A DNA stretch of 64,000 bases. Origin: an uncultured Bdellovibrionales bacterium (GTDB taxonomy: Bacteria; Patescibacteriota; Minisyncoccia; Moranbacterales; UBA2206). Shown in pieces: positions 1 through 64,000 of the stretch; position 1 is the stretch's first letter, and the number at the start of each line of letters is the position of its first letter. The translations under genes were made by a program, and so were the position numbers. The notes under the pieces are model-generated. The model did not search any database and was not told the origin of the DNA. It saw only the letters and a list, made by a program, of their open reading frames with translations. The DNA lies in contig CAYLWX010000002.1 in NCBI GenBank assembly GCA_964387895.1, positions 15,779-79,778 of the forward strand, read 5' to 3'.

Positions 1-154
1 TGTTCGATATTCCGCATTTCATATCTTTCAACATTACTGCTACCGCGACTACCGGCCCTGCCAGCGGACCGCGACCGGCCTCATCAATACCTATAATGTT
101 CCGATAGCCCTTTCTATAAAGTTCCTGCTCTAAAATAAACGTTGATTTCTGCAT
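1..154 (-). CDS. rnhB: ribonuclease HII, N-terminal fragment (gene runs off the window start)
   Basis: Minus-strand translation from the ATG at 154 gives [40 protein letters not shown]. That is the conserved RNase HII N-terminal catalytic motif ([15 protein letters not shown]). Not in the ORF track because of the window edge. Confidence 0.7.
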
Positions 155-313
155 AGTTTTATTATATAGTAAAAGTACCGCATCGGATAATTTTATCTCG
201 CAGCACCCATTGAGCGATCAGGGAAATGGAGATAAGTTAAAATATGAGAAAGTTTAGAGAAATAAATTTAGATTTGTTGTATGCAAAGCTTTTCCACAAG
301 TGGAAAGCTTTTT

Positions 314-396
314 AAATTTCCAATTCCCAATTTCCAATAAATGTCCAATGATTAAATTCCAAAATTTTGGACATTGGAAATTGGGAATTGGAAATT
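314..396. repeat. family-A dyad element: inverted arrays of 7-bp GGAAATT/GGGAATT units around a CCAAAATTTTGG centre
   Basis: Read directly. aaatttccaattcccaatttccaataaatgtccaa ... ttggacattggaaattgggaattggaaatt. Similar copies at 23836-23944 and 36496-36622. Sits between the divergent rnhB and dnaE starts. Confidence 0.75.
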
Positions 397-408
397 ACAG
401 CCATACCT

Positions 409-3400
409 ATGTCAAAATTTACTCATTTACACGTTCACTCTCATTATTCTTTATTGGATGGACTGGCAAAGATAGATGATCTTCTTGACCGCGCCAAAGA
501 ACTTGGCATGGATTCTTTAGCGCTTACTGATCACGGTGTGCTCTATGGCGCGATAGAATTTTTTATGAAAGCAAAGGAAAAAGGGATCAAGCCGGTTATT
601 GGATGCGAGATGTACGTAACGCCCAACGATCTTCACAGCAAAAACCCGACCAGTGAAGACCGCAAGCGGTATCATTTGATTCTTCTGGCAAAAAACGAGA
701 GGGGATACAAAAATCTCATGAAACTTATTTCCATCGCGCATCTGGAAGGATTTTATTACAAACCTCGCATTGACCGGAGTGCGCTCCGGGAATACGCGGA
801 AGGACTCATCGGCCTTTCCGCCTGCGCGGAAGGAGAAGTTCCGGCTAATGTCATTATGGGACAAACAGGCAAGGCAGAAGAGCTGGCGCTGGAATACCAG
901 GATATTTTTGGGAAAGGCAACTTCTATTTAGAAATTCAATGCCATCCCAATTTCACTCCCCAGCAAACCGCCAACGACGGATTGATTCAGATTTCAAAAA
1001 AACATACCATTCCGCTGGTCGCGACCAATGACATTCACTATGTAAAAAAAGAAGACGCGCCTATTCAGGATATTTTGCTCTGCATCCAGACCAACAAAAA
1101 AGTAGATGTGAAAGATCGGATGAATTTGATGGATTTTGAGTTACATCTCAAAAGTCCGGAAGAAATGGAAAATCATTTTAGAGACATTCCCGAGGCGATC
1201 AGTAACACCCAGGAAATAGTGGATAAATGCCAGATGGAGATTACTTTGGGCGAAACCCAACTCCCTATCTATGAGGTGCCGGAAGGATTTACGCCTGAAA
1301 GTTACCTTCGCGCACTTACCGAAGAAGGGCTGCAAAAAAGATTCAACCAACAAATCACTTCCCAGCGACAAGAGAGAATGGAATATGAGCTGGAAGTAAT
1401 CGAAAAAACCGGATTTGCTTCGTACTTTCTGATCGTGCAGGACTTTGTAAACTGGGCTAAAAACCAGGGAATTGTAGTCGGTCCCGGACGAGGCAGCGCC
1501 GCCGGAAGCTTTGTGTCCTACCTCATCGGAATTACTAATATTGATCCTATTAAATATGATTTGCTTTTTGAACGATTTTTGAATCCGGAAAGAATTTCCA
1601 TGCCTGATGTTGACATGGATTTCGCGGACGACAGGCGCGATGAAGTACTGGAGTATGTCCGAAAAAAATACGGCAATGACCACGTGGCGCAAATTATTAC
1701 TTTTGGAACTATGGCCGCCCGCGCCGCGATCCGCGACGCGGGAAGAGCGCTGGGACTGCCGTATGATTTTTGCGATAAAACCGCGAAGCTTATTCCCATG
1801 TTTTCTTCTATTGAAAAAGCGCTGGAAGAAGTGAAGGAATTTAAGGATTTATACGCGAGCGGAGAGGACGCCAAACGTCTCATAGACAGCGCGAAACGAT
1901 TGGAAGGAGTCGCCCGCCACGCCTCCATGCATGCTTGCGGAGTAGTGATCACCAAAGATCCGGTTACGGAATATACCCCGTTACAGAATATTACTAAAAA
2001 AGGGAAAGAAAAAAGCGAGGGAACGGTTACCCAGTATTCCGCTTCCACTAAAAGCAGCTTTGTGGAAAAGATCGGCCTGCTAAAGATGGATTTTTTAGGT
2101 CTGAAAAATCTCACCATCATCCAAAATACGTTGCGCATCGTCAGGAAAACAAGTGGAATAGATATTAATATTGATGACATCCCTTCCGATGATAAAGAAA
2201 CCTTCGCGCTTCTCCAGCGCGCGGAAACTACGGGAGTATTCCAATTGGAAAGTTCGGGTATGAAGCGGTATCTCAAACAGCTTTCCCCCACCGTTTTTGA
2301 AGACATTATCGCCATGGTCGCGCTCTACCGCCCGGGTCCGATGGATTGGATTCCGGATTTTATCGCCCGAAAACACGGCAAAAAGGAAATGACTTACCTT
2401 CATCCAAAATTAAAACCCATCCTGGAAAAAACCTACGGCGTGGCGGTATACCAGGAACAGGTCATGCAAATCGCGAGGGACCTGGCCGGATTTTCCCTGG
2501 GCGAAGCGGACGTGTTGCGAAAAGCCATGGGGAAAAAGATTTTCGCGTTGATTACTGAACAAAAATTGAAGTTTGTCGAAGGGTGCGCAAGCCAGGGAGT
2601 AGATAAAAAAATCGGCGAGAAAGTGTTTGAATTTATTGAACCGTTTGCCGGCTACGGATTTAACCGCTCCCACGCGGCCTGTTACGCGCTAATCGGCTAT
2701 CAAACGGCATATCTCAAAGCCCGCTTTCCCGCCGCGTTCATGGCCGCGCTACTCACGTCAGACCAAAATGATACCGACCGGGTAGCCATCGAAGTTTCTG
2801 AATGCCGCGATATGGGCATCGAAGTACTGCCGCCGCATGTGAATGAGAGCTTTGAAGAATTCGCAGTAATCGTAGATGAGGGAGAAAATAAAAAAGAACG
2901 GATCCGCTTTGGTCTCAACGCTATTAAAAACGTCGGCCACACCGTCGCGCGTGAAATTGTGGAAGAAAGAAAACGCGGCGGAAAATTTAAAAGCCTCACT
3001 GATTTTATCGAGCGAGTGCATACGAAAGATTTAAACAAAAAATCACTGGAAGCGCTGGCGAAAGTCGGCGCGCTGGAAGGATTTGGAGAACGCAATCAAA
3101 TCCTTTCTTCTATGGATACTATTCTCGCTCACGCGAAAAATTTTCAAAATCTAAAAAATTCCAGCCAGCGCAGCCTCTTCGGAGCTGACGCGATGAAGCT
3201 TCCGGAAATTTCTCTCGTCCCCACCCAACCATCCTCCAAAAAGCAATTGCTTTCCTGGGAAAAAGAACTGCTGGGACTCTATATAAGCGACCACCCCACC
3301 AAAGAATACAAAGAATATTTTCAACGCATGGCGGTACCCATCAAAGAAATCAACGCCCAGATGGTAGGGGAAAATATTCACGTGGGAGGAGTAGTTTCCA

Positions 3401-3921
3401 AGGTGCAAAAGATTTTTCTGAAAAGCCAGCAGACCATGTATTTTGTGACCATTGAAGACATGGAAGGAAAAATCGAAATTCTGGTGTTTCCCAAAATTCT
3501 TGAAACTACCCAACTCACGTGGGAAGAAGATAAAATTGTGCTAGTTCACGGAAAACTGTCTGATAAAGACGGAGTATTTAAACTTTTATGCGACGATGTA
3601 AAAGCAGTAAACGATCAGGAAATTAAAGAGTTTAAAAGAATTATGAATACTCAAAAATCAAACGGTGCTACCGCGTCTTCTTACATGGATCAATTTTCTC
3701 AAAAATCCCAGAAACTCATAATCACCCTTCCGCCCAATTGCGACCAGACTACTCTCCAAAAACTTTCCCAGTTTTTAAGCCATTGCAAGGAAGGAGCCAT
3801 GAGGGTATATCTGGTGGTAAACAGCGCGAAAGTGGAAACTTCCTATCAGATTAATAACCGGGAATATTTGCTGGATGATTTGAAAGTGATTGTGCCGGGG
3901 AGTAAGGTGGAAGTGACGTAA
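409..3921 (+). CDS. dnaE: DNA polymerase III alpha subunit
   Basis: ORF 367-3921. PHP domain HLHVHSHYSLLDG at the N-terminus, polymerase core, OB-fold C-terminus. The track start at 367 is TTG inside the family-A repeat. ATG at 409 (MSKFTHLHVHS) is the likely start. Confidence 0.9.
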   Translation: MSKFTHLHVHSHYSLLDGLAKIDDLLDRAKELGMDSLALTDHGVLYGAIEFFMKAKEKGIKPVIGCEMYVTPNDLHSKNPTSEDRKRYHLILLAKNERGYKNLMKLISIAHLEGFYYKPRIDRSALREYAEGLIGLSACAEGEVPANVIMGQTGKAEELALEYQDIFGKGNFYLEIQCHPNFTPQQTANDGLIQISKKHTIPLVATNDIHYVKKEDAPIQDILLCIQTNKKVDVKDRMNLMDFELHLKSPEEMENHFRDIPEAISNTQEIVDKCQMEITLGETQLPIYEVPEGFTPESYLRALTEEGLQKRFNQQITSQRQERMEYELEVIEKTGFASYFLIVQDFVNWAKNQGIVVGPGRGSAAGSFVSYLIGITNIDPIKYDLLFERFLNPERISMPDVDMDFADDRRDEVLEYVRKKYGNDHVAQIITFGTMAARAAIRDAGRALGLPYDFCDKTAKLIPMFSSIEKALEEVKEFKDLYASGEDAKRLIDSAKRLEGVARHASMHACGVVITKDPVTEYTPLQNITKKGKEKSEGTVTQYSASTKSSFVEKIGLLKMDFLGLKNLTIIQNTLRIVRKTSGIDINIDDIPSDDKETFALLQRAETTGVFQLESSGMKRYLKQLSPTVFEDIIAMVALYRPGPMDWIPDFIARKHGKKEMTYLHPKLKPILEKTYGVAVYQEQVMQIARDLAGFSLGEADVLRKAMGKKIFALITEQKLKFVEGCASQGVDKKIGEKVFEFIEPFAGYGFNRSHAACYALIGYQTAYLKARFPAAFMAALLTSDQNDTDRVAIEVSECRDMGIEVLPPHVNESFEEFAVIVDEGENKKERIRFGLNAIKNVGHTVAREIVEERKRGGKFKSLTDFIERVHTKDLNKKSLEALAKVGALEGFGERNQILSSMDTILAHAKNFQNLKNSSQRSLFGADAMKLPEISLVPTQPSSKKQLLSWEKELLGLYISDHPTKEYKEYFQRMAVPIKEINAQMVGENIHVGGVVSKVQKIFLKSQQTMYFVTIEDMEGKIEILVFPKILETTQLTWEEDKIVLVHGKLSDKDGVFKLLCDDVKAVNDQEIKEFKRIMNTQKSNGATASSYMDQFSQKSQKLIITLPPNCDQTTLQKLSQFLSHCKEGAMRVYLVVNSAKVETSYQINNREYLLDDLKVIVPGSKVEVT

Positions 3922-4025
3922 AAAATATTATTCCTGTTGGACTTTTTTATACTTTCATGATAAAAAAGCTTTAGCAGTTTTCGCTCCTCTTTTTAACACT
4001 ATTATAAAAAACAAGGAGGCTGGAG

Positions 4026-4310
4026 ATGCCTGGCATTCACATCACAAACGAGATGGATTACCCAGAAAAAAAGAAACGAGTTAGAACAAGAAGGAGGAGT
4101 AAATTCCAAAGGGAAAACATAAGAAAAGATAAGTCAACCGGAAAACGAACATGCGATTATCCAGGATGTATCACCATCCTGAGCACAACTAACCCCGGTC
4201 CTTTTTGTTGTTATCATACTGGAGAGCTGGCCAGAAAAAAAATGGATGAGGAAATTAAAAAGTATAACTATGACGGAATGCCCATAGGAAAGCATTCCTC
4301 AAAAAAGTGA
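4026..4310 (+). CDS. hypothetical small basic protein with Cys/His cluster (possible Zn-binding)
   Basis: 94-aa ORF preceded by AAGGAGG and followed by a rho-independent terminator. No recognisable family. Confidence 0.45.
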   Translation: MPGIHITNEMDYPEKKKRVRTRRRSKFQRENIRKDKSTGKRTCDYPGCITILSTTNPGPFCCYHTGELARKKMDEEIKKYNYDGMPIGKHSSKK

Positions 4311-4314
4311 CCGA

Positions 4315-4352
4315 GGGAGGCAAGGGATAGACCTTGCCTCCGTTTTATTTAT
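4315..4352 (+). terminator. rho-independent terminator
   Basis: ggaggcaagg-gataga-ccttgcctcc hairpin followed by a T-tract (gttttatttattt), immediately after the 4026-4310 ORF. Confidence 0.6.
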
Positions 4353-4362
4353 TTCATGACAA

Positions 4363-4392
4363 TTGACTACTCTCTTTCTTTTCCTCTATAAT
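4363..4392 (+). promoter_or_regulatory. sigma70-like promoter (TTGACT, 18-bp spacer, TATAAT) for thrS; TSS would fall at or near the ATG
   Basis: TTGACT at 4363-4368, TATAAT at 4387-4392, thrS ATG at 4400 with no SD. Possibly a leaderless mRNA. Confidence 0.4.
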
Positions 4393-4399
4393 AAGGCTT

Positions 4400-6172
4400 A
4401 TGAACAAGAAATATTCAGAAGACCAACATTCTAAATTGTCGATCCTTCGCCACTCCGCTGCCCATGTGCTTGCGACAGCAGTATTGGAGATGTTTCCGGA
4501 GACTAAGTTCGGCATGGGACCCGCGATTGAGAACGGATTTTATTATGACTTTGATCTGCCTCGCACGTTGATTCCCGAAGATCTGGAAATTTTGGAATCA
4601 AAGATGAGAGAGATTATTAAGCTCAATCATTCTTTTGAACGGGCGGAAGTTTCCACCAAAGAAGCCAGAGAAGATTTTGAAAAACTGGGGCAAACTTATA
4701 AAGTAGAAATTGTCAACGACCTAGAAAAAGAAAAGAACGAAAAAGTTTCCGTGTATAAATCCGGTCCTTTCGTGGATTTATGCGCCGGCCCGCACGTGGA
4801 TTCCACCGGAGAAATAAACCCCAACGCATTTAAGCTCACCAAAATATCCGGCGCGTATTGGAAAGGAAATGAAAAAAATAAACAGCTGCAAAGGATTTAC
4901 GGCGTGGTATTTGAAACGGAAAAAGAATTACAGGATTACCCGAACGCGTTGGAAGAGGCAGAGAAAAGAGATCACCGGAAAATAGGAAAAGAGTTGGATT
5001 TGTTTGTATTCTCTGACCTGGTGGGCAAGGGATTGCCGCTTCTTACCCCTAAGGGGTCGATTATCCGGCAGGAATTGGAACGATTCATTGTTGATGAAGA
5101 AACTAAAAGAGGATATTCCAGGACTTATACCCCTGAACTGGCTAAAGTAGAGCTGTACAAAAAATCCGGCCATTGGGATCATTATCAGGACAGCATGTAT
5201 CCTGCCATAGAAGTAGACGGGGAACAATATGTGTTGCGGCCCATGACTTGCCCGCACCAGTTTATGATCTATAATTCCCGCCCGAGAAGTTACAGGGAAC
5301 TTCCTATCCGCTACGCCGAAATAGCCAAACTCTATCGCAAGGAACAATCAGGAGAATTATCCGGATTAATCCGTGTGATGAGTTTTTCTTTGGTGGATGC
5401 CCATATCATTTGCCGCCCCGATCAAGTGGAAGAAGAATTTATGAAGGTGGTGGATTTAGTTCAATATGGCATGAAAGTGCTTGGCATAACTGATTTTTGG
5501 TACCGCTTTTCCAAGTGGGATCCCGACAATAAAGAAAAGTATATTAATAATCCAGGAGCCTGGGAAACTACGCAAGCGTCCATGAAAAAAATACTGGATC
5601 ACCTGCGTCTTGAATATGTCGAAGCCGAAAACGAGGCCGCTTTTTACGGTCCGAAGCTGGACGTGCAAATGAGAAACGTAAATGGAAAAGAAGATACGGC
5701 TTTTACCATTCAAATTGATTTTGCCATGCCGGAACGTTTCGATATGAGTTACATTGACGAAAATGGCAAGCACCAGCGGCCCATGGTTATTCACCGGTCT
5801 TCCATCGGATGCATTGAAAGAACCATGGCCTTCCTCATCGAACACTACGCCGGCGCGTTTCCCGTCTGGCTCTCCCCTGTCCAGGTTGCCATTATCCCTG
5901 TTTCAGAAAAATTCAACGAATATGCTTCTACTGTGGAACAAAAATTAAAAGAAGCCAATATTCGAGTAGAATTCCACGACGCAAACGAGCCGCTTGGCAA
6001 GCGCATCCGCGAAGCCGAAATGCAAAAAATCCCTTACATGCTCGTAGTCGGAGAAAAAGAATCCGCATCGGGAAACGTCACCGTGCGAGAGAGAGGAAAA
6101 AAAGAACAGGAGACGATTTTGCTGGAAGAGTTTGCGGAGAAGATTAAAACAAAGATTGGGGAGAGAAAATAG
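4400..6172 (+). CDS. thrS: threonine--tRNA ligase (lacks the N-terminal TGS domain)
   Basis: Editing-domain motif HSAAHVL...GPAIENGFYYDF, class II core and anticodon-binding domain. 590 aa, starting at the equivalent of E. coli residue ~65. Confidence 0.9.
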   Translation: MNKKYSEDQHSKLSILRHSAAHVLATAVLEMFPETKFGMGPAIENGFYYDFDLPRTLIPEDLEILESKMREIIKLNHSFERAEVSTKEAREDFEKLGQTYKVEIVNDLEKEKNEKVSVYKSGPFVDLCAGPHVDSTGEINPNAFKLTKISGAYWKGNEKNKQLQRIYGVVFETEKELQDYPNALEEAEKRDHRKIGKELDLFVFSDLVGKGLPLLTPKGSIIRQELERFIVDEETKRGYSRTYTPELAKVELYKKSGHWDHYQDSMYPAIEVDGEQYVLRPMTCPHQFMIYNSRPRSYRELPIRYAEIAKLYRKEQSGELSGLIRVMSFSLVDAHIICRPDQVEEEFMKVVDLVQYGMKVLGITDFWYRFSKWDPDNKEKYINNPGAWETTQASMKKILDHLRLEYVEAENEAAFYGPKLDVQMRNVNGKEDTAFTIQIDFAMPERFDMSYIDENGKHQRPMVIHRSSIGCIERTMAFLIEHYAGAFPVWLSPVQVAIIPVSEKFNEYASTVEQKLKEANIRVEFHDANEPLGKRIREAEMQKIPYMLVVGEKESASGNVTVRERGKKEQETILLEEFAEKIKTKIGERK

Positions 6173-6224
6173 AAAATCCGTACAATAAAAAGCAAGAAGA
6201 GCAGTCCTAAAGGACCAGCTTTTT

Positions 6225-6335
6225 TTGTCTGAACCACTGATTCGCACATGATTACCCTGATTCCACTGATTATTTTATTTATACCAATTAATCAGTGCAA
6301 TCATGAAAATCAGTGATAATCAGTGGTTCAGACAA
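6225..6335. repeat. family-D palindromic element (TTGTCTGAACCACTGATT ... AATCAGTGGTTCAGACAA), empty form
   Basis: ~110-bp near-perfect dyad with internal CACTGATT/AATCAGTG sub-repeats. Lies between the thrS stop and the miaB start. Copies at 14178-14487 (carrying a nested element), 55819-55927 and a degenerate one at 7598-8004. Confidence 0.75.
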
Positions 6336-6340
6336 TTATT

Positions 6341-7612
6341 ATGAAGTATTACATCAAAACTTTCGGCTGCCAGATGAATCACTCCGACTCCGAAAGGATT
6401 GCCCGATACTTTGAAGAGAATAATATCGAATCGGCTTCAGATGTACATGAAGCTGATTTAGTTATGTTCAATACCTGCGGCGTGCGACAGATGGCGGAAG
6501 ATCGGATCTACGGACAGATCCATAATTTACGCAAGGCAAACCCAGATATAAAGATTGTGCTCACTGGCTGCCTTGCCAACCGCCAGGATGTGCGGAAAAA
6601 AATTTCGAGTAAAGTAGATTTATTTGTCGAGATAAAAAACATCGGCAGCGCGCTTGCCCAACTGGGTCTCGACCAAAAAGAATACACCCGCGATTACTTA
6701 TCTCTCCTGCCGAAACATACCAACAATTTCCAGGCATACATCCCCATCATGACCGGCTGCGATAATTTCTGCGCCTATTGCGTCGTGCCCTACGCGCGGG
6801 GAAGAGAAACTTCGCTTCTGGCAAAGGAAATTCTGGAAGAAATAAAAAATTTAGCGGCGCGAGGATGCAAAGAAATTATTCTCTTAGGACAAAATGTGAA
6901 CAGCTACCGCGATGGAACTGTAAATTTTCCCCGACTTTTACGAAAAGCAAACGCTATCCCCGGAAAATTTTGGATTCAGTTTATTTCTTCTCATCCCAAA
7001 GACGCGACTGATGAATTTATTAAAACTATAACCAAATTAAAGAAAGTTTGCGAGTATATTCACCTTCCTGTTCAATCCGGAGATGATGAAATATTGCAAC
7101 GCATGAATCGAAAGTACACCGCTAAACATTACTTACAACTGGTGAGAAAAATAAAACAGTCGTTTAAAAAATATAAACCAGACATGCTTTATTCTCTCAC
7201 TTCAGACATTATCGTCGGTTTCCCGGGAGAAACTCGCGCGCGATTCATGGAGTCAGCCAAAATCATGGAAAAAGCTAATTACGACATGGTTTATTTCGGC
7301 CAATATTCCCCCCGCCCCAACACCGCCGCATGGAAAATGAAAGATAATGTTTCCAAAAAAGAAAAAGTCCGTCGGGAGAAATATTTAAATAATATTCTCA
7401 AAAAAACTTCTTCGAATAATAACAAAAAATATTTGAAAAAAATAATTGAAGTGCTGGTAGAAAAAGAAGAAGGCGGTTATTATTTTGGCAGAACAAGAAC
7501 CAGCAAGCATGTGAAGTTTCCTGTAAGTAAAGAAAATCTTGTGGGAAAATTTACAAAAGTGAAAATAGTTAAGGCGAATGTGTGGAACCTTGAAGGATTG
7601 TCTGAACCATGA
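6341..7612 (+). CDS. miaB: tRNA-i6A37 methylthiotransferase (MiaB family radical SAM, MTTase + TRAM)
   Basis: MKYYIKTFGCQMNHSDSE N-terminal MTTase domain, radical-SAM CxxxCxxC (CDNFCAYC), C-terminal TRAM. The ORF-track start at 6323 is GTG inside the repeat. ATG at 6341 preferred. Confidence 0.8.
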   Translation: MKYYIKTFGCQMNHSDSERIARYFEENNIESASDVHEADLVMFNTCGVRQMAEDRIYGQIHNLRKANPDIKIVLTGCLANRQDVRKKISSKVDLFVEIKNIGSALAQLGLDQKEYTRDYLSLLPKHTNNFQAYIPIMTGCDNFCAYCVVPYARGRETSLLAKEILEEIKNLAARGCKEIILLGQNVNSYRDGTVNFPRLLRKANAIPGKFWIQFISSHPKDATDEFIKTITKLKKVCEYIHLPVQSGDDEILQRMNRKYTAKHYLQLVRKIKQSFKKYKPDMLYSLTSDIIVGFPGETRARFMESAKIMEKANYDMVYFGQYSPRPNTAAWKMKDNVSKKEKVRREKYLNNILKKTSSNNNKKYLKKIIEVLVEKEEGGYYFGRTRTSKHVKFPVSKENLVGKFTKVKIVKANVWNLEGLSEP

Positions 7613-8004
7613 TTTGCTTGATTTAATGATTTCATGATTACACCTCCAAGCAGGTTCAAGCGTCTCACTTGAACCTTGGATTTCTGACAGGCTATAGTCC
7701 GCAAGAAACTAAAAGTTCAGGCGTCTCGCCTGAACTTGTAAGAAGTAAAAAATGATTTTATATTTTTAGGGCTTACGCATTTGACTGTCTTTTGTCATTC
7801 CCGTGTAGACGGGAATCCAGGAGAATACGACATATTTATCCTATAATAATCCAGTTATAGAGCAAAAAGAAACTAAATCAGCTTTGTTATGTATATCGTT
7901 TTCCTCGATGAATCCTGGATCCCCGCCTACGCGGGGATGACAAATGCGTAAGTCCTAATTTTGATTTGTCATTTTGATTTTTGATTTTTACATTTTTCAT
8001 TTTT
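7598..8004. repeat. composite repeat region: truncated family-D arms enclosing two small GCGTCTC-loop hairpins and a reverse-oriented family-E MITE-like element
   Basis: Left D arm ttgtctgaaccatgatttgcttgattt overlaps the last miaB codons. Hairpins at 7648-7678 and 7715-7735. E copy at 7771-7953. A partial D right arm (gtcattttgatttttgattttt) runs into the miaA start. Confidence 0.6.
7771..7953 (-). mobile_element. family-E MITE-like element (GC-rich hairpin terminal inverted repeats), copy 1, reverse orientation
   Basis: TIRs gtcattcccgtgtagacgggaatccagga / tcctggatccccgcctacgcggggatgac. Outer cttacgcatttg / caaatgcgtaag. The internal ~95 bp is ~80% identical (as reverse complement) to copies at 14231-14413 and 21145-21313. 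Confidence 0.5.
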
Positions 8005-8018
8005 ATTATAAAAAAAAT

Positions 8019-8912
8019 ATGAAAAAAATTATCGTCATCCTTGGTCCTACTTCTTCCGGAAAGTCCGATATTGCCATCAAACTTGCCCGGAAATTTAACG
8101 GCGAGATAATTTCGGCTGATTCCCGGCAGGTGTATCGCGGTATGGATTTGGGAACAGGAAAAGTTTCCAAAAAAGAACAGCAACTGGCGCCGCATCATAT
8201 GTTGGATATCGTCAGCCCCAAAACGGACTACAACGCGGCTAAATTCAAAAAGCAAGTGGAAAAAGTTATTGTTGATATTTTGAAAAGAAAAAAATTGCCT
8301 ATCCTCTGTGGCGGAACCGGATTTTGGATTAAAGCTTTGGTGGATGACATAACTTTTCCTAAAGTAAAACCGGATTGGAAACTAAGGAAGAAACTGGAAG
8401 CATATTCTGCTGATAAGTTATTCAGCATGATTAAAAAACTGGACAAATCCAGAGCTGAAACCATTGATCGGCATAATAAAGTGAGATTAACCAGGGCTAT
8501 TGAAATATGCAAATCTATCGGGAAAGTACCACGAGAGAAGAAAGAAGCAAGCAGTAAGCAGTATGCGTTTTTGCAAATCGGCGTTAGTGTTCCAAAAGAA
8601 GAATTGCATGAAAGAATTAAGGCCCGTTTGGAAAAAAGGTTTACGCAAGGGATGATCCGTGAAGTAGAAAAGTTGCACGGACAAAATAACGTAAGCTGGA
8701 AGAGAATGGAATCGTTTGGATTGGAATACTATTGGATCGCGTTATATTTGCAGAAAAAAATTTCCAGGAAAGATTTGAAAGAAAAACTTTTTCAAGACAG
8801 TAAAAATTACGCCAAACGGCAGATGACGTGGTTTCGGAAAGGTGAGAGGATTGTGTGGCTGGGAAATTATGAGGAGATTGAAAAATACGTGAAGATGTTT
8901 TTGGAGAAATAA
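8019..8912 (+). CDS. miaA: tRNA dimethylallyltransferase
   Basis: MKKIIVILGPTSSGKSDIAIKLA P-loop, DSRQVYRGMDLGTGK motif. Typical MiaA. Start moved to the ATG at 8019 (the track ORF starts upstream within the repeat). Confidence 0.85.
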   Translation: MKKIIVILGPTSSGKSDIAIKLARKFNGEIISADSRQVYRGMDLGTGKVSKKEQQLAPHHMLDIVSPKTDYNAAKFKKQVEKVIVDILKRKKLPILCGGTGFWIKALVDDITFPKVKPDWKLRKKLEAYSADKLFSMIKKLDKSRAETIDRHNKVRLTRAIEICKSIGKVPREKKEASSKQYAFLQIGVSVPKEELHERIKARLEKRFTQGMIREVEKLHGQNNVSWKRMESFGLEYYWIALYLQKKISRKDLKEKLFQDSKNYAKRQMTWFRKGERIVWLGNYEEIEKYVKMFLEK

Positions 8913-8931
8913 AAATATTGAGAGCCGGCGC

Positions 8932-8955
8932 TAAATTGCGCCGGCTCTATTTTTA
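8932..8955. terminator. bidirectional rho-independent terminator between convergent miaA and the amidohydrolase gene
   Basis: gagccggcgc-taaatt-gcgccggctc perfect 10-bp stem, flanked by A-run and T-run. Confidence 0.6.
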
Positions 8956-10080
8956 GATTTTAGGAAAATCTCCATTTATACCCTGAAAAACCTTAGTGTC
9001 CCGGTAGAGAGCTCTGGAAACCTGCTCCCTGTCCATATCATTTGGAGTTTCCCCGCAACCGATTTTTGCCCAGAGATCCAGGACATAAAATCGGAGGGAA
9101 TCCGCAAGATACACCAATTCTTCCAATATATTCGCGTCTCCGGTGGGAATAAAAATGTCAGCAATGTTATCCGTCCCTATCCGAATAGGAATTTCCCATT
9201 TAATCATTTCCAGAATTCGCGCGACACTATTATGTATCGGCGCGGAGAGAGATCGTAATTGACGCATGGAAAGAGCGGCTCTGGGGCAGCAAATCACGCC
9301 TATGTGGTATGTTTTCAGCCCTTCCAGAAGTTTCTTGAATCTGTATTCATCGTAGCAGGAAGGGGAAAGCGCGTGGACTGCCCATACCGTTGGATAAAAG
9401 TGACGCTCTATCTCAGGAGAGCCAATCCATCGCACTGCTTCAATGAGGGTTTCTGTTCCATTTTCCCGAGGATCATTCCCCTGGTCAACATGCACGTGAA
9501 CTTCTTTCTTTAGCGCTATGCCTAACTCCAGTACTCTCTTCAAATGAGCATCGTAGCCAATTCTGTCCGGCGCGTCATCTTTTTCCGGCAACGCACCAAT
9601 AAAATCGCACATTCTTGATGCTTCTACAAACACTTCCCACCGGTCTGGATTTACTTCTGGTTTTTTAAATCCAAAGATGGGCTGGGTTCCCACCTGAAAA
9701 TTAATCCTGCCCTTAAATTCTTCCTTGAGTTCCAGTGCTGGAATAATTGCTTTTAGTCCTATATCCGGAGTCGCGTCAATGAGTGAAGCCACTCTCTTTG
9801 TTCCAAAGTGAATCATTCTTTCCAGCTGGCACGCTACTCTGTCTTTAAATTCTTTATATTTATACGCGTCACTTTTGTGAAGCTCTCCGGTAAGATTTTG
9901 CTTTACTCTTAATGGAAGCGTGGCTGCCTCCAATGGGTCAATGCTGGCACGTTCCCAAAACTTTGGATCAAGCGTATTCGCCCGATCCAGATGGGCATGC
10001 GCATTCACCCAACCGCCATACTCTTCCGCCCTGTCCAAAAGTTTTCTCTTGAATGGAGAAAGCGCTTCCTTCCAGTCCAT
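8953..10080 (-). CDS. metal-dependent amidohydrolase, cytosine-deaminase-like
   Basis: WVNAHAHLD metal-binding HxH motif near the N-terminus, HVHVDQ and GTDN motifs. Overall resemblance to CodA/amidohydrolase_3. Substrate not assignable. Confidence 0.55.
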   Translation of the reverse strand: MDWKEALSPFKRKLLDRAEEYGGWVNAHAHLDRANTLDPKFWERASIDPLEAATLPLRVKQNLTGELHKSDAYKYKEFKDRVACQLERMIHFGTKRVASLIDATPDIGLKAIIPALELKEEFKGRINFQVGTQPIFGFKKPEVNPDRWEVFVEASRMCDFIGALPEKDDAPDRIGYDAHLKRVLELGIALKKEVHVHVDQGNDPRENGTETLIEAVRWIGSPEIERHFYPTVWAVHALSPSCYDEYRFKKLLEGLKTYHIGVICCPRAALSMRQLRSLSAPIHNSVARILEMIKWEIPIRIGTDNIADIFIPTGDANILEELVYLADSLRFYVLDLWAKIGCGETPNDMDREQVSRALYRDTKVFQGINGDFPKI

Positions 10081-10326
10081 ATCCTGCCCTTTCTATTCTA
10101 TTGTTAAAAAACAAAAAAGACGTCCCTTTAGACGTCCCTCCCTTGGAAATAGTGATTTCGTTTTCCGCATACTTTCAGAAGTATAGCGAAAATGGTTCGG
10201 GATTGTCAAATCAACTTCCTCTTAATAGTTGAAATCTTTATTTTTCAGAAGCTTATATTTTATACAGTTAGTAGAGATGTTTTTGAAATAAAATTACACT
10301 ATAAAATATTTTCCTGAAACACACTG

Positions 10327-10800
10327 TTATACGTATTTTTTCTTTAGTTTTTCCTCATCTTCTTCAGTATATCTAGGTTTTATAGTTTTAATATATAAAT
10401 CATCAACCAGCTCATCGGGGTCATAAGCTAAATTTTCTCTTTGTATTCTGAAAAACTCTCTTACTTCTTTAACCGTTCCAGTTAGTATTGGTGGCATTCC
10501 GGACAATGGATCGTAAACTTTTAAAAATTGTGAATAAGATGGATCTGCAATCAACTTTTCTTCATCTCTACGATCAATGTCGTCAGTAAGAGAAATATGT
10601 CCGCTACCCTGTTGTTCCGCCATGACTATTCCTTCTCGCTCCAGAGCCACTCTTAATTGCCTGGTGTAATCAATGCAACCTGCTCTTCCATCGCTTGACC
10701 ACGAGCTTAAAACAGGTGGCGCTTTTTGTTTAGCTCTTTCAAGCGCGGCAATTAAAATGGTTCGCGTTAATTTTTCTCTTCCAACTTCAAATGAACTCAT
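10327..10800 (-). CDS. hypothetical protein
   Basis: 157-aa ORF, no recognisable motif. Confidence 0.4.
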   Translation of the reverse strand: MSSFEVGREKLTRTILIAALERAKQKAPPVLSSWSSDGRAGCIDYTRQLRVALEREGIVMAEQQGSGHISLTDDIDRRDEEKLIADPSYSQFLKVYDPLSGMPPILTGTVKEVREFFRIQRENLAYDPDELVDDLYIKTIKPRYTEEDEEKLKKKYV

Positions 10801-10901
10801 TTTTATTTTCCAGAAACTTATATTTTTACAGTCAGTAAACTTAAAATAACTAGTTATAAACTCATTCCTGACATAGTAGTGTTTGCAAGATTTTTAAAAC
10901 T

Positions 10902-11831
10902 TTATTTAGCACTGTCAGCTTGTTCCCAACCCGATGTTTTGTTATATTCCACAGCCTTTTTCTTCGCCCATTCAACAAGATCATCAGAAACATCTTCTGA
11001 TTTTTGATCAACGACATCATACCTAGATTCGTTAATACTACTAATGTATTTATCGGCATCTTTATTTGGATATTTCTCTTTATAGGCAACTTTCAATTGA
11101 TCCAGAAATTTTGGATCACCCATGAGCTGTCTAGATGCCCATTGTCCAGTGTTTGCAGGGTTTATCTTAAATGCCTCCAACATGAACTTAGCGTTATTCC
11201 GAAGCGCAGGATACATACCCTTAATTGTTCCGTCTTTATCATACAAAGTCGCTACTTTAAGCCGTTCATAAACAATATTTTCTTGATTTTCCGCTTGCTC
11301 TTCCTGATCTTTTCCCGCTACATCTTCACTGCCAGCTCCCTTTATCCTCTCCAAAATATCTGCCGCTTTTTTGGCGTCTTCTTCCGCCTGGAGCCTGTCT
11401 TGTTCCGCAAGTTCGGCTTTTCTTTTTGCTTCTTCTTCCGCGGCTTTAGCGGCTTTGGCTTCATCAAAAGCCTTATTTTCTTTGAGAGCTTCCCCATGAG
11501 CTTTATCCATTTTCTCTTTATCACGCGTTACATTTTCTTCCAAGGCTTCGCCATGGGCGCTTTCAATCATTTCACTTTTTTGCGCTTCCATTTTTCCCTT
11601 CTGCGTCTCTTCTTGCCTTATGCCTCCTTCCTCCGCTTGTAACGCTTCCCCTTGCTGTTGCAGTTTTTTGCCCAAAGCAATTAATTCTTCCGGTGATTCA
11701 GCCTTCATCACTTCTTGAGACATTTCGCTTTTGGTTCCTTCAAATTTTTTCTTGAAATTTTCCCACTTATTTTTCACCGATTCTTTGGCTCCTTCATAGG
11801 CTTTCGCCACTTTTTCAAATGCGGCTCTCAT
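10902..11831 (-). CDS. hypothetical Glu/Lys-rich coiled-coil protein with internal repeats
   Basis: 309-aa ORF. Repeated HGEALEEN / AHGEALKENKAF segments. Predicted long coiled coil. Confidence 0.45.
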   Translation of the reverse strand: MRAAFEKVAKAYEGAKESVKNKWENFKKKFEGTKSEMSQEVMKAESPEELIALGKKLQQQGEALQAEEGGIRQEETQKGKMEAQKSEMIESAHGEALEENVTRDKEKMDKAHGEALKENKAFDEAKAAKAAEEEAKRKAELAEQDRLQAEEDAKKAADILERIKGAGSEDVAGKDQEEQAENQENIVYERLKVATLYDKDGTIKGMYPALRNNAKFMLEAFKINPANTGQWASRQLMGDPKFLDQLKVAYKEKYPNKDADKYISSINESRYDVVDQKSEDVSDDLVEWAKKKAVEYNKTSGWEQADSAK

Positions 11832-11866
11832 GTTTTTTATGTTAAAGATTATTATAAATACCTATT

Positions 11867-12181
11867 TTACGCCACCCTGATTCCAGTCTTTTTTATCTCC
11901 CTAACCATCGGATCAACCTCGCTTTCAAAATCTTCTGGAACAAATCCAATTGGTTCGATTCTTAAATCTACGTCCACGCCAATTTTCCATAATAGCTCCT
12001 CATTCTTATTCCAGTCTTTTTTTAATTTATCAGATAAGACCGCGATATCAATATCACTTCCTGCGTGATATTTTCCAACTGCGTATGAACCAAATAGATA
12101 AATCGCGGAAAAGGGATAGTTTTCTGCTTTCAATTTTTCTCCAAACTTTATGGCTATTTTTTTAGCGTCAGCTTTTGACAT
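11867..12181 (-). CDS. nucleotidyltransferase-domain protein (MNT/antitoxin-like)
   Basis: GSYAVGKYHAGSDIDIAVL is the minimal nucleotidyltransferase G[SG]...D.D motif. No HEPN partner seen nearby. Confidence 0.55.
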   Translation of the reverse strand: MSKADAKKIAIKFGEKLKAENYPFSAIYLFGSYAVGKYHAGSDIDIAVLSDKLKKDWNKNEELLWKIGVDVDLRIEPIGFVPEDFESEVDPMVREIKKTGIRVA

Positions 12182-12207
12182 AAATTCTGGTACAATTTCT
12201 TATCTCA

Positions 12208-12702
12208 TTACGCTTTTTTCAGTTTTAGCACCGCTCTGAATTGTTTCACTTCTTTTTCCAAGTTTCTCACTCTTTCCATGAGAGAGATGCGATTTCCTTC
12301 ATCCATGTTTCCTTCTTCCAGATGCTCCAGTCGTTTTTTTATATCTTTTATTTCCTCGTCAAGATTAGAAAAATATTCAAAAACTGTTTTGAAGTTGCTT
12401 TTGGTTTCATCTCTAAATTCAAAAAGTTTCTTAAAATTAATCGCAGTTTCATCTTTGAATTCAAAGAGTTTCTTAAAATTAATCGCAGTTTCATCTTTGA
12501 ATTCTCGCAATTCTTCCTGCAGTATGGTTTGCCCTTCCGCCACGGCGTCAAATTTTCCTTCCAAATGTTCAATAAGCGCGCCTACTTCGCTCGCTCGAAA
12601 CATCCGTTCTATTTTTTTATCCATTTTTTTAAACTTTTTTTTCTTCATAGTAGTGAATAAATTCGCCCTAAAAGTATAGCATAAATGGAACGGCCTTATC
12701 AC
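12208..12702 (-). CDS. hypothetical coiled-coil protein containing a perfect 14-aa tandem repeat
   Basis: FKDETAINFKKLFE x2 then a diverged third copy. Start overlaps gatB stop by 4 bp (ATGA); alternative start at 12648 (MKKKKF). Confidence 0.4.
   Translation of the reverse strand: MIRPFHLCYTFRANLFTTMKKKKFKKMDKKIERMFRASEVGALIEHLEGKFDAVAEGQTILQEELREFKDETAINFKKLFEFKDETAINFKKLFEFRDETKSNFKTVFEYFSNLDEEIKDIKKRLEHLEEGNMDEGNRISLMERVRNLEKEVKQFRAVLKLKKA
12418..12501. repeat. 2 x 42-bp perfect tandem repeat inside a CDS
   Basis: ttcaaa(a/g)agtttcttaaaattaatcgcagtttcatctttgaa twice, in-frame within ORF 12208-12702. Confidence 0.8.
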
Positions 12703-14168
12703 CCCAACCTTCCCCTTAATATCTCCATCACCACCTTCGGATTCGCCTTTCCTTTCGTCGTAGCCATAACCTGCCCCATTAAAAACTGCAACGCGTTTTG
12801 CTTTCCGCTTTTGTAGTCTTCCACTGATTTCGTATTGCGCGCGAGTACTTCGTCTACCGCTTTTTCCAGCTCAATCGTATCACTTACCTGGGAAAGTCCC
12901 CTAGATTCAATGATCTGGGAAGGATCGCCTCCAGTTCGATACATTTCCTCCAGCACCGCCTGCGCCGCGCTCGAGTTTATTTTCTCACCCGCTACAAAGC
13001 CGATCAGTTCAGCATAATTTTCCGCGGTAATTTTTATGTCCTTTACCGTCTGGTTATTTTTTATTAAATGCTTTTGCAATTCGCTTACAATATAGTTAGC
13101 CGCCAGCTTAATAAACTTTTCCTCGAGTGCTGATACTTCGCCGGAATCCTTCATGGCTTTCAGCTCTGAAATCACTTCTTCAAAATACTGAGCCAAATCT
13201 TTGTCGCTCACCAGCACTTCCGCGTTTTCCCTGGAGACGCCATACTCTGCCATGAGTCTTTGCCTCCTGGCCTCCGGAAGTTCCGGGAGTTTACGCCGTA
13301 AGTTTTCGATATATTCATCCGTAAATACCATTGGCGGGATGTCCGGTTCTGGGAAATAGCGGTAGTCATGCGCCGCTTCCTTTTTACGCTGTGATACAGT
13401 TATACTTTTACCGCTGTCAAATCCTCTCGTTTCCTGTACTACTTTTTCTCCCTTATCCAAAATTTCCGTCTGCCGTTTAATCTCATACTCCACCGCTTTT
13501 TCCACAAATCGAAATGAGTTAATGTTCTTCACCTCTACTTTAGTACCGCTTAATTTGCCTTCTCCCTCTTTGTGCAAAGAAATATTTACCTCGCAGCGCA
13601 TGTGCCCTTTTTCCATATCCGCGTCAGAAATTTCCAGATAGCGGAAAATCTGCTGCAATTTCTGGCAAAACATCCGCGCTTCGAACGCCGATTCAATATC
13701 CGGTTCCGTAACCAGCTCCATAAGAGGCACGCCGGCACGATTGAAATCTACTAAAGAATACTTCGCGCCAGCAGGATGCACTAATTTCCCGGTATCTTCT
13801 TCCAGATGAATCCGGGTAATGCCGACTTTTTTATCATTTATTTCCAAATACCCCCGCTCGCAAAGCGGCTGGTCATATTGAGAAATCTGATACCCCTTGG
13901 GAAGATCGGGATAAAAATAATTTTTCCGGTCAAATTTAGATTCTTTTCTTAACTCGCAATTCAAAGCCAATCCGGCCATCTGAACAAATTCAATCGCCTG
14001 CCGATTCGGCACTGGTAACGTCCCGGGCTGGCCGGTGCACACAGGGCAAATATTCACATTCGGTTCTGTTTCCCCGCCCATGCCGTTTTTGCTTGCGCAA
14101 AACATCTTGGACTTTGTTTTAAGTTCAACATGGATTTCGAGACCGATAGTGGAAAGATAAGTTGGCAT
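12699..14168 (-). CDS. gatB: Asp-tRNA(Asn)/Glu-tRNA(Gln) amidotransferase subunit B
   Basis: MPTYLSTIGLEIHVEL..., C-terminal YqeY-like tail. No gatA/gatC adjacent. Confidence 0.9.
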   Translation of the reverse strand: MPTYLSTIGLEIHVELKTKSKMFCASKNGMGGETEPNVNICPVCTGQPGTLPVPNRQAIEFVQMAGLALNCELRKESKFDRKNYFYPDLPKGYQISQYDQPLCERGYLEINDKKVGITRIHLEEDTGKLVHPAGAKYSLVDFNRAGVPLMELVTEPDIESAFEARMFCQKLQQIFRYLEISDADMEKGHMRCEVNISLHKEGEGKLSGTKVEVKNINSFRFVEKAVEYEIKRQTEILDKGEKVVQETRGFDSGKSITVSQRKKEAAHDYRYFPEPDIPPMVFTDEYIENLRRKLPELPEARRQRLMAEYGVSRENAEVLVSDKDLAQYFEEVISELKAMKDSGEVSALEEKFIKLAANYIVSELQKHLIKNNQTVKDIKITAENYAELIGFVAGEKINSSAAQAVLEEMYRTGGDPSQIIESRGLSQVSDTIELEKAVDEVLARNTKSVEDYKSGKQNALQFLMGQVMATTKGKANPKVVMEILRGRLG

Positions 14169-14177
14169 AAAGTTTAT

Positions 14178-14487
14178 TTGTCTGAACCACTGATTATCAC
14201 GTGATTACACATGATTTCACTGATTCATGACTTACGCATTTGTCATCCCCGCGAAGGCGGGGATCCAGGATTCAATGGGCGAGGTGAAATATAAAAATAT
14301 ACTAATTTCGATTCTTTTTACTCTATATCTGGATTATTATTAGATAGCCGTATGGTATACTCCTGGATTCCCGCCTACGCGGGAATGACATAAAAGAAAG
14401 CCAAACGCGTAAGTCATGTGATTTTTATTTTTCACTAAGCCAATCTGTGTAATCAGGAAAATCAGTGCGAATCAGTGGTTCAGACAA
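14178..14487. repeat. family-D palindromic element with a nested family-E element inserted at its centre
   Basis: Left arm 14178-14230 and right arm 14414-14487 together match the 110-bp element at 6225-6335. Between divergent gatB and ndk. Confidence 0.7.
14231..14413 (+). mobile_element. family-E MITE-like element, copy 2
   Basis: cttacgcatttgtcatccccgcgaaggcggggatccagga ... tcctggattcccgcctacgcgggaatgacataaaagaaagccaaacgcgtaag. TIRs are themselves hairpins (ccccgc-gaag-gcgggg). Confidence 0.5.
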
Positions 14488-14626
14488 TTACGCTACCAGT
14501 CTAGCATAAAAATAACAAATGTAAAAGGCTTTGTTGAGCTATAAAATAATAAGAACCCTTGCTAAAATTTGTATTTTCGTGTAGGAATTATATAGCTTTC
14601 TTTGACAATAGAATGTTTTCCGGAAA

Positions 14627-14652
14627 AAAATGTGTTCGTCACATTTTTTAAC
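14627..14652. promoter_or_regulatory. 10-bp-arm inverted repeat AAAAAATGTG-ttcgt-CACATTTTTT upstream of ndk (candidate operator)
   Basis: Perfect dyad ~35 bp upstream of the ndk ATG, followed by AAGGAG SD. Confidence 0.3.
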
Positions 14653-14684
14653 TATCAACAAACAAGTGCACCAGTAAAGGAGAC

Positions 14685-15131
14685 TTGGCAATGGCAGTAG
14701 AGAAAACTGTTGTAGTGGTTAAACCTCATGTCCGCAGACACTTTCCAGATTATGGAAGAGTTCTGGAGGATATACTAGACGTTTACACAATGGGTCTGAA
14801 ATTAAAAATACTAGCTGTTAGAAACGTACTCTTTACCCAAAGACAAGCTGAAGCTTTCTATTCAGAACACTTTGGAAAAACATTTTACGAGAAACTTATC
14901 CAAGCTCAATTGGAAGGACCATGCACAGTGATAATATTAGAAGGAGAGGATGCGATCAAAGCGGTTCGCTACATCCACGGTCCCACTAATCCAGATGACT
15001 GGAGAGAGGGACACCTGAGAAAAAGATACGGAAAACCCGAAGAAGGAGGACCATACAACGCTCTTCACGCGACAGACAGCCCTGAAAAATATGAGAGAGA
15101 GTACCTGATCACACTAATGACGGTCGTTTAG
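14685..15131 (+). CDS. ndk: nucleoside diphosphate kinase, divergent
   Basis: VVVKPHV, GPTNPDDW and NALHATDSPE correspond to the NDK motifs (KPDG, GATNP, NxxHGSDS) including the catalytic His. Good SD. Confidence 0.55.
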   Translation: MAMAVEKTVVVVKPHVRRHFPDYGRVLEDILDVYTMGLKLKILAVRNVLFTQRQAEAFYSEHFGKTFYEKLIQAQLEGPCTVIILEGEDAIKAVRYIHGPTNPDDWREGHLRKRYGKPEEGGPYNALHATDSPEKYEREYLITLMTVV

Positions 15132-15175
15132 ACCACAAAAGAGGCGGTTCCAGTGAAACCGCCTCTGATTATTTT

Positions 15176-15937
15176 TTATTTCAGTATTTCCGCTACCGCG
15201 CTGCCATATCCGCCAATATTCCCTACAAAACTTTTTAAATCTTTTCCATCCACGCACACAAGTGATTTCATTTCCTGGTCATTATACTGTGAAAATAATT
15301 GCAATAATTCTCCGCAAGATATATTTAATGTTACAAAAAATAACGCGCCAACTGTGTAGCCGTCAGTAAGCACCAATCCTCTTATGTAACAATCTTTTAT
15401 TAATGTCGTACGTATTCCTGTCTCTTCTTCCAACTCTTTATAAAGTACGCTAAATAAATCCTTACTCCCAGCAATTACTAATTCATCGTGCGAAGCTACT
15501 CCTCCAATAAAATCAACCTTCTTATGATTCATGGTATTGCCGGATAATTCTCCGAAAATATACTTTTCATCAGAAGTTTTAATAATACTGGCTACAAAAA
15601 GTCCTTTGCTGTAGTATTCCTCATCCATTTCCGCCACCTCAGGAACAAAACGCATAGTGTTTCTCACACTAAAATCAATGGTTGAAAGTTCCAGGGATAA
15701 TTTCTTTTTAGAAAACGCATACGCGTTCAGACGATAGGTTGAAGAATCCCATACCTTTACGCCTTTATCCTTTGCTTCCCGCACCCGTTGATCCCAGAGA
15801 TTTATAATCTTACTTTCCAGTTCCGGATCTATTTTTCGATGAGAAGCTTCATTTACCGTGATAGAAATATCGTCAGGGTAGTAGATTCCTTGTAGTAATA
15901 CGCGTGGTAGATTTGTAGCCATTCTTTTTATTTTCAA
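15176..15937 (-). CDS. hypothetical protein, divergent Nudix-like (KELEEETGI resembles the REUxEExGU Nudix box)
   Basis: 253-aa ORF in the nucleotide module. Only a partial Nudix box is recognisable, so low confidence. Confidence 0.3.
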   Translation of the reverse strand: MKIKRMATNLPRVLLQGIYYPDDISITVNEASHRKIDPELESKIINLWDQRVREAKDKGVKVWDSSTYRLNAYAFSKKKLSLELSTIDFSVRNTMRFVPEVAEMDEEYYSKGLFVASIIKTSDEKYIFGELSGNTMNHKKVDFIGGVASHDELVIAGSKDLFSVLYKELEEETGIRTTLIKDCYIRGLVLTDGYTVGALFFVTLNISCGELLQLFSQYNDQEMKSLVCVDGKDLKSFVGNIGGYGSAVAEILK

Positions 15938-15956
15938 TCCTCTTTCCTTTTAATTT

Positions 15957-16496
15957 TCACACCTGCACCTCTTTCCCTTCCGTGCTCACTCTTCCTCCCT
16001 GCCACTGGCCTCGGTATTGGTTTCCCTCGCCGTCCACTTGATGAAAAGTAATGTGTACCACTCGCGCGCCGAAAGAAACTTTTATAGCGCTTTTTCCAAG
16101 ATTGCAAATGCCAAAGGTAAGTTCGCCGGAGTATCCTGGTTGGACCACTCCGTTAAAAAGTCCCAGTCCGGAACGGAACAGTGTGGTACGGGGGAAAATA
16201 ATTCCGGAAATATCTACCGGCAAATTCACCTTTTCCATGGTTTTTATCAAATAATACTTTCCCGGCTCAAACACAAAATGAGTTTCCTTTTCCGGATCAA
16301 AACCAGCAACCAGTTTTGCTTCAGGAGTATTTCTTTCTTCCACTCCTAAAAATCCATCGCCTTCTAATTCGTATATTTCCCCCATCCGCAAATCAAATCC
16401 CGCTCCTTCGGGATTATTCATCTCCCGTTCGCAAAGATTCTCCACTAACTTTATTTCATCAACAAGCTGATGAAGTTTTTTAATTCCCAAGATCAT
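15957..16496 (-). CDS. dcd: dCTP deaminase / dUTPase-superfamily enzyme
   Basis: GFDLRMG ... IFPRTTLFRSGL ... VQPGYSGELTFGICNLG are typical dcd/dut trimeric-fold motifs. Confidence 0.75.
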   Translation of the reverse strand: MILGIKKLHQLVDEIKLVENLCEREMNNPEGAGFDLRMGEIYELEGDGFLGVEERNTPEAKLVAGFDPEKETHFVFEPGKYYLIKTMEKVNLPVDISGIIFPRTTLFRSGLGLFNGVVQPGYSGELTFGICNLGKSAIKVSFGARVVHITFHQVDGEGNQYRGQWQGGRVSTEGKEVQV

Positions 16497-16505
16497 AAAA
16501 TAATG

Positions 16506-17006
16506 TTAACGAGTTAATTCTAAAAAAGTAAATTTATGCTCTCCGTTATCACGCGCCTCTTCACTTATTATATTTTTAAACTCTGAATAATCCGGAAAGT
16601 ATGTATCCGCTTCATATTCTCCTTCAACCACAGTAAGGTAAAGTTTATCCGCGAAACTCATCGCCTGCTGGTATACCTGCCCGCCGCCGATAACAAATAT
16701 TTCTTCTCTTTCTACTTCTCCTGCTTTTTCAAGCGCCTCTTCCATTGAATGGCATACAACACATCCTTCCAGTATTAAATCAGCTTTTCTCGTAAGCACA
16801 ATATTCACTCTCCTTGGTAACGGCCTGCCTATAGAGTAGAAAGTATTTTCTCCCATAATTACAGGGTGTCCCGCGGTGATAGATCTGAAATGCTGAAGGT
16901 CTTCCGGAATATTCCACAAAAGCCGGTTATCCTTGCCAATTGCCCGATCTCTGGCAATGGCGCAGATGATGCTAATGATTGGTTTTTTATTAACTTTTTC
17001 TGGCAT
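16506..17006 (-). CDS. folA: dihydrofolate reductase
   Basis: ISIICAIARDRAIGKDNRLLWNIPEDLQHFRSIT ... VIMGENTFYSIG. Classic DHFR. Confidence 0.85.
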   Translation of the reverse strand: MPEKVNKKPIISIICAIARDRAIGKDNRLLWNIPEDLQHFRSITAGHPVIMGENTFYSIGRPLPRRVNIVLTRKADLILEGCVVCHSMEEALEKAGEVEREEIFVIGGGQVYQQAMSFADKLYLTVVEGEYEADTYFPDYSEFKNIISEEARDNGEHKFTFLELTR

Positions 17007-18606
17007 AGTTTTTGGTAGTTTCCCTGAATCCTCCGATATTGGCTATAGGCGCCCTAAGAACGCCATGCGGATCGTAATTTTCGAGAATAATATCTTCTAG
17101 TTTGAATTCATCAATATTTTTTATTTCAGGATTCAGTTTTAACGTTGGAAACGGACGGGGAGTTCTTTCAAGCTGTTCTTTTACTTGATCAAAGTGATTA
17201 GAATATATATGAACATCTCCAAAAAAATGCACAAAATCTCCTACTGGAAGTCCGGTTGCCTGTGCCACCATCATGAGCAGCAACGCGTAGCTGGCAATAT
17301 TAAAGGGAACTCCCAGAAATGAATCCGCGCTTCTCTGGTAAAGTCCGCAATTTAATTTTCCATCTACCACCGCGAATTGGAAGGTCGTGTGGCAAAAAGG
17401 CGGCACCTCATTTTTATTTTTCTCGGACGCCATCGCGTAAATAAAATCCGGATTCCAGGCTGAGATTACATACGACTTGCGGTATGGATCATTTTTCAGC
17501 CCGTCAATTATCCACGAAAGCTGATCAATTTCCCTCCCGTCACTGGCTGGCCATCTCCGCCACATTCGTCCGTAAATCGTAATGAGATCTCCCCAGGTTT
17601 TCACAAACTCGCTGTCTTTATCCTCTGATTTAAGTTTGGCAATAAATTCTTCCTGGGATATATCCTGCTCCGCCAGATTATTCTGCGAGCAGTGTTTATG
17701 ATATCGCTTATACGCCCATTCATCCCAAATATGGACGTCCCTGTCCACCAGATACTTAATATTCGAATCTCCGCTTAAAAACCAAAGCAATTCAACAAAA
17801 ATTCCGCGGGAGAATACTTTTTTGGTTGTGAGAAGCGGAAAGCCCTTGCTTAATTCAAACCGCATGCTCCGTCCGAATACCGATCGAATGAAAGGAGGTT
17901 CTTCCCCCTTATCTTTGTATTGTTGCAATACTTCAGGAGTAAAGAATAATTGTTTGTCTGATCCGTTATCCAAAATATCTTGTAAGAGATTGAGATATTG
18001 ATACTCCGGATAAGTATCCTTAGTTTCCGCGACACAACTGCCACATGCGCCTGTGAAAATAATTTCTTCTTTTCCTTCAAAAGTATTTTTAAAATTCTCT
18101 AAATTTCCGGAAAATTTCTCCAATATTATTCCACGCTTGTTTGCCAATTCTTTTACTTCGTTTTCTTTTTCCGTTCCAGTGTTTCCTGCCTTAACTCTTT
18201 CATATTCTTCAAAATATACAATTCGTTTTACGCCTAAATTATTAAGCGCTTTCATGCAGTCGTAGCAGGGAGAAGAAGTAACGTATAACGTGGAATTTTT
18301 AAGTCGTGTGGGATTACCGGCATTCATGATGGCGTTAATCTCGCTGTGCGCGCCCCGACAACGTTTCAGTTCTTTGGTAACAGGATCGCCATCTACCTTG
18401 GCACATCCCACCTCAAGACAATGACTGTCTCCACGGCTCGGTCCATTATATCCTGTCGCGACAATTCGATGATCCTCATCCACAAACACCGACGCGATTT
18501 CATGGTACCGGCATGCCGCGCGCTTAGCTAAAATTTTAGCCAGCATCATAAATGTTTCATCCCAGTCAGGGCGGGTGTGCTTGATCACTTTTTTAGGTGA
18601 GGACAT
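16990..18606 (-). CDS. thyA: bifunctional dCMP deaminase (N-terminal) - thymidylate synthase ThyA (C-terminal) fusion protein
   Basis: N-terminal ~160 aa carry HCLEVGCAKV...CAHSEINAI...SSPCYDCMKAL (CDA-fold dCMP deaminase, HxE and PCxxC). The C-terminal ~340 aa are ThyA: PPFCHTTFQFAVVDGKLNCGLYQRSADSFLGVPFNIASYALLLMMVAQ has the catalytic Cys and the dUMP-specific Asn. Confidence 0.8.
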   Translation of the reverse strand: MSSPKKVIKHTRPDWDETFMMLAKILAKRAACRYHEIASVFVDEDHRIVATGYNGPSRGDSHCLEVGCAKVDGDPVTKELKRCRGAHSEINAIMNAGNPTRLKNSTLYVTSSPCYDCMKALNNLGVKRIVYFEEYERVKAGNTGTEKENEVKELANKRGIILEKFSGNLENFKNTFEGKEEIIFTGACGSCVAETKDTYPEYQYLNLLQDILDNGSDKQLFFTPEVLQQYKDKGEEPPFIRSVFGRSMRFELSKGFPLLTTKKVFSRGIFVELLWFLSGDSNIKYLVDRDVHIWDEWAYKRYHKHCSQNNLAEQDISQEEFIAKLKSEDKDSEFVKTWGDLITIYGRMWRRWPASDGREIDQLSWIIDGLKNDPYRKSYVISAWNPDFIYAMASEKNKNEVPPFCHTTFQFAVVDGKLNCGLYQRSADSFLGVPFNIASYALLLMMVAQATGLPVGDFVHFFGDVHIYSNHFDQVKEQLERTPRPFPTLKLNPEIKNIDEFKLEDIILENYDPHGVLRAPIANIGGFRETTKNYARKS

Positions 18607-18622
18607 AGGGTTAAATCAAAAA

Positions 18623-19180
18623 TTAACTTTTTATTCTTTTAATAATGCTATCCGCCTGACGGCATAATTCATCCACCGTTTTCTCATTAATTACCACGTA
18701 GTCCGCCATAGCAATAGGACCGGCCTGGTGCAGATTTTCTATTTGAGCGTAATCCCTGCTCTCTGACTCTTCAGGGGAAAGCGGCCGCACTGGTCTTTGG
18801 CTCAATCTTCCATACCTCACTTTTGGACAAGCATGCACTGCGATAGTTTCAAACTGGCTTCCAAAAAATTTTTTAAAATACAAATACTCCTCCCAGCTAT
18901 ATAAACTCTCTACTAAAATAATTTTTTCTTCTTTTAAAGATTTAATCTTCTTCACTACTTCTTCCGCGAGGCAAAGTAACCCTCTCTTTTCCCGCAAATC
19001 TTCGCGCGCCAACCGCTCGTTTTTTTCAGTGACCTCCAGACCTCTTCTTTTCATCTCATCAAAAACAACATCCCCGAAATATACCTTTTTAAGCGTGTAG
19101 TTTTCTACTAAATATTTTACTGTCTCTGTTTTCCCTGAACCAGGTAATCCTAACACTGCGATAATTTTTTGATTATCCAT
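18623..19180 (-). CDS. P-loop nucleoside/nucleotide monophosphate kinase-like protein (adenylate-kinase fold)
   Basis: VLGLPGSGKTETVKYL Walker A, 185 aa. The family is not resolvable (dephospho-CoA-kinase-like or NMP-kinase-like). Confidence 0.5.
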   Translation of the reverse strand: MDNQKIIAVLGLPGSGKTETVKYLVENYTLKKVYFGDVVFDEMKRRGLEVTEKNERLAREDLREKRGLLCLAEEVVKKIKSLKEEKIILVESLYSWEEYLYFKKFFGSQFETIAVHACPKVRYGRLSQRPVRPLSPEESESRDYAQIENLHQAGPIAMADYVVINEKTVDELCRQADSIIKRIKS

Positions 19181-19189
19181 TGGGTTATA

Positions 19190-20452
19190 TTACTTCAAAT
19201 TTTTATACAACGGAAACTTCTTACACAACCCTTTCACTTCCTTTCTCACCCGACTCAACACTTTCTTATCCGTATGATTTTCCACCACTTCATAAATCCA
19301 CTTCGCGATCATTTTTATTTCCTTCTCCTTCATTCCGCGCGTGGTGACTGCCGGCACGCCGATGCGTATGCCGCTTGGATCCATGGGGCTTCTCGGGTCA
19401 TCCGGAATCATGTTTTTGTTCAGCGTGATGCCGACTTCATCCAGCGCGACTTCGGCTTCTTTTCCTGTCACGCCCTTACTGCCGAATACATCCGCCAGCA
19501 CCATATGGTTATCCGTCCCGCCAAACATAATTTTAAAGCCGTATTGTACCAGTTCTTTTTCCAATACCTTCGCGTTTTTGATCACTTGTTTCGCGTAGCG
19601 GCGGAAATCCGGTCTCAAGGCTTCTCCAAACGCGACCGCTTTGGCCGCGATATTGTTCATATGCGGTCCGCCCTGAAATCCCGGGAAGGCCGCTTTATCG
19701 ATCGCTTTGGCAAATTCTGCTTTGCACAAAATCATTCCCCCTCTCGGACCGCGTAATGTTTTGTGCGTAGTGGTGGTTACAATGTCAAAATAAGGCACGG
19801 GATTCGGTAGCGCGCGTCCCGCGATGAGCCCCGCAATGTGCGCGATGTCAATCATGGACACGGCCCCGACTTTTTTGGCAATCGCCTGAAATTTCGCGTA
19901 ATCCAATTGGCGAGTGTACGCGGAAAATCCGGCTAAAATAAGTTGGGGGTTTTCTTTGATCGCCATTTCTTCCAGCGCTCTGTAATCAATAAGCCCTGAC
20001 GCGTCTGTTTTATATCGAATAAAATTATACACTTTTGCCGCAAGCGTTACCGGATGGCCATGTGTCAAATGTCCGCCATGGGAAAGATCCATGCCCAATA
20101 CTTTGTCGCCCGGTTTCAACACCGCGCTATAGGCAATCATATTGGCCGGCGCTCCGGAGAGCGGCTGGACATTGACATGTTCGGATCCAAAAAGTTTTTT
20201 CGCCCGCGCTATCGCCAATTCTTCCACTGCATCAGTATACTTCTGCCCGCCATAATATCTTCTCCCGGGATATCCTTCGGAATATTTATTAGTAAAGACT
20301 GACCCCAATGCTTCCAGCACCGCAGAAGAAACATAATTTTCCGAAGCAATAAGCTCCATTCCTTCCTGCTGGCGTTTAATCTCGCCCAGCGTGGCGCGAT
20401 ACACTTCTTTGTCCTGGAATTTGAGATGTTTCATAATTCCCAACCTTACCAT
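19190..20452 (-). CDS. glyA: serine hydroxymethyltransferase
   Basis: PLP-binding [14 protein letters not shown] motif, full-length SHMT. ATG at 20434 ([10 protein letters not shown]) is an alternative start. Confidence 0.9.
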
Positions 20453-20542
20453 TTATGCAATAATTGCAATTTTAGTATACCTGTTTATGCAAAACATGTC
20501 ATGCAAAAACAGTTGAAAGAAACAAAAAGCCCTCTCCGGGCT

Positions 20543-21103
20543 TTATTTATTCAATACTTTTTTCATTATTTCATCCACTGAAGTATACAGATAATCCAGA
20601 TCTTTTTCATTTACTATTTTAAAATCCGCCGTGGCGCCGATTTCCGGAATAAGTACTTCCGTGGCGCCCCGTTCGATTTCCTGGAATTTTTCAAAACTCA
20701 TATTGTCGTCTGATTTTTCCCCTCTTTTTATGGAGCGTTCCCAGCGCAGCTTTCGATCCGCGGTCGTGTAGATAACGTGACTCTCTGGAAAATTCTTTAC
20801 CATCTCATAATCTTCCCAATACCGTATACCATTCACCACCACTAATCCCTCTTCTTTATCAATTCTTCTTTTCAATCCCTTGCAAAGAATATTCGCGCCG
20901 AATCTTTTTTTAAATTCAATTGCCAGCCATTGCTGGTCTTCTTTGGAAATTTGATCAAAATAGATATGCAGCGCGTCTTTTAAAGGATCAATAAATCTCA
21001 TTACTTTTGCGCCGTAATGTCGCGTAAGATATTCCGCGACAGTATCCTTTCCTGATCCGCTTTCGCCGACGAGACCAATTAAAATTCTTTTTTTATATTC
21101 CAT
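20543..21103 (-). CDS. deoxynucleoside monophosphate kinase, phage T4 gp1-like
   Basis: LVGESGSGKDTVAEYL ... DPLKDAL matches the T4 Dnk signature (SGKDT ... PIKDAL). 186 aa. Confidence 0.6.
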   Translation of the reverse strand: MEYKKRILIGLVGESGSGKDTVAEYLTRHYGAKVMRFIDPLKDALHIYFDQISKEDQQWLAIEFKKRFGANILCKGLKRRIDKEEGLVVVNGIRYWEDYEMVKNFPESHVIYTTADRKLRWERSIKRGEKSDDNMSFEKFQEIERGATEVLIPEIGATADFKIVNEKDLDYLYTSVDEIMKKVLNK

Positions 21104-21144
21104 GAGGTCAAATCTATTAAGTTAAAGTTTTGTATATGTCAATT

Positions 21145-21313
21145 CTGCGTTTGGCTTTCTTTCTTGTCATCCCCGCGAAGGCGGGGATCCAGAATTTGAT
21201 AGGTAAGGCGAACTATATAAGGAAACTAATTTTGATTCTCTTTGCTTTATAACTGGATTATTATTGGATAGGTATGTTGTATACTCCTAGATTCCCGCCT
21301 ATGCGGGAATGAC
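21145..21313 (+). mobile_element. family-E MITE-like element, copy 3 (solo, without family-D arms)
   Basis: ctgcgtttggctttctttcttgtcatccccgcgaaggcggggatccagaa ... tcctagattcccgcctatgcgggaatgac. Between the dNMP kinase start and the rplA stop. Confidence 0.5.
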
Positions 21314-21341
21314 ATGGAAAACTTTCTTATTTTTGATAATT

Positions 21342-22028
21342 TTACCTTTGAATTTTCACCACAGGACCCATCGTAGAGCAAATACTTACACCAACGATAA
21401 GTTTTCCTTTAAACGCTGATGGTTTTGATTTTTCAATATATTCAATAAAAGTTCGGATATTTTCCACTAGTTGCTCCGCTTCAAAAGAAACTTTTCCCGC
21501 CACTTGATGCACGTTCCCTGAATCATCATTTTTGAACGCGATTTTCCCCTTTTTGAGCGCCGCGACTGTTTCTTTCACTTTGGCGGTCACTGTTTCAGAT
21601 TTAGGATTAGGCATAAGTCCTTTGGGCCCCAAAATCTTCGCGACAGCCGCCAGTTTCATCATGATTTCCGGAGTAGCTACCAGCACATCAAACTGCACAT
21701 TAGGAATAATTTTTCCGTTTTTTATTCCTTCAATCAATTCTTCTCCGCCCACCAGGTCAGCGCCAGCCTCCTTTGCCTCTGTTTCACCCAGAGAGGTGAT
21801 TACTGCTACTTTTTTCTCTTTTCCTGTGCCGTGCGGAAGCACTAAAGTTCCCCGCACTTGCTGGTCGCCTTTTTTAGGATCAATGTTAGTTCTTATATGC
21901 ACTTCCACTGATTCGTCAAACTTTGCAGTTTTATTCTCTTTTATAAACCGCACCGCTTCTTCAATAGTGTACACTTTATTTTTTTCTAATTTCTCAGCCG
22001 CGGCTCTATATTTTTTACCTCGTTTCAT
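21342..22028 (-). CDS. rplA: 50S ribosomal protein L1
   Basis: MKRGKKYRAAAEKL..., full-length L1. Confidence 0.9.
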   Translation of the reverse strand: MKRGKKYRAAAEKLEKNKVYTIEEAVRFIKENKTAKFDESVEVHIRTNIDPKKGDQQVRGTLVLPHGTGKEKKVAVITSLGETEAKEAGADLVGGEELIEGIKNGKIIPNVQFDVLVATPEIMMKLAAVAKILGPKGLMPNPKSETVTAKVKETVAALKKGKIAFKNDDSGNVHQVAGKVSFEAEQLVENIRTFIEYIEKSKPSAFKGKLIVGVSICSTMGPVVKIQR

Positions 22029-22085
22029 AATATTATCGCGGTTATAACGACTTGGTTATCTGGCCAGGTCTCCCGCAATTAAAAA

Positions 22086-22508
22086 TTATTCAACCTTGAT
22101 TCCCATCGATCTCGCGGTACCCGCGATAATTTTCATGGCTGCTTCCACGTCATTCGCATTGAGATCCGGCAATTTCTTTTCCGCAATTTCTCGAAGTTTA
22201 TCCTGGCTGATTTTACCCACTTTGTCTTTAAGAGGATTACCCGCTCCTTTTTCCACGCCTGCCGCTTTTTGAAGCAAATCCGACGCGGGAGGAGTTTTTA
22301 GCACAAATTCAAACGTTCGGTCATCATAGACCGTAATTTCCGCCGGAATAATATCTCCGATTTTATCTTTGGTCGCCTCGTTAAATTTGGTGCAAAATTC
22401 CTGAATATTTAATCCATGTTGTCCCAACGCCGGACCGACAGGAGGAGCCGGATTAGCTTTTCCAGCCGAAATCTGAAGCTTGATAATAGTCTTAATTTTC
22501 TTAGCCAT
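22086..22508 (-). CDS. rplK: 50S ribosomal protein L11
   Basis: [29 protein letters not shown]. Confidence 0.95.
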
Positions 22509-22516
22509 AAATTTAT

Positions 22517-22655
22517 TAAATCCTAAGCACGATCCCGAGTACTCGGGACTAAATCCTAAACAATATCTAAATTAAAATTACCCAAATTAAAAATGTTTTA
22601 GATTTTGGTAATTTGAATTTGTTTAGGATTTAGATATTAAAATTTAGAATTTAAA
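22517..22655. repeat. family-B dyad element (AAATCCT 7-mer inverted arrays around AAAATGTTTT) with embedded TCCCGAGTACTCGGGA palindrome
   Basis: Between the nusG stop and the rplK start. Shares a cgtgcttaggattt segment abutting the start codon with the copy at 51365-51497. Confidence 0.7.
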
Positions 22656-22661
22656 TATCGA

Positions 22662-23207
22662 TTATATTTTATTAATTTGCAAAAAGTCCAGTTCTACCGG
22701 AGTTTCTCTTCCGAATATTGACACCAGCACTTTTATTTTTCCTTTTCCTTCATCGACCGTATCCACTTTACCGTCAAAATCTTTAAACGGTCCGTCAACA
22801 ATTTTTACCGCATCCCCCTGCTTCACGTCGATCTTGTATTTAGGTTCGGTCATTCCCATTCTTTTCTTGAGCATTTCTATTTCCGCGGGATCAACTGGAG
22901 TAGGAGTGGTTCCCAGCCCTATGAATCCGGTCACATTGGGAGTGTTTCTCACTACATACCACGAGGCATCAGTCACAATCATTTCCACCAATACATACCC
23001 TGGATAAATCTTCTCTTCAATCACCGTTCTTTTTCCGCCCTTAATTTTAATCTTTTTTTCCATGGGAACCATTACGTCAAAGATCAAGTCCTGCATATCC
23101 ATGGATTCAATTCTTTGCCGTAAATTCCGGGCGACATTGTCTTCATACCCGCTGTAGGTATGGATTACATACCACGCCCGCCCATGATGTTGTGTTTGCT
23201 TCGCCAT
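22662..23207 (-). CDS. nusG: transcription termination/antitermination factor NusG
   Basis: WYVIHTYSGYEDNV NGN domain and C-terminal KOW. Start set at MAKQTQ (23207). The ORF-track N-terminus reads through the family-C repeat. Confidence 0.85.
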   Translation of the reverse strand: MAKQTQHHGRAWYVIHTYSGYEDNVARNLRQRIESMDMQDLIFDVMVPMEKKIKIKGGKRTVIEEKIYPGYVLVEMIVTDASWYVVRNTPNVTGFIGLGTTPTPVDPAEIEMLKKRMGMTEPKYKIDVKQGDAVKIVDGPFKDFDGKVDTVDEGKGKIKVLVSIFGRETPVELDFLQINKI

Positions 23208-23211
23208 AGAT

Positions 23212-23297
23212 TTCATGAAACATGGAACACATAACACGGAACAAAAAATCCAAGATGATTTGTTTCATGCTCTATGTTCCATGTTCTATGTTAGAGT
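23212..23297. repeat. family-C dyad element (CATGGAA/ACATGGA 7-mer inverted arrays)
   Basis: catgaaacatggaacacataacacggaac ... gtttcatgctctatgttccatgttctatg. Between secE and nusG. Confidence 0.65.
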
Positions 23298-23473
23298 ACA
23301 AATGTCTTTAATAAATACGCGAACAAATAATCCAGCCCTCCCAAAAATATTGCCAGCACTACGCTGATACCGATTACTATCAAAGTATACCGTACTACTT
23401 CCTGCTTTGAAGGCCAGTTTACTTTTAACAGCTCCGTTTTGGCTTCTTTGAAAAATATGACCAGCTTACTCAT
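23291..23473 (-). CDS. secE: preprotein translocase subunit SecE
   Basis: 60 aa with a single C-terminal TM helix and KVNWPSKQEV motif. Canonical position upstream of nusG. Confidence 0.8.
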   Translation of the reverse strand: MSKLVIFFKEAKTELLKVNWPSKQEVVRYTLIVIGISVVLAIFLGGLDYLFAYLLKTFVL

Positions 23474-23595
23474 CCTGAGTTTTTTAAAAAATATTCACCC
23501 GCTCCAATTTTACCCCAAAAAAGGACTTTTAAAAAGCCCTTCGGGCTTTTATTGATTCTAAACTAAATATACACCAGGATTAATTTCTTGTCAAA

Positions 23596-23672
23596 TGGTG
23601 GGCGTATCTGGATTCGAACCAGAGACCTCGTCATTATCAGTGACGCGCTCTAACCAACTGAGCTATACGCCC
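23596..23672 (-). tRNA. tRNA-Ile (anticodon GAT), CCA encoded
   Basis: Reverse complement GGGCGTATAGCTCAGTTGGTTAGAGCGCGTCACTGATAATGACGAGGTCTCTGGTTCGAATCCAGATACGCCCACCA folds as a cloverleaf with anticodon loop CTGATAA. Confidence 0.9.
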
Positions 23673-23675
23673 TTG

Positions 23676-23748
23676 TGGACCGTGCCGGACTCGAACCGGC
23701 CACCTCCTCGGTGCAAACGAGGCACTCTACCAGATGAGCTAACGGCCC
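23676..23748 (-). tRNA. tRNA-Ala (anticodon TGC)
   Basis: Reverse complement GGGCCGTTAGCTCATCTGGTAGAGTGCCTCGTTTGCACCGAGGAGGTGGCCGGTTCGAGTCCGGCACGGTCCA. Acceptor G3:U70 Ala identity pair present. Anticodon loop TTTGCAC. Confidence 0.9.
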
Positions 23749-23835
23749 TGTAGACTGACCGTTATTCTAACAAAAAATAATAATACTGTCCATACCAACC
23801 AGATTATTGTAAAATAAATAGATTTCAAAAATCCT

Positions 23836-23944
23836 AATATCCAAATCCCAATGCCAAATAAAATCCCAAATCCCAATTTCAAAACTTTTGGACATTCTGA
23901 TTTTGGGTTTTATTGGATATTGGGATTTGGGAATTGTAAATTTA
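23836..23944. repeat. family-A dyad element, diverged copy (CCCAAAT/GGGATTT arms, CAAAACTTTTGG centre)
   Basis: Upstream (5') of the minus-strand tRNA-Ala/Ile-secE-nusG block, downstream of murD. Confidence 0.65.
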
Positions 23945-23992
23945 GATCATAGTAAATATCTTCCAGCCACATACATTCACTTTTCTTTATTA

Positions 23993-25399
23993 TTATTTCA
24001 ATTCCATCACCGCTTTGTTGAACTTGTCTCCTCGGTCGAATTCATTTACAAAAAGTCCGAAACTGGCAGCTCCGGGAGAAAGAAGCACTACGTCTCCTTC
24101 TTCCGCCATACTGTTCGCGCGTGTAACCGCCTCTTCCATCGAATCAACTACAGGAAACTCTTCCAAATCTGAGATAGAATTTTTCCAACCCAGCTTTCGC
24201 AATTCCCCTATAAGCTTATCGGCCGCTTCCCCCTTTAAAAATACTGCTTTTTTTACTCTTTCTTTTATCGCGCGAGCTAAAATTGACATATCCAGATTTT
24301 TGCTCGACCCTCCGCACACAAGCACCAATGGATCCTTAAAAGAATGAATTCCGGCTGCCGCGCTTTCAGGGTTGGTAGCCGCGGTGTCATTGTAAAATTT
24401 TACTCCCCCGAACTCCCGGACAAGCTCAAGCCGGTATGGAATACCTGAAAAATTCATAATGGATTTGCGTATGTCTTTCAAAGAAATTTTCTCCATCCAT
24501 GCTACTCCTGTAGCTATCAGCACATTTTCAAGGTTATGCGATCCCGCAAGAGTAATTTCTGACACTTCCATAACTTTTTTTTCCTCTGTTCCGTCACTCA
24601 CATACACGCTTCCTTCACGAGTATACACTTCTTTCCCGGAACCTGTTTTTTCCGTGGAACATCTTACGATTTGAGAAGGAATTTCTCCCTCCATATTTCG
24701 CGCTCTCTCGCTATTCCAATTCACTACGCAATATTCTTCCGGTTTTTGATAAAGAAAAATATGTTTTTTGTCTTTCACATACGCCTCCACGGAAGAATAA
24801 TGATTCAGATGATCAGGAAAAATATTCGTAATGGCCGCGCCCTCTGGACTAAGAGAATACTTTCCCAACGCGCTTAGCCTCCAACTTGAAAGCTCAAAGA
24901 CCACTATATTATCTTTTTTCAGATCACCAAGCTTATCTAACACTGACACCTGCCCTACGCCTACTTTCAGCGGGTTTTTACCGGCAGTTTTTAAAATGCC
25001 ATACACCAAAGACGATACTGTTGTCTTTCCCTTGGTTCCTGTTATTCCTATAATACGGCTCCCGCATAATTTAAAGAAAAGACTGGAGTCCATTTCTACC
25101 GGAATTTTTCTCTCTAGCGCGAGCGCGATATACTTATTGTTCCATGGCACCGCGGGGTTTTTGACCACAAGTTCCGTCTTAGTAAAGTCCTCCGGACGAT
25201 GTTGTCCCAGAACATACTCAATATTTTTCAATCCCTTCAACTTCTCGAGCGAAGGAGCAAGATACGAGGCAGAATTTATATCAGTCACAACAATTTTTGC
25301 TCCCAGTGAATGCAAAAATCGAACCGCACCGACGGCGCCTCCATGAAGGCCCAGACCCATCACGGTTATTTTTTTACACTTAAAGTCCTGCAGAGTCAT
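23993..25399 (-). CDS. murD: UDP-N-acetylmuramoylalanine--D-glutamate ligase
   Basis: ITVMGLGLHGGAVGAVRFL N-terminal Rossmann and GTKGKTT P-loop. Mur ligase domains. Confidence 0.85.
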   Translation of the reverse strand: MTLQDFKCKKITVMGLGLHGGAVGAVRFLHSLGAKIVVTDINSASYLAPSLEKLKGLKNIEYVLGQHRPEDFTKTELVVKNPAVPWNNKYIALALERKIPVEMDSSLFFKLCGSRIIGITGTKGKTTVSSLVYGILKTAGKNPLKVGVGQVSVLDKLGDLKKDNIVVFELSSWRLSALGKYSLSPEGAAITNIFPDHLNHYSSVEAYVKDKKHIFLYQKPEEYCVVNWNSERARNMEGEIPSQIVRCSTEKTGSGKEVYTREGSVYVSDGTEEKKVMEVSEITLAGSHNLENVLIATGVAWMEKISLKDIRKSIMNFSGIPYRLELVREFGGVKFYNDTAATNPESAAAGIHSFKDPLVLVCGGSSKNLDMSILARAIKERVKKAVFLKGEAADKLIGELRKLGWKNSISDLEEFPVVDSMEEAVTRANSMAEEGDVVLLSPGAASFGLFVNEFDRGDKFNKAVMELK

Positions 25400-25417
25400 A
25401 TGCTTACTCCCTATTTT

Positions 25418-26989
25418 TTACTTCCTTATCACCTTCCCCTCCCGCATTCCTGTATACTTTCCTTCGCTTACCGCGAGTTTTCCATTTACCAGCAAAAAAT
25501 CAACTCCCTTGCTGTATTGATACGGATTATCTACTGATGCTAAATCCTCTATTTTGTCCCGATCAATAACCGCAATATCCGCGAAATATTTTTCTTCTAT
25601 TTTTCCTCTTTGCGCGATATTAAACTTTTCCGCCGGAAAGGAAGTCATTTTTTTCACCGCTTCTTCCCATCCCATAATTCTCTTGCCCAGCACGTACCGG
25701 GAAAATATTTTTGGAAACGTACCAAAACTCCTCGGATGCACAAGCTCTCCTGATTTTGCGTGTTCCAGATTATATCCCGACCCATTGGTCGCTACAATAC
25801 CCAGAGGATGGACGAGAGCTTTTTCCATATTCTCTTTATTGAGTACCTCCATAGAGGTGATTACCCTGCCTTCGGAAGCCAGCAATACATCAATCACGGC
25901 ATCCTCCACCGATTTCCCCTGCGACTCCGCGATATCCAAGATCTTTTTACGGGTTAATGTTTTATTTAAAAGTGATATGGCAATCACTATCTTGGAATAA
26001 TCGAATCCTGATTCTCTCATTTCTTCCACCACTCTAGCTCGAATAGACGGATCTTTCAGCCGGCCCAGCATTATTTTTTTTCCTCCATCCGATACCCACT
26101 GAGGCAAAAGCGCGTAGAGCACAGACCCCGTATTCGTGTAGGGATACACATCAAAAGTAATATCAATTCCGCTTTCTCTGGCCTGGTTAATCTGGAAAAA
26201 GGCATCATCCATCAACTTCCAGTTCTTTTCTCCCATTACTTTCAAATGAGAAATATGCAGTTTTACTTTTGATTGTTTCGCGATATTAATCGCTTCTGAT
26301 ACTGCTTCAGTAAAATTTTCCACTTCGTCACGCACGTGTGTCACGTAGACGCCATTATACTCGCGGATAATTTTCGCAAGCCGCACCAATTCTTCAGCAG
26401 AAGCAGATCGCGCGTGCGTATATACCAACCCGGATGACATTCCCAGCGCGCCTTCCTCCATAGACCGGATCAGCATCTTTTCCACGTATGCCATCTCTTT
26501 TGCTTCCAGTGGCCGCATCTGATCCTTCAACACCCCTCTCCGCAATGTCCCATGTCCGGCAAGCGTGGCAAAATTAACTGACAGTTTCCTTTTCGCGACC
26601 ACTTCAAGGAATTCCTCCATACGCAGCCAGTTCACATTAATCTGTTTTATATTAGCCCATTTTTGAATCGACTGAATGGCATTAGGCACCGCCAGAGGCG
26701 CGAGAGAAGACCCGCAATTACCCCCTACTACAGTGGTAATGCCCTGATATATTAAACTTTCCAGGGCAGGATTGAGAAAAATCTGCCAATAGGTATCGCT
26801 GTGATTATTTACATCAATAAATCCAGGACATACAAAACGGTCCGCGGCATCAATCTCGACTTCCCATTTCTCATTATGCAATTCCCCTATTTTCGCGATT
26901 TTATCTTCCTTAATTCCTATATCCGCTTTATACATAGGGCGGCCGGTCCCGTCAAGTATCAGGCCATTTTTTATAATGATGTCGTACAT
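25418..26989 (-). CDS. N-acyl-D-amino-acid deacylase family amidohydrolase (D-aminoacylase-like)
   Basis: MYDIIIKNGLILDGTG...PGFIDVNNHSD, ~520-aa D-aminoacylase architecture. Confidence 0.65.
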   Translation of the reverse strand: MYDIIIKNGLILDGTGRPMYKADIGIKEDKIAKIGELHNEKWEVEIDAADRFVCPGFIDVNNHSDTYWQIFLNPALESLIYQGITTVVGGNCGSSLAPLAVPNAIQSIQKWANIKQINVNWLRMEEFLEVVAKRKLSVNFATLAGHGTLRRGVLKDQMRPLEAKEMAYVEKMLIRSMEEGALGMSSGLVYTHARSASAEELVRLAKIIREYNGVYVTHVRDEVENFTEAVSEAINIAKQSKVKLHISHLKVMGEKNWKLMDDAFFQINQARESGIDITFDVYPYTNTGSVLYALLPQWVSDGGKKIMLGRLKDPSIRARVVEEMRESGFDYSKIVIAISLLNKTLTRKKILDIAESQGKSVEDAVIDVLLASEGRVITSMEVLNKENMEKALVHPLGIVATNGSGYNLEHAKSGELVHPRSFGTFPKIFSRYVLGKRIMGWEEAVKKMTSFPAEKFNIAQRGKIEEKYFADIAVIDRDKIEDLASVDNPYQYSKGVDFLLVNGKLAVSEGKYTGMREGKVIRK

Positions 26990-27025
26990 GTTTTTGTGTT
27001 GGTATAATTATTAATATCTATGCCG

Positions 27026-27721
27026 TTAAAGCGCGATGCTCATAAAAAAGTTAAGTACTACATTAAGAAAAAAACCGAGAGGACCGGAAAAAAGAAGAAT
27101 GAACATAAGAAGCAGCACAAATCCGAATTGTTCCAGAAGTGCCAGTGTTTCGATTTTAAGAGGAAACAGCGCGAAAAGCAATTTTGATCCATCCAGGGGA
27201 GGAATAGGGATAAGATTAAAAAAAGCCAATAGTACATTCCAAAATATCACCATTACAGAAAGTTCGAAAAAAATTGATCCCAACGAACCGGAAATAACAG
27301 AAGGAATCTGGCTCCAATTGGAAAAATTAGTAATGATGTCTACTTTTACTGCCAGAGGTATATCAATAAACTTCGCGAGAATCGCAAATATCACGGCAAG
27401 GGCGATATTGATACCCGGACCCGCAAAGGCAACTGCCGCCGGTCCCCACTTCTGGCTTTTTAGATTATACGGATTATAGGGAACCGGCTTTGCTCCGCCA
27501 AACGCGAAACGCCCCCCCGTCATAATAAGCATCAAAACTGGCACCGCGATCGTCATCCATGGATCAATGTGGCTAACCGGATTTAGCGTAAGGCGCCCCG
27601 CGTACTTAGCCGTTTTATCGCCCAGCCATAATGCCGCCAAACCGTGAAATACCTCATGCAGTATGACTGAATAGGCAAAGATGATAAAATAGAACATTAT
27701 GAGCACTATCCCGCTTAACAT
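27026..27721 (-). CDS. site-2 protease family (M50) membrane metalloprotease
   Basis: HEVFHGLAA HExxH in a TM helix, NLIPIPPLDGSKLL LDG motif, multiple TM segments. Confidence 0.75.
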   Translation of the reverse strand: MLSGIVLIMFYFIIFAYSVILHEVFHGLAALWLGDKTAKYAGRLTLNPVSHIDPWMTIAVPVLMLIMTGGRFAFGGAKPVPYNPYNLKSQKWGPAAVAFAGPGINIALAVIFAILAKFIDIPLAVKVDIITNFSNWSQIPSVISGSLGSIFFELSVMVIFWNVLLAFFNLIPIPPLDGSKLLFALFPLKIETLALLEQFGFVLLLMFILLFSGPLGFFLNVVLNFFMSIAL

Positions 27722-27850
27722 AATAAGAAAACATCTATGTATTTACTTGCCAAATCTCAATCCTTATGATAAGGTAAATCTTGTAATAAATCAAATAAGA
27801 ATTCAGAATTATAACTGGTTATATAAAGTTATAATTTTTATTTTACCGGT

Positions 27851-28021
27851 ATGAGCAAAGTATGTGAACTCTGCGGTCGCGGCACGCAATTTGGAAACAA
27901 AAGAAGCCATTCTAATATCGCGACGAAAAGAAAATTTGGCATCAATCTTCAAGTAAAAACAATTGACGGAATACGAAAAAAGGTCTGCACCCGATGCTTA
28001 AAATCACGCGCGAAGAATTAA
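27851..28021 (+). CDS. rpmB: 50S ribosomal protein L28
   Basis: Not in the ORF track (56 aa). MSKVCELCGRGTQFGNKRSHSNIATKRKFGINLQVKTIDGIRKKVCTRCLKSRAKN matches L28. Confidence 0.85.
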   Translation: MSKVCELCGRGTQFGNKRSHSNIATKRKFGINLQVKTIDGIRKKVCTRCLKSRAKN

Positions 28022-28731
28022 AGATTGACTCTTCGATATTCTTCCGCGTAGCGCACGCCATACTTTTTTCCTGCTTCTTTGGCGAGACGAGTAAACATTT
28101 TTCGAAAAAAGACAAGAGAATCACACACAGGACCTAATTGGCTCTCATGAAAAGCGAGGGCTTTTATTTTTTTATTAAAACTTTTGGAAATGTCAACCGC
28201 GAAATTCGGTTCTTTAGCTACCGCGAGATACAATTCCCGCACTTCATGCGGTTCTGTATCTTCGCTTATGTAATCTTTATAGAAATGCCAATTACCGGCA
28301 GGTATGAGGCTGTTCAGCACAATCCACCCTACGGTCCTGTGGTCAACATGGTTTACATAATTTTCCATAAACACATTCGTAGGATCCGGAGCAATCACCG
28401 TGTCCGGTTTCCACTGGCGCACCAGTTTCACTATTTGCGCTCTGGCGGCATGATTGTCTTCAATCTCTCCATCCCGATGATCCAGAAAGACTACTTCTTT
28501 AATTCCCATGAAATGAGCGGATGCCAGCGTTTCTTTTTTTCTCGTTTGCACTAACTTTTTCAGGTTTTCATTCTTGCTTTGCGATCCTTTTTCCCCGTCA
28601 GTCATAACCGCAAGCACCACCCGATTTCCTCGGGAGGCAAATTCAATCATCGCCCCTCCGCACATAATTTCGGCGTCGTCAGGATGAGCGGTAACCACAA
28701 GGACTGTTTTGTATTTTGATTCTTTAAACAT
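28018..28731 (-). CDS. PIG-L/LmbE family deacetylase
   Basis: VLVVTAHPDDAEIMCGGAMI, the diagnostic AHPDDE metal-binding motif. Confidence 0.75.
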   Translation of the reverse strand: MFKESKYKTVLVVTAHPDDAEIMCGGAMIEFASRGNRVVLAVMTDGEKGSQSKNENLKKLVQTRKKETLASAHFMGIKEVVFLDHRDGEIEDNHAARAQIVKLVRQWKPDTVIAPDPTNVFMENYVNHVDHRTVGWIVLNSLIPAGNWHFYKDYISEDTEPHEVRELYLAVAKEPNFAVDISKSFNKKIKALAFHESQLGPVCDSLVFFRKMFTRLAKEAGKKYGVRYAEEYRRVNL

Positions 28732-28776
28732 ACGCGGTTTACTGTTCCATTATTTTCATCATTTCCTCTCCTATTT

Positions 28777-29877
28777 TTAATTTTTACCAAAAGAAGTCCT
28801 CAATTTCTGTTCTTTCTCAAATCTTTCCATTGCCAGCATAATAAGCCGGTCAATCAGCTCCGAATAAGAAACGCCGCCAGCCTTCCAAAGCTGGGGATAC
28901 ATACTGATAGAAGTGAATCCCGGAATGGTATTAATTTCATTTACCAGTACGGCGCCGTTCTTTTTCACGAAAAAATCCACTCTTCCCATTCCTTCGCATC
29001 CAAGCACTTTAAATGTTTCGACTGCCAGTTTCTTCACCCGCTCGGTTATTTTTCCGGGAAGTTTCGCCGGAATTTCGAGTGCCGCGCCGTTTTCATCAAT
29101 ATATTTGGCTTCATAGGAATAAAATTCGTGCTTTACCACTACTTCACCCGGCACCGAGGCGACTGGATGTTCATTTCCCAACACTGAACATTCAATTTCT
29201 CTTCCTGAAATGTGTTCTTCGATAATTATCTTAGTATCATATCGGAACGCGTCTTTCAGCGCCTGTTGAAATTCTTTTTCATTATGCACCTTATGTACTC
29301 CTACTGAAGAACCCAGGTTGGCAGGTTTCAGAAAAAAGGGCAGTCCTAATTTTTTTACCATATATGCATAGTCGGTTTTTTCCGAATCTCGAAAGACCAG
29401 AAAATTGGCTATCGGAATTCCCGCGTCCCGCAACAATCGTTTCATGACGTCTTTGTCCATCCCTACCGCCGAACCCAGCACTCCTGCTCCCACGAACGGA
29501 ATATTGGCCAGCTTCAAAAGTCCCTGCACTGTGCCGTCTTCACCGAAGGGACCGTGCAATACGGGAAACACTACATCTATGGATTCCTGCGTCTCGGGAT
29601 GAGACAAGCGGGATACTTTCCCCTCGCTCTCCGGCACCAGTGCCACACGTTCACTGACTATGTCTTCCCTTGAACGCTCAATCGCCTTCGCGCCCAAAAG
29701 CGCGCGCGATTTCCCTCCCCATATCCACTTCCCGCCCTTGTCAATCCCGATAAGCACGGGGTTATATTTTTTCTTATCCATTGCCTCCACAATATTCTTC
29801 GCCGACCGCAACGACACTTCATGTTCGGCGGACTTTCCTCCAAAAAGGATCACCACGTTGATTTTTTTCCTGGGCAT
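28777..29877 (-). CDS. ddl: D-alanine--D-alanine ligase
   Basis: INVVILFGGKSAEHEVSLRSAKNI N-terminus, ATP-grasp core. Confidence 0.85.
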   Translation of the reverse strand: MPRKKINVVILFGGKSAEHEVSLRSAKNIVEAMDKKKYNPVLIGIDKGGKWIWGGKSRALLGAKAIERSREDIVSERVALVPESEGKVSRLSHPETQESIDVVFPVLHGPFGEDGTVQGLLKLANIPFVGAGVLGSAVGMDKDVMKRLLRDAGIPIANFLVFRDSEKTDYAYMVKKLGLPFFLKPANLGSSVGVHKVHNEKEFQQALKDAFRYDTKIIIEEHISGREIECSVLGNEHPVASVPGEVVVKHEFYSYEAKYIDENGAALEIPAKLPGKITERVKKLAVETFKVLGCEGMGRVDFFVKKNGAVLVNEINTIPGFTSISMYPQLWKAGGVSYSELIDRLIMLAMERFEKEQKLRTSFGKN

Positions 29878-30043
29878 AAGTATTGAATTAGTTTTTTTCT
29901 TAATTATCGTACCCCAAATTGCCGGCTCAGCATCCTATGACCTGAACCGTATGGTTCTTTTTTACAGTACCTCAACTGCATAAAAAATGGAAGAGGCCCG
30001 CAAGACAGATGCTCGCGAGCCTCAAAATATGTCAGGAGAAAAA

Positions 30044-30223
30044 CTATGTTTTACCAATATATCTAAAAATAATCTTATACGCCAAGAAACACATTGCTAT
30101 GCCTCCCAAAGCAAACACCATGCTTGCGTAAACATATTTCAAAAGAAGACATCCAGCTCCTGCTAACATTAATACCATGGACATAGCAAACGCTCTTATT
30201 GTAACTTTCTTCTTATCCTGCAT
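30044..30223 (-). CDS. small hypothetical membrane protein
   Basis: MQDKKKVTIRAFAMSMVLMLAGAGCLLL... with two TM helices. Start chosen to abut the purD stop. Confidence 0.35.
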   Translation of the reverse strand: MQDKKKVTIRAFAMSMVLMLAGAGCLLLKYVYASMVFALGGIAMCFLAYKIIFRYIGKT

Positions 30224-30224
30224 G

Positions 30225-31538
30225 TTACTCCCCTCCCTCCATAGCCTTCTTTCCAATATCGGTGCGATAATGCATGCCTTCAAACTTTATGCAACGCACT
30301 CCCAAATACGCAAGATCAATCGCTTCTTTCAGCATATCCCCAACCGCCGTTACTCCTACTACGCGTCCTCCGGAAGTAACCATCTGGCCACCGACATATC
30401 TGGTCCCGGCATGAAACACTGTCACGCCGGGAATTTTTTCTGCCTCATCAATACCGTAAATAGGAAATCCCGTTTCATATTTACCGGGGTATCCTCCAGA
30501 AGCCATGACCACACACACGGCAAAACCTTGCCGCCATTTAAGACTGATTTCCGAAAGCTTTCCTTCCACGCAGGCTTTTAAGACATCGAACAAGTCATTC
30601 TTTAGTAAGGGCATATATACCTGGGTTTCCGGATCCCCAAAGCGTCCATTAACCTCAAGCACCTGGGGTCCCGCAGGTGTCATTTTGAATCCCGGGTACA
30701 AGCAACCCGTGAATGGAAACCTGTATTTCTCCATAGCAACAAGAATATTTCGCACGATTTCATTGAACGCTGCCATGTCCGCATTATTGATTTGGGACAA
30801 TGGAGAAACAGCGCCCATTCCGCCGGTATTTTCTCCCCGGTCTCCATCTCCTACAGATTTATGGTCCTGCGAGGGAGGAAATAATTGAAAGTCATTTCCA
30901 TCACAAAGCGCGTGAATGGAAACTTCCGGACCGGGAATAAAATCCTCAATCACTACTTCGTTGCACGCGGTTCCGTATACGCGATCAAGCATCATTTCCC
31001 TAAGCGCCTGCTCCTCCTCTTCCAGAATATTGCATACGCGCACACCTTTTCCAGCTGCCAGTCCGCTGGCTTTTATAACACTCAAGCAACCGTGCCCGCG
31101 AATATAGGCTAAAGCGGCTTCGTAACCTTCCTGGTCGCCAGAAAATATCTCAAACGGAGCGGTGGGAATCCCGGCTAAGCTCATAAGCCTTTTGGCAAAT
31201 GCCTTAGACGCCTCTATTGTCATTGAGAATTTTGTGGGACCGAAAATAGGAAGTTCTCGCGATTGAAATAAATCAACTATTCCCAACGCAAGGGCATCTT
31301 CTCCTCCCACAATGGTAAGGCCTACTTGATGCTTCTCCGCAAAGTCGGCCAGCTCCACAACATCTCTTCCGTGAAGCGGGATATTTCCTAACATCTCCCA
31401 GGTTCCCCCGTTGCCCGGCGCGACATAGATAGTTTCCACTTTTGGCGATTGCTTTAACTTCCATGCCAACGCGTGCTCTCTTCCTCCGTAACCAATAACT
31501 AAAACGTTCTCACCCATCTCCACTTTCTCCTTTTTCAA
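30225..31538 (-). CDS. purD: phosphoribosylamine--glycine ligase
   Basis: VLVIGYGGREHALAWKL, ATP-grasp. Full-length PurD. No other pur genes adjacent. Confidence 0.85.
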   Translation of the reverse strand: MKKEKVEMGENVLVIGYGGREHALAWKLKQSPKVETIYVAPGNGGTWEMLGNIPLHGRDVVELADFAEKHQVGLTIVGGEDALALGIVDLFQSRELPIFGPTKFSMTIEASKAFAKRLMSLAGIPTAPFEIFSGDQEGYEAALAYIRGHGCLSVIKASGLAAGKGVRVCNILEEEEQALREMMLDRVYGTACNEVVIEDFIPGPEVSIHALCDGNDFQLFPPSQDHKSVGDGDRGENTGGMGAVSPLSQINNADMAAFNEIVRNILVAMEKYRFPFTGCLYPGFKMTPAGPQVLEVNGRFGDPETQVYMPLLKNDLFDVLKACVEGKLSEISLKWRQGFAVCVVMASGGYPGKYETGFPIYGIDEAEKIPGVTVFHAGTRYVGGQMVTSGGRVVGVTAVGDMLKEAIDLAYLGVRCIKFEGMHYRTDIGKKAMEGGE

Positions 31539-31758
31539 GGTACTGCGTTAAAAATTGAATCGCCCTCCTTCTTACAATGCTTCCATTAAAGCGTATCCTG
31601 GAAAAAAAGAAAAGAGCAGACTGGAATTTTTCCTCCTGGAATCTCTCATTGCACCTTATTTAGCGTACTCCTGAATTATACCTCTTAAAAACCAAATAGT
31701 TCCAAAAGACAATAAGTGCCCGCAAAGCTGATGCTCTGCGGGCACTCGGAAAAACCAG

Positions 31759-31846
31759 CGGAGAGGGTGGGATTCGAACCCACGGTCCGCTTAGGGCGGA
31801 CAACGGTTTTCAAGACCGCCGCATTCGACCGCTCTGCCACCTCTCC
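31759..31846 (-). tRNA. tRNA-Ser (anticodon TGA), long variable arm, no encoded CCA
   Basis: Reverse complement GGAGAGGTGGCAGAGCGGTCGAATGCGGCGGTCTTGAAAACCGTTGTCCGCCCTAAGCGGACCGTGGGTTCGAATCCCACCCTCTCCG. Confidence 0.85.
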
Positions 31847-31923
31847 GTAATAAAGAAATCATACCAATTGGAAATGAGATTGTAAATATGCTACCATAAA
31901 GCAAGAATAAAAAAATATGTTCT

Positions 31924-32487
31924 ATGTACGTAGAAGAATTTAGAAATAATAAAGAACCTTCAGACAACAAGCTTATTCCCACCGAGAGAAGATTGCCCCC
32001 CGGCACGGTACTCAAGAAACTGCCCAGCGGAGTAGTCATGCATTGGCAAGCTCCGGAATATGAAACATTTGAAAAAGACAGAACATGGTACGCGATTATA
32101 TCTTTACTGCTTGTTAGTGTTATCGGATACGCCATATATACTGACAGCCCGATCATGGCTATCACTTTTATCCTTATAGGCGTAGTAGGTTATATATTTT
32201 TAAACCGCGATCCGCGACTAATGGACTTTGCTATCACCCATCAGGGCATCATTGCGGGAAGAGAAATATATGAGTTCGAAAATATCCAGTCTTTCTGGAT
32301 TTTTTACGAACCGCATGACATAAAAGTGATAAGCCTGCATACAAAAAACAGGCTGCTTCCCTTTGTGCATATTCCGATTCACCAGGAAAATCCCCTTGAA
32401 GTTCGTAATTTTCTCTTGGAATATATTCCTGAAATAAAACAGGAGCCAAGCCTTGTAGACACTTTCGAGAGAATATTAAAAATATAG
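31924..32487 (+). CDS. hypothetical membrane protein
   Basis: 187 aa with two central TM helices. Confidence 0.4.
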   Translation: MYVEEFRNNKEPSDNKLIPTERRLPPGTVLKKLPSGVVMHWQAPEYETFEKDRTWYAIISLLLVSVIGYAIYTDSPIMAITFILIGVVGYIFLNRDPRLMDFAITHQGIIAGREIYEFENIQSFWIFYEPHDIKVISLHTKNRLLPFVHIPIHQENPLEVRNFLLEYIPEIKQEPSLVDTFERILKI

Positions 32488-32566
32488 ATGATTATTTCTT
32501 AAGGAACGGTAATTAAAAAAATAATCCCGATTGCTCGGGATTATTTTTTATATCGTACAAACTCAA

Positions 32567-32812
32567 TTAGAATCTGTCTCTCCTTCCTCCTCCGAATCCT
32601 CCTCCGTTTCCAAAGGGTCTTCGAGGCCTGTTTTGGATTCTTTTCTTGTTACATTCGTAACAATAGAGTTTTCCATAAGTATCATCTTCTTTCTTGGTCG
32701 GTTCAAATGGAAGCTTTTCGATAGCTGTTCCACATTCCGCGCAAGTGATACCTAACGAAGACACATCCACCATTTCTCTTTGTGGACGAGTCGCATTATC
32801 TTGATAAGCCAT
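32567..32812 (-). CDS. hypothetical zinc-ribbon protein with C-terminal RGG/Gly-rich tail
   Basis: CAECG...CYECNKKR (CxxC-x19-CxxC) followed by RPRRPFGNGGGFGGGRRDRF. Confidence 0.4.
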   Translation of the reverse strand: MAYQDNATRPQREMVDVSSLGITCAECGTAIEKLPFEPTKKEDDTYGKLYCYECNKKRIQNRPRRPFGNGGGFGGGRRDRF

Positions 32813-32991
32813 TAAAATATAGTCACCTCGCTTTCTAAAATTCTTCCCCTGGGGGAAATTAATTTCGGTGACTTACTCTAATAGCCCATCTAAATAGAAA
32901 CTAGATAACTAATTGAAATATTCACCTTGCTAAGAGTGTAGCACAAGATTAAAACAAAGTCAAGCAAGCCTTCTTTCCATATATTGGCGGA

Positions 32992-33984
32992 TTATCTTGA
33001 TATATGCTCCGCCATCTCGACTAAACGGTGCGAATACCCCCATTCATTGTCATACCAGCCTACCACTTTAGCCATAGGTCCGTTTACCATAGTAAGCGGC
33101 AAATCCACCACGGCTGAATGCGTGTCACCTTTAAAATCCATGGAAACCAAAGGTTCTTCCGTAACACTTAGAATACCTTTTAATCCATTTTGAGACGATT
33201 CTTTGAACGCCTGGTTAATTTCTTCCGCGCTGGCTTCGCGTTTCAAGGTGCAAATAAAATCAACGATGGACACCACGGGAGTCGGTACGCGAAGCGCGAT
33301 GCCGTCCAGCTTTCCTTCCAGATTTTTCAACGCTTTGCCCACCGTCCTGGCAGCGCCAGTCGTAGTGGGAATAATATTCAACGCGGCCGCTCTGGCTCGG
33401 CGTAAATCTTTGTGGGGAAGATCCTGAATTCGCTGATCATTAGTGTAAGAATGCGTGGTAGTCATAAATCCCCTTTCCACGCCAAAATTTTCATCCAAAA
33501 CTTTGATCATCGGCGCGAGACAATTAGTCGTGCAGGAGCCATTGGAAATAATTTCTTCTCCTTCATACTCCTCCGCGTTTACTCCCAGAAGATATACGGG
33601 AATGTCATCCTTGGGAGGGGCGGACAAAATTACTTTTTTTGCTCCCGCCGCGAGATGTTTTCCCGCCGCTTCTTTGGTATCAAATACTCCCGTACATTCA
33701 AGCACAATATCCACGCCCAATTCTCTCCAGGGAAGCTCTCCGGGATCTTTACTGCGGAAGTACTTGATTCTTGTCCCGTCTATAATCAACTCGGATTTTT
33801 CCTCATCTACCGTAACCTCACGCCCGTATCGTCCGTAAGAAGAATCAAATTTCAGCAAATGTGTCGCAGTCGCGAGATCACACAAATCATTTACCGCCAC
33901 GACTTCCAATTCATCTTTCTCGAAGGCGATTTTGCACGCCAACCGGCCGATCCGGCCAAACCCGTTAATAGCGATTTTTATCAT
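32992..33984 (-). CDS. gap: glyceraldehyde-3-phosphate dehydrogenase
   Basis: MIKIAINGFGRIGR...SCTTNCLAP catalytic Cys motif. Confidence 0.9.
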   Translation of the reverse strand: MIKIAINGFGRIGRLACKIAFEKDELEVVAVNDLCDLATATHLLKFDSSYGRYGREVTVDEEKSELIIDGTRIKYFRSKDPGELPWRELGVDIVLECTGVFDTKEAAGKHLAAGAKKVILSAPPKDDIPVYLLGVNAEEYEGEEIISNGSCTTNCLAPMIKVLDENFGVERGFMTTTHSYTNDQRIQDLPHKDLRRARAAALNIIPTTTGAARTVGKALKNLEGKLDGIALRVPTPVVSIVDFICTLKREASAEEINQAFKESSQNGLKGILSVTEEPLVSMDFKGDTHSAVVDLPLTMVNGPMAKVVGWYDNEWGYSHRLVEMAEHISR

Positions 33985-34011
33985 ACTATTATTTTAAAAT
34001 TATTATCAGAT

Positions 34012-34287
34012 TTATTCAGCTTCTATACTTTCTATTCTCCATACATCTCCCCCTGCTCTCTTTATTTCAAATCTCGCCCCTTCCAACACGGTATTCTTCG
34101 CCAGACTTTCTAATCCAAACTGTAAATTTTCCATGTTTATCTCTTCCGCGTGATCAGGCATCCCGTCATGCGAGAACGCGATGCTTCCTATCTCTAAACG
34201 CACCGCGGAAATTTTTTTTAATTTCTTCTCTTGCGCCACTTCCATAACTTTTCCAATTATTTCTTTGGCCAGAAAAAAATCATGCAT
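34012..34287 (-). CDS. HypA-like nickel-insertion protein, truncated (N-terminal MHD/MHE Ni-binding start but no C-terminal CxxC...CxxC zinc finger)
   Basis: Start set at MHDFFLAKEII (HypA begins MHE). 91 aa. No Cys pairs in the C-terminal part. Confidence 0.45.
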   Translation of the reverse strand: MHDFFLAKEIIGKVMEVAQEKKLKKISAVRLEIGSIAFSHDGMPDHAEEINMENLQFGLESLAKNTVLEGARFEIKRAGGDVWRIESIEAE

Positions 34288-34293
34288 ACTGTT

Positions 34294-34373
34294 TATGGAA
34301 CATAAAACATGGAACATGGAAAAAAATTTAAAATAATTTGTTCCATGTTATGTGTTCCATGTTTCATGTTTTT
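34294..34373. repeat. family-C dyad element (ACATGGA 7-mer inverted arrays around an A/T centre)
   Basis: ggaacataaaacatggaacatggaaaaaaatttaaaataatttgttccatgttatgtgttccatgtttcatg. Between the hydrogenase large-subunit stop and the HypA-like start. Confidence 0.65.
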
Positions 34374-35632
34374 TAGTGTACCGCGCAACTTATACACGGA
34401 TCATATGCTCTGATAAACGCTCTTAATTTCTTTTCTCTTTCTTTCTCAGGTAAGTCCACCACTTCAGGGATATAGGCTTTTATGTCATCCTCAAGATTGG
34501 ATAAAAATTGAGCGGTAGGAGTAATAATATTCACATTCTTTACGTATCCCTTCGCGTCTACCTCTGTATGATAATAGAGCGTGCCTCTGGGCGCTTCCAC
34601 CGCTGCCACACCAACCCCTTCCCGCGGGATATACTCTTTAGTTACCACTTGATTCAAATCGGCATTTAACAAAAGCCGCAACATTCTTCCTGATTCCTCC
34701 ACCGCGTGAATTACTTCTACCATTTGCGCCAGCACATTATGGAAAGGATTATAGTCCGGAAACTTCCACTGCAAAGAAGACAAATATTTTTCCGCCGCGG
34801 GAGAAAGCGCCATATGGTTTATATTCACTCTCGCGATTGCTCCTGTCATATAACTCTTTCCGTTGTGTTCCACTCTTTTTACTACCTCATGTTGTTTTTG
34901 CAGTTCGGAAAAATTGGATTCGAATTTGTCCACCGGTATATGCAACCCGTCGGAAGACACAATGTCCCCGTCATATACCGCGTACTCGTTTTTTTTCTGG
35001 AGACATACATATTCCGTATTCCGGGAAAAATACGGCAAGGTGATCTTCTTGAAAAATTCTCCCAGCTCCAACGCGTGCCGCAGTGTTTCTTCGCTATGCT
35101 CTATAATCTTTTTCACTGCCTCCGCGTCCGGCACTTTTTTGAATCCTCCTACCTCATTAGTGAGGGGATGCACGACTCGTCCTCCGATCACCCGCACGAT
35201 ATCCATGCCATATTCCCTGATCTTGATCGCTTTTTTGGCTTCTTCAGGATGTTCTTTGACCAATTGCAAATCGTTGCTGATATCCAGAAAATCAGCCAGC
35301 GATAAAAAGAAAAGATGCAGCCCGTGAGAGTGAATAATTTGTCCCAGCTCCAGAACCGCGCGAAGTTGCTCCGTCTCGCGGGTTACCATTACCCCCATTG
35401 CGTTTTCAAGGGATTTTATGGAAGTTAGATTGTGCACTACAGGACAAATCCCGCAAATCCGTTGCGCGATAACCGGCACATCTTTGTAGTGGCGTCCGAC
35501 TAAAATTCCTTCAATCAGGCGAATTCCCTCCTGCACTTCAATTTTTGCTTTGCGCACGTCACCTTTCAACACGCTGGCCATAAACCCCGCGTGCCCTTCC
35601 ATTTTTGCTACATGTTGTATGAGAATATCCAT
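34373..35632 (-). CDS. [NiFe]-hydrogenase large (catalytic) subunit, group-3-like, ending exactly at the DPCxxCxxH motif (no C-terminal extension)
   Basis: N-terminal RICGICPVVH (RxCGxCxxxH) and C-terminal DPCISCAVH-stop. Start set at MDILIQHVAKMEGHAGF (the ORF track extends to 35698, overlapping the small subunit). Confidence 0.8.
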   Translation of the reverse strand: MDILIQHVAKMEGHAGFMASVLKGDVRKAKIEVQEGIRLIEGILVGRHYKDVPVIAQRICGICPVVHNLTSIKSLENAMGVMVTRETEQLRAVLELGQIIHSHGLHLFFLSLADFLDISNDLQLVKEHPEEAKKAIKIREYGMDIVRVIGGRVVHPLTNEVGGFKKVPDAEAVKKIIEHSEETLRHALELGEFFKKITLPYFSRNTEYVCLQKKNEYAVYDGDIVSSDGLHIPVDKFESNFSELQKQHEVVKRVEHNGKSYMTGAIARVNINHMALSPAAEKYLSSLQWKFPDYNPFHNVLAQMVEVIHAVEESGRMLRLLLNADLNQVVTKEYIPREGVGVAAVEAPRGTLYYHTEVDAKGYVKNVNIITPTAQFLSNLEDDIKAYIPEVVDLPEKEREKKLRAFIRAYDPCISCAVH

Positions 35633-35636
35633 AATA

Positions 35637-36452
35637 TTATTCCTGGGTTCTTTCCTCAATAGCATCCCGTAATCCATAAATCTCCGTCGTATTTTCAAAC
35701 TCTTCGTCCGTCATCATATTTTTAAGCGTCGCGCGCATAGCTTTTACATTGCCTTTTGGACGAAGACCGCGGCAGCCCTGGCACATCATTTTGGAACTTG
35801 GACAGACTGCCTGGCAACCTCCCTGGATCATGGGACCAAAACAAGGTTTTTTATCCAGAAGAAGACAGCGATTGCCCAACTTTCTACATTCCACACACAC
35901 TGGCTGATCAGGAATTTCAGGAATCTTTCCTTCGATAATATCCGTCATATAGCGCAAAAATTCTTCACCGTCTATAGGACATCCCGGAAGCGTAAAGTCC
36001 ACTTTCACAAAATTATCCACTTCTTTAATTTCCGGATTAGAAACTCCCTGAATATATTTATAGACATGCTTGATCGTATTCTGCCCTTCCTGGTAATTTT
36101 TGATTTCCGGTATTCCTCCCATCGCCGCGCAATTTCCCAGTACTACCAGCAATTTACTTCGCTGTCTAAGTTGGAGAAGAGTTTTTATATTCTCTTCCGT
36201 CACCGGATTGCCTTCTATAATCCCCACATCGATATTTTCACCTTTATCTTCATCATCTTCCAGTAAACGAAAATCCACTAGTTCCACCTGCTGCAAAAAT
36301 TGTAAAAACCGCTCTCCTAAATCCAGAATGGCAAACTGGCATCCCTCACAGGAAGTAAGACTCACAATCGCAATTTTCGGTTTTGATCGATCTTTGGTTT
36401 TTATTTGTACCGCCAGATTCGAAATCTCCCGCGGATGAATAGATCCGGGCAT
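35637..36452 (-). CDS. [NiFe]-hydrogenase small/delta subunit with C-terminal poly-Cys Fe-S domain
   Basis: IAIVSLTSCEGCQ, GNCAAMGG, LPGCPIDG (complex I 20-kDa/NiFe small-subunit proximal-cluster motifs). C-terminal CVECRK...CFGPMIQGGCQAVCPSSKMMCQGCRG. Start set at 36452 (MPGSIHP). The track's N-terminus runs through the family-A repeat. Confidence 0.75.
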   Translation of the reverse strand: MPGSIHPREISNLAVQIKTKDRSKPKIAIVSLTSCEGCQFAILDLGERFLQFLQQVELVDFRLLEDDEDKGENIDVGIIEGNPVTEENIKTLLQLRQRSKLLVVLGNCAAMGGIPEIKNYQEGQNTIKHVYKYIQGVSNPEIKEVDNFVKVDFTLPGCPIDGEEFLRYMTDIIEGKIPEIPDQPVCVECRKLGNRCLLLDKKPCFGPMIQGGCQAVCPSSKMMCQGCRGLRPKGNVKAMRATLKNMMTDEEFENTTEIYGLRDAIEERTQE

Positions 36453-36495
36453 AATAGAGTTATCGATTATTGAAGCGAGGGTAGACACAATACTT

Positions 36496-36622
36496 AAATT
36501 TCCAATTCCCAAATCCCAATTTCCAATAAATGTCCAATGACCAAATTCCAAAAATTTTGCACATTGGGATTTGGGGTCCCGAGTACCCGGAATTGGAAAT
36601 TAGATATTGGGAATTGGAAATT
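36496..36622. repeat. family-A dyad element, copy with embedded GTCCCGAGTACCCGG palindrome
   Basis: aaatttccaattcccaaatcccaatttccaataaatgtccaatga ... ttgcacattgggatttggggtcccgagtacccggaattggaaattagatattgggaattggaaatt. Between hydG and the hydrogenase small subunit. Confidence 0.7.
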
Positions 36623-36687
36623 ACAGGAAATAAATTAAAAAAATTATAATCCAAACAGGCGGATCAACATATAAATTATATCACACT

Positions 36688-38082
36688 TTAGAAATACAAA
36701 TCTCTCTCTCCCTTCTCAATTCTCCCCAGTCTCTTTTCTGTCTCTTTTCTTACTTTCTTACTCGGTATTTCCCGCAGGTATTTTTTCATAATGTGTTCGC
36801 CTGATTCGCGCTCTTTGGGAGTGGCGTAATCTTCAAGATATTCTTTAAACGTGAGAATCGCGTTGGGGCGGCAGAAATTGTGAATGTTTCCAGGTTTGGC
36901 CAGATCCATAAAAGTCTCTCCGGTTCTTCCGGTTCGATAACAGGCGGTGCAAAAACTGGGAAGCAATTTTTGTTTTAAGATGCCCTGAATAAATTCCGCC
37001 ACGCTTCGATGATCGCTGGTATGAAACTGTTCTAATCTTTGTTCCTTTCCATATCCTCCCGGAGAAGTACGGGAGGCCGCGCTGGTTTGGGAAATGCCGA
37101 TCTTGAAAGCCCGCGAGCGAATTTGCGGCCGCTCGCGAGTGGAAATAATCATGCCGGTATAAGGTACGGCGAGGCGAAGTATCGCAATGATACGAAGCAA
37201 GTCCTGCTCGCTTACATGATACTTCGATTTGAAGGTTACCGTATCGGCCGGTTGCAATCGCGGTACGGAAATGGTATGCGGACCCACGCCGAATTTTTTC
37301 TCGAGATATTTCGCGTGGGAAAGCAGCCCTAATACTTCAAAACGATAATCGTATAATCCAAATAATACTCCCAATCCCACATCATCAATGTCAGCCCGAA
37401 AAGCGTTATCATGGGCAAAAAGCTGCCGCCGAAAATCAGCCTTGGGCCCATAGTGAAGCTTCTCGTAAGTTTCCAGGTGATACGTCTCCTGAAATAACTG
37501 ATACGTTCCGATGCCGGCCTTTTTGAGTTTGCGGTAATTTTCCACCGAAGTCGCGGCAATATTCACGTTCACTCTTCTGATAGCGCCGTTTTTTGATTTA
37601 GTTCCATAAATAGTTCTGATCACTTTCACTACATAATCAATAGTATTTTCTCCGGGATGCTCTCCAAATTCGAGCAGTAACCGCTTATGTCCCATATCCT
37701 CCAGTATTTTTACCTGTTCTTGTATCTCTTTTAAGGTAAGTTTTTTTCTCAGCGCCTTGTTACGCGCGTGAAACCCGCAATATTCGCAATCGTTCACGCA
37801 AAAACTGGAAATGTATAACGGGGCAAACAGCACCAGCCGTTCGCCGTATATTTCATCCTTGATCCTGCCCGCGACCTGGAATATTTCTTTCCAAAGCGCC
37901 TTGTCTTCGACCTGCAATAAATATCCGGCTTCCCTAAGATTCAGCCCCTTCTTTTTTTTAGCCTTTTCAAGCACAGAGCGCACCACTTCCTGTGAAGGGT
38001 TTTGCGTAGCACGTAATATAGCAACTATTTTTTTCTCGTTGATTATTGTTTTAATGTCAGACATAAAAAAATAATACCTCAT
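36688..38082 (-). CDS. hydG: [FeFe]-hydrogenase maturase HydG-like radical SAM tyrosine lyase
   Basis: Radical SAM CVNDCEYCGF (Cx3Cx2C) and a C-terminal CTAC-x22-C (Cx2Cx22C) auxiliary-cluster motif that distinguishes HydG from ThiH. ~460 aa. Confidence 0.7.
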   Translation of the reverse strand: MRYYFFMSDIKTIINEKKIVAILRATQNPSQEVVRSVLEKAKKKKGLNLREAGYLLQVEDKALWKEIFQVAGRIKDEIYGERLVLFAPLYISSFCVNDCEYCGFHARNKALRKKLTLKEIQEQVKILEDMGHKRLLLEFGEHPGENTIDYVVKVIRTIYGTKSKNGAIRRVNVNIAATSVENYRKLKKAGIGTYQLFQETYHLETYEKLHYGPKADFRRQLFAHDNAFRADIDDVGLGVLFGLYDYRFEVLGLLSHAKYLEKKFGVGPHTISVPRLQPADTVTFKSKYHVSEQDLLRIIAILRLAVPYTGMIISTRERPQIRSRAFKIGISQTSAASRTSPGGYGKEQRLEQFHTSDHRSVAEFIQGILKQKLLPSFCTACYRTGRTGETFMDLAKPGNIHNFCRPNAILTFKEYLEDYATPKERESGEHIMKKYLREIPSKKVRKETEKRLGRIEKGERDLYF

Positions 38083-38130
38083 ACTTTACGAAGGGGCGAG
38101 GGAGGACAAGGACATAACTAAAATATGGCA

Positions 38131-38160
38131 GGAGCGGGTTTGCAAACCCGCTCCTCTATT
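38131..38160. terminator. hairpin ggagcgggtttgcaaacccgctcc with flanking T-rich run, downstream of doxX and upstream of hydG
   Basis: Perfect 10-bp stem with a 4-nt loop. Confidence 0.4.
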
Positions 38161-38190
38161 TTACTTGCTTTATTGACTTTGTAAATATAA

Positions 38191-38628
38191 CTATTTCGTC
38201 TCTTCTGTTTTATTAGAGTATTCGCATACCCCCAATACTCTTGCCAAAGAATATTTCCCCACTCCTAAAAGCGTGATGCTCAGCGCGGCAAGAAGCAATA
38301 CTAAATCATATTCATATCCTCCTACAAAACCCTTGCTAAACTTGACCAGGAAGATCGCTCCCACCATTACTGCCGCGATTCCTATTCCTGCCATCCGCAC
38401 GCACAATCCTAAAATCATAGCGGCCCCTCCTAATGTTTCAATTGCTATCACAAGATAGGCAAGAAAAGCAGGAACTCCCAAAACGCCAAAAAATCCTACC
38501 GTACTGTCGAGCGTGGTAAGTTTTTGGATTCCATGAACTAAAAACACCACTCCCACTCCTAACCGGATAAGCAATATGCCCACATTAGGACGGCGTATCC
38601 ATTGGCGCTTGTTTCCACACATACACAT
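38191..38628 (-). CDS. DoxX family membrane protein
   Basis: LIRLGVGVVFLVHGIQKL, four TM helices. Confidence 0.7.
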   Translation of the reverse strand: MCMCGNKRQWIRRPNVGILLIRLGVGVVFLVHGIQKLTTLDSTVGFFGVLGVPAFLAYLVIAIETLGGAAMILGLCVRMAGIGIAAVMVGAIFLVKFSKGFVGGYEYDLVLLLAALSITLLGVGKYSLARVLGVCEYSNKTEETK

Positions 38629-38702
38629 AGTTTTATTTTAAATATTAAGAATACACTTTTTCTATTGTAGCATTTTTTGCGTATCTGTAAAATTCGCTCA
38701 TC

Positions 38703-38779
38703 TGGTGCACGCATCCGGACTCGAACCAGAGACCTCTTCAGTGTGAATGAAGCGCTCTAACCAACTGAGCTATGCGTGC
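38703..38779 (-). tRNA. tRNA-Val (anticodon CAC), CCA encoded
   Basis: Reverse complement GCACGCATAGCTCAGTTGGTTAGAGCGCTTCATTCACACTGAAGAGGTCTCTGGTTCGAGTCCGGATGCGTGCACCA. Confidence 0.9.
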
Positions 38780-38784
38780 GGAAA

Positions 38785-39462
38785 TTATATATCAATAGTA
38801 AAAAGTATCCTATCCCCGCTTCCTTCGAACGCTTCCTTTTCCAGTGGATTTTTCAAAATTTCCCGAAGAACAAGATTATCCGGAGTATTTTGCAAAGCTC
38901 CTTCATCCATAAAAAACGCTTTTGCCAGGGCGGGAGCATTATTCACACTGGAGTAATATTTCAGCGTTCCAATACTTTGAAATCCCAGCGAATCATAAAA
39001 TCCTTCATGTTTAGGATTAATGGCAATACACAGTGTGTCAATATCGTGAAAATGCGCGTAGTAAAAAACCACACGAAACAGCGAAAGCAATACTAATGAC
39101 TGCGCTTTTATTTTATTTTTCCCTATACCCTCCATATGCTCCCTATTGATCGCCAGTTGGGAAATTTCCGCGATTTTTCTGTTTTTATTTCTTAGCGCGT
39201 TTACCTCTTCTTTATAAATAGCTTCCATGGGCATGCCACGCGCTCCGTCTGTTACAATAGAAATAGTCGCAAGTAAAGTTTCCCCTATCCCAGCCTGAAA
39301 TGTAACAGATACCGGGAGAAGATTACCATGGGATACTGGATTTTTTTTTGAGCGCTCCGCTTTATCAATATACCCTTCTTTCAGGTATTCTTTACGCACT
39401 AATTGGGAAGATTTTTCAAACTTGTCTTTGGAGACGATAAGAGAAAAGACAATTTCAGACAT
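38785..39462 (-). CDS. putative acyl-ACP-dependent N-acyltransferase (OlsB / N-acyl amino acid synthase-like GNAT-fold)
   Basis: 225 aa. Weak resemblance to the Acetyltransf_5/OlsB family. Last gene of a nine-gene operon that also encodes an ACP, a PPTase and a PlsC acyltransferase. Assignment is tentative. Confidence 0.35.
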   Translation of the reverse strand: MSEIVFSLIVSKDKFEKSSQLVRKEYLKEGYIDKAERSKKNPVSHGNLLPVSVTFQAGIGETLLATISIVTDGARGMPMEAIYKEEVNALRNKNRKIAEISQLAINREHMEGIGKNKIKAQSLVLLSLFRVVFYYAHFHDIDTLCIAINPKHEGFYDSLGFQSIGTLKYYSSVNNAPALAKAFFMDEGALQNTPDNLVLREILKNPLEKEAFEGSGDRILFTIDI

Positions 39463-39469
39463 ATCCTTT

Positions 39470-41050
39470 TTAATATTGAGGCATTAAAATTACTTCCCTT
39501 TCATGCACTCCGCTCAGTATCTCGGTGAAGTTATCATCAGAAATTCCTGTTTCTATTTCCGCTTTTATATTTTTTCCATTTCTTACCATGTTCACAAAGC
39601 TTTTTCCTCCCGCTTTTTCTATATAACGGCCAGGCACTCTTATCGCGGTATCTTTTCTTCCAAATTCAATCCTGGCATCCGCCGTCATCCCTTCCCTGGC
39701 GCCAAAAACGAATCCCTCCAAAGATATGTTAGCTCTATAATATACATCTCCATTTTTATTCATCGGCTGGGGATCGATGGAAGTCACTTTTCCGGTTACT
39801 TTTTCGTCAGGGAAAGCCTTCAACTTCACATTCACATTATTCCCTATACTCACGTTCACGATATCCTCTTCCGGAACATCCGCGTGCAACTTTTGGTTAA
39901 AGGCGGAAAAAATCACCGCCGTTTGTCCTCCGGGAAACGCGGGAATAACTTCAGACTCTTTGAATAAAGTTTTCATTACCATTCCGTCCATTGGCGCTTT
40001 CAGAGTTGATTTATCAAGTTTATTATTCAAAATATCTATATTACTATGTATAAAATCAACTTCACTTTGAGCCATTCGCACGTCCTCGCTTCTCACCTTC
40101 GCGTCCGCGAACACAAGATTTTTCTGGGCTACATCACGATCGCCCTTCGCCTCACCCAAATCTATTACTGACTCTCTCACCGCGACCTTCGCCGCGTCCA
40201 TATTAGTTCTGGCCAAAGAAACGGAAGATTTCCATGAATCTATAGTAGCCTGGGACACGCCGTTATCCGTAGTAAGCTGGTTCACCGCCTGGGCAATTTT
40301 GTCCAGATAAGACTGGATGCTATCCATCCGGCTGTACCCTTTATCTAATGCATCGTCCAAATCATCTGAATACTCCAGCGCGTCCACTGAATCTTCCCAG
40401 TCATCAAGCTTTTCTTCCAATGAGCTTCTTTTAGATTCGATGTCACTCTCAAGACTGGAATCTCCAATGGTAAAGTTTAACCGGGGATTAGCGCTATCAG
40501 GATTAGAAAACATCTGGTTGGTTTTTCCGCGAACCGAGTCTTCTCCCGCCGTGTAAGCGCTCCTGACTACATCTACCAGGGCCTTCTTCGCGTCCTTAAT
40601 GGAACTGTTATAGGCTTTTACTTTTTCCTTATAGACTTGGATGCTTTCTTCGGTAGCTCCTGCCAGTATTTTGTCCAGATTCGCCTGGGATTTAATTAAA
40701 GACGCGTTAAGTCCCTTCATTTCCAGATCCAGATCATTGGTCTCAAGTTTCATAAGCGGATCCCCCTTCTTCACCGTAGCGCCCGCGGGAGCAAAAATTT
40801 TCTCGACTTTTCCGGAAAAAGAATAGGCCAGATTAAGATTTTCTTCCGAAACAACCACCGCGTCATCTATATCCACGTATTTTACCACTATGCCCCTTTC
40901 CGCCTGTACTGATTCTCCTGACTGCCCTTTATTATTGCTTGATTTATTATCATCTTTTTCAGCGGCCAAAATGCTCGCGCCCAAGAATACAAGCATAACC
41001 GAATTAGCGATGAAAAATAATATGATTAATATTTTTTTTATTTTTACCAT
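39470..41050 (-). CDS. HlyD/MacA-family periplasmic adaptor (membrane fusion) protein
   Basis: N-terminal TM anchor, ~200-aa coiled-coil hairpin, biotinyl/lipoyl-like and beta-barrel segments. Confidence 0.7.
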   Translation of the reverse strand: MVKIKKILIILFFIANSVMLVFLGASILAAEKDDNKSSNNKGQSGESVQAERGIVVKYVDIDDAVVVSEENLNLAYSFSGKVEKIFAPAGATVKKGDPLMKLETNDLDLEMKGLNASLIKSQANLDKILAGATEESIQVYKEKVKAYNSSIKDAKKALVDVVRSAYTAGEDSVRGKTNQMFSNPDSANPRLNFTIGDSSLESDIESKRSSLEEKLDDWEDSVDALEYSDDLDDALDKGYSRMDSIQSYLDKIAQAVNQLTTDNGVSQATIDSWKSSVSLARTNMDAAKVAVRESVIDLGEAKGDRDVAQKNLVFADAKVRSEDVRMAQSEVDFIHSNIDILNNKLDKSTLKAPMDGMVMKTLFKESEVIPAFPGGQTAVIFSAFNQKLHADVPEEDIVNVSIGNNVNVKLKAFPDEKVTGKVTSIDPQPMNKNGDVYYRANISLEGFVFGAREGMTADARIEFGRKDTAIRVPGRYIEKAGGKSFVNMVRNGKNIKAEIETGISDDNFTEILSGVHEREVILMPQY

Positions 41051-41061
41051 AGCGTTAAAAT

Positions 41062-41790
41062 CTATACATGTTGGGCACGGGAGTAAAAACGATTTTTTTC
41101 ATTTCCAACAAGCTTTCCATCCCGGAGAGTGATAATCCTGTCAGCCGATTGGGCTTCTTCTCTTTCATGAGTCACCAATATCATGGTTCTATGAAACACC
41201 TTATTTGCTTTTTTCAAAAAATCAATAACCATCCGTCCATTTTCTAAATCAAGATGAGCAGTAGGTTCATCTACGAGGATAATGAGAGAATCTTTCGCCA
41301 ACGCCCTGCCAATAGCCACTCTCTGCTGTTCTCCCCCTGAAAGCTCCCGCGGAAAGAAAGAAGCTCTGTCCTTAAGACCCAGAAAATCAATAATGCGCTG
41401 CGCCCTGCTTTTAGCCTCACTGCCGCTTAATCGCTGCAACTTTAACTGAAAAATAATATTTTCAACCGCCGTGTAATTTTCTATCAGGTTAAAAAACTGA
41501 AAAATAAATCCTACGGATTGCAACCGAAATTTATTTTTTTCCTTTTCAGAAAGCTTTTGAGTATCATTGCCATTTATAATTATTTTTCCGCCGGTAGGAT
41601 CGTCCAGAAGGCCGAGAAGGTTAAGCAAGGTTGTCTTGCCCGATCCGGATGAACCGTTAATAGCCAGAAATTCACCCCGCGAGACTTCAAAACTTACTCC
41701 GTTAAGAGCCGGCACTGTAACATATTTGCTCACTTTATATTCTTTATAAAGGTCCTGGACGCTTATTAACGTATCCGCAGTTTCATCCAT
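41062..41790 (-). CDS. ABC transporter ATP-binding protein, MacB/LolD/FtsE-type
   Basis: GSSGSGKTT Walker A, LSGGEQQRVAIGRAL signature, ILVDEPT Walker B. Confidence 0.85.
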   Translation of the reverse strand: MDETADTLISVQDLYKEYKVSKYVTVPALNGVSFEVSRGEFLAINGSSGSGKTTLLNLLGLLDDPTGGKIIINGNDTQKLSEKEKNKFRLQSVGFIFQFFNLIENYTAVENIIFQLKLQRLSGSEAKSRAQRIIDFLGLKDRASFFPRELSGGEQQRVAIGRALAKDSLIILVDEPTAHLDLENGRMVIDFLKKANKVFHRTMILVTHEREEAQSADRIITLRDGKLVGNEKNRFYSRAQHV

Positions 41791-42981
41791 TTAGATAGCA
41801 TTACGAATTACGTCTGCGATTCTTGTTTTAGCGGCAATGTAGGAAGGAATAATGCTTCCCGCAAGTGAAGCTCCCACTAGAATAAAAAATAATTTTATTG
41901 CTTCTCTTTCCACAAAGACAGTGTGAAAATCTCCAATCAAAAGATTTATAGGATGGTTAGTCGAGTAAATATTCAGCAGCATAAACAACAGAAAACCGAT
42001 AAAATAGGACAAGCTGGCATACACAAAGGTCTCGAAAATATAAATTGCGACCACAAATCTGTTGCTCGCTCCCATTGACTTAAGAATTCCAATCTGTCTT
42101 CGGCGCTGAAATACGTTAATAAATATTATCACACTCATTATAACAAACGTAGTTTCAATTAACAAATTAGTAATACTTCCCGTGATAAACACTACCGCCG
42201 CGATAATGTCCTTAATGTATCCTGCTTCGTCTTCCCACGTAAACACCGCTATCCCCTGCAATTGATTCTGAATTAACCTGCGGACATCCTCCATCCTGGA
42301 GGAGTCTTTCAGTCTCACGACTATCTCACTATCCTTTCCTCGTCCATCTATGCGTTCTGTTTCTTTTTTAGGCAAGACAGCCCACCAGTTGGAAAGAAAG
42401 TTTTTAGCGTCAAAAATTCCTACCACCGTATAGTTTTCCCATTCCCCTTCAACCGATCTGATTTTTACTTGTTCTCCTACGCGAATCATCTTTCCATCAT
42501 ACGCCAATCCTTCCAACGCGTCGGCAAACGTAATTCCCAGAGCAACGCTTTTAGTGTCATGCGGGTCAATAAACCTGCCGTGAATAATTCGCTCGGAAAC
42601 CTTCGAAGTTCTAATCTCGTTGAATACATCGACTCCCAGAATCGCATAGGGACGACTTATCCGGTTATCGTATTCGAAATCTGCCTGCCCATGGTTTCTT
42701 ATGCTGTAAGATTCCACTTCTTTTATCCGGGAAAGGTACTCCGCTACTTCGGATACATTTTCTATCTTCTTCTTTTTTTTCTCCGGCTTTACACGCAGAT
42801 GAGCATTAGTATCAACTTCCCCGTTTATTAAAGTTGCCTTAAACCCTTCCAGCACGCCAGAAGAAATAAACACCGCGGTAAACGCCGAACTTAGGCTTAT
42901 AATCGTAAGCACTAACACGGTCCTGCTTTTGGAAACATCTCTTAAGGCAAACGATATGAGGATGAGTATTCTGTTTAGCAT
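41791..42981 (-). CDS. ABC transporter permease, FtsX/MacB-type with large extracytoplasmic domain
   Basis: TM1, a ~220-aa periplasmic domain, three C-terminal TM helices. Abuts the ATPase gene. Confidence 0.75.
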   Translation of the reverse strand: MLNRILILISFALRDVSKSRTVLVLTIISLSSAFTAVFISSGVLEGFKATLINGEVDTNAHLRVKPEKKKKKIENVSEVAEYLSRIKEVESYSIRNHGQADFEYDNRISRPYAILGVDVFNEIRTSKVSERIIHGRFIDPHDTKSVALGITFADALEGLAYDGKMIRVGEQVKIRSVEGEWENYTVVGIFDAKNFLSNWWAVLPKKETERIDGRGKDSEIVVRLKDSSRMEDVRRLIQNQLQGIAVFTWEDEAGYIKDIIAAVVFITGSITNLLIETTFVIMSVIIFINVFQRRRQIGILKSMGASNRFVVAIYIFETFVYASLSYFIGFLLFMLLNIYSTNHPINLLIGDFHTVFVEREAIKLFFILVGASLAGSIIPSYIAAKTRIADVIRNAI

Positions 42982-42998
42982 GGGATATATTGTATGAA

Positions 42999-43892
42999 TC
43001 AGGTTCTACGCGACTTCAATAAAAATTTTTTCGCGTACCAGATTTTTAGTCTTTGCGTGATATTTTTATTACCGCCATAAATATACTTTTTTTTGTATTT
43101 TTTCACAAAGGGATCAAACTGAGACACAAAGGGAACCGTGTCTACTTTTTTACCAAGAATAATTTTAACAATCTCAGAACCAACCAGGACGGCGCACATT
43201 AGTGGTCCAATTCCAAGCGAAGGCGCTTTTTGGTCGTGAAAATCAATCGATTGCGGACGGAAATAAGAAGAGTGAATAAGAAAAGGACTTACCCCGAGAG
43301 AAAACCGTACCATCATTTCAGAATAATCCATGGCATCATCTATATTAAAATACTCTTCAAATGTCATACCTGATGGATCAAACACCAAAAGGGAAGCACC
43401 AAATCCTATCGGTCCGGAAGTTATCACAGGGATCCCTTTTCTTCTGGCTTCTCGAAAAAGCATCAAGCGATCCTTTATACAGAAAAAATCCAACCCGTCT
43501 ACTGCCACATTTGCCCCTTCTAAAAATATATCTACATTGTCTTTATGTATTCCATCCTCAAAAGCAGTTATATGTAAGAACGGATTTATGGCTTTAGCCA
43601 TTTTTCTCATTACCTCGCATTTTTTTTCTCCTAACGTGTTCGTATTGGCGCCCGCCTGGCGATTAATGTTAGCAACTTCGAAGGAATCAAAATCAGCAAT
43701 TGAAAAGTTTCCAATGCCGACCCTGGAAAGACTTAAGAGATAATTCCCGCCTACTCCGCCCATTCCCGCGATAGCAACTTTGGCCATCTTTAACTTATTC
43801 TGTTCTGAGAGTGATAAAACGCCAATATTTCTAGCATAAGCTTCCTGGTAAAAATCACTTTTCTTTTTCTCAAAATGTGTGTCATTAACCAT
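42999..43892 (-). CDS. ThiF/MoeB/HesA-family E1-like adenylyltransferase
   Basis: IAGMGGVGGNYLLSLSRVGIGNFSIADFDSFEVANINRQ is the E1 Rossmann nucleotide-binding motif. Confidence 0.7.
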   Translation of the reverse strand: MVNDTHFEKKKSDFYQEAYARNIGVLSLSEQNKLKMAKVAIAGMGGVGGNYLLSLSRVGIGNFSIADFDSFEVANINRQAGANTNTLGEKKCEVMRKMAKAINPFLHITAFEDGIHKDNVDIFLEGANVAVDGLDFFCIKDRLMLFREARRKGIPVITSGPIGFGASLLVFDPSGMTFEEYFNIDDAMDYSEMMVRFSLGVSPFLIHSSYFRPQSIDFHDQKAPSLGIGPLMCAVLVGSEIVKIILGKKVDTVPFVSQFDPFVKKYKKKYIYGGNKNITQRLKIWYAKKFLLKSRRT

Positions 43893-43906
43893 GTGGTAAG
43901 AGGCCG

Positions 43907-44668
43907 TTATTTTTTGTTAATAAAATTCAATGCCTCATTAAGGATATCCGGATTCACGTTTATAAAAGAATGCCCGCACGTAAGTTCTTTGAAATTTCCC
44001 TTCCGGGAAATTTGGTATTTCAGGGGAACGAGAATGTCTTTCCTGCAGGAAATATACAAATGCTTTTCGACTGAATTTTTATCCTGTATATATTCTAATA
44101 CTCCATTCCACGGTTCTGGATTAAAGGAAAAATTCTTATTATACTTATACGCTAATTCTGTGCTGGGAATAGGGATTGCGGGAGATATGATGGTAACCAG
44201 CTTGTCTACTTTTTCAGATCCATGCAACTTTTCTACGTAGTATCTTGCCGTGACTCCCCCCAGACAAATACCGATAATATTTAATTTTTTAGTCTTAGTT
44301 TCTTTAAGCACCTCGTCCACGTATTGACTAAGTTTCTTCGCTGACATATCCGGAGAGTCTTTATAATCATATTCAAATGAAACTACGCGCAATCCATTCT
44401 CCTTGAACCAGAGTGCCGTTCCGTATACATCCTTGTAGTACTCAGCCCCCGCTCCATGCACAAGAATAGTTAGCGAAGTTTGATTTTTTTTCGCATTCTC
44501 TATGCTTTCCTCATTGAATGTGTCCATTTTTTCCCTGGTTCCCGAGAGAGAAATCAGACTATAATACAGCTTGCTGCTGAAATTATTAAAATAATTAGAT
44601 GAGTTCAACCACGCAATAACCAAAAGCACTGTCAATACTACTACGATGATACCCGCTATTTTAAACAT
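43907..44668 (-). CDS. alpha/beta-hydrolase (lipase/esterase-like) with N-terminal TM anchor; nucleophile elbow is G-I-C-L-G (Cys in place of Ser)
   Basis: LVHGAGAEYY oxyanion region and IIGICLGG elbow. Confidence 0.55.
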   Translation of the reverse strand: MFKIAGIIVVVLTVLLVIAWLNSSNYFNNFSSKLYYSLISLSGTREKMDTFNEESIENAKKNQTSLTILVHGAGAEYYKDVYGTALWFKENGLRVVSFEYDYKDSPDMSAKKLSQYVDEVLKETKTKKLNIIGICLGGVTARYYVEKLHGSEKVDKLVTIISPAIPIPSTELAYKYNKNFSFNPEPWNGVLEYIQDKNSVEKHLYISCRKDILVPLKYQISRKGNFKELTCGHSFINVNPDILNEALNFINKK

Positions 44669-44694
44669 TGGATTATGATAATAATTTTTAGAAT

Positions 44695-44940
44695 TTACGT
44701 ATGCAACACTTCGGTGGCATATTTTACAATGTCCCCGACCGTTTCTATTCTTATCAATTCATCGTACTGAAGTCTTCGATTAAATTTTTTCTCAAATGCC
44801 ATAATAAGAGAAAATACCTGTATAGAGTCTTTGCATAAGTCCTCAATTTTTGAATCCATGGTTATCTCTGCTCGGTTTATTTTTAATTGTTCGCGGAGTA
44901 TATCATACACCGCATTGGTTATTTTTTCCTGACTTTCCAT
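44695..44940 (-). CDS. acyl carrier protein-like
   Basis: 81 aa. LCKDSIQVFSLIMAFEKKF fits the ACP helix-II DSL phosphopantetheine-attachment motif. Confidence 0.6.
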   Translation of the reverse strand: MESQEKITNAVYDILREQLKINRAEITMDSKIEDLCKDSIQVFSLIMAFEKKFNRRLQYDELIRIETVGDIVKYATEVLHT

Positions 44941-44944
44941 ACTG

Positions 44945-45661
44945 TTATGTTATAAAAACCTGGGAAACTACATAGTTATTATTGAATATCAACCATTGTA
45001 TTTTTGACGCCATGTAAGTACCTTCTTGTTTTAAAGCAAATTTTCCCTTGTTATCCTTACTTATAACTAACGATCCCGGGTGAATGAGGAGCCCCTGTCC
45101 ACAAGCCTTAAGATATGATTCCTTGATGCTCCAAAAAAGAGTAGCCATAATATTTTTTTCATCTTTCGAATTATCAGACAAGTACCCCAATTCTTCATTC
45201 GTAAGAAAATCTTCCAATAATTTTTGGGTAAACGTCTGTATCTTCTCAATATCCACGCCCACGTATCCGCTTCTTTCTTTCCACGACACCGACGCGATTC
45301 CTATTCCGTCTGTATGAGCTATACTAAGATCAATTTTCCTGTTTATAGAATTAATCCTTTTACTAAGTCTTCTTCTTGTGCGGTATGAAGGTTTTCGAAA
45401 TTTTCCACTCTCAATTTCAATCTCATGAAGAGGGATGAAGACAAAACAACTGTTGTAAAAAAAATTACTGAGTGCGATCTTGGCTGCAACTCTTCCCGCT
45501 ATCCAATCATCTCTTTTCACCCGGTGCTTCCCCTGGTATTCTTCCCACTCTCTATCAGTAAGATACTCTCTTAGCGGCAGGCTTTGTAGCATTTTTTGGT
45601 CTGCAATCGCGATCATCTTAATTAGAATAACTGTTTTCCAAAGCCAGATTATCAATGGCAT
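44945..45661 (-). CDS. 4'-phosphopantetheinyl transferase (Sfp-type)
   Basis: GVDIEKIQ and FWSIKESYLKACGQG match the PPTase (V/I)G(I/V)D and (F/W)(S/C/T)xKE(S/A)xxK motifs. Confidence 0.7.
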   Translation of the reverse strand: MPLIIWLWKTVILIKMIAIADQKMLQSLPLREYLTDREWEEYQGKHRVKRDDWIAGRVAAKIALSNFFYNSCFVFIPLHEIEIESGKFRKPSYRTRRRLSKRINSINRKIDLSIAHTDGIGIASVSWKERSGYVGVDIEKIQTFTQKLLEDFLTNEELGYLSDNSKDEKNIMATLFWSIKESYLKACGQGLLIHPGSLVISKDNKGKFALKQEGTYMASKIQWLIFNNNYVVSQVFIT

Positions 45662-46265
45662 TTTTTACAACATCGATATTTTTAAATTCTTCACTATATT
45701 CATATACCGGACTGAAAATCAACTGGCGCTGAGGATTCCAGACAGCCAGCCAATTACTTCTTTGAAATCCGACCATTTTAACAAACACGATATTCTCTGC
45801 CACGTCAACAAAAAAGGTTACCCCCAGATGAAAATCAGACAAATCGTTACTAGCGCATATTTTCCCTTCCGGAAACAGCATAATAGTTTTTCTGTCTATT
45901 AAATATTGGCGAGTCCGAAAAAGATTAGCCATTTTATCCTTTTTAGTATTTCCAATATCATAACAGCCTAGAATCGAAAAAAATCTTAACTTAGTATAAT
46001 ATTCATGTGAAGTGGGGAATCGCACAGGCAGTACTTTTATGAAGGTGCAAAAAGGAAGACGAGCAAGAATTAAAAATGGGTCCAACACTGATTGATGATT
46101 GGAGATAATCAGAGATCCTTTTTTCAATTGTCCGATATTATCAGAAATGCTGTTAACTGATCTGAAAAAATAACGCAGGAAACGAGAAAACACAACATAC
46201 GCCATGATCTGAGTAAGGGTTATAGCGTAGTCAACTGCTTTTCGCGAAAATATGTTGCTTTGCAT
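45618..46265 (-). CDS. PlsC-family lysophospholipid acyltransferase-like protein
   Basis: IISNHQSVLDPF (HxxxxD acyltransferase motif) and FPEG motif. Start set at MQSNIF. The track ORF extends to 46337. Confidence 0.65.
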   Translation of the reverse strand: MQSNIFSRKAVDYAITLTQIMAYVVFSRFLRYFFRSVNSISDNIGQLKKGSLIISNHQSVLDPFLILARLPFCTFIKVLPVRFPTSHEYYTKLRFFSILGCYDIGNTKKDKMANLFRTRQYLIDRKTIMLFPEGKICASNDLSDFHLGVTFFVDVAENIVFVKMVGFQRSNWLAVWNPQRQLIFSPVYEYSEEFKNIDVVKNAIDNLALENSYSN

Positions 46266-46477
46266 GATTTTTAGATAACCCCCATGAGATACATAATCGA
46301 AAATCAACCAGCAACCAGCTTTTTGCTCATTTCTCAACTCGCCTAATAGTAAATAATGGTGTTTGAAGCAATCATACCAAACTCGTAATGATAATGCAAA
46401 ATGCCGGAGTCAATTTTCTGGATTGCTCGCGCGCGGTATCGGTGCTATAATCCCAAAAAGCTGCAGCATCCTTATTT

Positions 46478-47536
46478 ATGGAAACCATTAGAGATTATAT
46501 CGTAGAAATACTCCAGGACGGACATCTGGCCCCTTCAGCGGATAATGCCCAGCCGTGGTTTTTTAATATTGAAGGCGACTCTATAGTGGTTACCCATGAC
46601 GTTGAAGCCACTCACGCCAACCATCTCTACAATCTTGATTATTTCGCGGATTACATAAGCTTAGGATGTGTAGTGGAAAATATTTTTATTAGCGCAAAAC
46701 GATACGGATATACCGCCGGCATTGTATCAACCGATCATAGCAACGGCCGATTTTCTATTCGAATTAAACTAGATAAAACACACGCTCCGTCAACTCTCCC
46801 TTTGTATGAAGCTATCAAAGAAAGAAAGACTGATCGCAACGCCTATCTCCAGAAGAAAATTCCCGGGCGTATTAGCAGGGAGTTATGTGCTATCACCTCA
46901 ACGCGGGGAGCTACTCTTCATTGGATAGAAAACGATTCCTTGCTTTCCTCGTTCGCTGACACAATAGCTCTGCATGACGCCATTTTATGGGAAGACGAAG
47001 CGGTAAGAATAAATCTTCTCCGAATGATCCGATTGGATAATAAGAAGTGCGAAGATGGATTGCCTATAAAAAGCCTCGGCTTGGGAATAAAGAGACATCT
47101 TTTTTATCCTTCCATAAAAATAGCCGGACATCTCCCTCTTTTTTGGAAAGTGCTGAAGTACAGCTCAATAGACCACACCAGAAAAAATACAAAAAAATCC
47201 GCCGCCCTGGGTATTCTTACTATGCCTAAAGAACATAGCCCACTTACCTACCTGGAAGGCGGAAGAATAATGCAATCTCTCTGGATTAATCTGACAATGA
47301 ATAAAATATCCTTCCAGCCTCTTTTCGGATCAGTAGCGTTAATACTGAACAGTAAACTTGGCACGGAAGGATTGTCAGAAAAACACAAGAAAATAAGAGA
47401 TACTATTTCAAATTTTTTCTATAGCCAAATTCCAGAACTTCAAACCGCTACTCCCATCGCGATTTTCCGCGTGGGATATGCCAGCAAACCTGCAGTAAGA
47501 TCGGGGAGAAAAAAATTAGACGCGGTAGTGCGGTAA
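46478..47536 (+). CDS. two-domain nitroreductase-family protein
   Basis: PSADNAQPWFF N-terminal nitroreductase motif. ~350 aa, consistent with tandem nitroreductase folds (SagB/Acg-like architecture). Confidence 0.5.
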   Translation: METIRDYIVEILQDGHLAPSADNAQPWFFNIEGDSIVVTHDVEATHANHLYNLDYFADYISLGCVVENIFISAKRYGYTAGIVSTDHSNGRFSIRIKLDKTHAPSTLPLYEAIKERKTDRNAYLQKKIPGRISRELCAITSTRGATLHWIENDSLLSSFADTIALHDAILWEDEAVRINLLRMIRLDNKKCEDGLPIKSLGLGIKRHLFYPSIKIAGHLPLFWKVLKYSSIDHTRKNTKKSAALGILTMPKEHSPLTYLEGGRIMQSLWINLTMNKISFQPLFGSVALILNSKLGTEGLSEKHKKIRDTISNFFYSQIPELQTATPIAIFRVGYASKPAVRSGRKKLDAVVR

Positions 47537-47559
47537 GCTTTAAAATTACTTTTCAGATT

Positions 47560-48828
47560 TCATCTTTCAATTTCCTCCCTCATTCTCTCCTCCAGCATCT
47601 GATAACTTTCTTCGGCTTTAAATAAGCCGTATTTTTCCCAAATATTTCCTTCTTCGTGAAATTTATTAGCATATATTTTATACAGCGGACGATATTTCGG
47701 CGGGGTGAGATTAAACATCAAAGAATTCGCGCCGGCCGTAAGCGCTTGTTTTCTAATGTCTTTTCCTGCTAATGTTTCCAACGCCGTTACCACCGGAATG
47801 CGGCCGGTTTTCATCATGAGACGCAACACCGCGATCATATTGAGAATTAATTGTACGTCTCCGACCGGCTGACCTTCCATAGGAGTATTATTCCCCGGCA
47901 CAAACGGACCAAAGCTGGCCATATGGGCCAGTTTTTTAATCAGCAGTACATCATCGGCAATATCTTCGATCGTCTGTCCGGGAAATCCTACAATGGATCC
48001 GGTCGCAATAAAGTAGCCGATACTTTTTAAATATCCCAAAGTTTCCAACCGGTTTTTCAAATTTTTTCCATGCGTATGAAATTTTTTGAAAAGTTCCAGG
48101 TTGGAAGTTTCAAAACGAAACAGTACTCCCGACGCGCCCGCTTCTTTCATTTTTTTGTACGCCTCTTTGCTTCGCTCTCCGACACTCATAAAAATAAACG
48201 CTTTGGCGCGATTTTTGATGCCTGTGATAATTTGAAGCAACATCTCGTCAGTATAAAACAAGTCTTCCCCCGACTGGAGCACGAAAAGCTTATATCCTTT
48301 TTCATCTACTGCCTGTACGGCCGTCTCTATAATTTCCGCAACACTCATACGGTAACGTTCTATGGCAGCATTTTGCGCCCGCAGTCCGCAATAAGCACAA
48401 TCATTTTTGCAATAATTGGAAAACTCTATAATGCCGTGAATACAAATAAAATCTTTAAGATAGGTTTTACGCAAAACATCCGCCTCGGCAAAAAGCGCTT
48501 CTCTTTCATCCCCTTCCGCCCTGAGAAGATATATAATTTCTTCTTTGGTTAAATCTCTTTCTTTTGACGCGGTGATTATATCTTTAAATTCTTGCGATAG
48601 CTTTTCCTTGTCCGCCAAAGGATGAAAATTCTCCAACAAACTGATAATTTCCTTCGCGTCAATTTCTGAAATTTTCCGGACCGCGGTATTGGAAGTATAC
48701 AGCAACCAGTCCCCGACTTTAAGATCGGGAATATAAGAAGCCAGAACTTTTCGACTTGAATTCGAGTCGTTAATAATGGCAAAATTGCCTTCCAGTTTAG
48801 TTACTTTGGCGGGGATGGTGAGACACAT
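47560..48828 (-). CDS. hydE: HypC-domain / HydE radical-SAM fusion protein
   Basis: N-terminal MCLTIPAKVTKLEGNFAIIN...VGDWLLY aligns to HypC/HybG (MC(I/L)xxP...GN.A.V...VGxWVL). The rest matches HydE: IIEFSNYCKNDCAYCGLRAQNAAIERYRM, FVLQSGED, GSIVGFPGQTIEDIADD. Confidence 0.7.
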   Translation of the reverse strand: MCLTIPAKVTKLEGNFAIINDSNSSRKVLASYIPDLKVGDWLLYTSNTAVRKISEIDAKEIISLLENFHPLADKEKLSQEFKDIITASKERDLTKEEIIYLLRAEGDEREALFAEADVLRKTYLKDFICIHGIIEFSNYCKNDCAYCGLRAQNAAIERYRMSVAEIIETAVQAVDEKGYKLFVLQSGEDLFYTDEMLLQIITGIKNRAKAFIFMSVGERSKEAYKKMKEAGASGVLFRFETSNLELFKKFHTHGKNLKNRLETLGYLKSIGYFIATGSIVGFPGQTIEDIADDVLLIKKLAHMASFGPFVPGNNTPMEGQPVGDVQLILNMIAVLRLMMKTGRIPVVTALETLAGKDIRKQALTAGANSLMFNLTPPKYRPLYKIYANKFHEEGNIWEKYGLFKAEESYQMLEERMREEIER

Positions 48829-49019
48829 GATAAAAACTTTAACTCGATAATAACAGATGAATGATCGCTAAATTTGTTTTTCTAGGTTCATGCAAATAAT
48901 ACAATGTTGTCAAAAGCAAAGCAATGGTCACTTTTTAGTATAGAGCCTAATAAATTTGACATAAAAAACGAGTGAGATAAAATTAGATTTAGTTATCAAG
49001 ACTATATTTGTAATAAAAA

Positions 49020-49316
49020 ATGAAATCATTCCAACTCCATAGTTATCAAATAACAAGAGAAGAAAAAGTCATAAAATATTTTGGACTATTCACAAGTCTC
49101 CTGCTTCTCACTCCATTTGGAGGATTTGCTATCATGATCTTTCCGTTAAGCTTTATTTTTCTTATTCCTGCTTTTTCCATTCCTCTCAGTAAATTCGTTA
49201 TAAAAAATAAATCCACAAGGAACATAATTATAGCAATAGACATTGCTATAATAGCAATCGCTTTATACGTTGACATTTACTTCATCGCAACTGGAGGAAA
49301 TATAATTGGATTGTAA
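49020..49316 (+). CDS. hypothetical small membrane protein
   Basis: 98 aa, 3 TM helices, followed by a strong terminator. Confidence 0.4.
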   Translation: MKSFQLHSYQITREEKVIKYFGLFTSLLLLTPFGGFAIMIFPLSFIFLIPAFSIPLSKFVIKNKSTRNIIIAIDIAIIAIALYVDIYFIATGGNIIGL

Positions 49317-49357
49317 TATTTCGATCGGTATATGCAGTTTATTCATAAAATAAATTA

Positions 49358-49388
49358 GCAGGGCTTTTTAATAGCCCTGCTTTTTTCC
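49358..49388 (+). terminator. rho-independent terminator
   Basis: gcagggc-tttttaata-gccctgc followed by TTTTTT. Confidence 0.7.
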
Positions 49389-49689
49389 GATGATGCAACA
49401 TTTTTAACAAATCCAAACACTAGCAACGAGCTAATAAACAAGGTTACCAGCTTCAAAAAAACATTTTTCATCTTCACTTCTCCTTCTGAATTGAAGTTTG
49501 TGGTACACGCAAAAATTAACAACCACATGTCTTCCCACCACCATTGTCATGCGTATTTATTTTCCCTCCTCTCTAAATGTTTTATTGTTAAACAGCTATA
49601 ACGCGAGCATCCGCACACAAAGATTAGCATGCTGTCTAATTGCTGTCAAAATTTCATGCGGAATTATATTTGTAAAAAGCCGTTATTTT

Positions 49690-50553
49690 TTACGCTTTTC
49701 CCTCGCTCCCGAACGCTCTTATCTTTTCTTTCACCACTTCCTTCACCGCCTCGCGGGAAGAACCTAAGAGTTTACGAAGATCGAATGTTATATCTCTTTT
49801 TTCCCGCACGGAACGGATAAGATTATTCAAAAAAGCGAGACGGATCGCCGTGTCAATATTGAAGCATGATATTCCGCGTTTTACTACTTCAGCAACTCTG
49901 CCTTCTTCCCAATCGGAAGCCCCGTGAAGAATAAGGGGGATATTCAAGGCCTCCCTGATTTTTTCCAGACGCTCATAATCCGGTGTTTTTCTTTCCTGAA
50001 AAAATCCGTGCGCGTTGCCAATAGCAACCGCCAGCGTATCTACATTGGTTTCACTTATAAATCGCTTCGCTTGCACAGGATCAGTCATAAAATCATCCCA
50101 CTTAAACTGACTCATGTCTCCTTCTCCCAGATACGGCACTCTTCCCAATTCCGCCTGCACATCTACTCCTCTCTCATGGCAAAAATCAGCTACTTTTTTT
50201 GTTACCAAAAGATTATCCGGAAATTCCTTGTCAGAACCGTCATACATAATCGAAGTAAAGCCAATATCTACCGCCCGCTGAATGATTTCAAAACTATGTC
50301 CGTGGTCGAGATGAATACCGACCGGAATATCCGGCGCGTAAAATTCCGCGTCGTTTTTTACAAGATGAAACATACCTCTTCCGCCGCCGTATTCCATTGT
50401 TTTTTCCGTGATTTGCACAATTACCGGAGAATGCATTTCACAGGCGCCCTCAATGATGGCGCGGGTCATCTCCAGATTCATCGTATTGAAAGCTCCGACA
50501 GCATAACCGCCTTCTTTGGCTTTGGTAAGAATTTCTTTGACACTGGTTATCAT
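49690..50553 (-). CDS. fba: class II fructose-bisphosphate aldolase
   Basis: GGYAVGAFNTMNLE, HLDHG and HGASD motifs. Confidence 0.85.
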   Translation of the reverse strand: MITSVKEILTKAKEGGYAVGAFNTMNLEMTRAIIEGACEMHSPVIVQITEKTMEYGGGRGMFHLVKNDAEFYAPDIPVGIHLDHGHSFEIIQRAVDIGFTSIMYDGSDKEFPDNLLVTKKVADFCHERGVDVQAELGRVPYLGEGDMSQFKWDDFMTDPVQAKRFISETNVDTLAVAIGNAHGFFQERKTPDYERLEKIREALNIPLILHGASDWEEGRVAEVVKRGISCFNIDTAIRLAFLNNLIRSVREKRDITFDLRKLLGSSREAVKEVVKEKIRAFGSEGKA

Positions 50554-50578
50554 AGTTATAAATTTAAGTAAATTTTCT

Positions 50579-51340
50579 CTACTCTAATAACTCTGCCATT
50601 TTTATAAACTCTCCGGGGTTTAATGATTCCCTTCCCACCAACACTCCGCTCATTCCAGGATCAATACAGACTTGCGGCAGGGTTTTTGCGTTGACGGATC
50701 CGCCGTAGATAATGGGAGAAACATCCGCGTATTGATTGCCGAATAATCCGACGAGAATTTTTTTAATTAAAAGCTTTGCGCCCAGCACCTCATCTGAAGA
50801 AGGAATCGCATCTGTTCCCACAGCCCATACCGGTTCATAGGCAATGATGAAATCTTTGGCTTTCACGCGCGAGACGTTTTCCAGTGCTCCCCGCACCTGG
50901 CGAGTAATTATTTGCAACGTCCCATGAGCGTTTTTTTCTTCTTTTGTTTCTCCGACGCAAATGACTGGTTTCAGACCGTTGCGAAGCGCGGAAAGCACTT
51001 TCAAATTTATTTCATGATCGCTTTCGGAAAAATACCTTCTCCTCTCGCTGTGTCCCACAATCACGTATTCACATCCAAGATTCTTAAGCATCAAAGGAGA
51101 AATTTCTCCTGTGTACGGACCGTGTATTTCCGGAAACATATCCTGCGCTCCCAGCATTATTCTTTTTCCTGCCGATTTTCGAAATGTTTCCAAATGCACG
51201 AATGGAGGACAAAGCACCAACGTCACGTTTCCAAACCTCTTTGTTTTCAACTCCTTTTTCAGCCCAGCCAAATAGCGCTCTCGCTCAAGGAGAGAGACGA
51301 GGTTCATTTTGAGATTGCCTATGAGTAGTTTGAGAGACAT
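50579..51340 (-). CDS. tpiA: triosephosphate isomerase
   Basis: LIGNLKMN (GNWKMN), AYEPVWAIGTG and GGSV motifs. Confidence 0.85.
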   Translation of the reverse strand: MSLKLLIGNLKMNLVSLLERERYLAGLKKELKTKRFGNVTLVLCPPFVHLETFRKSAGKRIMLGAQDMFPEIHGPYTGEISPLMLKNLGCEYVIVGHSERRRYFSESDHEINLKVLSALRNGLKPVICVGETKEEKNAHGTLQIITRQVRGALENVSRVKAKDFIIAYEPVWAVGTDAIPSSDEVLGAKLLIKKILVGLFGNQYADVSPIIYGGSVNAKTLPQVCIDPGMSGVLVGRESLNPGEFIKMAELLE

Positions 51341-51364
51341 ACTTTTGTAGTTTCTATTTTAGTA

Positions 51365-51497
51365 AAATCCTAAGCACGAAATCCTAAATCCTAAACAAAT
51401 TCAAATCACCAAAATACAGAAACTCAAAACGTTTTGAATTTAAACTATTTGTATTTTGAATTTGTTTAGTATTTAGATATTCGGATTTAGGATTTTA
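51365..51497. repeat. family-B dyad element (AAATCCT inverted arrays, AAAACGTTTT centre)
   Basis: aaatcctaagcacgaaatcctaaatcctaaacaaattcaaat ... atttgaatttgtttagtatttagatattcggatttaggattt. Immediately 5' of tpiA. Confidence 0.7.
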
Positions 51498-51504
51498 AAG
51501 AAAA

Positions 51505-51993
51505 TCAGGTCTTGGAAAACCATATAGTAATAATCAGCACTATCGCCCCTGAAGCCATCGTCCCCGACAACAATAACGGCACCGATCGTTTCAACGGAAC
51601 TCCAAATACAAACGCGGCGAGAGCTCCGGTCATGCCTCCTACCAACGGAATAGGAGTAGCCGCGAGTATGAAAATGGCCCACTGGCCGTATTTTTCCATT
51701 TTTTTATCCGCTCTTTTTCTGGTGTGCTCAAATATCCATTGGAAAAGTTTTTCAAAGAGAGTAATGTATCGGGACAAAAATTTTACAACCGGATCAAGCA
51801 CGATAACAATCAGCAGCATGGCAAAAAATGTTCCCGACACCGACCATAGCCACGCCGAAAAAGCTGAAAGTCCGTACACTTTATACGCCAACGGCAACGC
51901 TGCCCGAAGTTCAGTGACGGGAATAAGGGCAATGAGAAAAGTCGCGAGTTCTTTAGGAAAACTGGAAAACCAGTTGATTATAATTTCAGACAT
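51505..51993 (-). CDS. small integral membrane protein (putative small multidrug-export family)
   Basis: 162 aa, 4 TM helices, IPVTELRAALPLAY motif. Confidence 0.45.
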   Translation of the reverse strand: MSEIIINWFSSFPKELATFLIALIPVTELRAALPLAYKVYGLSAFSAWLWSVSGTFFAMLLIVIVLDPVVKFLSRYITLFEKLFQWIFEHTRKRADKKMEKYGQWAIFILAATPIPLVGGMTGALAAFVFGVPLKRSVPLLLSGTMASGAIVLIITIWFSKT

Positions 51994-52021
51994 AACTAAA
52001 TGAAACTAAAACAAAGAAGGA

Positions 52022-53098
52022 TTATTTTTGTTCCCTTAAATATTCCGCCGCCTTTTCCGGCTGTATTGTCGAAATTTCTATTCCGGTAGAAAGTTCGAAT
52101 CCGGCCCAGACGGAAGTGCGGGGAAGAATTTCTATGTGGTAGTGAAAATGAGGGTAATCCCTGCCGTCGCAAGGAGAAGTGTGGAGATAAAAATTGTAAG
52201 ACGGATCATTCAACGAGGTATATACTTTATTGAGCGCGACGCGGAGCGCTTCGCCTAATGCTAGTTTTTCTTCATTGGAAATACGTTCGAAGTAAGGTTT
52301 ATGTTTTTTGGGCAGGATCCATATTTCAAATGAAGCACGCGAGGAATAAGGGCAGAACGCAAAAAAGGAATCATTTTCAAACACCATTCTTCTTTTATGC
52401 TCGCTTTCCCAATCGATTATCGCGCAGTAAACACACTGTTTGTTTGCTTTATAGTAAAGTTCCGCGCCGTTAAGTTCTGACTTAATATAAGGAGAGATTA
52501 CCGGTACCGCCATCAATTGGGAATGAGGATGCGCGATGGACGCGCCGGCTTCCTTTCCATGATTATGAAAAATTTCAATATAATTAACGCTCTTTTTATT
52601 CATAAGATCAATATAGCGGCTCTGGTACGCGTCAATTATTTCCGCCGCTGCCAGGGGATCCATTAAAGCTATATGTTTTTCATGGTCGCGCGACACTACC
52701 AGTTCATGGTATCCCGTCCCGTCCATGCCGAAATAAGGTCCCTCTTCGAAATGCCGCATCGCCTTTCCTCTCGTGAATGCCGGATATTTATTAGGAAACA
52801 CTCTCAAACTCCATTCTCCTTCCGAAGTTTTATAGAGCAACACGTCTTTTTCCTGTCCGGTTTCTTCCGGAGAACAAAAAAAGCAAAGCTTGCCACTTTC
52901 CTCCTTGATGGTTTCCCTTCGCAAGGACGCAAACTCCTCGGGCCTTTTTGCTCGTCCCGTGGCAATTACGACCCAGTCTCCCGTTACCAGGTCCTGGCGT
53001 AATTCGGATAATTTTTTTTGTTCACTATGGGAATATTCCCCATCAGGAGGCGTCAAAGAATGATGCTGCCCCGCGCGAATTTTGGGTGTAGGCGACAT
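52022..53098 (-). CDS. galT: galactose-1-phosphate uridylyltransferase family (HIT-like) enzyme
   Basis: CFFCSPEE (CxxC Zn site) and HPHSQLMAV (HxHxQ active site). Confidence 0.7.
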   Translation of the reverse strand: MSPTPKIRAGQHHSLTPPDGEYSHSEQKKLSELRQDLVTGDWVVIATGRAKRPEEFASLRRETIKEESGKLCFFCSPEETGQEKDVLLYKTSEGEWSLRVFPNKYPAFTRGKAMRHFEEGPYFGMDGTGYHELVVSRDHEKHIALMDPLAAAEIIDAYQSRYIDLMNKKSVNYIEIFHNHGKEAGASIAHPHSQLMAVPVISPYIKSELNGAELYYKANKQCVYCAIIDWESEHKRRMVFENDSFFAFCPYSSRASFEIWILPKKHKPYFERISNEEKLALGEALRVALNKVYTSLNDPSYNFYLHTSPCDGRDYPHFHYHIEILPRTSVWAGFELSTGIEISTIQPEKAAEYLREQK

Positions 53099-53109
53099 TG
53101 AACGCTGCG

Positions 53110-53868
53110 TTATTTTTGTATTAGTTTAAGTTGGTATTTACCCGCCCAAAGCCGTAATCTGGTTTTAAAGAGATCTATAATCACCTGAATAAATCCATTG
53201 GGTCCGGTAAGGGTCACCGTGGAACCTTCTTCGTTCATCCATCGTACCGGCATTTGTTTGATTTTAAATCCGGCTTTTTTGGCAAGAATAATGAGCTCAA
53301 AATCAAATCCGAATCTGTCCACTACCATCCGGCTGGCCACATCCTCTGCCGCTTTAGCGGTAAGCATCTTAAATCCGCATTGCGTATCGGGATACGTCCA
53401 CAGACCCAGAACGATACGAATAAGCCAATTCCCCATATCGCCCATCACTTCTCTATAACGCGGCTGATGTACCTGGATATAGGCGCCTTTCACGTCGCGG
53501 GAACCGATTACCACGTCGTACCCTTTTTCGAACTCTGGAAGAAACGAGTCCAGATGAGTGATAGATGTCGATCCGTCCGCGTCAAGAAACACCCGCAACT
53601 CTCCCTTGGCCTCCAGAAGCCCCTGACGAACGACATATCCTTTCCCGTGATTTTCAGGATTGGCAATCACTCGCAAGTTCTTCATCCTGCTGGCATGCGC
53701 TTTCGCCACTTCGGCAGTATCATCAGGAGAACCGTCAGTAATAACAATCACCTCGTAAGAATAATTTTTGGAATTCAAGTATTGCTCAATTTCCGAAAGA
53801 TTGTTCTTTATTCGCTTACTTTCTTTGTACGCGGGAATAATCACCGACAAATAGGGACTCTTTTCCAT
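53110..53868 (-). CDS. family 2 glycosyltransferase (polyprenol-phosphate sugar synthase-like)
   Basis: LSVIIPAYKESKRI...VIVITDGSPDDT...DADG. GT2 DxD architecture. Confidence 0.75.
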   Translation of the reverse strand: MEKSPYLSVIIPAYKESKRIKNNLSEIEQYLNSKNYSYEVIVITDGSPDDTAEVAKAHASRMKNLRVIANPENHGKGYVVRQGLLEAKGELRVFLDADGSTSITHLDSFLPEFEKGYDVVIGSRDVKGAYIQVHQPRYREVMGDMGNWLIRIVLGLWTYPDTQCGFKMLTAKAAEDVASRMVVDRFGFDFELIILAKKAGFKIKQMPVRWMNEEGSTVTLTGPNGFIQVIIDLFKTRLRLWAGKYQLKLIQK

Positions 53869-53936
53869 AGGAGTATTAATACATTATTTTAAGTTAATTT
53901 ATTTTTATTCTAACATAAAATAAACGTTGCACCAAA

Positions 53937-54362
53937 TCAACCGCGCGCCAGTTCCGCGTCAAGCCAATCCTGCAAGATGATTCTGGCCGCTTCCTGGTTG
54001 TCCCAATGTTTGATATGTTTCGCTCCTTTCTCTTTCAGCCGCTCCTGCGCCATTTTGGTGGTGAACATTTCAGTGATATATTCCACTGTGACCTGAAATC
54101 TTTCTTTAATCTCCTCTCCTATCTTGTTCGCGTCAAAAGATTTGTTATAGGCACCCTTCACCTCGGCTTCCCCGATTACCACTATTTTTATGTCTTCCAA
54201 CTTAATAATCTCCCCCAGCTGCCGCATAAAATTTCGATCATTATTTAACGTATTATACGTAAAGGCGATTTTAGATTGTGAATCAGCGATGGCTAAACCG
54301 ATTTGGGATGTGCCATAGTCGATAGAGAGAATATGAATTGGATTGTCTGAATTTTTACTCAT
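53937..54362 (-). CDS. ruvX: Holliday junction resolvase-like protein RuvX/YqgF
   Basis: ILSIDYGTSQIGLAIAD. RNase H-fold. Confidence 0.8.
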   Translation of the reverse strand: MSKNSDNPIHILSIDYGTSQIGLAIADSQSKIAFTYNTLNNDRNFMRQLGEIIKLEDIKIVVIGEAEVKGAYNKSFDANKIGEEIKERFQVTVEYITEMFTTKMAQERLKEKGAKHIKHWDNQEAARIILQDWLDAELARG

Positions 54363-54377
54363 GTTTTATAATTAACA

Positions 54378-55166
54378 CTATTCCCAAACCGTCAAAACCT
54401 CAACTCCGTTTTCTGCTATAACCACTGTGTTTTCATAATGGGCACTCAAGCTCCTGTCTCGGGTAATAAACGTCCAGCCGTCCTTTGCCAAAACAGTATC
54501 TTTTCCTCCCATGTTTACCATTGGTTCCAACGCGAACGTCATGCCTGGTTTCAGAATCACATCGGAAAACTTTTTGTCGTAATAATTAAGCACATTGGGT
54601 TCTTCATGGAGCGTTCTGCCGATTCCGTGGCCGACAAGATTGCGTACTACTGAAAATCCATGGTGCTCCACATATTCTTGCACGGCTTTTGAGTACGCAC
54701 TAAGATAATCTTCCGGTTTCATCCGGCGGATGCCTTCCCAAAAAGATTGTTCCGTCACGTCAATAAGTTTACGCGCGCCAGAACTTATTTTTCCAATGAA
54801 AAAGGTTCGAGCCATGTCAGTATACATTCCCTGGTAGCGCATGCCAATATCAATTTTCAAAATATCTCCTTCCTGAAGCACTTTGTTCCTGGCGGGAATG
54901 CCATGCACCACTTCGAAATTCAAAGAAGCGCATATGGTAGCCGGAAAAGGCTTTGTACCCTTTTCTCCCTGATATCCCTTAAACGCGGGAACGCCCCCGC
55001 GAGAAAAAACAAGCTCTTCCGCGAGCTTGTCTAATTCGTAGGTAGTTTTTCCTGGAGCAACTCTTGAGGCTATTTCTTTCATAATGCCGGCGAGAATGTT
55101 TCCGCCTTCGCGCATCGTTTCCAGTTCTTTATCACTTTTTATTAGTATCGTTTTTTTACGTATCAT
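54378..55166 (-). CDS. map: type I methionine aminopeptidase
   Basis: pita-bread fold metal ligands (D...D...H...E...E), 262 aa. Confidence 0.85.
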   Translation of the reverse strand: MIRKKTILIKSDKELETMREGGNILAGIMKEIASRVAPGKTTYELDKLAEELVFSRGGVPAFKGYQGEKGTKPFPATICASLNFEVVHGIPARNKVLQEGDILKIDIGMRYQGMYTDMARTFFIGKISSGARKLIDVTEQSFWEGIRRMKPEDYLSAYSKAVQEYVEHHGFSVVRNLVGHGIGRTLHEEPNVLNYYDKKFSDVILKPGMTFALEPMVNMGGKDTVLAKDGWTFITRDRSLSAHYENTVVIAENGVEVLTVWE

Positions 55167-55815
55167 ATGGATCTTTAAGATGACTGAGAATATCCTGAAA
55201 CACCTTTTCTTTCGGCTGTTCTCCGTTAATTTCTGCCGCTAATCCCTGTTTTTGAAAATCCCGCACTACAGGAAGCGTTTCCCGGGCAAATACCTCGAGT
55301 CTTTTTTTAATTCCTTCCTCCGTGTCATCGACTCGTTGCGTGATATTTCCGCCGCACTTAGGGCAAGGATCTGCTGAATTCTCAATGTCCCTTCCCATAA
55401 TAAGAGGTTCCCCGCATGCGCCGCAACTCCATCGCCTGGATACTCTTCTTACAGACTCCTCCGGAGAAATATTTACAAAAAAAACTTTATTAATTTTTCT
55501 TCCATATTCCTGTACTACGGAAACCACACATTCAATTTGATCGATTGTTCTCGGTAATCCGTCCAGAATTAATCCTTGTTCCCGCGGAATGGATCCCAAT
55601 TTCAAACGCAACGCTTTCTGCAAAATTATGTTCGGCACCAGAGTATGCGTTACATTTTGAATAGCATATATCTCTTTCCCCAACTGGGTGTCCTGTTTCG
55701 CGATTCCCCGCAAGGCTTTCCCCATATCAACATGCTCCCATTGAAATTTACGCACCAGCATCTCAGCCTGCGTCCCTTTCCCCGACCCCTGAGGACCCAG
55801 TATTACTATATTCAT
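55156..55815 (-). CDS. adk: adenylate kinase (zinc-LID type)
   Basis: MNIVILGPQGSGKGTQ. LID CGACGEP...CPKCGG. Start set at MNIV (the track ORF extends to 55842). Confidence 0.9.
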   Translation of the reverse strand: MNIVILGPQGSGKGTQAEMLVRKFQWEHVDMGKALRGIAKQDTQLGKEIYAIQNVTHTLVPNIILQKALRLKLGSIPREQGLILDGLPRTIDQIECVVSVVQEYGRKINKVFFVNISPEESVRRVSRRWSCGACGEPLIMGRDIENSADPCPKCGGNITQRVDDTEEGIKKRLEVFARETLPVVRDFQKQGLAAEINGEQPKEKVFQDILSHLKDPYDT

Positions 55816-55818
55816 TTT

Positions 55819-55927
55819 TGTGTCAGAACCACTGATTCGCACGTGATTATCCTGATTTCACTGATTTTATTTTTCATCAGACTAATCTGTGTAATCAGGA
55901 AAATCAGTGATAATCAGTGGTTCTGAT
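55819..55927. repeat. family-D palindromic element, empty form
   Basis: gtcagaaccactgattcgcacgtgattatcctgatttcactgatt ... aatcaggaaaatcagtgataatcagtggttctgat. Fills the secY-adk intergenic space. Confidence 0.7.
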
Positions 55928-55928
55928 T

Positions 55929-57200
55929 TTAAAACCCTTCATAATCCCTCATCATTAACTGGCTTTGGATTTGTTTTACTATTTCAATTACTACGGAAAC
56001 GGCGATAAGGAGTCCGGTTCCGCCAATGCTTACCGATTTAAGATTAAACGCTCCCTGCACGATAAAAGGAAGTATGGCAATCACTCCCAGGAAGATCGCG
56101 CCGGATAAAGTAATCCTGTTAATAATCTTGTATAAATAATCCGCGGTAGTCTTTCCCGGCCGAATACCTGGAATGTATCCTCCGTTCTTCTGGAGACTTT
56201 CGGATATTTTATTAGGATCAAATATCACTGCCGTATAGAAATACGTGAACGCTACTACGAGAATAAAGTAAACGCTTCCATAGAGCCATTGATTTTGCAG
56301 AAAACCTCCTACCGCTTTGGCCGCGTTCGCTACCGCCTGATTAGAAACAGTCGATAAGAAGTTAGCAATCATACCGGGAAAAAGCATAATAGACATCGCG
56401 AAAATGATAGGAATAACCCCAGCCTGGTTCACCCGCAGAGGAAGATGGGTTGAAGCGCCTCCATACATCCTGTTTCCCCTGATTCTCTTCGCGTACGATA
56501 CGGGAATATTCCTTTGTCCTTCAGTTACCGCGACTACTCCGGCTATCGCGATTACTACCAACACCAATAAAAAAATATAGGTGAAAAACTGAGACGAATC
56601 CCACGTGGCAAAAACTCTCGAAAAACTGGATGGCAATCCCGCGACTATTCCCGCGAAGATGATCAGGGATACTCCGTTTCCAATGTTCTTTTCCGTAATT
56701 AATTCTCCCAGCCACATAAGAAACACTGTTCCCGCCACTGCCACCACTATTACTGACACGGTAGAGAACGCGTTCATTTCACCCAGAATATTCTGCGAGC
56801 GCAGCAGGGAAATCATTCCGAATGTCTGCAGCGCCGCCAAAGGAACTGTGAGAAACCGCGTCCATTGATTAAATTTTTGCCTGCCTGTTTCTCCTTCTTC
56901 CTTATAGATCTGCTCCAATCGTGGAACAATCATAGTCAGAAGCTGCATAATAATCGATGCGGTGATATAGGGGCCCACTCCCAGCATGACTATGGATATA
57001 CTGCTCAAGCCTCCTCCTGAGAATAAATTCAGAAGTCCGAACAATTCATTACTTTGGAAAAAATTCCGCAATTGTTCCTGATTCACGCCCGGTATAGGTA
57101 TATTAGCCACAAGACGAAATACTATTAAAAGAGCCAAAATAAAAAGTATCTTGTTTCGTAATTCTTTTACTTTGAATATTTGTACAATTTTTTCCTTCAT
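55929..57200 (-). CDS. secY: preprotein translocase subunit SecY
   Basis: 10-TM SecY. Confidence 0.95.
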   Translation of the reverse strand: MKEKIVQIFKVKELRNKILFILALLIVFRLVANIPIPGVNQEQLRNFFQSNELFGLLNLFSGGGLSSISIVMLGVGPYITASIIMQLLTMIVPRLEQIYKEEGETGRQKFNQWTRFLTVPLAALQTFGMISLLRSQNILGEMNAFSTVSVIVVAVAGTVFLMWLGELITEKNIGNGVSLIIFAGIVAGLPSSFSRVFATWDSSQFFTYIFLLVLVVIAIAGVVAVTEGQRNIPVSYAKRIRGNRMYGGASTHLPLRVNQAGVIPIIFAMSIMLFPGMIANFLSTVSNQAVANAAKAVGGFLQNQWLYGSVYFILVVAFTYFYTAVIFDPNKISESLQKNGGYIPGIRPGKTTADYLYKIINRITLSGAIFLGVIAILPFIVQGAFNLKSVSIGGTGLLIAVSVVIEIVKQIQSQLMMRDYEGF

Positions 57201-57203
57201 CTT

Positions 57204-57659
57204 TTATTTTTTCTTCTCACGGGCAAGAAATTTCCCGCCAGCGTTTTCTATAGCGCTTCTTGAAGAACCACTTACCAGAATACCTTCTTCAATGGTAAGC
57301 TTTTTCTTTATCCCTCCTGACCCCAGGATCTTTATTCTATAACTGGAATCTTTTCTACTAATAATCCCTTTTTCCACCAAAGCTTCCTTATTCACTACCG
57401 TGTCATTGTCAAACTTCTTTTCCAATACCGCAAGACTTACCGTTATCGCTTTGGTTTTTTGAGAAATAAATCCCTTCTTCTTTTTCATATGGTCAATCAA
57501 AGTGGATTTTCCTCCTTCAAAAAGAGGATCCACTGAAGCGCCGCTTCTTGCTTTTTGTCCTTTCATTCCTCTTCCGGAATAACTTCCTTTTCGACCTCCG
57601 CGTCCCACATCTTTCTTTTTCTTTCTTGGATTTTTCAATTGTAACGTATGTATCTGCAT
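57204..57659 (-). CDS. rplO: 50S ribosomal protein L15
   Basis: Gly/Arg-rich N-terminus GRGGRKGSYSGRG. Confidence 0.9.
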   Translation of the reverse strand: MQIHTLQLKNPRKKKKDVGRGGRKGSYSGRGMKGQKARSGASVDPLFEGGKSTLIDHMKKKKGFISQKTKAITVSLAVLEKKFDNDTVVNKEALVEKGIISRKDSSYRIKILGSGGIKKKLTIEEGILVSGSSRSAIENAGGKFLAREKKK

Positions 57660-57673
57660 CCCTATAGAACAAA

Positions 57674-58183
57674 TTAAGAGTTAACTTCCCGTACTCTCTC
57701 TTTTCTCGTTTTAATATGGCTTAGCGACGCAAATGCCGCAACCGTCGCGCGAGCCACGTTAAGCTTATTAGAGCTTCCCAATGACTTAGAAACAATATCC
57801 TTGACACCGGCGAAATCCACCACCGCCCGGATTGCTCCTCCCGCGATGATTCCCTTTCCTGGAGTGGCAGGCTTTAATAGCACTTTCGCGCTCCCAAGCT
57901 TATGATATACCTCATGAGGAATGGTATCTTTTCGCATCGGAACTATAATCATATTTTTCTTCGCATCATCAAACGCCTTTCGAATAGCCTCGGATACATC
58001 CGGACCCTTGCCTACTCCCACGCCCACTCTTCCTTTTCTATTCCCTATAACCAGCGTAGCTCTAAATCGAAAACGTCTCCCTCCTTTTACTACGCGGGTT
58101 ACTCTTGCTAAATCCAAAAGTTTCTGATCAAATTCAGGCTTCTCTTTTTTTACTCTGGAATTAGAACGCTTTTCTCTAGACAT
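57674..58183 (-). CDS. rpsE: 30S ribosomal protein S5
   Basis: VTRVVKGGRRFRFRATLVIGN. Directly followed by rplO with no rpmD (L30) between. Confidence 0.9.
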   Translation of the reverse strand: MSREKRSNSRVKKEKPEFDQKLLDLARVTRVVKGGRRFRFRATLVIGNRKGRVGVGVGKGPDVSEAIRKAFDDAKKNMIIVPMRKDTIPHEVYHKLGSAKVLLKPATPGKGIIAGGAIRAVVDFAGVKDIVSKSLGSSNKLNVARATVAAFASLSHIKTRKERVREVNS

Positions 58184-58222
58184 AATCTCACACCGTCAAA
58201 TAGTTAATATAAAAATGCTTTA

Positions 58223-58573
58223 TTAGAACTTTAATCCTCCTTCTCTTGCTCCTTCGGCAAGCGCTTTTACTTTTCCGTGATACTTGTACCCCCCTCTATC
58301 AAACACTACCTGGGTAATATTCTTTTCCAGACATTTCCTGGCGATATACTTGCCCGCTTCTCTTGCTCCCTCCACCGTATTCCCGGATTTCACTTCTTTT
58401 TGAGAGGAAAAAACCAGGGTAACTCCCTTCTCATCATTAATAACCTGGGAATATATATTTTTTAAACTCCTGAACACGACTAACCTGGGCCTTTTTTCAG
58501 TGCCGCGAATTCTTGCCTGAATTCTCCTTTTTCTTTGCAATCTTGCCTTATTCCGGCTTATTATTTTCTTCAT
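58223..58573 (-). CDS. rplR: 50S ribosomal protein L18
   Basis: Ribosomal L18 motifs. Confidence 0.9.
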   Translation of the reverse strand: MKKIISRNKARLQRKRRIQARIRGTEKRPRLVVFRSLKNIYSQVINDEKGVTLVFSSQKEVKSGNTVEGAREAGKYIARKCLEKNITQVVFDRGGYKYHGKVKALAEGAREGGLKF

Positions 58574-58591
58574 ACTACTTATGATGAAATA

Positions 58592-59140
58592 TTACTTTCC
58601 CGCAGCTGATTTCTTACCCGCTTTTCTCCTGACTCGTTCTCCTGCGTATCGAAATCCCTTGCCTTTATACGGTTCTACTTCTTTCAATGACCGCACTTCG
58701 GCGGCAAACTGACCCACGCGTTGTTTATCGATTCCGGAAATAGCCAGCACATTGCCTTCTTCTATCTTCACTTCCAGTCCTTCTGGAATATCAACCACTA
58801 CCGGATGGGAGAATCCCAGCGCCATATTCAGTTTATCCCCCTGGACAGACATTCTGTATCCCACGCCCTGAAGTTCCAACTTTTTTGCATACCCCTGGGT
58901 AACTCCCGTTATCATATTATTTATCAATGATCGGGTTAATCCCCAGATGGCGGAAGACTTTTTTGAATTACTGATTTTTTTTACCTGTATTTCCTTATCT
59001 GCCATTTCCAATGCCACATCCCTGATTTCAATATCCAACGCGAGGGTTCCCTTGGGACCTTTTATTTCAAGACGGCGACCCTGGAGATTCACTTCTACTC
59101 CATCTTTTACCGCCACTGGTTTTTTTCCTATCCTGCTCAT
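58592..59140 (-). CDS. rplF: 50S ribosomal protein L6
   Basis: MSRIGKKPV. Confidence 0.9.
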   Translation of the reverse strand: MSRIGKKPVAVKDGVEVNLQGRRLEIKGPKGTLALDIEIRDVALEMADKEIQVKKISNSKKSSAIWGLTRSLINNMITGVTQGYAKKLELQGVGYRMSVQGDKLNMALGFSHPVVVDIPEGLEVKIEEGNVLAISGIDKQRVGQFAAEVRSLKEVEPYKGKGFRYAGERVRRKAGKKSAAGK

Positions 59141-59177
59141 TATAATATCGATTCAAAAATTAAGTGTGTCTCTGTCA

Positions 59178-59582
59178 TTACCATACTTCACAAATATATT
59201 CTCCACCCAATCCAAGCTTTGTTGCTTCTTCTCCGGTCATAATTCCCCTGGAAGTGGAAATAATAGAGATTCCAAAATTGTTTTTTACCCTCCTGATAGC
59301 GTTATGCTTCACATAAATCCTTTGCCCTTCGCGACTCACACGCCTGATTTGCCTGATGGCGGGAATTTTTTGGGTAAGGCTTAGAGGATAATACTTCAAA
59401 TTGATTTTAATTTTTTCAAAACTTTCATCTTTTTCTCTCGCTACAGATTCCACGAATCCTTCTTTTTCCAAAACCTTCGCGATAGACAGTTTCAACTTAG
59501 ACGCCTCGACCAGCACCTCTCGTTTGCCCGCTCCCTGGGCATTTCTTATTCGTGTTAACATTTCCGCAATTGGATCTAGCAT
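59178..59582 (-). CDS. rpsH: 30S ribosomal protein S8
   Basis: MLDPIAEMLTRIRNA. Confidence 0.95.
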   Translation of the reverse strand: MLDPIAEMLTRIRNAQGAGKREVLVEASKLKLSIAKVLEKEGFVESVAREKDESFEKIKINLKYYPLSLTQKIPAIRQIRRVSREGQRIYVKHNAIRRVKNNFGISIISTSRGIMTGEEATKLGLGGEYICEVW

Positions 59583-59656
59583 ATTCTTAAAACTTAAAAC
59601 TTAAAACACGGATTAAAAGGAGTTATGAGTCGCGCGTTTCAAGTTACAAGGTTTAT

Positions 59657-59842
59657 TTACCAGCTTGATTTCTTTACTCCGGGGATCTGGCCTGTACTGG
59701 CAAGCTCCCTAAAACAAATTCGGCACATATTAAACTGACGCATATAGCCGTGCTTTCTCCCGCATTTCCAACACCGCTTTACTTCACGCGTGGAAAATTT
59801 AGGTTTCTTTCTTGCTCTTGCTTCTACTGATTTTTTTGCCAT
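59657..59842 (-). CDS. rpsN: 30S ribosomal protein S14 type Z (zinc-binding, 61 aa)
   Basis: [23 protein letters not shown]. CxxC...CxxC. Confidence 0.9.
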
Positions 59843-59845
59843 ATA

Positions 59846-60388
59846 TTATTCTTTATGTGATATGGGGAATTTTAATGCCTTAAACAAGGCCAATCCTCTT
59901 TCTCTTTCTCCCGCGGTAGTTGTGACGGTCACCTGCAGGCTCGTGATATTCTTTACGCTCTCAGGCACTATTTCCGGAAACACGACATGCTCTTTCAATC
60001 CTACATTCAAATTGCCATTCGCGTCTACTGCCGATTCCTTGATGCCCTGGAAGTCACGAATTCTGGGAATAGTAGCTCCTACCAATTTTTCTAAAAAATC
60101 CCACTTTCTTTTCCCCCTCAAAGTGACTTTCATTCCTACTTCCTGTCCTTCTCTCACTTTAAATCCAGCGATAGATTTTTTGGATTTAGTCATAAGAGGC
60201 TTCTGTCCAGTTATAAGCGCGAGTGAATGCGCGATATCCTGAACTATTCCGGAATCTTTGAGATATTTTCCCACGCCTATGTTCACTACTACTTTCTCAA
60301 TTCTGGGAACTTCTAAATCATTCTTCAATCCAAATTGACGCTTTATCTCCTTCATCGCTTCCTTATGATATTGTTCTTTCATATTCAT
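59846..60388 (-). CDS. rplE: 50S ribosomal protein L5
   Basis: Ribosomal L5 motifs. Confidence 0.9.
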   Translation of the reverse strand: MNMKEQYHKEAMKEIKRQFGLKNDLEVPRIEKVVVNIGVGKYLKDSGIVQDIAHSLALITGQKPLMTKSKKSIAGFKVREGQEVGMKVTLRGKRKWDFLEKLVGATIPRIRDFQGIKESAVDANGNLNVGLKEHVVFPEIVPESVKNITSLQVTVTTTAGERERGLALFKALKFPISHKE

Positions 60389-60397
60389 ATAATTCTT

Positions 60398-60724
60398 CTA
60401 AATTTCCGCCTGGCATTTCTTGCATATTCGCAACTTACTGCCGCCTTCAGCCTGTTTATAGTATACTCTGGCTGGTTTTCCGCACTTAGGACATATCAAC
60501 ACGGCATTGGAAACATCTAACTTTGCCGGAATTTTCACTCGTTGTCCTTTCTCTCCTTCTCTCCTGGGGCGTATATGCTTGGTTACCAAATGCAGTCCTT
60601 CCACGGTCATCTTTTTCTCGCCCTGAAAAGTTCGCAGGACTTTTCCCGCTTTGCCCTTGTCTTTTCCCGCTATTATTCTTACTTGATCGCCTTTTTTAAT
60701 CTTCATAACAATGTGTTCCGCCAT
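60398..60724 (-). CDS. rplX: 50S ribosomal protein L24 with C-terminal CxxC...CxxC zinc-ribbon extension
   Basis: KOW motif IAGKDKGKAGKV plus C-terminal CPKCGKPARVYYKQAEGGSKLRICKKCQ. Confidence 0.85.
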   Translation of the reverse strand: MAEHIVMKIKKGDQVRIIAGKDKGKAGKVLRTFQGEKKMTVEGLHLVTKHIRPRREGEKGQRVKIPAKLDVSNAVLICPKCGKPARVYYKQAEGGSKLRICKKCQAEI

Positions 60725-60732
60725 TTACCAAG

Positions 60733-61098
60733 TTAGAGCACCTCCGGAGCGAGGGATACAATTTTATTAAAACCCCTGTCTCTTAGTTCTCTCGCGACAG
60801 GTCCAAAAATTCTTGTTCCCTTCGGATCCTTGCCATCCACAATAACCGCGGCATTTTCATCAAAACGAATATAAGAACCGTCTCTTCTCTTCAGTTCTTT
60901 TTTTTGCCGCACAATTACCGCCTTCACTTTATCTCCTTTTTTTACCAATCCGCGCGGTTCCGCCGATTTGACGGAAGCCACGACAATATCACCGATCTTC
61001 GCGTATCGCTTTCTGGTACCGCCTAATACTTTGAAGCATTCTATTATTTTAGCTCCAGTATTATCCGCTACTTTCAATCTTGTCTCTGCTTGTATCAT
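60733..61098 (-). CDS. rplN: 50S ribosomal protein L14
   Basis: [17 protein letters not shown]. Confidence 0.95.
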
Positions 61099-61105
61099 AC
61101 TAGTA

Positions 61106-61354
61106 TTATACTACTTTAAATCTTTTTCCCTTGCTCATGGGACGGCATGGCACGATCTTCACCACGTCTCCGATTTTCCGCGTATTCTCCTCGTCGTGAG
61201 CCTTGTATCTCCTGGTTACTCTATACTTCTTCTTGTATTTCGAATGAGTCTTAAAACTATCCACCGCTACCACGACTGTCTTATGCATCGCATCGCTTAC
61301 CACTCTTCCTTTCCTGCTTGCGATTACCTTATTTTTTTCCGCTTGTTCTTTCAT
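61106..61354 (-). CDS. rpsQ: 30S ribosomal protein S17
   Basis: [14 protein letters not shown]. Confidence 0.9.
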
Positions 61355-61539
61355 TATTTTGATTCATTGATTAAGGTTAACATTCTTGCTATATCTCTCT
61401 TGTTATTCCTGATGTCCCTTACATTCTTAATCTGCCTGGAAGCAATATCAAACCTTAGCGTTCTCACCTGCTCTCTTTTTTCCCGCAAAAGCTTTTTCAG
61501 CTCTTCAACATTTTTTTCTCTTAATTCCTTAATCTTCAT
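61354..61539 (-). CDS. rpmC: 50S ribosomal protein L29
   Basis: [18 protein letters not shown]. Confidence 0.85.
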
Positions 61540-61955
61540 AATTGCAATTCTTTAGTTATGAATTTTGTCTTGACATTCAACTTATACGCGGCGAGCCGCA
61601 TTGCTTCCCTGGCTACCTTTTCTTTCACTCCGTCCATTTCAAATAAGACTCTTCCGGGCTTTACCACGCACACAAAATGATCTACGGTTCCTTTTCCCTT
61701 TCCCATGGGAGTTTCCGCTCCTTTTTGGGTCATAGGCTTGTCAGGAAAAATTCGTATCCAAATTTTTCCTCCTCTTTGGATATAACGCGTCATAGCCCTG
61801 CGCGCGGATTCAATTTGACGTGAAGAAACCAGATTCGCTTCTGTCGATTTTAATCCATAACTCCCGAAGCTCAGCAAAGTGCCTCGCGTGGCATTTCCGC
61901 GAATTGCTCCCCCGCGCTGCGTCTTCCTGTGTTTTACTTTTTTGGGCATCAACAT
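61536..61955 (-). CDS. rplP: 50S ribosomal protein L16
   Basis: [15 protein letters not shown]. Confidence 0.95.
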
Positions 61956-61964
61956 ATATTTCTT

Positions 61965-62609
61965 TTACGCGAATACTTCTCCTTTGTATAGCCATACTTT
62001 TACTCCTATTGTTCCAAAGGTAGTAAACGCGGTAGCCCTGGAAAAATCCACGTTGGCTCTAAGCGTATGCAGAGGCAGCCTTCCTCTTACTACCCATTCT
62101 CTGCGCGCCATTTCTGATCCATTCAATCTTCCGGCCACTTCTATTTTAACTCCCTTTACCATGTTGTTCTTTCCCACCTGGTCCAGCATTGATTTTATCG
62201 CCCTTCTGAAAGGAATTCTTTTTTCTAATTGTTCCGCGATATTTTGGGCAATAAGTGACGCGTTCTCTTCAAAATTTTTCACTTCCTGTGCTTCTACTCT
62301 TAGTTCCAGTCTTTTTCCCCGAAAAAAACAAGTTCTAATATATCGGGACATATCCTCAATTCCGCTTCCGCCTCTTCCGATTAATACTCCCGGTCTGGCT
62401 GTTTTTACTATCACCTTTACCATGGAAGAAGATCGCTCAATTTCCACTTCAGCAATAGCGGCGTTCTTCCATTTTTTCTTTACCGCGTCCCGCAATAAAA
62501 TATCCTCCTGAAGAATGCTCTTATATTCTTTTTTATCATTAAACCATTTGGACTTCCAGGTATTGGTAATACCGATTCTAAGTCCCACTGGATTGATTTT
62601 ATGTCCCAT
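61965..62609 (-). CDS. rpsC: 30S ribosomal protein S3
   Basis: MGHKINPVGLRIG, KH domain. Confidence 0.95.
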   Translation of the reverse strand: MGHKINPVGLRIGITNTWKSKWFNDKKEYKSILQEDILLRDAVKKKWKNAAIAEVEIERSSSMVKVIVKTARPGVLIGRGGSGIEDMSRYIRTCFFRGKRLELRVEAQEVKNFEENASLIAQNIAEQLEKRIPFRRAIKSMLDQVGKNNMVKGVKIEVAGRLNGSEMARREWVVRGRLPLHTLRANVDFSRATAFTTFGTIGVKVWLYKGEVFA

Positions 62610-62672
62610 ACTGGTTATTGGTTGTTTGGCGGTCTGGTAAATCAGAAACTGCGCAACCAGCCCGCTTAACCA

Positions 62673-63233
62673 CTACATTGATTTTCTTCGGAATATTTTG
62701 TTAACCCAATTTCCTTTTCCCAGCTCTCTTTTCGTTCTCGCCCCTCCATCCTCTTTTGATTTTTCCATTATTCCTGTTGGCGTTTTTTCCTTGTTCTTTT
62801 TCTCTTCTTCTTTTTGCGCCTTTCTTTTTTCTTCCAGCTTTTTCTGGCGCTCTTGTTCCAGTTGTTCCTTGCTTTTTCTATTTTTTCCTTCTATTTTTTC
62901 TTCCAGAATTAATTGTACCGTAGACGTTCTTTTGCGAATCTGCCCGGCCCTTCCATGCGCTTTCGGCATCCAGCGTTTTAATGTCGGTCCCGCTCCTACC
63001 AGCACAGTATGCACATAGAGATTGTTCTTATCCACTCCAAAATTATTTTCTCCGTTGCTTATCGCGCTCAGGAGAAGTTTTTTCATGGAGACATTTCCCC
63101 GTTTCACCTGTTGTTCAAGCTGGTGCAGCGCTTCATGCGCGTCCATTCCTTTAATAAGATTGGCAACCAGCCTTACTTTGCGGGGAGAAATTCTTATGTT
63201 GTGTATATGAGCGGATACTTTCATAGTATTCAA
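62673..63233 (-). CDS. rplV: 50S ribosomal protein L22 with ~70-aa Lys/Glu-rich C-terminal extension
   Basis: SPRKVRLVANLIKG core. 186 aa versus ~110 typical. Confidence 0.85.
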   Translation of the reverse strand: MNTMKVSAHIHNIRISPRKVRLVANLIKGMDAHEALHQLEQQVKRGNVSMKKLLLSAISNGENNFGVDKNNLYVHTVLVGAGPTLKRWMPKAHGRAGQIRKRTSTVQLILEEKIEGKNRKSKEQLEQERQKKLEEKRKAQKEEEKKNKEKTPTGIMEKSKEDGGARTKRELGKGNWVNKIFRRKSM

Positions 63234-63239
63234 ATCTTA

Positions 63240-63584
63240 TTATTTCTTCTTAGTGTCCGAAGAAGCCTTGGCTGATTTTGCCGCGTCCAGCTCTTTCTGC
63301 TTCGCGGCTGTCTCTATTTCTTTTTGCATTTTTCCTCCATGCCTCGTGAACTTTCTGGTTAGAGAAAACTCGCCTAACCGGTGCCCTACCATTTCTTCCG
63401 TTACGAACACGGAAATAAAATCTTTTCCATTATGCACGCCAAAGGTGAAACCGATCATTTCAGGAGAAATAACCGAGGCACGAGACCATGTCTTAATAAC
63501 CGATCGGTCTCCCGGTTTTTTGTCCACTATTTTCTTGAGTAATCTTTGATCCACGTAAGGACCTTTTTTCAGGCTTCGAGTCAT
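63240..63584 (-). CDS. rpsS: 30S ribosomal protein S19 (with short basic C-terminal tail)
   Basis: [12 protein letters not shown]. Confidence 0.9.
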
Positions 63585-63595
63585 ATAAAATACGG

Positions 63596-64000
63596 TTACT
63601 TCTTTCTTCTTTTTATTATAAACTTATTGCTATATTTCTTCTTTTTTCTCGTTCTATATCCCAACGCGGGTTTCCCCCAGGGAGTCTTAGGATGTTTAAG
63701 ACCGATTCCCTGCCGTCCTTCCCCTCCTCCATGAGGATGATCAACTGGATTCATGGCGGATCCGCGTACCGCGGGGCGTATACCCATCCATCTGCTTCTT
63801 CCCGCTTTCCCGATCATTATCGCGTTATGTTCAAAATTACTTACTTGTCCTATTGTAGCATAACATTCATTACTGACTAATCTCACTTCTCCGGAAGATA
63901 ATTTTATCTGGGCGTTCCGCTCGTCAATAGCCATGACTGCCGCGCCTGAACCGGCGCTTCTTACTGCCTGACCTCCCCGTCCAGGAAATAATTCCAGGTT
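63596..64000 (-). CDS. rplB: 50S ribosomal protein L2, C-terminal part (gene continues beyond window end)
   Basis: [34 protein letters not shown]...HPHGGGEGR. The reading frame is open to position 64000. The ORF-track M at 63934 is internal. Confidence 0.9.

What the first reader, a model, noticed from the sequence alone, without database searches (positions are those of the whole stretch)
314..396. Family-A long dyad element made of inverted arrays of 7-bp GGAAATT/GGGAATT units, present three times at operon 5' ends
Seen: copies at 314-396 (between divergent rnhB and dnaE), 23836-23944 (5' of the tRNA-Ala/Ile-secE-nusG block) and 36496-36622 (between hydG and the hydrogenase small subunit). 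Each has 3-4 tandem 7-mers in each arm around a CCAAAATTTTGG-like A4T4 centre. The element abuts or overlaps start codons, so the ORF caller reads through it (the dnaE 367 start and the small-subunit 36551 start). Inference: it is too long and too close to start codons for a simple terminator. It could be a promoter-embedded binding array, a DNA-bending UP-like element, or an RNase III-type processing hairpin in the 5' UTR.
Basis: seen in the sequence. Interest (0 to 1): 0.55.

Follow-up and report, generated by a model that had tools for sequence, protein, structure and literature searches.

The report
Dispersed heptamer-built hairpin repeat, Moranbacteria
The three long palindromes are real copies of one dispersed non-coding repeat in a Candidatus Moranbacteria genome, with arms made of tandem 7-base units; related genomes often lack it at the same sites, so it looks like tolerated repeat DNA rather than a dedicated switch at operon starts.

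Summary
Three long dyads lie at 315-396, 23819-23946 and 36497-36622. Their arms are tandem GGRAWTT heptamers around an A/T palindromic centre, far beyond chance, and all three lie in non-coding DNA. The host is a Candidatus Moranbacteria (Patescibacteria/CPR) genome.

The copies are homologous over their whole length, including a non-periodic core, so they share one origin. A fourth copy sits in an unrelated metagenome contig between trxA and trxB. No Rfam family matches and there is no target-site duplication.

Placement is not specific to 5' ends. Copy 1 lies in the probable dnaE 5' UTR. Copy 2 lies upstream of a conserved tRNA promoter and 46 nt after murD. Copy 3 lies 65 nt after hydG. 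Orientation relative to transcription is mixed.

Related genomes vary at the same sites. The tRNA site is empty in one relative. The dnaE site is empty in two relatives and holds degraded heptamer dyads in two others.

My best reading is a REPIN/MITE-like palindromic repeat whose arms are a heptamer microsatellite. It closely resembles the inverted GGGAATC-type arrays described in Xanthomonas. Any effect probably comes from a transcribed double-stranded RNA hairpin. It is a new member of a known kind, of moderate to low interest.

The parts
315..396 (.). Family A copy 1. Outer stem 315-336 / 375-396, inner stem 341-348 / 367-374, palindromic centre CCAAAATTTTGG at 359-370. It ends 12 nt before the dnaE ATG at 409.
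23819..23946 (.). Family A copy 2, more diverged (AAATCCC/GGGATTT units). It lies 46 nt after the murD stop (23993, - strand) and 26 nt upstream of the -35 hexamer of the tRNA-Ala/Ile promoter.
36497..36622 (.). Family A copy 3. It equals copy 1 plus one extra heptamer in the left arm and about 40 nt extra in the right arm. It lies 65 nt after the hydG stop (36688, - strand) and at least 45 nt upstream of the NiFe small-subunit start (36452 or further downstream).
334..351 (+). Non-periodic core CCAATAAATGTCCAATGA. It is identical in copy 3 (36523-36540) and in L127 (798-815). The exact match between copies 1 and 3 extends to 27 nt.
142..170 (+). Context: promoter-like site TTGATT-17-TATAGT. 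It would place copy 1 inside the dnaE 5' UTR.
193..235 (+). Context: conserved structured leader upstream of dnaE. It has 14 predicted pairs, 5 of them with compensatory changes across 5 genomes, and its 3' strand carries an SD-like GGAG.
244..315 (+). Context: short non-conserved upstream ORF (23 codons). Its TAA stop (313-315) overlaps the first base of copy 1. It contains a terminator-like hairpin at 285-311 followed by a T run.
23764..23792 (-). Context: tRNA-Ala/Ile promoter TGGACA-17-TAGAAT with a TG extension. It is conserved in L126, which lacks the element.

Best explanation
Family A is a dispersed, non-coding palindromic repeat of about 85-130 bp in a Candidatus Moranbacteria genome, REPIN/MITE-like in behaviour.

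Shown:
- The copies share one origin.
- They sit only in non-coding DNA.
- They are gained or lost between related genomes.
- They differ from each other in heptamer number.
- They have no fixed position or orientation relative to promoters or genes.

Inferred:
- The family spreads by an unidentified trans-acting function or by recombination or gene conversion, without target-site duplication.
- The arms are a CCAAT-containing heptamer microsatellite that grows and shrinks by slipped-strand mispairing.
- The palindrome is kept or renewed by copying between copies rather than by selection at each site.
- When transcribed, the element folds into a 30-50 bp double-stranded RNA stem. This would happen in the dnaE 5' UTR for copy 1 and in inter-cistronic or 3' RNA for copies 2 and 3 and for L127.
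- Its main physiological effect, if any, is therefore on mRNA processing or stability (RNase III-type cleavage), not on promoter control.
For: - Whole-length homology of four copies, with similarity ending at the dyad edges. Exact shared stretches of 25-27 nt cover the non-heptamer core.
- A further copy lies in an unrelated context, trxA|trxB in metagenome contig L127, with a second related dyad after trxB.
- All 11 dyads in the window lie in the 11.4% of DNA that is non-coding.
- Unit number differs between copies.
- The copy 2 site is empty in L126, with both flanks and the promoter alignable.
- The dnaE site has no dyad in L121 (89% DnaE identity) or L130 (76%). It holds degraded heptamer dyads in L129 (z -3.8) and L122 (z -2.5).
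- The density of period-7 arrays ranges from 0 to 17 per 10 kb among Moranbacteria loci.
- Folding energies show no sense-strand bias: sense is better in 5 of 11 elements.
- No Rfam family matches. No promoter or terminator consensus lies in the element.
- Published precedent: inverted pairs of GGGAATC/(GGGANTN)n heptamer arrays in Xanthomonas are 89-93% intergenic (PMC4692102).
Against: - No transposase or RAYT gene and no insertion mechanism were identified. Only a 64-kb window could be searched.
- There are no target-site duplications.
- A heptamer dyad recurs at the same place, immediately 5' of the dnaE ATG, in three genomes about 77-78% identical in DnaE. This could mean selection at that site rather than drift or a hot spot.
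- The perfect 24/24 arms of copy 1 could reflect selection for the hairpin instead of youth.
- Only three copies in the window and two elsewhere were seen, so statistics on position and orientation are weak.
Confidence: 0.6

Rival explanations
1. A selected RNA hairpin. The element is kept because the transcribed stem acts as an RNase III processing site, mRNA stabiliser, insulator or attenuator between transcription units, and in the dnaE leader as part of a regulatory 5' UTR.
For: - The stems are long and very stable.
- An RNase III gene lies next to the orthologous locus in relatives.
- Copy 1 lies within a conserved leader, upstream ORF and terminator-like architecture.
- Heptamer dyads sit at the same dnaE site in L129 and L122.
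- All copies lie 0-65 nt after a stop codon.
Against: - The dyad is absent at the orthologous sites in L121, L130 and L126 while the flanking genes and the promoter stay intact.
- The hairpins in L129 and L122 are decaying.
- Orientation is mixed and there is no sense-strand folding bias.
- A strong terminator in the 5' UTR of an essential dnaE, or between secE and nusG for the sister family C, would be harmful. This point is inference.
Confidence: 0.2
2. A DNA-level element. The inverted heptamer arrays are binding sites for a nucleoid-associated protein, gyrase or a regulator, or form cruciforms or UP-like elements that tune nearby promoters.
For: - Regularly spaced CCAAT/ATTGG units sit around an A/T centre.
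- Copy 2 ends 26 nt upstream of a -35 hexamer.
- BIME-type repeats in enterobacteria bind IHF and gyrase (established knowledge, not tested here).
Against: - Position relative to promoters is inconsistent. Copy 1 is downstream of its promoter, and no promoter was found near copy 3.
- The same tRNA promoter works without the element in L126.
- The 7-bp phasing does not add up to planar bending (inference).
- No candidate binding protein is known.
Confidence: 0.08
3. Independent local microsatellite growth. Each dyad arose in place by polymerase slippage and inverted duplication, and the copies resemble each other only by convergence.
For: - Heptamer repeats are over-represented in many bacteria, and slippage has been proposed as the cause (PMC4692102).
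- GGRWWTT arrays occur in many phyla.
- Unit number varies between copies.
Against: - Copies 1 and 3 and L127 share a 25-27 nt exact non-periodic core and common termini. Convergence cannot give this.
- Arrays in other CPR genomes are mostly solitary direct arrays.
Confidence: 0.07
4. G-quadruplex-forming repeats, as proposed for the Xanthomonas and Nostoc G-rich heptamers.
For: The unit GGGAATT resembles GGGAATC.
Against: No copy reaches the four G3 tracts on one strand that a G4 needs: copy 1 has one GGG run and copies 2 and 3 have three each. The competing hairpin is far more stable.
Confidence: 0.02

Closest known systems
Inverted pairs of G-rich heptamer repeats, GGGAATC/(GGGANTN)n, in Xanthomonas campestris and X. 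axonopodis (Rehm et al. 2015, PLoS One, PMC4692102)
   Same: - Tandem heptamers with nearly the same unit (GGGANTN against GG[G/A]A[A/T]TT).
- Two arrays on opposite strands close together, able to form stem-loops. There are 70-75 such pairs per Xanthomonas genome.
- About 90% are intergenic, mostly between co-directional genes.
- Length and sequence vary between related species, and no function is known.
   Different: - The host is a CPR bacterium with about 42% G+C.
- The units are too G-poor for G-quadruplexes.
- The copies share a conserved non-periodic core and A/T palindromic centre, so they form a true dispersed family. That paper does not describe this for Xanthomonas.
REP/BIME elements and REPINs (Bertels and Rainey 2011, PMC3116915)
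   Same: - Extragenic.
- Two inverted halves forming a long hairpin.
- Many dispersed copies, with presence or absence differing between relatives.
- No target-site duplication.
   Different: - REP halves are single G+C-rich imperfect palindromes, not tandem heptamer arrays.
- REPINs are defined by an associated RAYT transposase, which was not found and could not be searched for here.
Bacterial MITEs (Correia, RUP, BOX, ERIC and similar)
   Same: Small, non-coding, dispersed, intergenic, with hairpin potential, and able to be co-transcribed and processed.
   Different: There is no target-site duplication and no discrete terminal inverted repeats distinct from the body. The whole element is the inverted repeat, and no parent IS is known.
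Cyanobacterial STRR heptamer repeats and TAACTGA heptamer arrays of Beggiatoaceae, Cyanobacteria and Bacteroidetes (MacGregor 2015, PMC4679880)
   Same: - Tandem 7-nt units in intergenic DNA.
- Some arrays end next to start codons.
- Patchy phylogenetic distribution, with shorter repeat-free spacers in close relatives.
   Different: Those are direct arrays, oriented relative to the downstream gene. Only one inverted case was noted in the Guaymas Maribeggiatoa genome. Family A is always a dyad and has mixed orientation.
Intrinsic (Rho-independent) terminators
   Same: A hairpin located after stop codons in 3 of 4 copies.
   Different: The stem is 30-50 bp and A/T-rich (28-37% G+C), there is no U tract, and one copy lies in the 5' UTR of dnaE. 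Canonical terminators exist elsewhere in the window, for example 8921-8948.

Membership tests
Inverted heptamer repeat pairs (Xanthomonas GGGAATC type) | At least 2 tandem heptamers fitting GGGANTN | tested here: met
   The units are GGGAATT, GGAAATT and GGGATTT. There are 16 double-unit hits against 1.8 expected, and TRF finds period 7.
Inverted heptamer repeat pairs (Xanthomonas GGGAATC type) | Two arrays on opposite strands in convergent orientation close together | tested here: met
   the arms are 2-64 nt apart in all three copies.
Inverted heptamer repeat pairs (Xanthomonas GGGAATC type) | Predominantly intergenic | tested here: met
   all three copies are in non-coding DNA, which is 11.4% of the window.
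G-quadruplex-forming repeats | At least 4 G3 tracts with short loops on one strand | tested here: not met
   there are 1, 3 and 3 GGG runs per copy.
REP/REPIN | Extragenic doublet of inverted repeats forming a hairpin, in many dispersed copies | tested here: inconclusive
   The hairpin, extragenic location and dispersal are met. Genome-wide copy number is unknown because only 64 kb was available.
REP/REPIN | Cognate RAYT (IS200/IS605-like Y1 transposase) gene flanked by the repeats | not testable with these tools
MITE | Target-site duplication flanking each copy | tested here: not met
   there is no consistent direct repeat at the edges of the four aligned copies.
MITE | Terminal inverted repeats shared with an autonomous IS | not tested
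   No IS with matching ends was seen in the window, and the rest of the genome was not available.
Intrinsic terminator | G+C-rich stem of 5-20 bp followed by a T run | tested here: not met
   there is no terminator-like site at any copy, and G+C is 28-37%.
Any Rfam 15 RNA family | Covariance-model score at or above the gathering threshold | tested here: not met
   only plant miRNA-precursor look-alikes appear, at 27-34 bits against thresholds of 74-102.
Sigma-70 promoter-embedded operator or UP element | Fixed position relative to -35/-10 hexamers | tested here: not met
   copy 1 is downstream of its promoter, copy 2 is upstream of one, and copy 3 has none nearby. The promoter is conserved without the element in L126.

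The most novel reading that the evidence does not exclude
Heptamer-array dyads with a CCAAT-type unit could form one horizontally spreading class of self-propagating 'palindromic microsatellite' elements.
- Related forms occur in Moranbacteria, Uhrbacteria (L034, L057), Chloroflexi, Bacteroidota, Clostridia and Xanthomonas.
- A still unknown mechanism would extend both arms in 7-nt register and copy the element to new intergenic sites.
- In Moranbacteria the class would have been co-opted as an RNase III-processed module in the 5' UTR of dnaE, downstream of a previously undescribed structured leader.
Probability: 0.15. Interest if true: 0.6.

Novelty: new member of a known kind. Interest (0 to 1): 0.33.

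Why it matters
- It explains why gene callers over-extend the starts of dnaE, nusG and the hydrogenase small subunit in this genome.
- It shows that even a very small CPR genome carries recently active repeat families.
- It adds a CPR example to the unexplained excess of heptamer repeats, and of their inverted pairs, in bacteria. In this example the copies share a core, so dispersal can be told apart from local slippage.
- If the hairpins are processed in RNA, they would affect expression of essential genes such as dnaE.

Tried and rejected
- Exact-protein look-ups of the window's own DnaE, HydG and the deposited DnaE found nothing. No genome-wide census was therefore possible.
These were mostly cyanobacterial and CPR tandem arrays, and the source genome was not among them.
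- Only 9 of the 120 loci and 1 of 41 viral loci showed a dyad by my criterion.
- I tested whether each element's arms fit each other better than the arms of other elements. The result was inconclusive, because all arms are built from similar units and cross-pair equally well.
- A sense-versus-antisense folding test for RNA-level selection showed no bias.
- The Rfam search at permissive E-values gave only spurious miRNA-precursor hits.
- G-quadruplex, canonical terminator and embedded promoter were each tested and rejected.
- The copy 3 site could not be compared, because the relative L131 has a different upstream gene.
- Literature searches found no description of such elements in CPR bacteria.

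Full report
**Observation**

The three dyads are present as described.
- Copy 1 (315-396) has perfectly complementary 24-nt outer arms and an 8-bp inner stem around the exact palindrome CCAAAATTTTGG (359-370).
- Copy 2 extends from about 23819 to 23946, with 60-nt arms that are 73% complementary.
- Copy 3 runs from 36497 to 36622, with 31-nt outer arms that are 87% complementary and a second inner stem.

Pairs of GGRAWTT units occur 16 times against 1.8 expected, and all 16 lie inside the three copies. TRF finds period-7 arrays of 3.4 to 7.3 units in each arm. Either strand folds to -36 to -51 kcal/mol, with z-scores from -2.5 to -8.5. The feature is real and far from chance.

**Organism and context**

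DnaE, NusG and the hydrogenase small subunit all have their best hits in Candidatus Moranbacteria/Moraniibacteriota (Patescibacteria, CPR).

The deposited gene calls start inside the elements. DnaE starts at TTG 388 (MEITAIP before the conserved MSKFTHLH), and the small subunit starts at 36512. Homologues start at the positions equivalent to 409 and to 36452 or further downstream. The read-through remark is therefore correct.

**One family of common origin**

Copies 1, 2 and 3 align over their whole length, and similarity stops at the dyad edges. Copies 1 and 3 share an exact 27-mer that covers a non-periodic core, CCAATAAATGTCCAATGA.

A scan of JGI metagenomes with that core found one further true copy. 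It lies in contig L127 between the trxA stop and the trxB start, and it shares its left and right termini with copy 2. A second related dyad follows trxB in L127.

This rules out independent local growth of each copy. The copies still differ in heptamer number, 3 against 4 units on the left and 3 against about 6 on the right between copies 1 and 3. A microsatellite-type process therefore acts on top of dispersal. No target-site duplication is visible.

**Part of a wider phenomenon in this genome**

The window holds at least four other dyad families. Three of them, B, C and D, have tandemly repeated arms of period 7 or 9-10. All 11 dyads lie in the 11.4% of the window that is non-coding.

The density of period-7 arrays is 1.9 per 10 kb in the window. 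It is 0 in 22.8 kb from the closest available population (L121, L125, L131) and up to 17 per 10 kb in L127. These are lineage-specific expansions.

**Position relative to genes and signals**

- Copy 1 lies between the divergent rnhB and dnaE genes, but the region has more structure than that. It contains a promoter-like site at 142-170. After it comes a conserved structured leader at 193-235, with 14 pairs, 5 of them compensatory across five genomes. A short non-conserved upstream ORF at 244-315 follows, containing a terminator-like hairpin at 285-311. Then come the dyad and, 12 nt later, the dnaE ATG. Copy 1 is therefore most probably transcribed as part of the dnaE 5' UTR (inference).
- Copy 2 lies 46 nt after the murD stop and ends 26 nt upstream of the -35 of a TGGACA-17-TAGAAT promoter for tRNA-Ala/Ile.
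- Copy 3 lies 65 nt after the hydG stop and at least 45 nt before the small-subunit start. No promoter or terminator consensus is nearby.

The asymmetric core is on the + strand in all three window copies, while the flanking genes are on + for copy 1 and on - for copies 2 and 3. In L127 the core is co-oriented with its genes. Orientation relative to transcription is thus two forward and two reverse. Folding energies show no sense-strand advantage: sense is better in 5 of 11 elements. There is no consistent '5'-end' placement.

**Comparison with relatives**

- At the copy 2 site, L126 has the same gene order (amidohydrolase, murD, tRNA-Ala, tRNA-Ile, secE, nusG, rplK). Its murD-tRNA spacer is 59 nt, the promoter is conserved and there is no dyad. 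Its secE-nusG and nusG-rplK spacers are 1 and 12 nt, where the window carries dyads C1 and B1.
- At the dnaE site, L121 (89% DnaE identity) has an 85-bp spacer in which the leader is followed directly by the dnaE ATG. L130 (76%) has the leader, an upstream ORF and a terminator-like hairpin but no heptamer dyad. L129 (77%) and L122 (78%) each have a heptamer dyad ending 0-13 nt before the ATG, with different units and weaker folds (z -3.8 and -2.5).
- The copy 3 site is not syntenic in L131.

The element is dispensable at every site tested. At the dnaE site it is either old and decaying in some lineages, lost in others and renewed in the window, or it was inserted repeatedly at a favoured spot.

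**What it is not**

- No Rfam family matches.
- It is not a canonical terminator, and no promoter is embedded in it.
- It is not G4-capable.
- A strong unconditional terminator would not be tolerated in front of dnaE, or between secE and nusG for family C (inference).
- A 7-bp repeat is out of phase with the DNA helix, so additive bending is unlikely (inference).

**Closest known**

Rehm et al. 2015 (PMC4692102) described about 185 GGGAATC/(GGGANTN)n heptamer arrays per Xanthomonas genome. These are 89-93% intergenic. In 70-75 cases two arrays lie in convergent orientation and can form stem-loops. The arrays vary between closely related species, and their function is unknown. That paper also cites the general excess of heptamer repeats in bacteria and the polymerase-slippage idea.

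My scan shows GGRWWTT arrays in cyanobacteria, many CPR lineages, Chloroflexi, Bacteroidota and Xanthomonas. Dyad forms occur in Uhrbacteria, Chloroflexi, Flavobacterium, Saprospiraceae and a Clostridia MAG. In other CPR genomes the arrays are mostly solitary.

TAACTGA arrays (PMC4679880) and cyanobacterial STRRs are direct-repeat relatives. REPINs and MITEs are the closest behavioural analogues, but their defining features could not be tested (RAYT) or were not met (target-site duplication).

**Verdict**

The best explanation is a dispersed, recently active palindromic repeat whose arms are a heptamer microsatellite. It is tolerated in intergenic DNA and probably matters only as a transcribed double-stranded RNA stem (confidence 0.6). 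It is a new member of a known but poorly understood kind. I found no paper describing it in CPR bacteria.

Noticed in passing
window 193-235 (also L121 ~7721-7763, and L122, L129, L130 upstream of dnaE): A conserved stem-loop leader lies upstream of dnaE in five Moranbacteria. It has 14 predicted pairs, 5 with compensatory double changes, and strongly conserved loops. Its 3' strand is SD-like and is followed by an ATG. No Rfam hit. It is a candidate new cis-regulatory RNA.
   Followed up: partly
window 244-315 and 285-311: A short non-conserved upstream ORF and a terminator-like hairpin with a T run lie between the leader and dnaE. Analogous upstream ORFs with hairpins occur in L129 and L130. 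In L121 the same ATG is the dnaE start itself. The arrangement looks like an attenuator, or like a remnant of a duplicated start region.
   Followed up: partly
window 22549-22633, 51363-51497 (B); 23214-23290, 34295-34372 (C); 6225-6335, 55823-55926 (D); 7766-7958, 14226-14418 (E): Four more dyad families, two copies each, all in non-coding DNA. B and C have period-7 arms and D has period 9-10 arms. E is 193 nt with G+C-rich ends and looks MITE-like. C1 sits between secE and nusG, and B1 between nusG and rplK, where relative L126 has spacers of 1 and 12 nt.
   Followed up: partly
window 388, 36512, 23237: The deposited protein starts for DnaE (1177 aa), the NiFe small subunit (291 aa) and NusG (191 aa against the usual 181) all read into dyad elements. 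They are probably 7, at least 20 and 10 codons too long.
   Followed up: yes
L062 5840-5863, L015 284-314, L130 1123-1153: Perfect GGAAATT/TTGGAAA heptamer arrays in other CPR genomes appear to lie inside open reading frames. In L130 the array lies inside the called rnhB gene. Since 3 x 7 nt equals 7 codons, such arrays could encode peptide repeats.
   Followed up: no
window ~8900-10100: Gene orientation switches from + to - and cumulative GC skew peaks here. A canonical bidirectional terminator lies at 8921-8948. This is possibly a replication terminus or simply a convergent gene pair.
   Followed up: no
window 34373-38082; L131: HydG, an [FeFe]-hydrogenase maturase, lies directly upstream of a group-3b-like [NiFe] hydrogenase small and large subunit pair. 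In relative L131 the small subunit is instead preceded, 9 nt away, by a 678-aa protein with no Pfam hit. Copy 3 therefore sits at a junction that is not syntenic.
   Followed up: no
L034 645-765 and L057 1425-1515 (Candidatus Uhrbacteria, about 49% G+C): These dyads strongly resemble Family A. They share exact stretches of 20-21 nt with copies 2 and 3 and have similar CAATGACCAA / TTGGTCATTGG inner motifs. This hints at spread or common constraint across CPR classes.
   Followed up: partly

What the first reader, a model, noticed from the sequence alone, without database searches (positions are those of the whole stretch)
14178..14487. Nested repeats: a ~170-bp hairpin-TIR element inserted precisely at the centre of a ~110-bp CTGATT-rich palindrome (seen twice)
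Seen: the family-D element exists in empty form at 6225-6335 and 55819-55927. At 14178-14487 its two arms are split by the family-E element. At 7598-8004 a degenerate D pair again encloses an E copy, inverted. E also occurs solo at 21145-21313. E termini are 25-30-bp GC-rich inverted repeats, each itself a stable stem-loop (CCCCGC-GAAG-GCGGGG, CCCGC-CTAC-GCGGG), extended by CTTACGC(A/G)TTTG. That is a classic MITE architecture. D arms contain three phased CACTGATT/AATCAGTG sub-repeats, like iterons or protein-binding sites. All copies sit at gene 5' ends: miaB, miaA, gatB/ndk, adk, rplA.
Basis: seen in the sequence. Interest (0 to 1): 0.6.

Follow-up and report, generated by a model that had tools for sequence, protein, structure and literature searches.

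The report
Two nested miniature mobile DNA elements
A 193-bp miniature transposon has inserted into the loop of a ~112-bp palindromic repeat just upstream of gatB in a Candidatus Moranbacteria genome; both belong to large repeat families I could not find described, and the palindrome looks like the gene-less form of a cassette carrying a small GxxExxY nuclease gene.

Summary
The repeats are real. At 14178-14487 a 193-bp element (E, 14226-14418) sits inside a palindrome (D) and is flanked by a 5-bp duplication, TGATT. Removing E plus one TGATT rebuilds a D that is 83-84% identical to the two empty copies.

E is a genuine MITE. Its family (ends TAGGACTTACGCGTTTG, internal GC hairpins that covary) occurs in many CPR and other MAGs. 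Of 56 copies, 32 have perfect 5-bp duplications, against 0-2 at control offsets. No transposase was found.

D is a second abundant family in Moranbacteria and related Parcubacteria. It has conserved ends TCWGAACC...GGTTCWGA, four phased CAC(N)TGATT words per arm, no arm covariation and no clear duplication. It fills operon spacers from stop codon to ATG. D is absent from the same junctions in relatives. In at least 11 loci the same arms bracket a GxxExxY PD-(D/E)XK nuclease gene, and other GxxExxY subfamilies carry arms built from other words.

The claimed second nesting (7598-8004) fails, because the right "arm" is not inverted. E does not generally target palindromes (3 of 56). The 21 kb copy lies at the 3' end of rplA, not the 5' end. 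Rfam gives only sub-threshold hits (WsnRNA46, FtrB).

Verdict: an ordinary nested MITE, inside a host palindrome family that is the more interesting part.

The parts
14178..14225 (.). D palindrome, left arm (TTGTCTGAACC + four phased CAC(N)TGATT words). It abuts the gatB ATG (14168-14166, minus strand) across a 9-nt spacer.
14221..14225 (.). Target-site duplication of E, copy 1 (TGATT). It is the last word of the D left arm.
14226..14418 (+). E MITE, 193 bp. Outer inverted repeats are CATGACTTACGCATTT (14226-14241) and CAAACGCGTAAGTCATG (14402-14418). GC hairpin modules lie at 14242-14269 and 14362-14389, around an AT-rich core.
14419..14423 (.). Target-site duplication of E, copy 2 (TGATT).
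14424..14487 (.). D palindrome: remainder of the loop plus the right arm (...AATCAGTGGTTCAGACAA).
6225..6335 (.). D copy without insert. It lies between the thrS terminator-like hairpin and the miaB ATG (6341), with a 7-nt spacer after GGTTCAGAC.
55820..55927 (.). D copy without insert. On the minus strand the secY stop (55931-55929) is 1 nt from one end, and the adk ATG (55815-55813) is 6 nt from the other.
7767..7957 (-). E MITE, 191 bp, inverted relative to the 14k copy. Ends are TAGGGCTTACGC...GCGTAAGTCCTA. The duplication ATTTT lies at 7762-7766 and 7958-7962. It sits in the miaB-miaA spacer, not inside a palindrome.
21145..21315 (+). Degenerate E copy: hairpin doublet plus core. Outer inverted repeats are largely lost and there is no duplication. 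It lies between the rplA stop and the kinase-gene start.
7598..7640 (+). D-like solo arm (GTCTGAACCA + four TGATT) overlapping the miaB stop codon. It has no inverted partner.

Best explanation
The feature is two unrelated non-autonomous mobile elements, one inside the other.

**Inner element E.** E is a MITE. It has 17-nt outer inverted repeats (consensus TAGGACTTACGCGTTTG). It also has subterminal GC hairpin modules (GTCATYCCCG-loop-CGGGRATCCAG) whose stems are kept by compensatory changes. It was inserted by a transposase supplied in trans that makes 5-bp staggered cuts in AT-rich DNA. Here it hit the word TGATT at the edge of the D loop. The insertion and duplication are shown. The transposase is inferred and unidentified.

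**Outer element D.** D is a ~90-112-bp palindromic repeat of Moranbacteria and related Parcubacteria. Its ends are TCWGAACC...GGTTCWGA, and each arm is four phased CAC(N)TGATT words. It occupies the tiny spacers between a stop codon and the next ATG. D is the gene-less form of a cassette in which the same arms bracket a ~128-aa GxxExxY PD-(D/E)XK nuclease gene.

**Proposed mechanism for D (inferred).** The nuclease recognises the phased words on both arms. It then mobilises or copies arm pairs in trans. This is analogous to REPINs and their RAYT transposase, but with a different enzyme class.

**Consequence.** D+E lies downstream of a conserved promoter-like site and 9 nt upstream of the gatB ATG. 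It is therefore probably transcribed as a 310-nt rod-like 5' UTR (inferred).
For: **E**
- Perfect TGATT duplication, and a rebuilt D 83-84% identical to the empty copies.
- The second copy has an ATTTT duplication.
- 71 stretches in other genomes carry the same ends.
- Element sizes are 53-197 bp, apart from two doubtful longer end-pairings of 331 and 372 bp.
- 32 of 56 copies have perfect 5-bp duplications, against 0-2 of 56 at shifted control offsets.
- The hairpin stems covary: T-A 140 / C-G 15 against 7 mismatched at one position, and C-G 74 / A-T 57 at another.

**D**
- 84 paired copies, most of them 87-104 bp long.
- D is absent from the gatB upstream region of a relative with 88% GatB identity.
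- D is absent from the thrS|miaB, miaB|miaA and rplA|kinase junctions of relatives at 75-77% identity.
- The same porG|porD-type junction is filled in three contigs and empty in three.
- The GxxExxY gene (TIGR04256 / PF13366) lies between D arms in 8 metagenome loci, with 3 more adjacent or partial. It also does so in 3 of 3 distinct loci fetched by protein alone.
- Flanking genes differ between these loci.
- Six other GxxExxY loci (five distinct genes), 26-64% identical, have inverted arms of their own, and the most diverged use other words. All score at or above 15, against a median of 8 and a 95th percentile of 11.9 for control ORFs.
- The catalytic D...ExK motif is invariant.
- The predicted fold is PD-(D/E)XK, with a Cas4 chain as the top hit.
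- In 25 of 31 expanded D copies the extra DNA lies between two complete arms.

**Transcription context**
- A conserved TTTACA-16-TGcTAGACT site lies upstream of the insertion.
Against: - No autonomous E element or transposase was found, either in the window or next to 70-odd family members.
- The window has no GxxExxY gene. A trans-acting source in this genome is therefore assumed.
- D shows no clear target-site duplication.
- No PD-(D/E)XK protein of this family is known to move DNA, and no related structure or paper was found.
- D is tightly placed next to start codons and shows a sense-strand bias at its ends. Both could reflect function rather than selfish spread.
- The gene could be a passenger that landed in D loops, as E did.
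- The window's own genome was not in the scanned genome collection, so genome-wide copy numbers are unknown.
Confidence: 0.72

Rival explanations
1. D is chiefly a host cis-acting element, and its spread is secondary. Candidate roles are an intercistronic RNA hairpin (an RNase III processing or stabilising site, or a translation-initiation context) or a DNA operator array for a host protein. E merely happened to land in it.
For: - 57 of 84 D copies have an ATG ORF starting within 60 nt of an outer end, mostly 4-15 nt away.
- In 46 of 49 oriented copies the upstream co-directional gene stops within -20 to +15 nt of the other end.
- The strand reading TCAGA at both ends is the sense strand in 24 of 29 cases.
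- The hairpin is very stable: -52.6 kcal/mol, z = -11.5.
- The words are invariant across copies.
- D-adjacent genes lack Shine-Dalgarno-like sequence in the spacers I read.
Against: - D is absent from orthologous junctions in close relatives that carry the same genes.
- There is no compensatory change in the arms, so pairing itself is not what is conserved.
- The same arms carry a nuclease gene in unrelated contexts.
- The tight placement is also expected from survivorship alone: in a genome with 5-20-nt operon spacers, only spacer insertions survive.
Confidence: 0.2
2. E is a structured small-RNA gene of the WsnRNA46 / FtrB type, not a transposon relic.
For: - Full-length but sub-threshold Rfam alignments: WsnRNA46 30.1 bits, E = 2-3e-4; FtrB 25.7 bits.
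- FtrB is a ~115-nt sRNA verified by Northern blot and RACE. Its Rfam consensus contains a hairpin that aligns identically with E's right-end hairpin over 24 nt, GUCAUUCCCGCGUAGGCGGGAAUC (PMC3091763).
- The hairpin stems covary.
Against: - Scores are less than half the gathering thresholds.
- Only the hairpin framework aligns; the core does not.
- Target-site duplications, variable size (53-197 bp) and presence in many phyla point to transposition.
- The ftrB deletion had no growth, stress or virulence phenotype (PMC3091763). Those Rfam families may themselves be repeat-derived transcripts (my inference).
Confidence: 0.08
3. E is a NIME-like unit, as in Neisseria. [quoted passage not shown]
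For: - The right hairpin ATTCCCGCCTACGCGGGAAT fits the dRS3 consensus ATTCCC-N8-GGGAAT exactly.
- The layout 'hairpin, low-GC unit, hairpin' equals dRS3-RS-dRS3 (PMC1797815).
- The bare hairpin module is extremely widespread, including more than 120 viral contigs.
- Hairpin doublets without the outer repeats exist: the 21k copy and L329.
Against: - There are no arrays of alternating units here.
- Complete copies carry additional outer inverted repeats and 5-bp duplications, which recombinase-site models do not predict.
- The other hairpin is ATCCCC...GGGGAT, off consensus.
- No IS110-type gene was seen.
Confidence: 0.07

Closest known systems
Bacterial MITEs (for example Correia/CREE elements of Neisseria; reviewed in PMC3184786)
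   Same: E is short, has no ORF, and has terminal inverted repeats, target-site duplications and many copies in intergenic DNA. It can lie in 5' UTRs.
   Different: E makes 5-bp duplications of variable AT-rich sequence, not the TA duplication that I recall for Correia elements. Its ends are TAGGACTTACGCGTTTG plus covarying GC hairpins. No parent insertion sequence is known. The family spans several phylum-level groups.
Neisseria intergenic mosaic elements (dRS3-RS-dRS3; PMC1797815)
   Same: A 20-bp ATTCCC-N8-GGGAAT hairpin flanks a lower-GC unit of 50-150 bp. The GC peaks-and-trough profile is the same.
   Different: NIMEs form arrays and were said to be specific to Neisseria. They have no outer inverted repeat or duplication, and they are thought to be recombinase or phage integration sites.
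Rfam WsnRNA46 (RF02625) and FtrB (RF02748)
   Same: They share the framework GUCAUyCC-stem-GGrAUCCAG ... CUGGAUyCC-stem-GGrAUGAC. The FtrB consensus hairpin aligns identically with E's over 24 nt.
   Different: Scores of 30.1 and 25.7 bits are far below the gathering scores of 65.3 and 66. The cores are unrelated. Those families are defined as sRNAs of single genera.
REPIN-RAYT systems (PMC3116915; PMC3333891)
   Same: D resembles a REPIN: a ~100-bp hairpin made of two inverted halves, dispersed in intergenic DNA. A single protein gene is flanked by the same sequences, and each protein subfamily has its own repeat.
   Different: The associated protein is a GxxExxY PD-(D/E)XK nuclease, not a Y1/HUH transposase. 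The arms are arrays of phased 5-9-nt words, not a GC-rich REP stem. There is no GTAG motif. The hosts are CPR bacteria. Mobilisation is untested.
Insertion sequences that target REP palindromes (IS1397, ISPpu9 and others; PMC1525189, PMC12288879)
   Same: One mobile element sits inside the loop or stem of a repeated palindrome.
   Different: Those insertion sequences are specific for REPs. E is not: only 3 of 56 copies lie in palindromic flanks. The nesting here looks opportunistic, in the only dispensable DNA available.
ERIC/IRU and 23S rRNA intervening sequences (my own knowledge, not tested here)
   Same: Both are long imperfect palindromes that lie in transcribed regions. Intervening sequences sometimes carry a small ORF in the loop. 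In L327 a 23S_rRNA_IVP-family gene is likewise bracketed by phased-word inverted arms.
   Different: D lies between protein-coding genes, not in rRNA. There is no evidence here of RNase III excision.

Membership tests
MITE (for E) | Terminal inverted repeats | tested here: met
   CATGACTTACGCATTTG / CAAACGCGTAAGTCATG at 14k, and TAGGGCTTACGCATTTG / CAAATGCGTAAGTCCTA at 7.7k. The family consensus is TAGGACTTACGCGTTTG.
MITE (for E) | Target-site duplication | tested here: met
   TGATT and ATTTT in the window. 32 of 56 family members have perfect 5-bp duplications, against 0-2 at control offsets.
MITE (for E) | Small, non-coding, multi-copy | tested here: met
   Sizes are 53-197 bp, apart from two doubtful longer end-pairings. 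There are 3 copies in 64 kb, and roughly 30 and 13 stretches in two MAGs, from the titles listed.
MITE (for E) | Empty site available for comparison | tested here: met
   A paralogous empty site exists: the rebuilt D is 83-84% identical to the empty D copies across the junction. An orthologous relative lacks both D and E.
MITE (for E) | Autonomous element with the same ends encoding a transposase | tested here: inconclusive
   None was found in the 8-kb loci around 71 matches, in viral contigs or in the window. Whole genomes were not searched.
Rfam WsnRNA46 RF02625 | Covariance-model score at or above the gathering score (65.3 bits) | tested here: not met
   30.1 bits.
Rfam FtrB RF02748 | Covariance-model score at or above the gathering score (66 bits) | tested here: not met
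   25.7 bits.
Neisseria NIME | dRS3 hairpins ATTCCC-N8-GGGAAT flanking an RS unit | tested here: met
   ATTCCCGCCTACGCGGGAAT (14368-14387) fits. The partner, ATCCCCGCGAAGGCGGGGAT, is one compensated pair away (consensus from PMC1797815).
Neisseria NIME | Arrays of alternating dRS3 and RS units, without outer inverted repeats or duplications | tested here: not met
   The copies are single units that carry outer inverted repeats and 5-bp duplications.
IS200/IS605-derived palindromic elements (PATE) and REP | Subterminal hairpins, with no terminal inverted repeats and no target duplication | tested here: not met
   E has both inverted repeats and duplications.
REPIN-RAYT (for D) | Two inverted repeat halves forming a hairpin of about 100 bp, dispersed in intergenic DNA | tested here: met
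   84 paired copies, most 87-104 bp long. The fold is -52.6 kcal/mol, z = -11.5.
REPIN-RAYT (for D) | Associated gene is a Y1 (HUH) RAYT transposase flanked by the repeats | tested here: not met
   The flanked gene is GxxExxY / PDDEXK_3.
Plasmid-type iterons (for the D sub-repeats) | Direct repeats at a replication origin, bound by a Rep initiator | tested here: not met
   The words form inverted arrays, present in many copies between housekeeping genes. Binding was not tested.
GxxExxY / PDDEXK_3 (the protein linked to D) | Model score above cut-off and an intact D...(D/E)xK motif | tested here: met
   TIGR04256 134.9 bits (cut-off 35). PF13366 130.9 bits (cut-off 22). D74, E84 and K86 are invariant. 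The fold search returns PD-(D/E)XK nucleases.

The most novel reading that the evidence does not exclude
D-type palindromes and GxxExxY nucleases form a previously unrecognised self-propagating system in CPR bacteria. A small PD-(D/E)XK nuclease gene is bracketed by inverted arrays of phased recognition words, and each nuclease subfamily has its own word. The gene-less arm pairs (D here, and probably the CCAAT-, ATTTAG- and CATGAAAC-type palindromes in this window) are its non-autonomous offspring. They colonise the stop-to-start spacers of operons. This would be a REPIN-RAYT analogue built on a different enzyme.
Probability: 0.4. Interest if true: 0.8.

Novelty: new variant of a known kind. 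Interest (0 to 1): 0.58.

Why it matters
CPR/Patescibacteria genomes are tiny and gene-dense, and are usually described as poor in mobile DNA. This window shows at least two abundant families of miniature repeats living in its few non-coding bases.

E belongs to a hairpin-framework superfamily that crosses phyla. Parts of that superfamily have been catalogued as genus-specific sRNAs or as Neisseria-specific repeats. Recognising the common mobile origin would tidy those annotations and explain many spurious 'hypothetical proteins' (the last point is my own recollection).

The link between D and GxxExxY genes gives a testable function to a very large protein family that has none. If it holds, it would add a second enzyme class to the REPIN-RAYT type of long-term genome resident.

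These elements sit in 5' UTRs and between cistrons of core genes (gatB, miaB, adk, and probably an elongation-factor gene elsewhere, judged only from the first codons). They may therefore also shape expression in organisms that cannot yet be manipulated.

Tried and rejected
- **Exact-protein look-up of the window's GatB.** Found no contig. The window's own genome was not among the genome-contig hits, so genome-wide copy counts could not be made.
- **Search for a parent of E.** I paired ends up to 8 kb apart, compared 564 ORFs around E copies all-against-all, and scanned viral contigs with the outer repeat (6 chance hits). I also ran Pfam on 20 window ORFs of unclear function. None gave a transposase.
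- **L134.** It looked like a long element but is a solo end.
- **Sigma-70 promoter scan of D.** Hits were not above the shuffle expectation. 'D carries a promoter' is therefore unsupported.
- **Target-site duplication for D.** There is no enrichment at any offset or length. The TCWGA ends are direct repeats in only 39 of 69 copies.
- **E targets palindromes.** Rejected: 3 of 56.
- **Arm covariation in D.** None.
- **Literature by sequence strings and by 'GxxExxY', 'MITE + CPR/Patescibacteria'.** Only primers and unrelated papers came up.
- **PDB sequence search for GxxExxY.** No relative found.

Full report
**Source and context**

The window comes from a Candidatus Moranbacteria (CPR/Patescibacteria) genome. 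Its GatB has a 100% identical NCBI entry on a 98-kb contig, and the nearest named relatives are Moranbacteria and Parcubacteria MAGs. GC content is about 42% and genes are tightly packed. NCBIfam confirms thrS, miaB, miaA, gatB, ndk, rplA and rplK. Reading of the ORFs identifies secY, adk, map and ribosomal-protein genes near 55 kb.

**Checking the observation**

The sequences are as described.
- The D terminus GAACCACTGATT occurs six times exactly, as three inverted pairs at 6.2, 14.2/14.5 and 55.8 kb.
- E occurs three times at 79-84% identity over 151-165 nt.
- The GC hairpins are far above shuffle expectation.
- The outer CTTACGCRTTTG repeat is present on the 14k and 7.7k copies only.
- Rfam at gathering thresholds finds only four tRNAs in the window.

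The nesting at 14178-14487 is exact.
- E spans 14226-14418 and is flanked by TGATT on both sides.
- Removing E and one TGATT rebuilds a 112-bp palindrome. It is 95/113 identical to the 55k copy and 95/114 to the 6k copy, straight across the junction.

The claimed second nesting fails.
- At 7598-7640 there is a D-like arm that overlaps the miaB stop codon.
- The sequence to the right of E (7958-8018) carries TGATT in direct orientation. It has no inverted match (score 5.0, shuffle mean 6.0).
- The flanks of that E copy score 8.0 for inverted similarity, inside the control range.

The 21k copy lacks the outer repeats. It lies between the rplA stop and a kinase-gene start, so it is not at the 5' end of rplA.

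**What E is**

A scan of 185,579 species-representative genomes for the E end (CTTACGCRTTTG, 0-14 nt, TCATYCCCG) returned 71 stretches. By the record titles these were:
- about 30 in one MAG labelled Planctomycetales;
- about 13 in a Saccharibacteria MAG;
- about 9 in a Taylorbacteria MAG;
- others in Parcubacteria, Sungiibacteriota, Jacksonbacteria and Gammaproteobacteria MAGs, plus single matches in Binatia, Dehalococcoidia and Leptolinea MAGs, of which one (Leptolinea, L161) I judged likely chance on reading.

Aligned by eye, the true ends are TAGGACTTACGCGTTTG...CAAACGCGTAAGTCCTA. Element sizes run from 53 to 197 bp with a mode of 117, apart from two doubtful longer end-pairings. The window's copies of 191-193 bp are at the long end.

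Duplications and structure:
- The 5 nt outside the two ends are identical in 32 of 56 elements, against 0-2 of 56 at any shifted control offset.
- The duplicated words are diverse and AT-rich.
- The internal hairpins keep their stems by compensatory change: T-A or C-G at one pair, and C-G or A-T at another, with few mismatches.

E is therefore a MITE. I found no parent element or transposase.

The 27-nt hairpin module alone is extremely widespread. It fits the Neisseria dRS3 consensus (PMC1797815).

With relaxed thresholds, Rfam aligns E end to end with WsnRNA46 (30.1 bits; gathering score 65.3) and with FtrB (25.7 bits; gathering score 66). The FtrB consensus hairpin aligns identically with E's over 24 nt. 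E thus shares a framework with sequences filed elsewhere as sRNAs or NIMEs, but it is not a member of those families.

**What D is**

From these I recovered 84 paired elements, most of them 87-104 bp long.

Conservation:
- Across 41 unexpanded copies the words GAACCAC-TGATT, CAC(N)TGATT, TGATT and CAC(N)TGA are nearly invariant.
- The spacers between the words vary and are not complementary between arms.
- None of 23 predicted pairs shows a compensatory change.
- What is conserved is therefore sequence words with roughly 9-11-bp phasing. This fits protein recognition of DNA better than selection on a hairpin.
- No target duplication is detectable.

Position:
- 57 of 84 copies have an ATG ORF beginning within 60 nt of an outer end, mostly 4-15 nt away.
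- In 46 of 49 oriented cases a co-directional upstream gene stops within -20 to +15 nt of the other end.
- D therefore replaces the whole operon spacer. The window's copies behave the same way: secY stop, 1 nt, D, 6 nt, adk ATG; and D, 7 nt, miaB ATG.

Evidence that D comes and goes:
- The relative with 88% identical GatB has a colinear gatB-ndk spacer that lacks all 310 bp.
- Three relatives at 75-77% identity with the same gene order lack D and E at thrS|miaB, miaB|miaA and rplA|kinase.
- One porG|porD-type junction is empty in three contigs and filled in three.

**The nuclease link**

Several 'long' D copies contain a 128-aa ORF exactly in the loop. It is a GxxExxY protein (TIGR04256, 134.9 bits; PF13366, 130.9 bits).
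- Eleven D loci carry this subfamily at 77-100% identity, and in eight the gene lies between an arm pair. Their neighbouring genes are unrelated.
- Retrieval by protein alone, independent of the D pattern, gave three different Moranbacteria loci. All three have D arms on both sides.
- Six further GxxExxY loci in the fetched DNA (five distinct genes), 26-64% identical, also lie between inverted arms. The most diverged use different words such as ACGAAT.
- All score at or above 15 on a scale where control ORFs have a median of 8 and a 95th percentile of 11.9.
- These genes are nearly always co-directional with both neighbours, with gaps of one arm length.
- D74, E84 and K86 are invariant.
- The AlphaFold model (pLDDT 84.8) matches Cas4, MGME1, AddAB-type and other PD-(D/E)XK nucleases.
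- In 25 of 31 expanded D copies both arms are complete and the extra DNA lies between them. The extra DNA can be a gene, a terminator-like hairpin or another MITE.

The simplest reading is that arm-gene-arm is the full unit and D is its gene-less derivative. That the nuclease moves them is inference. The window itself has no such gene.

**Mechanism and rivals**

Shown:
- E inserted into D with a 5-bp duplication.
- Both families are multi-copy and polymorphic between relatives.
- D arms are word arrays.
- D arms bracket GxxExxY genes.

Inferred:
- A DDE-type transposase acts on E in trans.
- GxxExxY acts on D.
- D+E is transcribed as the gatB leader, downstream of a promoter-like site conserved with the relative.

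The main rival is that D is kept for a host function at the RNA or operator level. The tight spacing and a sense-strand bias at the ends support it. Its absence from orthologous sites and the lack of covariation argue against it. The two readings are not exclusive. The end asymmetry and the lone TCAGA in contig L275 remain unexplained.

**Novelty**

A MITE nested in another repeat is ordinary. E is a new member of a known kind, and it links several separately named repeats. D, with its nuclease-bearing form, is in my judgement a new variant of the REPIN-RAYT idea. I found no paper on it in the library, but absence from that library is not proof.

Noticed in passing
window 310-400, 23825-23946, 36495-36626; 22596-22658, 51360-51500; 23214-23290, 34321-34370: There are at least three further families of 80-130-bp intergenic palindromes built from phased short words (CCAAT/ATTGG, CTAAAT/ATTTAG, CATGAAAC/GGAACA). 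They share D's architecture and may be gene-less forms of other nuclease or IVP cassettes.
   Followed up: partly
L324 15330-15840; L303, L206/L306, L242, L271: Diverged GxxExxY genes (26-64% identity to the D-linked one) are each flanked by inverted arms. The most diverged use other repeated words such as ACGAAT, which suggests protein and arm change together.
   Followed up: partly
L327 4790-5320: A 23S_rRNA_IVP (PF05635) gene is bracketed by GAGAGTTA / TAACTCTC word arrays in inverted orientation. In several Moranbacteria loci such a gene lies next to or near a GxxExxY gene.
   Followed up: no
window 7655-7680 and 7713-7737: Two related hairpins with a GCGTCTC loop (AGGTTCAAG...CTTGAACCT and AAGTTCAGGC...GCCTGAACTT) lie between miaB and the 7.7k E copy. 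One scores as a terminator on the minus strand.
   Followed up: no
L147 (Taylorbacteria MHSK01000017), around 3694 on the minus strand: An E-family MITE lies inside a CCAAT-type palindrome. This is a second example of nesting, in another phylum-level group.
   Followed up: no
L329 640-725: A Moranbacteria relative has an independent GTCATTCCC...GGGAATGAC hairpin doublet, without the outer repeats, ending 4 nt before its gatB ATG.
   Followed up: no
L240, L248, L256 (D loops); L207, L265, L293: D loops elsewhere hold terminator-like GC hairpins with A and T runs, or other GC-rich MITE-like inserts (for example a GTCATTCTGAG...CTCAGGATGAC type).
   Followed up: partly
L275 about 11000-11025, compared with L260, L214 and L281: At one orthologous junction, a contig has a lone TCAGA exactly where a relative has TCAGA-D-TCAGA. 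Two others have no TCAGA. This is either a possible excision footprint or a pre-insertion target.
   Followed up: partly
window 14498-14525 (minus strand) and L121 150-200: A promoter-like TTTACA-16-TGcTAGACT is conserved between the window and the D-less relative. It places D+E inside the gatB leader.
   Followed up: partly
L001-L120 (IMG/VR contigs): The bare 27-nt hairpin module GTCATYCCCGC-N4-GCGGGRATCCAG is present in more than 120 viral-contig stretches, some with 4-5 copies. Its spread goes far beyond the E family.
   Followed up: no
window 11867-12181: A small nucleotidyltransferase-domain ORF (PF01909) sits next to an unannotated 164-aa ORF (12208-12702) just downstream of gatB. This may be a toxin-antitoxin-like pair.
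   Followed up: no

Follow-up and report, generated by a model that had tools for sequence, protein, structure and literature searches.

The genome of bacteriophage T4 carries cd, td and frd as well as gene 1, the last of which was confirmed in this analysis. Among bacteria, thyA-folA (dfrA) gene pairs and the functional coupling that sets ThyA/FolA apart from ThyX are established, and protozoa and plants possess a bifunctional DHFR-TS. Human NUDT22 is a UDP-glucose/galactose hydrolase yielding UMP (PMC10101856, PMC5688067), and DcdV, a fused P-loop kinase and DCD protein, deaminates both dCTP and dCMP (bioRxiv 10.1101/2021.03.31.437871). Here we analyze a cluster of eight genes (Table 1) in a 64,000-nucleotide stretch of DNA, in the following called the window, which comes from the chromosome of a Moranbacteria (Patescibacteria/CPR) bacterium. 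The cluster is very likely a housekeeping operon of the chromosome that serves to interconvert pyrimidine deoxynucleotides and has been inherited vertically in this lineage, and it includes several enzymes that are variants not yet characterised.

Table 1 Genes, signals and repeats of the cluster in window coordinates.
Feature	Position	Strand	Basis and remarks
MITE-like repeat copy A, gatB-ndk spacer	14225..14410	+	nested in a second palindromic repeat (14173-14228 and 14442-14487)
ndk, divergent nucleoside-diphosphate kinase	14685..15131	+	PF00334, 97 bits; lineage-specific addition
Terminator-like hairpin, bidirectional, between convergent NUDT22-like gene and ndk	15140..15166	.	10-12 bp stem, 6-7 G-C pairs; T-rich tails on both strands
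NUDT22-like two-domain Nudix-fold protein	15176..15937 (alternative start 15922)	-	AlphaFold model match; lineage-specific addition
DCD/dUTPase-superfamily protein, uncharacterised subfamily	15957..16496	-	DCD/dUTPase fold; below NCBIfam cut-offs
folA, dihydrofolate reductase (DHFR)	16506..17006	-	PF00186, 180 bits
dCMP deaminase (~residues 1-180) :: ThyA (~residues 200-538), one 538-aa ORF	16990..18606	-	PF00383, 78 bits; PF00303, 313 bits
kinB, second compact NMP-kinase-like P-loop protein, kinA paralogue	18623..19180	-	AAA_17/AAA_18
glyA, serine hydroxymethyltransferase (SHMT)	19190..20452	-	PF00464, 512 bits; NF000586, 584 bits (cut-off 335)
Promoter-like site ahead of glyA	20502-20474	-	consensus scan only; putative
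Terminator-like hairpin, just 3' of kinA stop	20526-20544	-	consensus scan only; putative
kinA, compact dNMP-kinase-like P-loop kinase, 186 aa	20543..21103	-	PF21448, phrog_139, hhalign; first gene of the conserved module
MITE-like repeat copy B, kinA-rplA spacer	21145..21324	+	direct orientation, 84% identical to copy A

Predicted enzymes of the cluster

An earlier note on this DNA had described a thymidylate/dNTP module of eight genes in the region 14685-21103. All eight ORFs are present in the ORF list of the window, seven on the minus strand and ndk convergent to them on the plus strand, and they form a functionally coherent cluster. The fusion ORF scores 362 bits against TIGR03284 (cut-off 108), and its sequence contains the zinc motifs HSE and PCYDC as well as the catalytic Cys in FCH. 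The fusion of dCMP deaminase and ThyA is rare. The only other fused homologue among the best 120 matches (P0125, 67% identity) has a different linker and derives from contigs of ENA/JGI and Logan samples, and our literature search found no paper describing such a fusion. By homology, the zinc dCMP deaminase would produce dUMP and the fused ThyA dTMP, while DHFR and SHMT would complete the folate cycle needed by ThyA. The profile matches to SHMT, ThyA and DHFR bear out the folate cycle suggested before. The first 17 nt of folA lie within the end of the fusion gene, and this overlap together with the fusion could couple expression and possibly channel dUMP.

The full route from dCTP or dCMP to dTTP, as previously proposed, survives in part: dCMP deaminase, ThyA and NDK are present by homology, but the dCTP branch relied on a "dcd" gene whose product is without known catalytic residues. 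The DCD-like protein shares its fold and most nucleotide-binding motifs with E. coli Dcd and the archaeal-type dUTPases (PDB 9LN0/8Y1W, 4XJC), with 98.3% hhalign probability against E. coli Dcd and a family profile E of 1.5e-26 against 9LN0. It differs from them in having Gly129 at the position of the catalytic Glu138 of E. coli Dcd and Gln119 at the conserved Asp position (Asp128 in E. coli Dcd, the motif-III Asp in dUTPases). Among 307 representatives of the family at E<=1e-10, the Asp position is variable and the Glu position is mostly Gly. The NCBIfam equivalog scores fall below the cut-offs (81.9 against 92.8 for dCTP_deam, 74.9 against 130 for archaeal dUTPase), and none of 30 family members reaches the curated family cut-offs. 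Judged by its residues, the protein cannot be a canonical dCTP deaminase; the missing Glu, the missing motif-III Asp and the low scores speak against that label for the gene, which leaves the step from dCTP via dUTP to dUMP hypothetical.

The NUDT22-like ORF had no match in Pfam, NCBIfam or PDB sequences, and only three sequence homologues were found among 5.8 billion proteins. One of these is its own database copy, and the two others sit in unrelated gene neighbourhoods. A database homologue identical over 248 aa begins at the ATG at 15922. An AF2 model built from the three sequences (pLDDT 74.5) matches human NUDT22 with TM 0.79 and E 1.5e-12. The former label "Nudix-like" is thus valid only at the fold level, since it is this model match and not a sequence profile that supports it. 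The two proteins share the two-domain fold and are both without a conventional Nudix box, and NUDT22 is tied to pyrimidine salvage; they are about 16% identical, however, and the confidence of the model is moderate. By analogy, the NUDT22-like protein could release UMP from UDP-sugars.

The ndk product falls below every NCBIfam NDK cut-off and keeps the His in the motif NALHATD; by homology, it could convert dNDPs to dNTPs. Its codon usage is the most deviant of the 29 window genes of similar length that were compared, and a metagenome scan gave no relative above 40% identity.

Two compact kinases

The earlier note had assigned a T4 gene-1 signature to the last gene, kinA. The N-terminal motif SGKDT...PLKDAL is indeed common to kinA (LIGLVGESGSGKDTVAEYLTRHYGAKVMRFIDPLKDAL) and T4 gp1 (LIFLSGVKRSGKDTTADFIMSNYSAVKYQLAGPIKDAL), hhalign relates the two proteins with 88.7% probability, and the phage profile phrog_139 "dNMP kinase" matches kinA over its full length (residues 1-184, 84 bits, E 2.3e-23). 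The PF21448 DNMK match (30.4 bits, gathering score 27.1) covers only profile positions 2-62 of 232, the N-terminal part. Membership of kinA in the kinase family whose type members are the phage dNMP kinases is supported. What sets it apart from gp1 is its compact form and its best solved structure: the AF2 model (pLDDT 88.6) has 3LW7 as its best Foldseek match (TM 0.77/0.84), and 1DEK is absent from the top 50 structural neighbours. Viral structural neighbours reach TM 0.75-0.81, several of them annotated as dNMP kinases.

The paralogue kinB is 26% identical to kinA over the full length (E 3e-14). It matches phrog_10255 "kinase" with 61 bits, and no phage homologue was found by tblastn. The best full-length relative of both kinases among solved structures is SSO1041 of Sulfolobus solfataricus (UPF0200, "adenylate kinase-related protein", 3LW7/3H0K), which matches kinB with E 4e-15, its best PDB sequence match, and kinA with E 3e-6. 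It has the same compact size of ~180 aa, but is archaeal and only ~22% identical; a literature search for SSO1041 found no paper. From their family and gene neighbourhood, kinA and kinB are predicted to phosphorylate deoxynucleoside monophosphates, e.g. dTMP, dCMP or dUMP. In an organism that is expected to rely on salvage, this would channel recovered dNMPs towards the dNTP pool.

The rplA-gatB slot in Moranbacteria

The cluster is surrounded in the window by dnaE, thrS, miaB, miaA, five ORFans, gatB, rplA, rplK, nusG, secE and murD. No phage hallmark, transposase or integrase was found near it (Pfam for ORFs 367-14168, PHROGs for 8953-12702, ORF order and tblastn labels for the rest of the window), in agreement with the earlier view that this is no prophage.

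Relatives of kinA occur in 154 species-level genomes, and 80 of the 154 loci were inspected, with gene labels from tblastn with window queries. The slot nusG-rplK-rplA, kinase-led module, gatB-miaA-miaB recurs in many Moranbacteria species. In 36 of 75 loci rplA is found no more than 3.5 kb upstream of the kinA-type kinase, and in 25 of 49 gatB follows downstream at a distance of up to 10 kb. A 557-kb contig (L002) carries kinA-glyA-kinB-cdd-thyA-folA-DCDlike-gatB-miaA-miaB-thrS in the order of the window, and L004 has nusG-rplK-rplA...kinA-glyA-cdd-thyA-folA...gatB. We conclude that the slot was already present in the ancestor of much of the order.

What the slot contains is a mosaic, with either ThyA and FolA or ThyX, Tmk and MazG. 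Among the 56 loci that have 6 kb or more of downstream sequence, a second kinase is found in 40, a thymidylate synthase in 36 and the deaminase in 27; glyA lies within the module in only 3 of 56. Of 28 loci with ThyA, 26 also have FolA, whereas none of the 8 loci with ThyX does, as the biochemistry of ThyA/FolA versus ThyX predicts. At least three ThyA classes occur (~80%, 47% and 29% identity), and ThyA distances follow the ribosomal markers poorly (Spearman 0.40-0.49); some components have therefore been replaced, possibly by transfer. For other genes of the module, the Spearman values of pairwise distances against rplA+rplK+nusG distances are 0.70 for kinA, 0.73 for folA and 0.74 for cdd (10 pairs only), with 0.70 for the control gatB.

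The earlier note had suggested synteny as a check and had named lineage-congruent phylogenies with a block common among relatives as the outcome that would contradict it. The kinA-led slot is shared by many Moranbacteria, but the exact eight-gene block was not found in the related loci, and neither ndk nor the NUDT22-like gene occurs in any of these 86 loci; the latter two are additions specific to the lineage of the window. The mosaic content, the absence of the exact block elsewhere, these lineage-only genes and the flanking repeats are observations on the side of the earlier note.

Origin of the cluster and comparison with known systems

The earlier note had also considered a phage origin or a horizontally mobile unit. 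In a recent event of this kind, the whole block would have been gained in one piece, perhaps mobilised by flanking MITE-like repeats that act like a composite element. These repeats (152-186 nt with terminal inverted repeats, three copies only in the window) do exactly bracket the eight genes with direct copies A and B, the chance of two of three copies lying on both flanks being ~0.02 (post hoc, 17 spacers >=150 nt), and T4 likewise carries a comparable gene set. The same junctions exist, however, in repeat-free relatives: the DCDlike-gatB spacer of L002 is 15 nt, and the rplA-kinA spacer of L087, the closest relative with that junction, is 29 nt and without the repeat, which is why we consider the junction older than the repeats and the repeats inserted after rplA and the kinase had become adjacent. 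Ordinary spacers also harbour the third copy and the second repeat family; the elements thus simply populate operon boundaries. The composition, which had been suggested as a check for foreign origin, is native: GC in the module ranges from 0.37 to 0.49, the mean of the window being 0.42, and comparison with the rest of the window gave Mann-Whitney p values of 0.37 for GC, 0.06 for GC3 and 0.81 for codon distance. For every tested module gene the nearest homologues are from Patescibacteria, far closer than any phage; the ThyA of the window shares 75-83% identity with Patescibacteria ThyA but no more than 48.6% with that of phages. With no mobility or phage gene nearby and ribosomal-like divergence in a conserved slot, a recent cassette is largely refuted by synteny and very improbable. 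Partial matches to PADLOC "dCTPase" (kinB 39, kinA 23, deaminase domain 67 bits) and NF041025 (kinB 22, deaminase domain 67 bits) could point to a DcdV-type anti-phage nucleotide-depletion system split into separate genes. This is hardly credible: the scores are far under the curated cut-off (67 versus 400 bits), kinase and deaminase are unfused, the deaminase is instead joined to ThyA beside DHFR and SHMT, which suits the synthesis of dTMP and not the destruction of dC pools, and the slot lies in the core genome beside ribosomal genes, not in a defence island.

What survives of the phage idea is an ancient capture, in which only kinA, perhaps with its paralogues, entered the Moranbacteria ancestor as a virus-type dNMP kinase and was fixed as a housekeeping gene, the rest being bacterial. 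We regard this as possible but rather unlikely; it is compatible with a vertically inherited operon. The kinA family is otherwise typical of viruses, which counts against a purely vertical history. Remote relatives are encoded by at least 421 IMG/VR contigs and 19 GenBank phages, and the full-length phrog_139 match, the score above the Pfam DNMK gathering threshold, the likeness to gp1 and the viral structural neighbours all point the same way. On the other hand, over long matches kinA reaches no more than about 30% identity with any virus (<=27% for GenBank phages; 22-33% for IMG/VR contigs over longer matches, ~50% over the first 45 residues only), its best solved-structure match is a cellular archaeal protein, and kinB is without a phage match; the direction of transfer is not readable from these data. 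Of 277 kinA homologues, each of the 120 listed exceeds 50% identity, and every named one among them is from Moranbacteria/Parcubacteria (CPR). Since kinA distances track the ribosomal proteins, any capture predates the diversification of the order. For the vertically inherited operon, we envisage that the slot was remodelled in place, ThyA/FolA being swapped with ThyX/Tmk/MazG, and that the lineage of the window gained ndk, the NUDT22-like gene and two small repeat elements.

Compared with T4, the cluster has the same activities, i.e. dCMP deaminase, a ThyA-type synthase, DHFR and a motif-sharing kinase, and it adds SHMT, a second kinase, the DCD-like protein and NDK. The kinA product is a remote homologue of gp1 with a shared N-terminus GxxxSGKDT...P(I/L)KDAL, but with 186 aa against 241 aa it is without the long extra segments that follow PIKDAL in gp1 in the hhalign alignment, and unlike the T4 genes those of the cluster lie in a slot that is conserved on bacterial chromosomes, and their divergence follows that of ribosomal proteins. 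With the bacterial thyA-folA pairs the cluster shares the association of ThyA and FolA, here extended with the fused deaminase, SHMT and two dNMP-kinase-like genes and anchored between rplA and gatB. The DHFR-TS of protozoa and plants likewise joins thymidylate synthase to an enzyme of an adjacent pathway step, whereas here the partner is the upstream dCMP deaminase, placed N-terminally with a linker of ~25 residues, and DHFR is a separate protein.

Layout of the module between rplA and gatB

All eight genes that the earlier note had assigned to a thymidylate and dNTP module are present as open reading frames, and their positions are listed below together with those of the repeats around them. 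Matches to both Pfam and NCBIfam back the identities of NDK, DHFR, dCMP deaminase together with ThyA, SHMT, and two P-loop NMP-kinase-like proteins. The site occupied by the module, here called the slot, is surrounded by core housekeeping genes, with dnaE, thrS, miaB, miaA and gatB on one side and rplA, rplK, nusG, secE, tRNA-Ile/Ala and murD on the other, and the best-named homologues of the window proteins are from Candidatus Moranbacteria/Moraniibacteriota, within Patescibacteria/CPR. Four tRNAs were the only Rfam matches in the window, and no RNA of any kind, riboswitches included, was found inside the module.

Positions of the module genes and of the repeats in the window
Feature	Coordinates	Strand	Spacing or location
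kinA (compact P-loop kinase)	20543-21103	-	90-nt gap to glyA
glyA (SHMT)	19190-20452	-	9 nt to kinB
kinB (second compact kinase)	18623-19180	-	16 nt to deaminase::ThyA ORF
deaminase::ThyA, single 538-aa ORF	16990-18606	-	17-nt overlap with folA
folA (DHFR)	16506-17006	-	9 nt to DCD-like gene
DCD-like gene	15957-16496	-	19 nt to 253-aa ORF
253-aa NUDT22-like ORF	15176-15937	-	last of seven closely spaced minus-strand genes
ndk	14685-15131	+	convergent to the seven minus-strand genes
MITE-like repeat, copy A	14225-14410	+	gatB-ndk spacer
MITE-like repeat, copy B	21145-21324	+	rplA-kinA spacer; direct to copy A, 84% identical
MITE-like repeat, third copy, inverted	7775-7954	-	between miaB and miaA
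Second palindromic repeat, about 113 nt, intact	6215-6335; 55815-55926		GTCTGAACCACTGATT...AATCAGTGGTTCAGAC
Second palindromic repeat, split copy	14173-14228 + 14442-14487		gatB-ndk spacer

A scan for promoters and terminators gave counts close to shuffle expectation (23 against 16.5 and 9 against 7.0), and the two strongest hairpins were retained. By this consensus scan a strong bidirectional hairpin lies at 15140-15166 between ndk and the 253-aa ORF; another hairpin directly follows the kinA stop codon, and a promoter-like site precedes glyA, both as consensus matches only. The last two signals suggest that the kinA transcript may be separate from that of the rest of the module.

The interval between miaA and gatB at 8953-12702 on the minus strand contains five ORFs of 375, 157, 309, 104 and 164 aa, while the corresponding gap is 246 nt in L002, a related locus on a 557-kb contig. 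Four of the five ORFs had no Pfam or PHROG match, and the 104-aa ORF is an MNT-like nucleotidyltransferase (PF01909), possibly one half of a toxin-antitoxin pair. Together the five ORFs look like a lineage-specific island. Further short AT-rich intergenic repeats, dispersed or inverted, are found at 310-368, 23825-23946 and 36495-36574, and at 22596-22657 and 51360-51498 (e.g. CCAAT/TCCCAAT-rich units).

Conservation of the slot and origin of the module

Relatives of kinA occur in 154 GTDB species genomes, and 80 of these loci, with titles that are almost all Moranbacteria or Parcubacteria, were kept and inspected; the MAG contigs are fragmentary, and genes on them were labelled by tblastn with queries from the window. 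A collection of 5.8 billion proteins holds 277 kinA homologues, and the 120 listed are all more than 50% identical. Many related MAG records have titles such as “uncultured Bdellovibrionales” or “Micavibrio”, which would, if taken at face value, mean spread across phyla; we set this reading aside because those loci have Moranbacteria synteny.

It is clear from precomputed gene calls on L002 that the order kinA-SHMT-kinase-deaminase-ThyA-DHFR-DCD-GatB-MiaA-MiaB-ThrS is the order of the window, and a 287-kb contig (L004) reads NusG-L11-L1...kinA-SHMT-deaminase-ThyA-DHFR...GatB. In the tblastn map 36 of 75 loci have rplA no more than 3.5 kb upstream of kinA, and 25 of 49 have gatB no more than 10 kb downstream. 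Among the 56 loci with at least 6 kb of downstream sequence, the second kinase was found in 40, a thymidylate synthase in 36 (28 ThyA, 8 ThyX), the deaminase in 27, folA in 26, tmk in 23, mazG in 12, the DCD-like gene in 8 and glyA in 3. Of the 28 loci with ThyA 26 also have folA, but none of the 8 with ThyX does; this is the functional coupling known from textbooks, and it points to a working operon.

The content of the slot nevertheless varies. A second common version reads kinA-deaminase-kinase-ThyX-Tmk-MazG, the ThyA proteins fall into at least three classes with approximately 80%, 47% and 29% identity to the window ThyA, and the gap between the DCD-like gene and gatB, which is 15 nt in L002, is occupied in the window by the 253-aa ORF, ndk and repeat elements. 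Because of this variation, to which the rarity of glyA adds, we regard the slot as a mosaic in which individual components have been swapped or added in place over evolutionary time. In a third version (L011, 11215-14781) a divergent ThyA-like protein is followed by a HIT-family protein, and the opposite strand encodes a Nudix protein, a cytidylyltransferase-like protein and a protein of 281 aa that has a dCMP-deaminase domain at its C-terminus; L017, L030, L039, L053 and L066 are likewise of this version, with 2.5-3.5 kb separating thyA and folA. What these loci document is a “deoxynucleotide slot”, conserved between rplA and gatB in an order of ultra-small CPR bacteria, organisms that are thought to depend on salvaged nucleotides.

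The suggestion that the module has a phage origin or is a horizontally mobile unit can draw on the T4-like motif of kinA (see below) and on the repeats that bracket the module, but the remaining evidence points elsewhere. Integrase, transposase, terminase and structural genes are absent among the neighbours, in agreement with the earlier note that this is not a prophage, and the nearest tRNAs (23596-23748) lie past rplA-nusG and do not flank the module. The compositional check that had been proposed gave no foreign signal, as neither GC nor GC3 nor codon-usage distance separates the module genes from the remaining 58 genes of the window (Mann-Whitney p = 0.37, 0.06 and 0.81). Pairwise protein distances follow those of rplA+rplK+nusG for kinA and folA (Spearman 0.70 and 0.73) as they do for the control gatB (0.70), and for the deaminase (0.74, with only 10 pairs); the congruence is weaker for ThyA (0.40-0.49) because the slot holds at least three ThyA classes. 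The window ThyA is 75-83% identical to Patescibacteria ThyA and at most 48.6% identical to any of 3763 phage records, while kinA is 25-27% identical to proteins of 18 large phages, of which all but two are Bacillus phages (16), and its longer matches in IMG/VR contigs have 22-33% identity, with about 50% reached over the first 45 residues only.

As for the repeats, the MITE-like element is 152-186 nt long with terminal inverted repeats of 28-46 nt and a GC hairpin in each (TCCCCGCGAAGGCGGGGA / TTCCCGCCTACGCGGGAA); in other Moranbacteria loci (L028, L029, L074, L082) the approximately 30-nt hairpin end is all that is found. The split copy of the second palindromic repeat is interrupted by copy A of the MITE-like element and is therefore a nested insertion. 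By a post hoc estimate, the chance that repeats would bracket the module is about 0.02, given 17 long spacers. A composite transposon formed by the flanking copies was rejected, since the same gene junctions occur without repeats in relatives (L002, L087). In L087, where kinA is 79% identical, the rplA-kinA spacer is 29 nt and contains no repeat, and the adjacency of rplA and kinA must therefore predate the insertion. We read the repeats as MITE-like elements settling at operon boundaries and not as the vehicle of the module.

Collectively, synteny, distance congruence, native composition and nearest relatives in Patescibacteria argue against a phage origin or mobility of the module, whose origin, judged from these sequence comparisons, is probably vertical and not a recent phage or mobile acquisition. 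The vertical history in a conserved block that the earlier note had named as refuting its reading largely applies to kinA, the second kinase, the deaminase, ThyA and FolA, whereas glyA, ndk and the 253-aa ORF are not conserved. The phage-origin claim thus fails, surviving only as the possibility of an ancient exchange of the kinase family with viruses, and the module is unsuitable as a mobile-element lead. It is a real, coherent and lineage-conserved housekeeping operon, ordinary in kind but with some unusual parts.

Atypical enzymes of the module

The ThyA part of the fused 538-aa protein scores 361.8 bits against TIGR03284 (cut-off 108.35) and has the PPFCH motif with the catalytic Cys, and the deaminase part has GAHSEINA and SPCYDCMK (H-x-E and P-C-x-x-C) within residues 85-120 and 77.6 bits against PF00383. 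The dCMP-deaminase::ThyA fusion is genuine but rare. Elsewhere the two are separate genes 12 nt apart, and one other fused cluster was found (P0125, 67% identity, with a different linker), encoded downstream of rplA-folA (L195, 3580-5154) on contigs from ENA/JGI and Logan samples. A search of the accessible literature for deaminase-ThyA fusions found no description, only irrelevant Toxoplasma matches. By homology the deaminase would convert dCMP to dUMP and ThyA would convert dUMP to dTMP, DHFR and SHMT would renew methylene-tetrahydrofolate, consistent with the complete folate cycle proposed before, and NDK would carry out the step from dNDP to dNTP. The fusion, together with the overlapping stop and start codons, would couple expression and could possibly channel dUMP.

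The gene previously called dcd does not support that name. Its product scores 81.9 bits against the dCTP deaminase model TIGR02274 (cut-off 92.8), and 74.9 and 33.5 bits against the dUTPase models NF002598 and TIGR00576 (cut-offs 130 and 102.6). By hhalign against E. coli Dcd (98.3%) and in alignments with 4XJC and 9LN0, Gly129 stands at the position of the catalytic Glu138 of Dcd, and Gln119 at that of Asp128, the motif-III Asp of dUTPases (equivalent to D90 of E. coli Dut), which is conserved in PDB entries 9LN0, 4XJC and 9W59. The same replacements are present in 11 Moranbacteria orthologues, while other loci have a canonical dUTPase. With a limit of E ≤ 1e-10 an exhaustive search gave 307 cluster representatives; most of the best 150 have Gly at the Glu position, and at the Asp position they have S, A, D, N, H, P or Q. 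Thirty family members scanned all match TIGR02274 (best E 8.8e-29), with the window protein under the cut-off, and dCTP-deaminase and dUTPase models were the only NCBIfam matches among them. One Arg is invariant across the family (R55 of the window protein) and lies in a segment gapped against E. coli Dcd. The protein belongs to an uncharacterised DCD/dUTPase-fold subfamily, and for this reason the dCTP branch of the full route to dTTP is unsupported, while the dCMP-dUMP-dTMP part stands by homology.

The 253-aa ORF had no sequence match in Pfam, NCBIfam, PHROGs, PADLOC or PDB, and structure prediction is the sole lead: its model (pLDDT 74.5) matches human NUDT22 (5LOU_A) with a Foldseek E of 1.5e-12 and a TMq of 0.79. 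The canonical Nudix box is Gx5Ex7REUxEExGU. In the ORF the box is extended (GGVASHDE-x14-KELEEETGI), with 14 residues rather than 7 and K for R, and PF00293 does not match. The label “Nudix-like” thus holds for the predicted two-domain NUDT22 fold and not for the canonical box. In NUDT22, too, a conventional Nudix box is missing (PMC5688067); this enzyme is a UDP-glucose hydrolase giving UMP, tied to pyrimidine salvage (PMC10101856). Three homologues were found in the collection of 5.8 billion proteins, including the ORF's own database copy, the other two having 49% and 42% identity and unrelated neighbourhoods; one of these two (L089) adjoins a canonical Nudix gene. Neither this ORF nor ndk was found in any of 86 related loci. 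ndk, on the strand opposite to its neighbours, reaches none of the NCBIfam NDK cut-offs. Among 29 genes of similar length its codon usage deviates most (distance 0.342; window mean 0.173), and the metagenome scan gave no relatives with more than 40% identity; the gene was possibly acquired later.

The compact kinases and known systems

The T4 signature that had been reported in the last gene of the module is real: GESGSGKDT...DPLKDAL of kinA aligns with KRSGKDT...GPIKDAL of T4 gp1 (gene from NC_000866), hhalign pairing residues 13-21 (GESGSGKDT) and 40-45 (PLKDAL) with SGKDT...PIKDAL. Across 27 members of the kinA family the P-loop and PLKDAL motifs are invariant or almost so. The family profile matches T4 gp1 with 88.7% probability (hhalign), phmmer against 1DEK covers residues 8-47 only (E 0.02), and the match to Pfam PF21448 (DNMK) is marginal, with 30.4 bits where the gathering score is 27.1 and over profile positions 2-62 of 232 only. 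By comparison phrog_139, “deoxynucleoside monophosphate kinase”, covers residues 1-184 with 84 bits (E 2.3e-23). The AlphaFold model of kinA (pLDDT 88.6) is closest to Sulfolobus SSO1041/UPF0200 (3LW7; TM 0.77/0.84), followed by UMP/CMP kinase and adenylate kinases (AK1), and 1DEK is not among its top 50 structural neighbours. Among predicted viral structures it resembles compact proteins of phages and giant viruses (TM 0.75-0.81), and several of these have a dNMP-kinase annotation.

Over its full length kinB is paralogous to kinA (26% identity, E 3e-14); it matches SSO1041 with an E of 4e-15 and had no match in phages by tblastn. Literature searches on UPF0200/SSO1041, and likewise on Patescibacteria dNMP kinases, found no papers. 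Both proteins would act as (d)NMP kinases. That they constantly accompany thymidylate synthase and the deaminase, also in the 23 of 56 loci that have a canonical tmk as well, suggests substrates beyond dTMP, e.g. dCMP, dUMP or dGMP.

A tentative proposal, which we consider rather unlikely, is that Moranbacteria supply their dNTPs by a lineage-specific and never characterised four-part enzyme set. This would consist of two paralogous compact DNMK-UPF0200 dNMP kinases of virus/archaeal type, fixed beside ribosomal-protein genes across much of the order; a dCMP-deaminase::ThyA fusion that would channel dUMP; a protein of the DCD/dUTPase fold in which the two known catalytic residues are lost and which hence would have a new activity or a regulatory role; and, in the lineage of the window, a bacterial NUDT22-like hydrolase that would supply UMP from UDP-sugars. 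If true, the kinase family would exemplify how a nucleotide kinase of virus type was domesticated and became a core gene of bacteria. The value of the module rests on these four uncharacterised protein types, including a DCD-fold family that is catalytically atypical and spans hundreds of clusters at 50% identity, and not on mobility, and it may bear on the balance of dNTP pools in CPR bacteria.

The P-loop kinases and the deaminase could also be read as a defence system of the DcdV type. In that type (NF041025/PADLOC dCTPase) a single polypeptide has a P-loop kinase at its N-terminus and a DCD domain at its C-terminus, whereas in the window the kinases and the deaminase are not fused; the PADLOC and NF041025 scan of the module gave partial matches only (22-67 bits, with the cut-off at 400), the context is biosynthetic, and this reading was rejected. 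As for T4, the family motif and the full-length phrog_139 match place kinA in the dNMP-kinase family, but T4 gp1, which acts on dTMP, dGMP and hm-dCMP, has 241 residues with long extra segments past PIKDAL, and kinA, with 186 residues, is without these segments. kinA is a compact member of the broad DNMK/UPF0200 superfamily that is common in viruses, and not an enzyme of T4 architecture.
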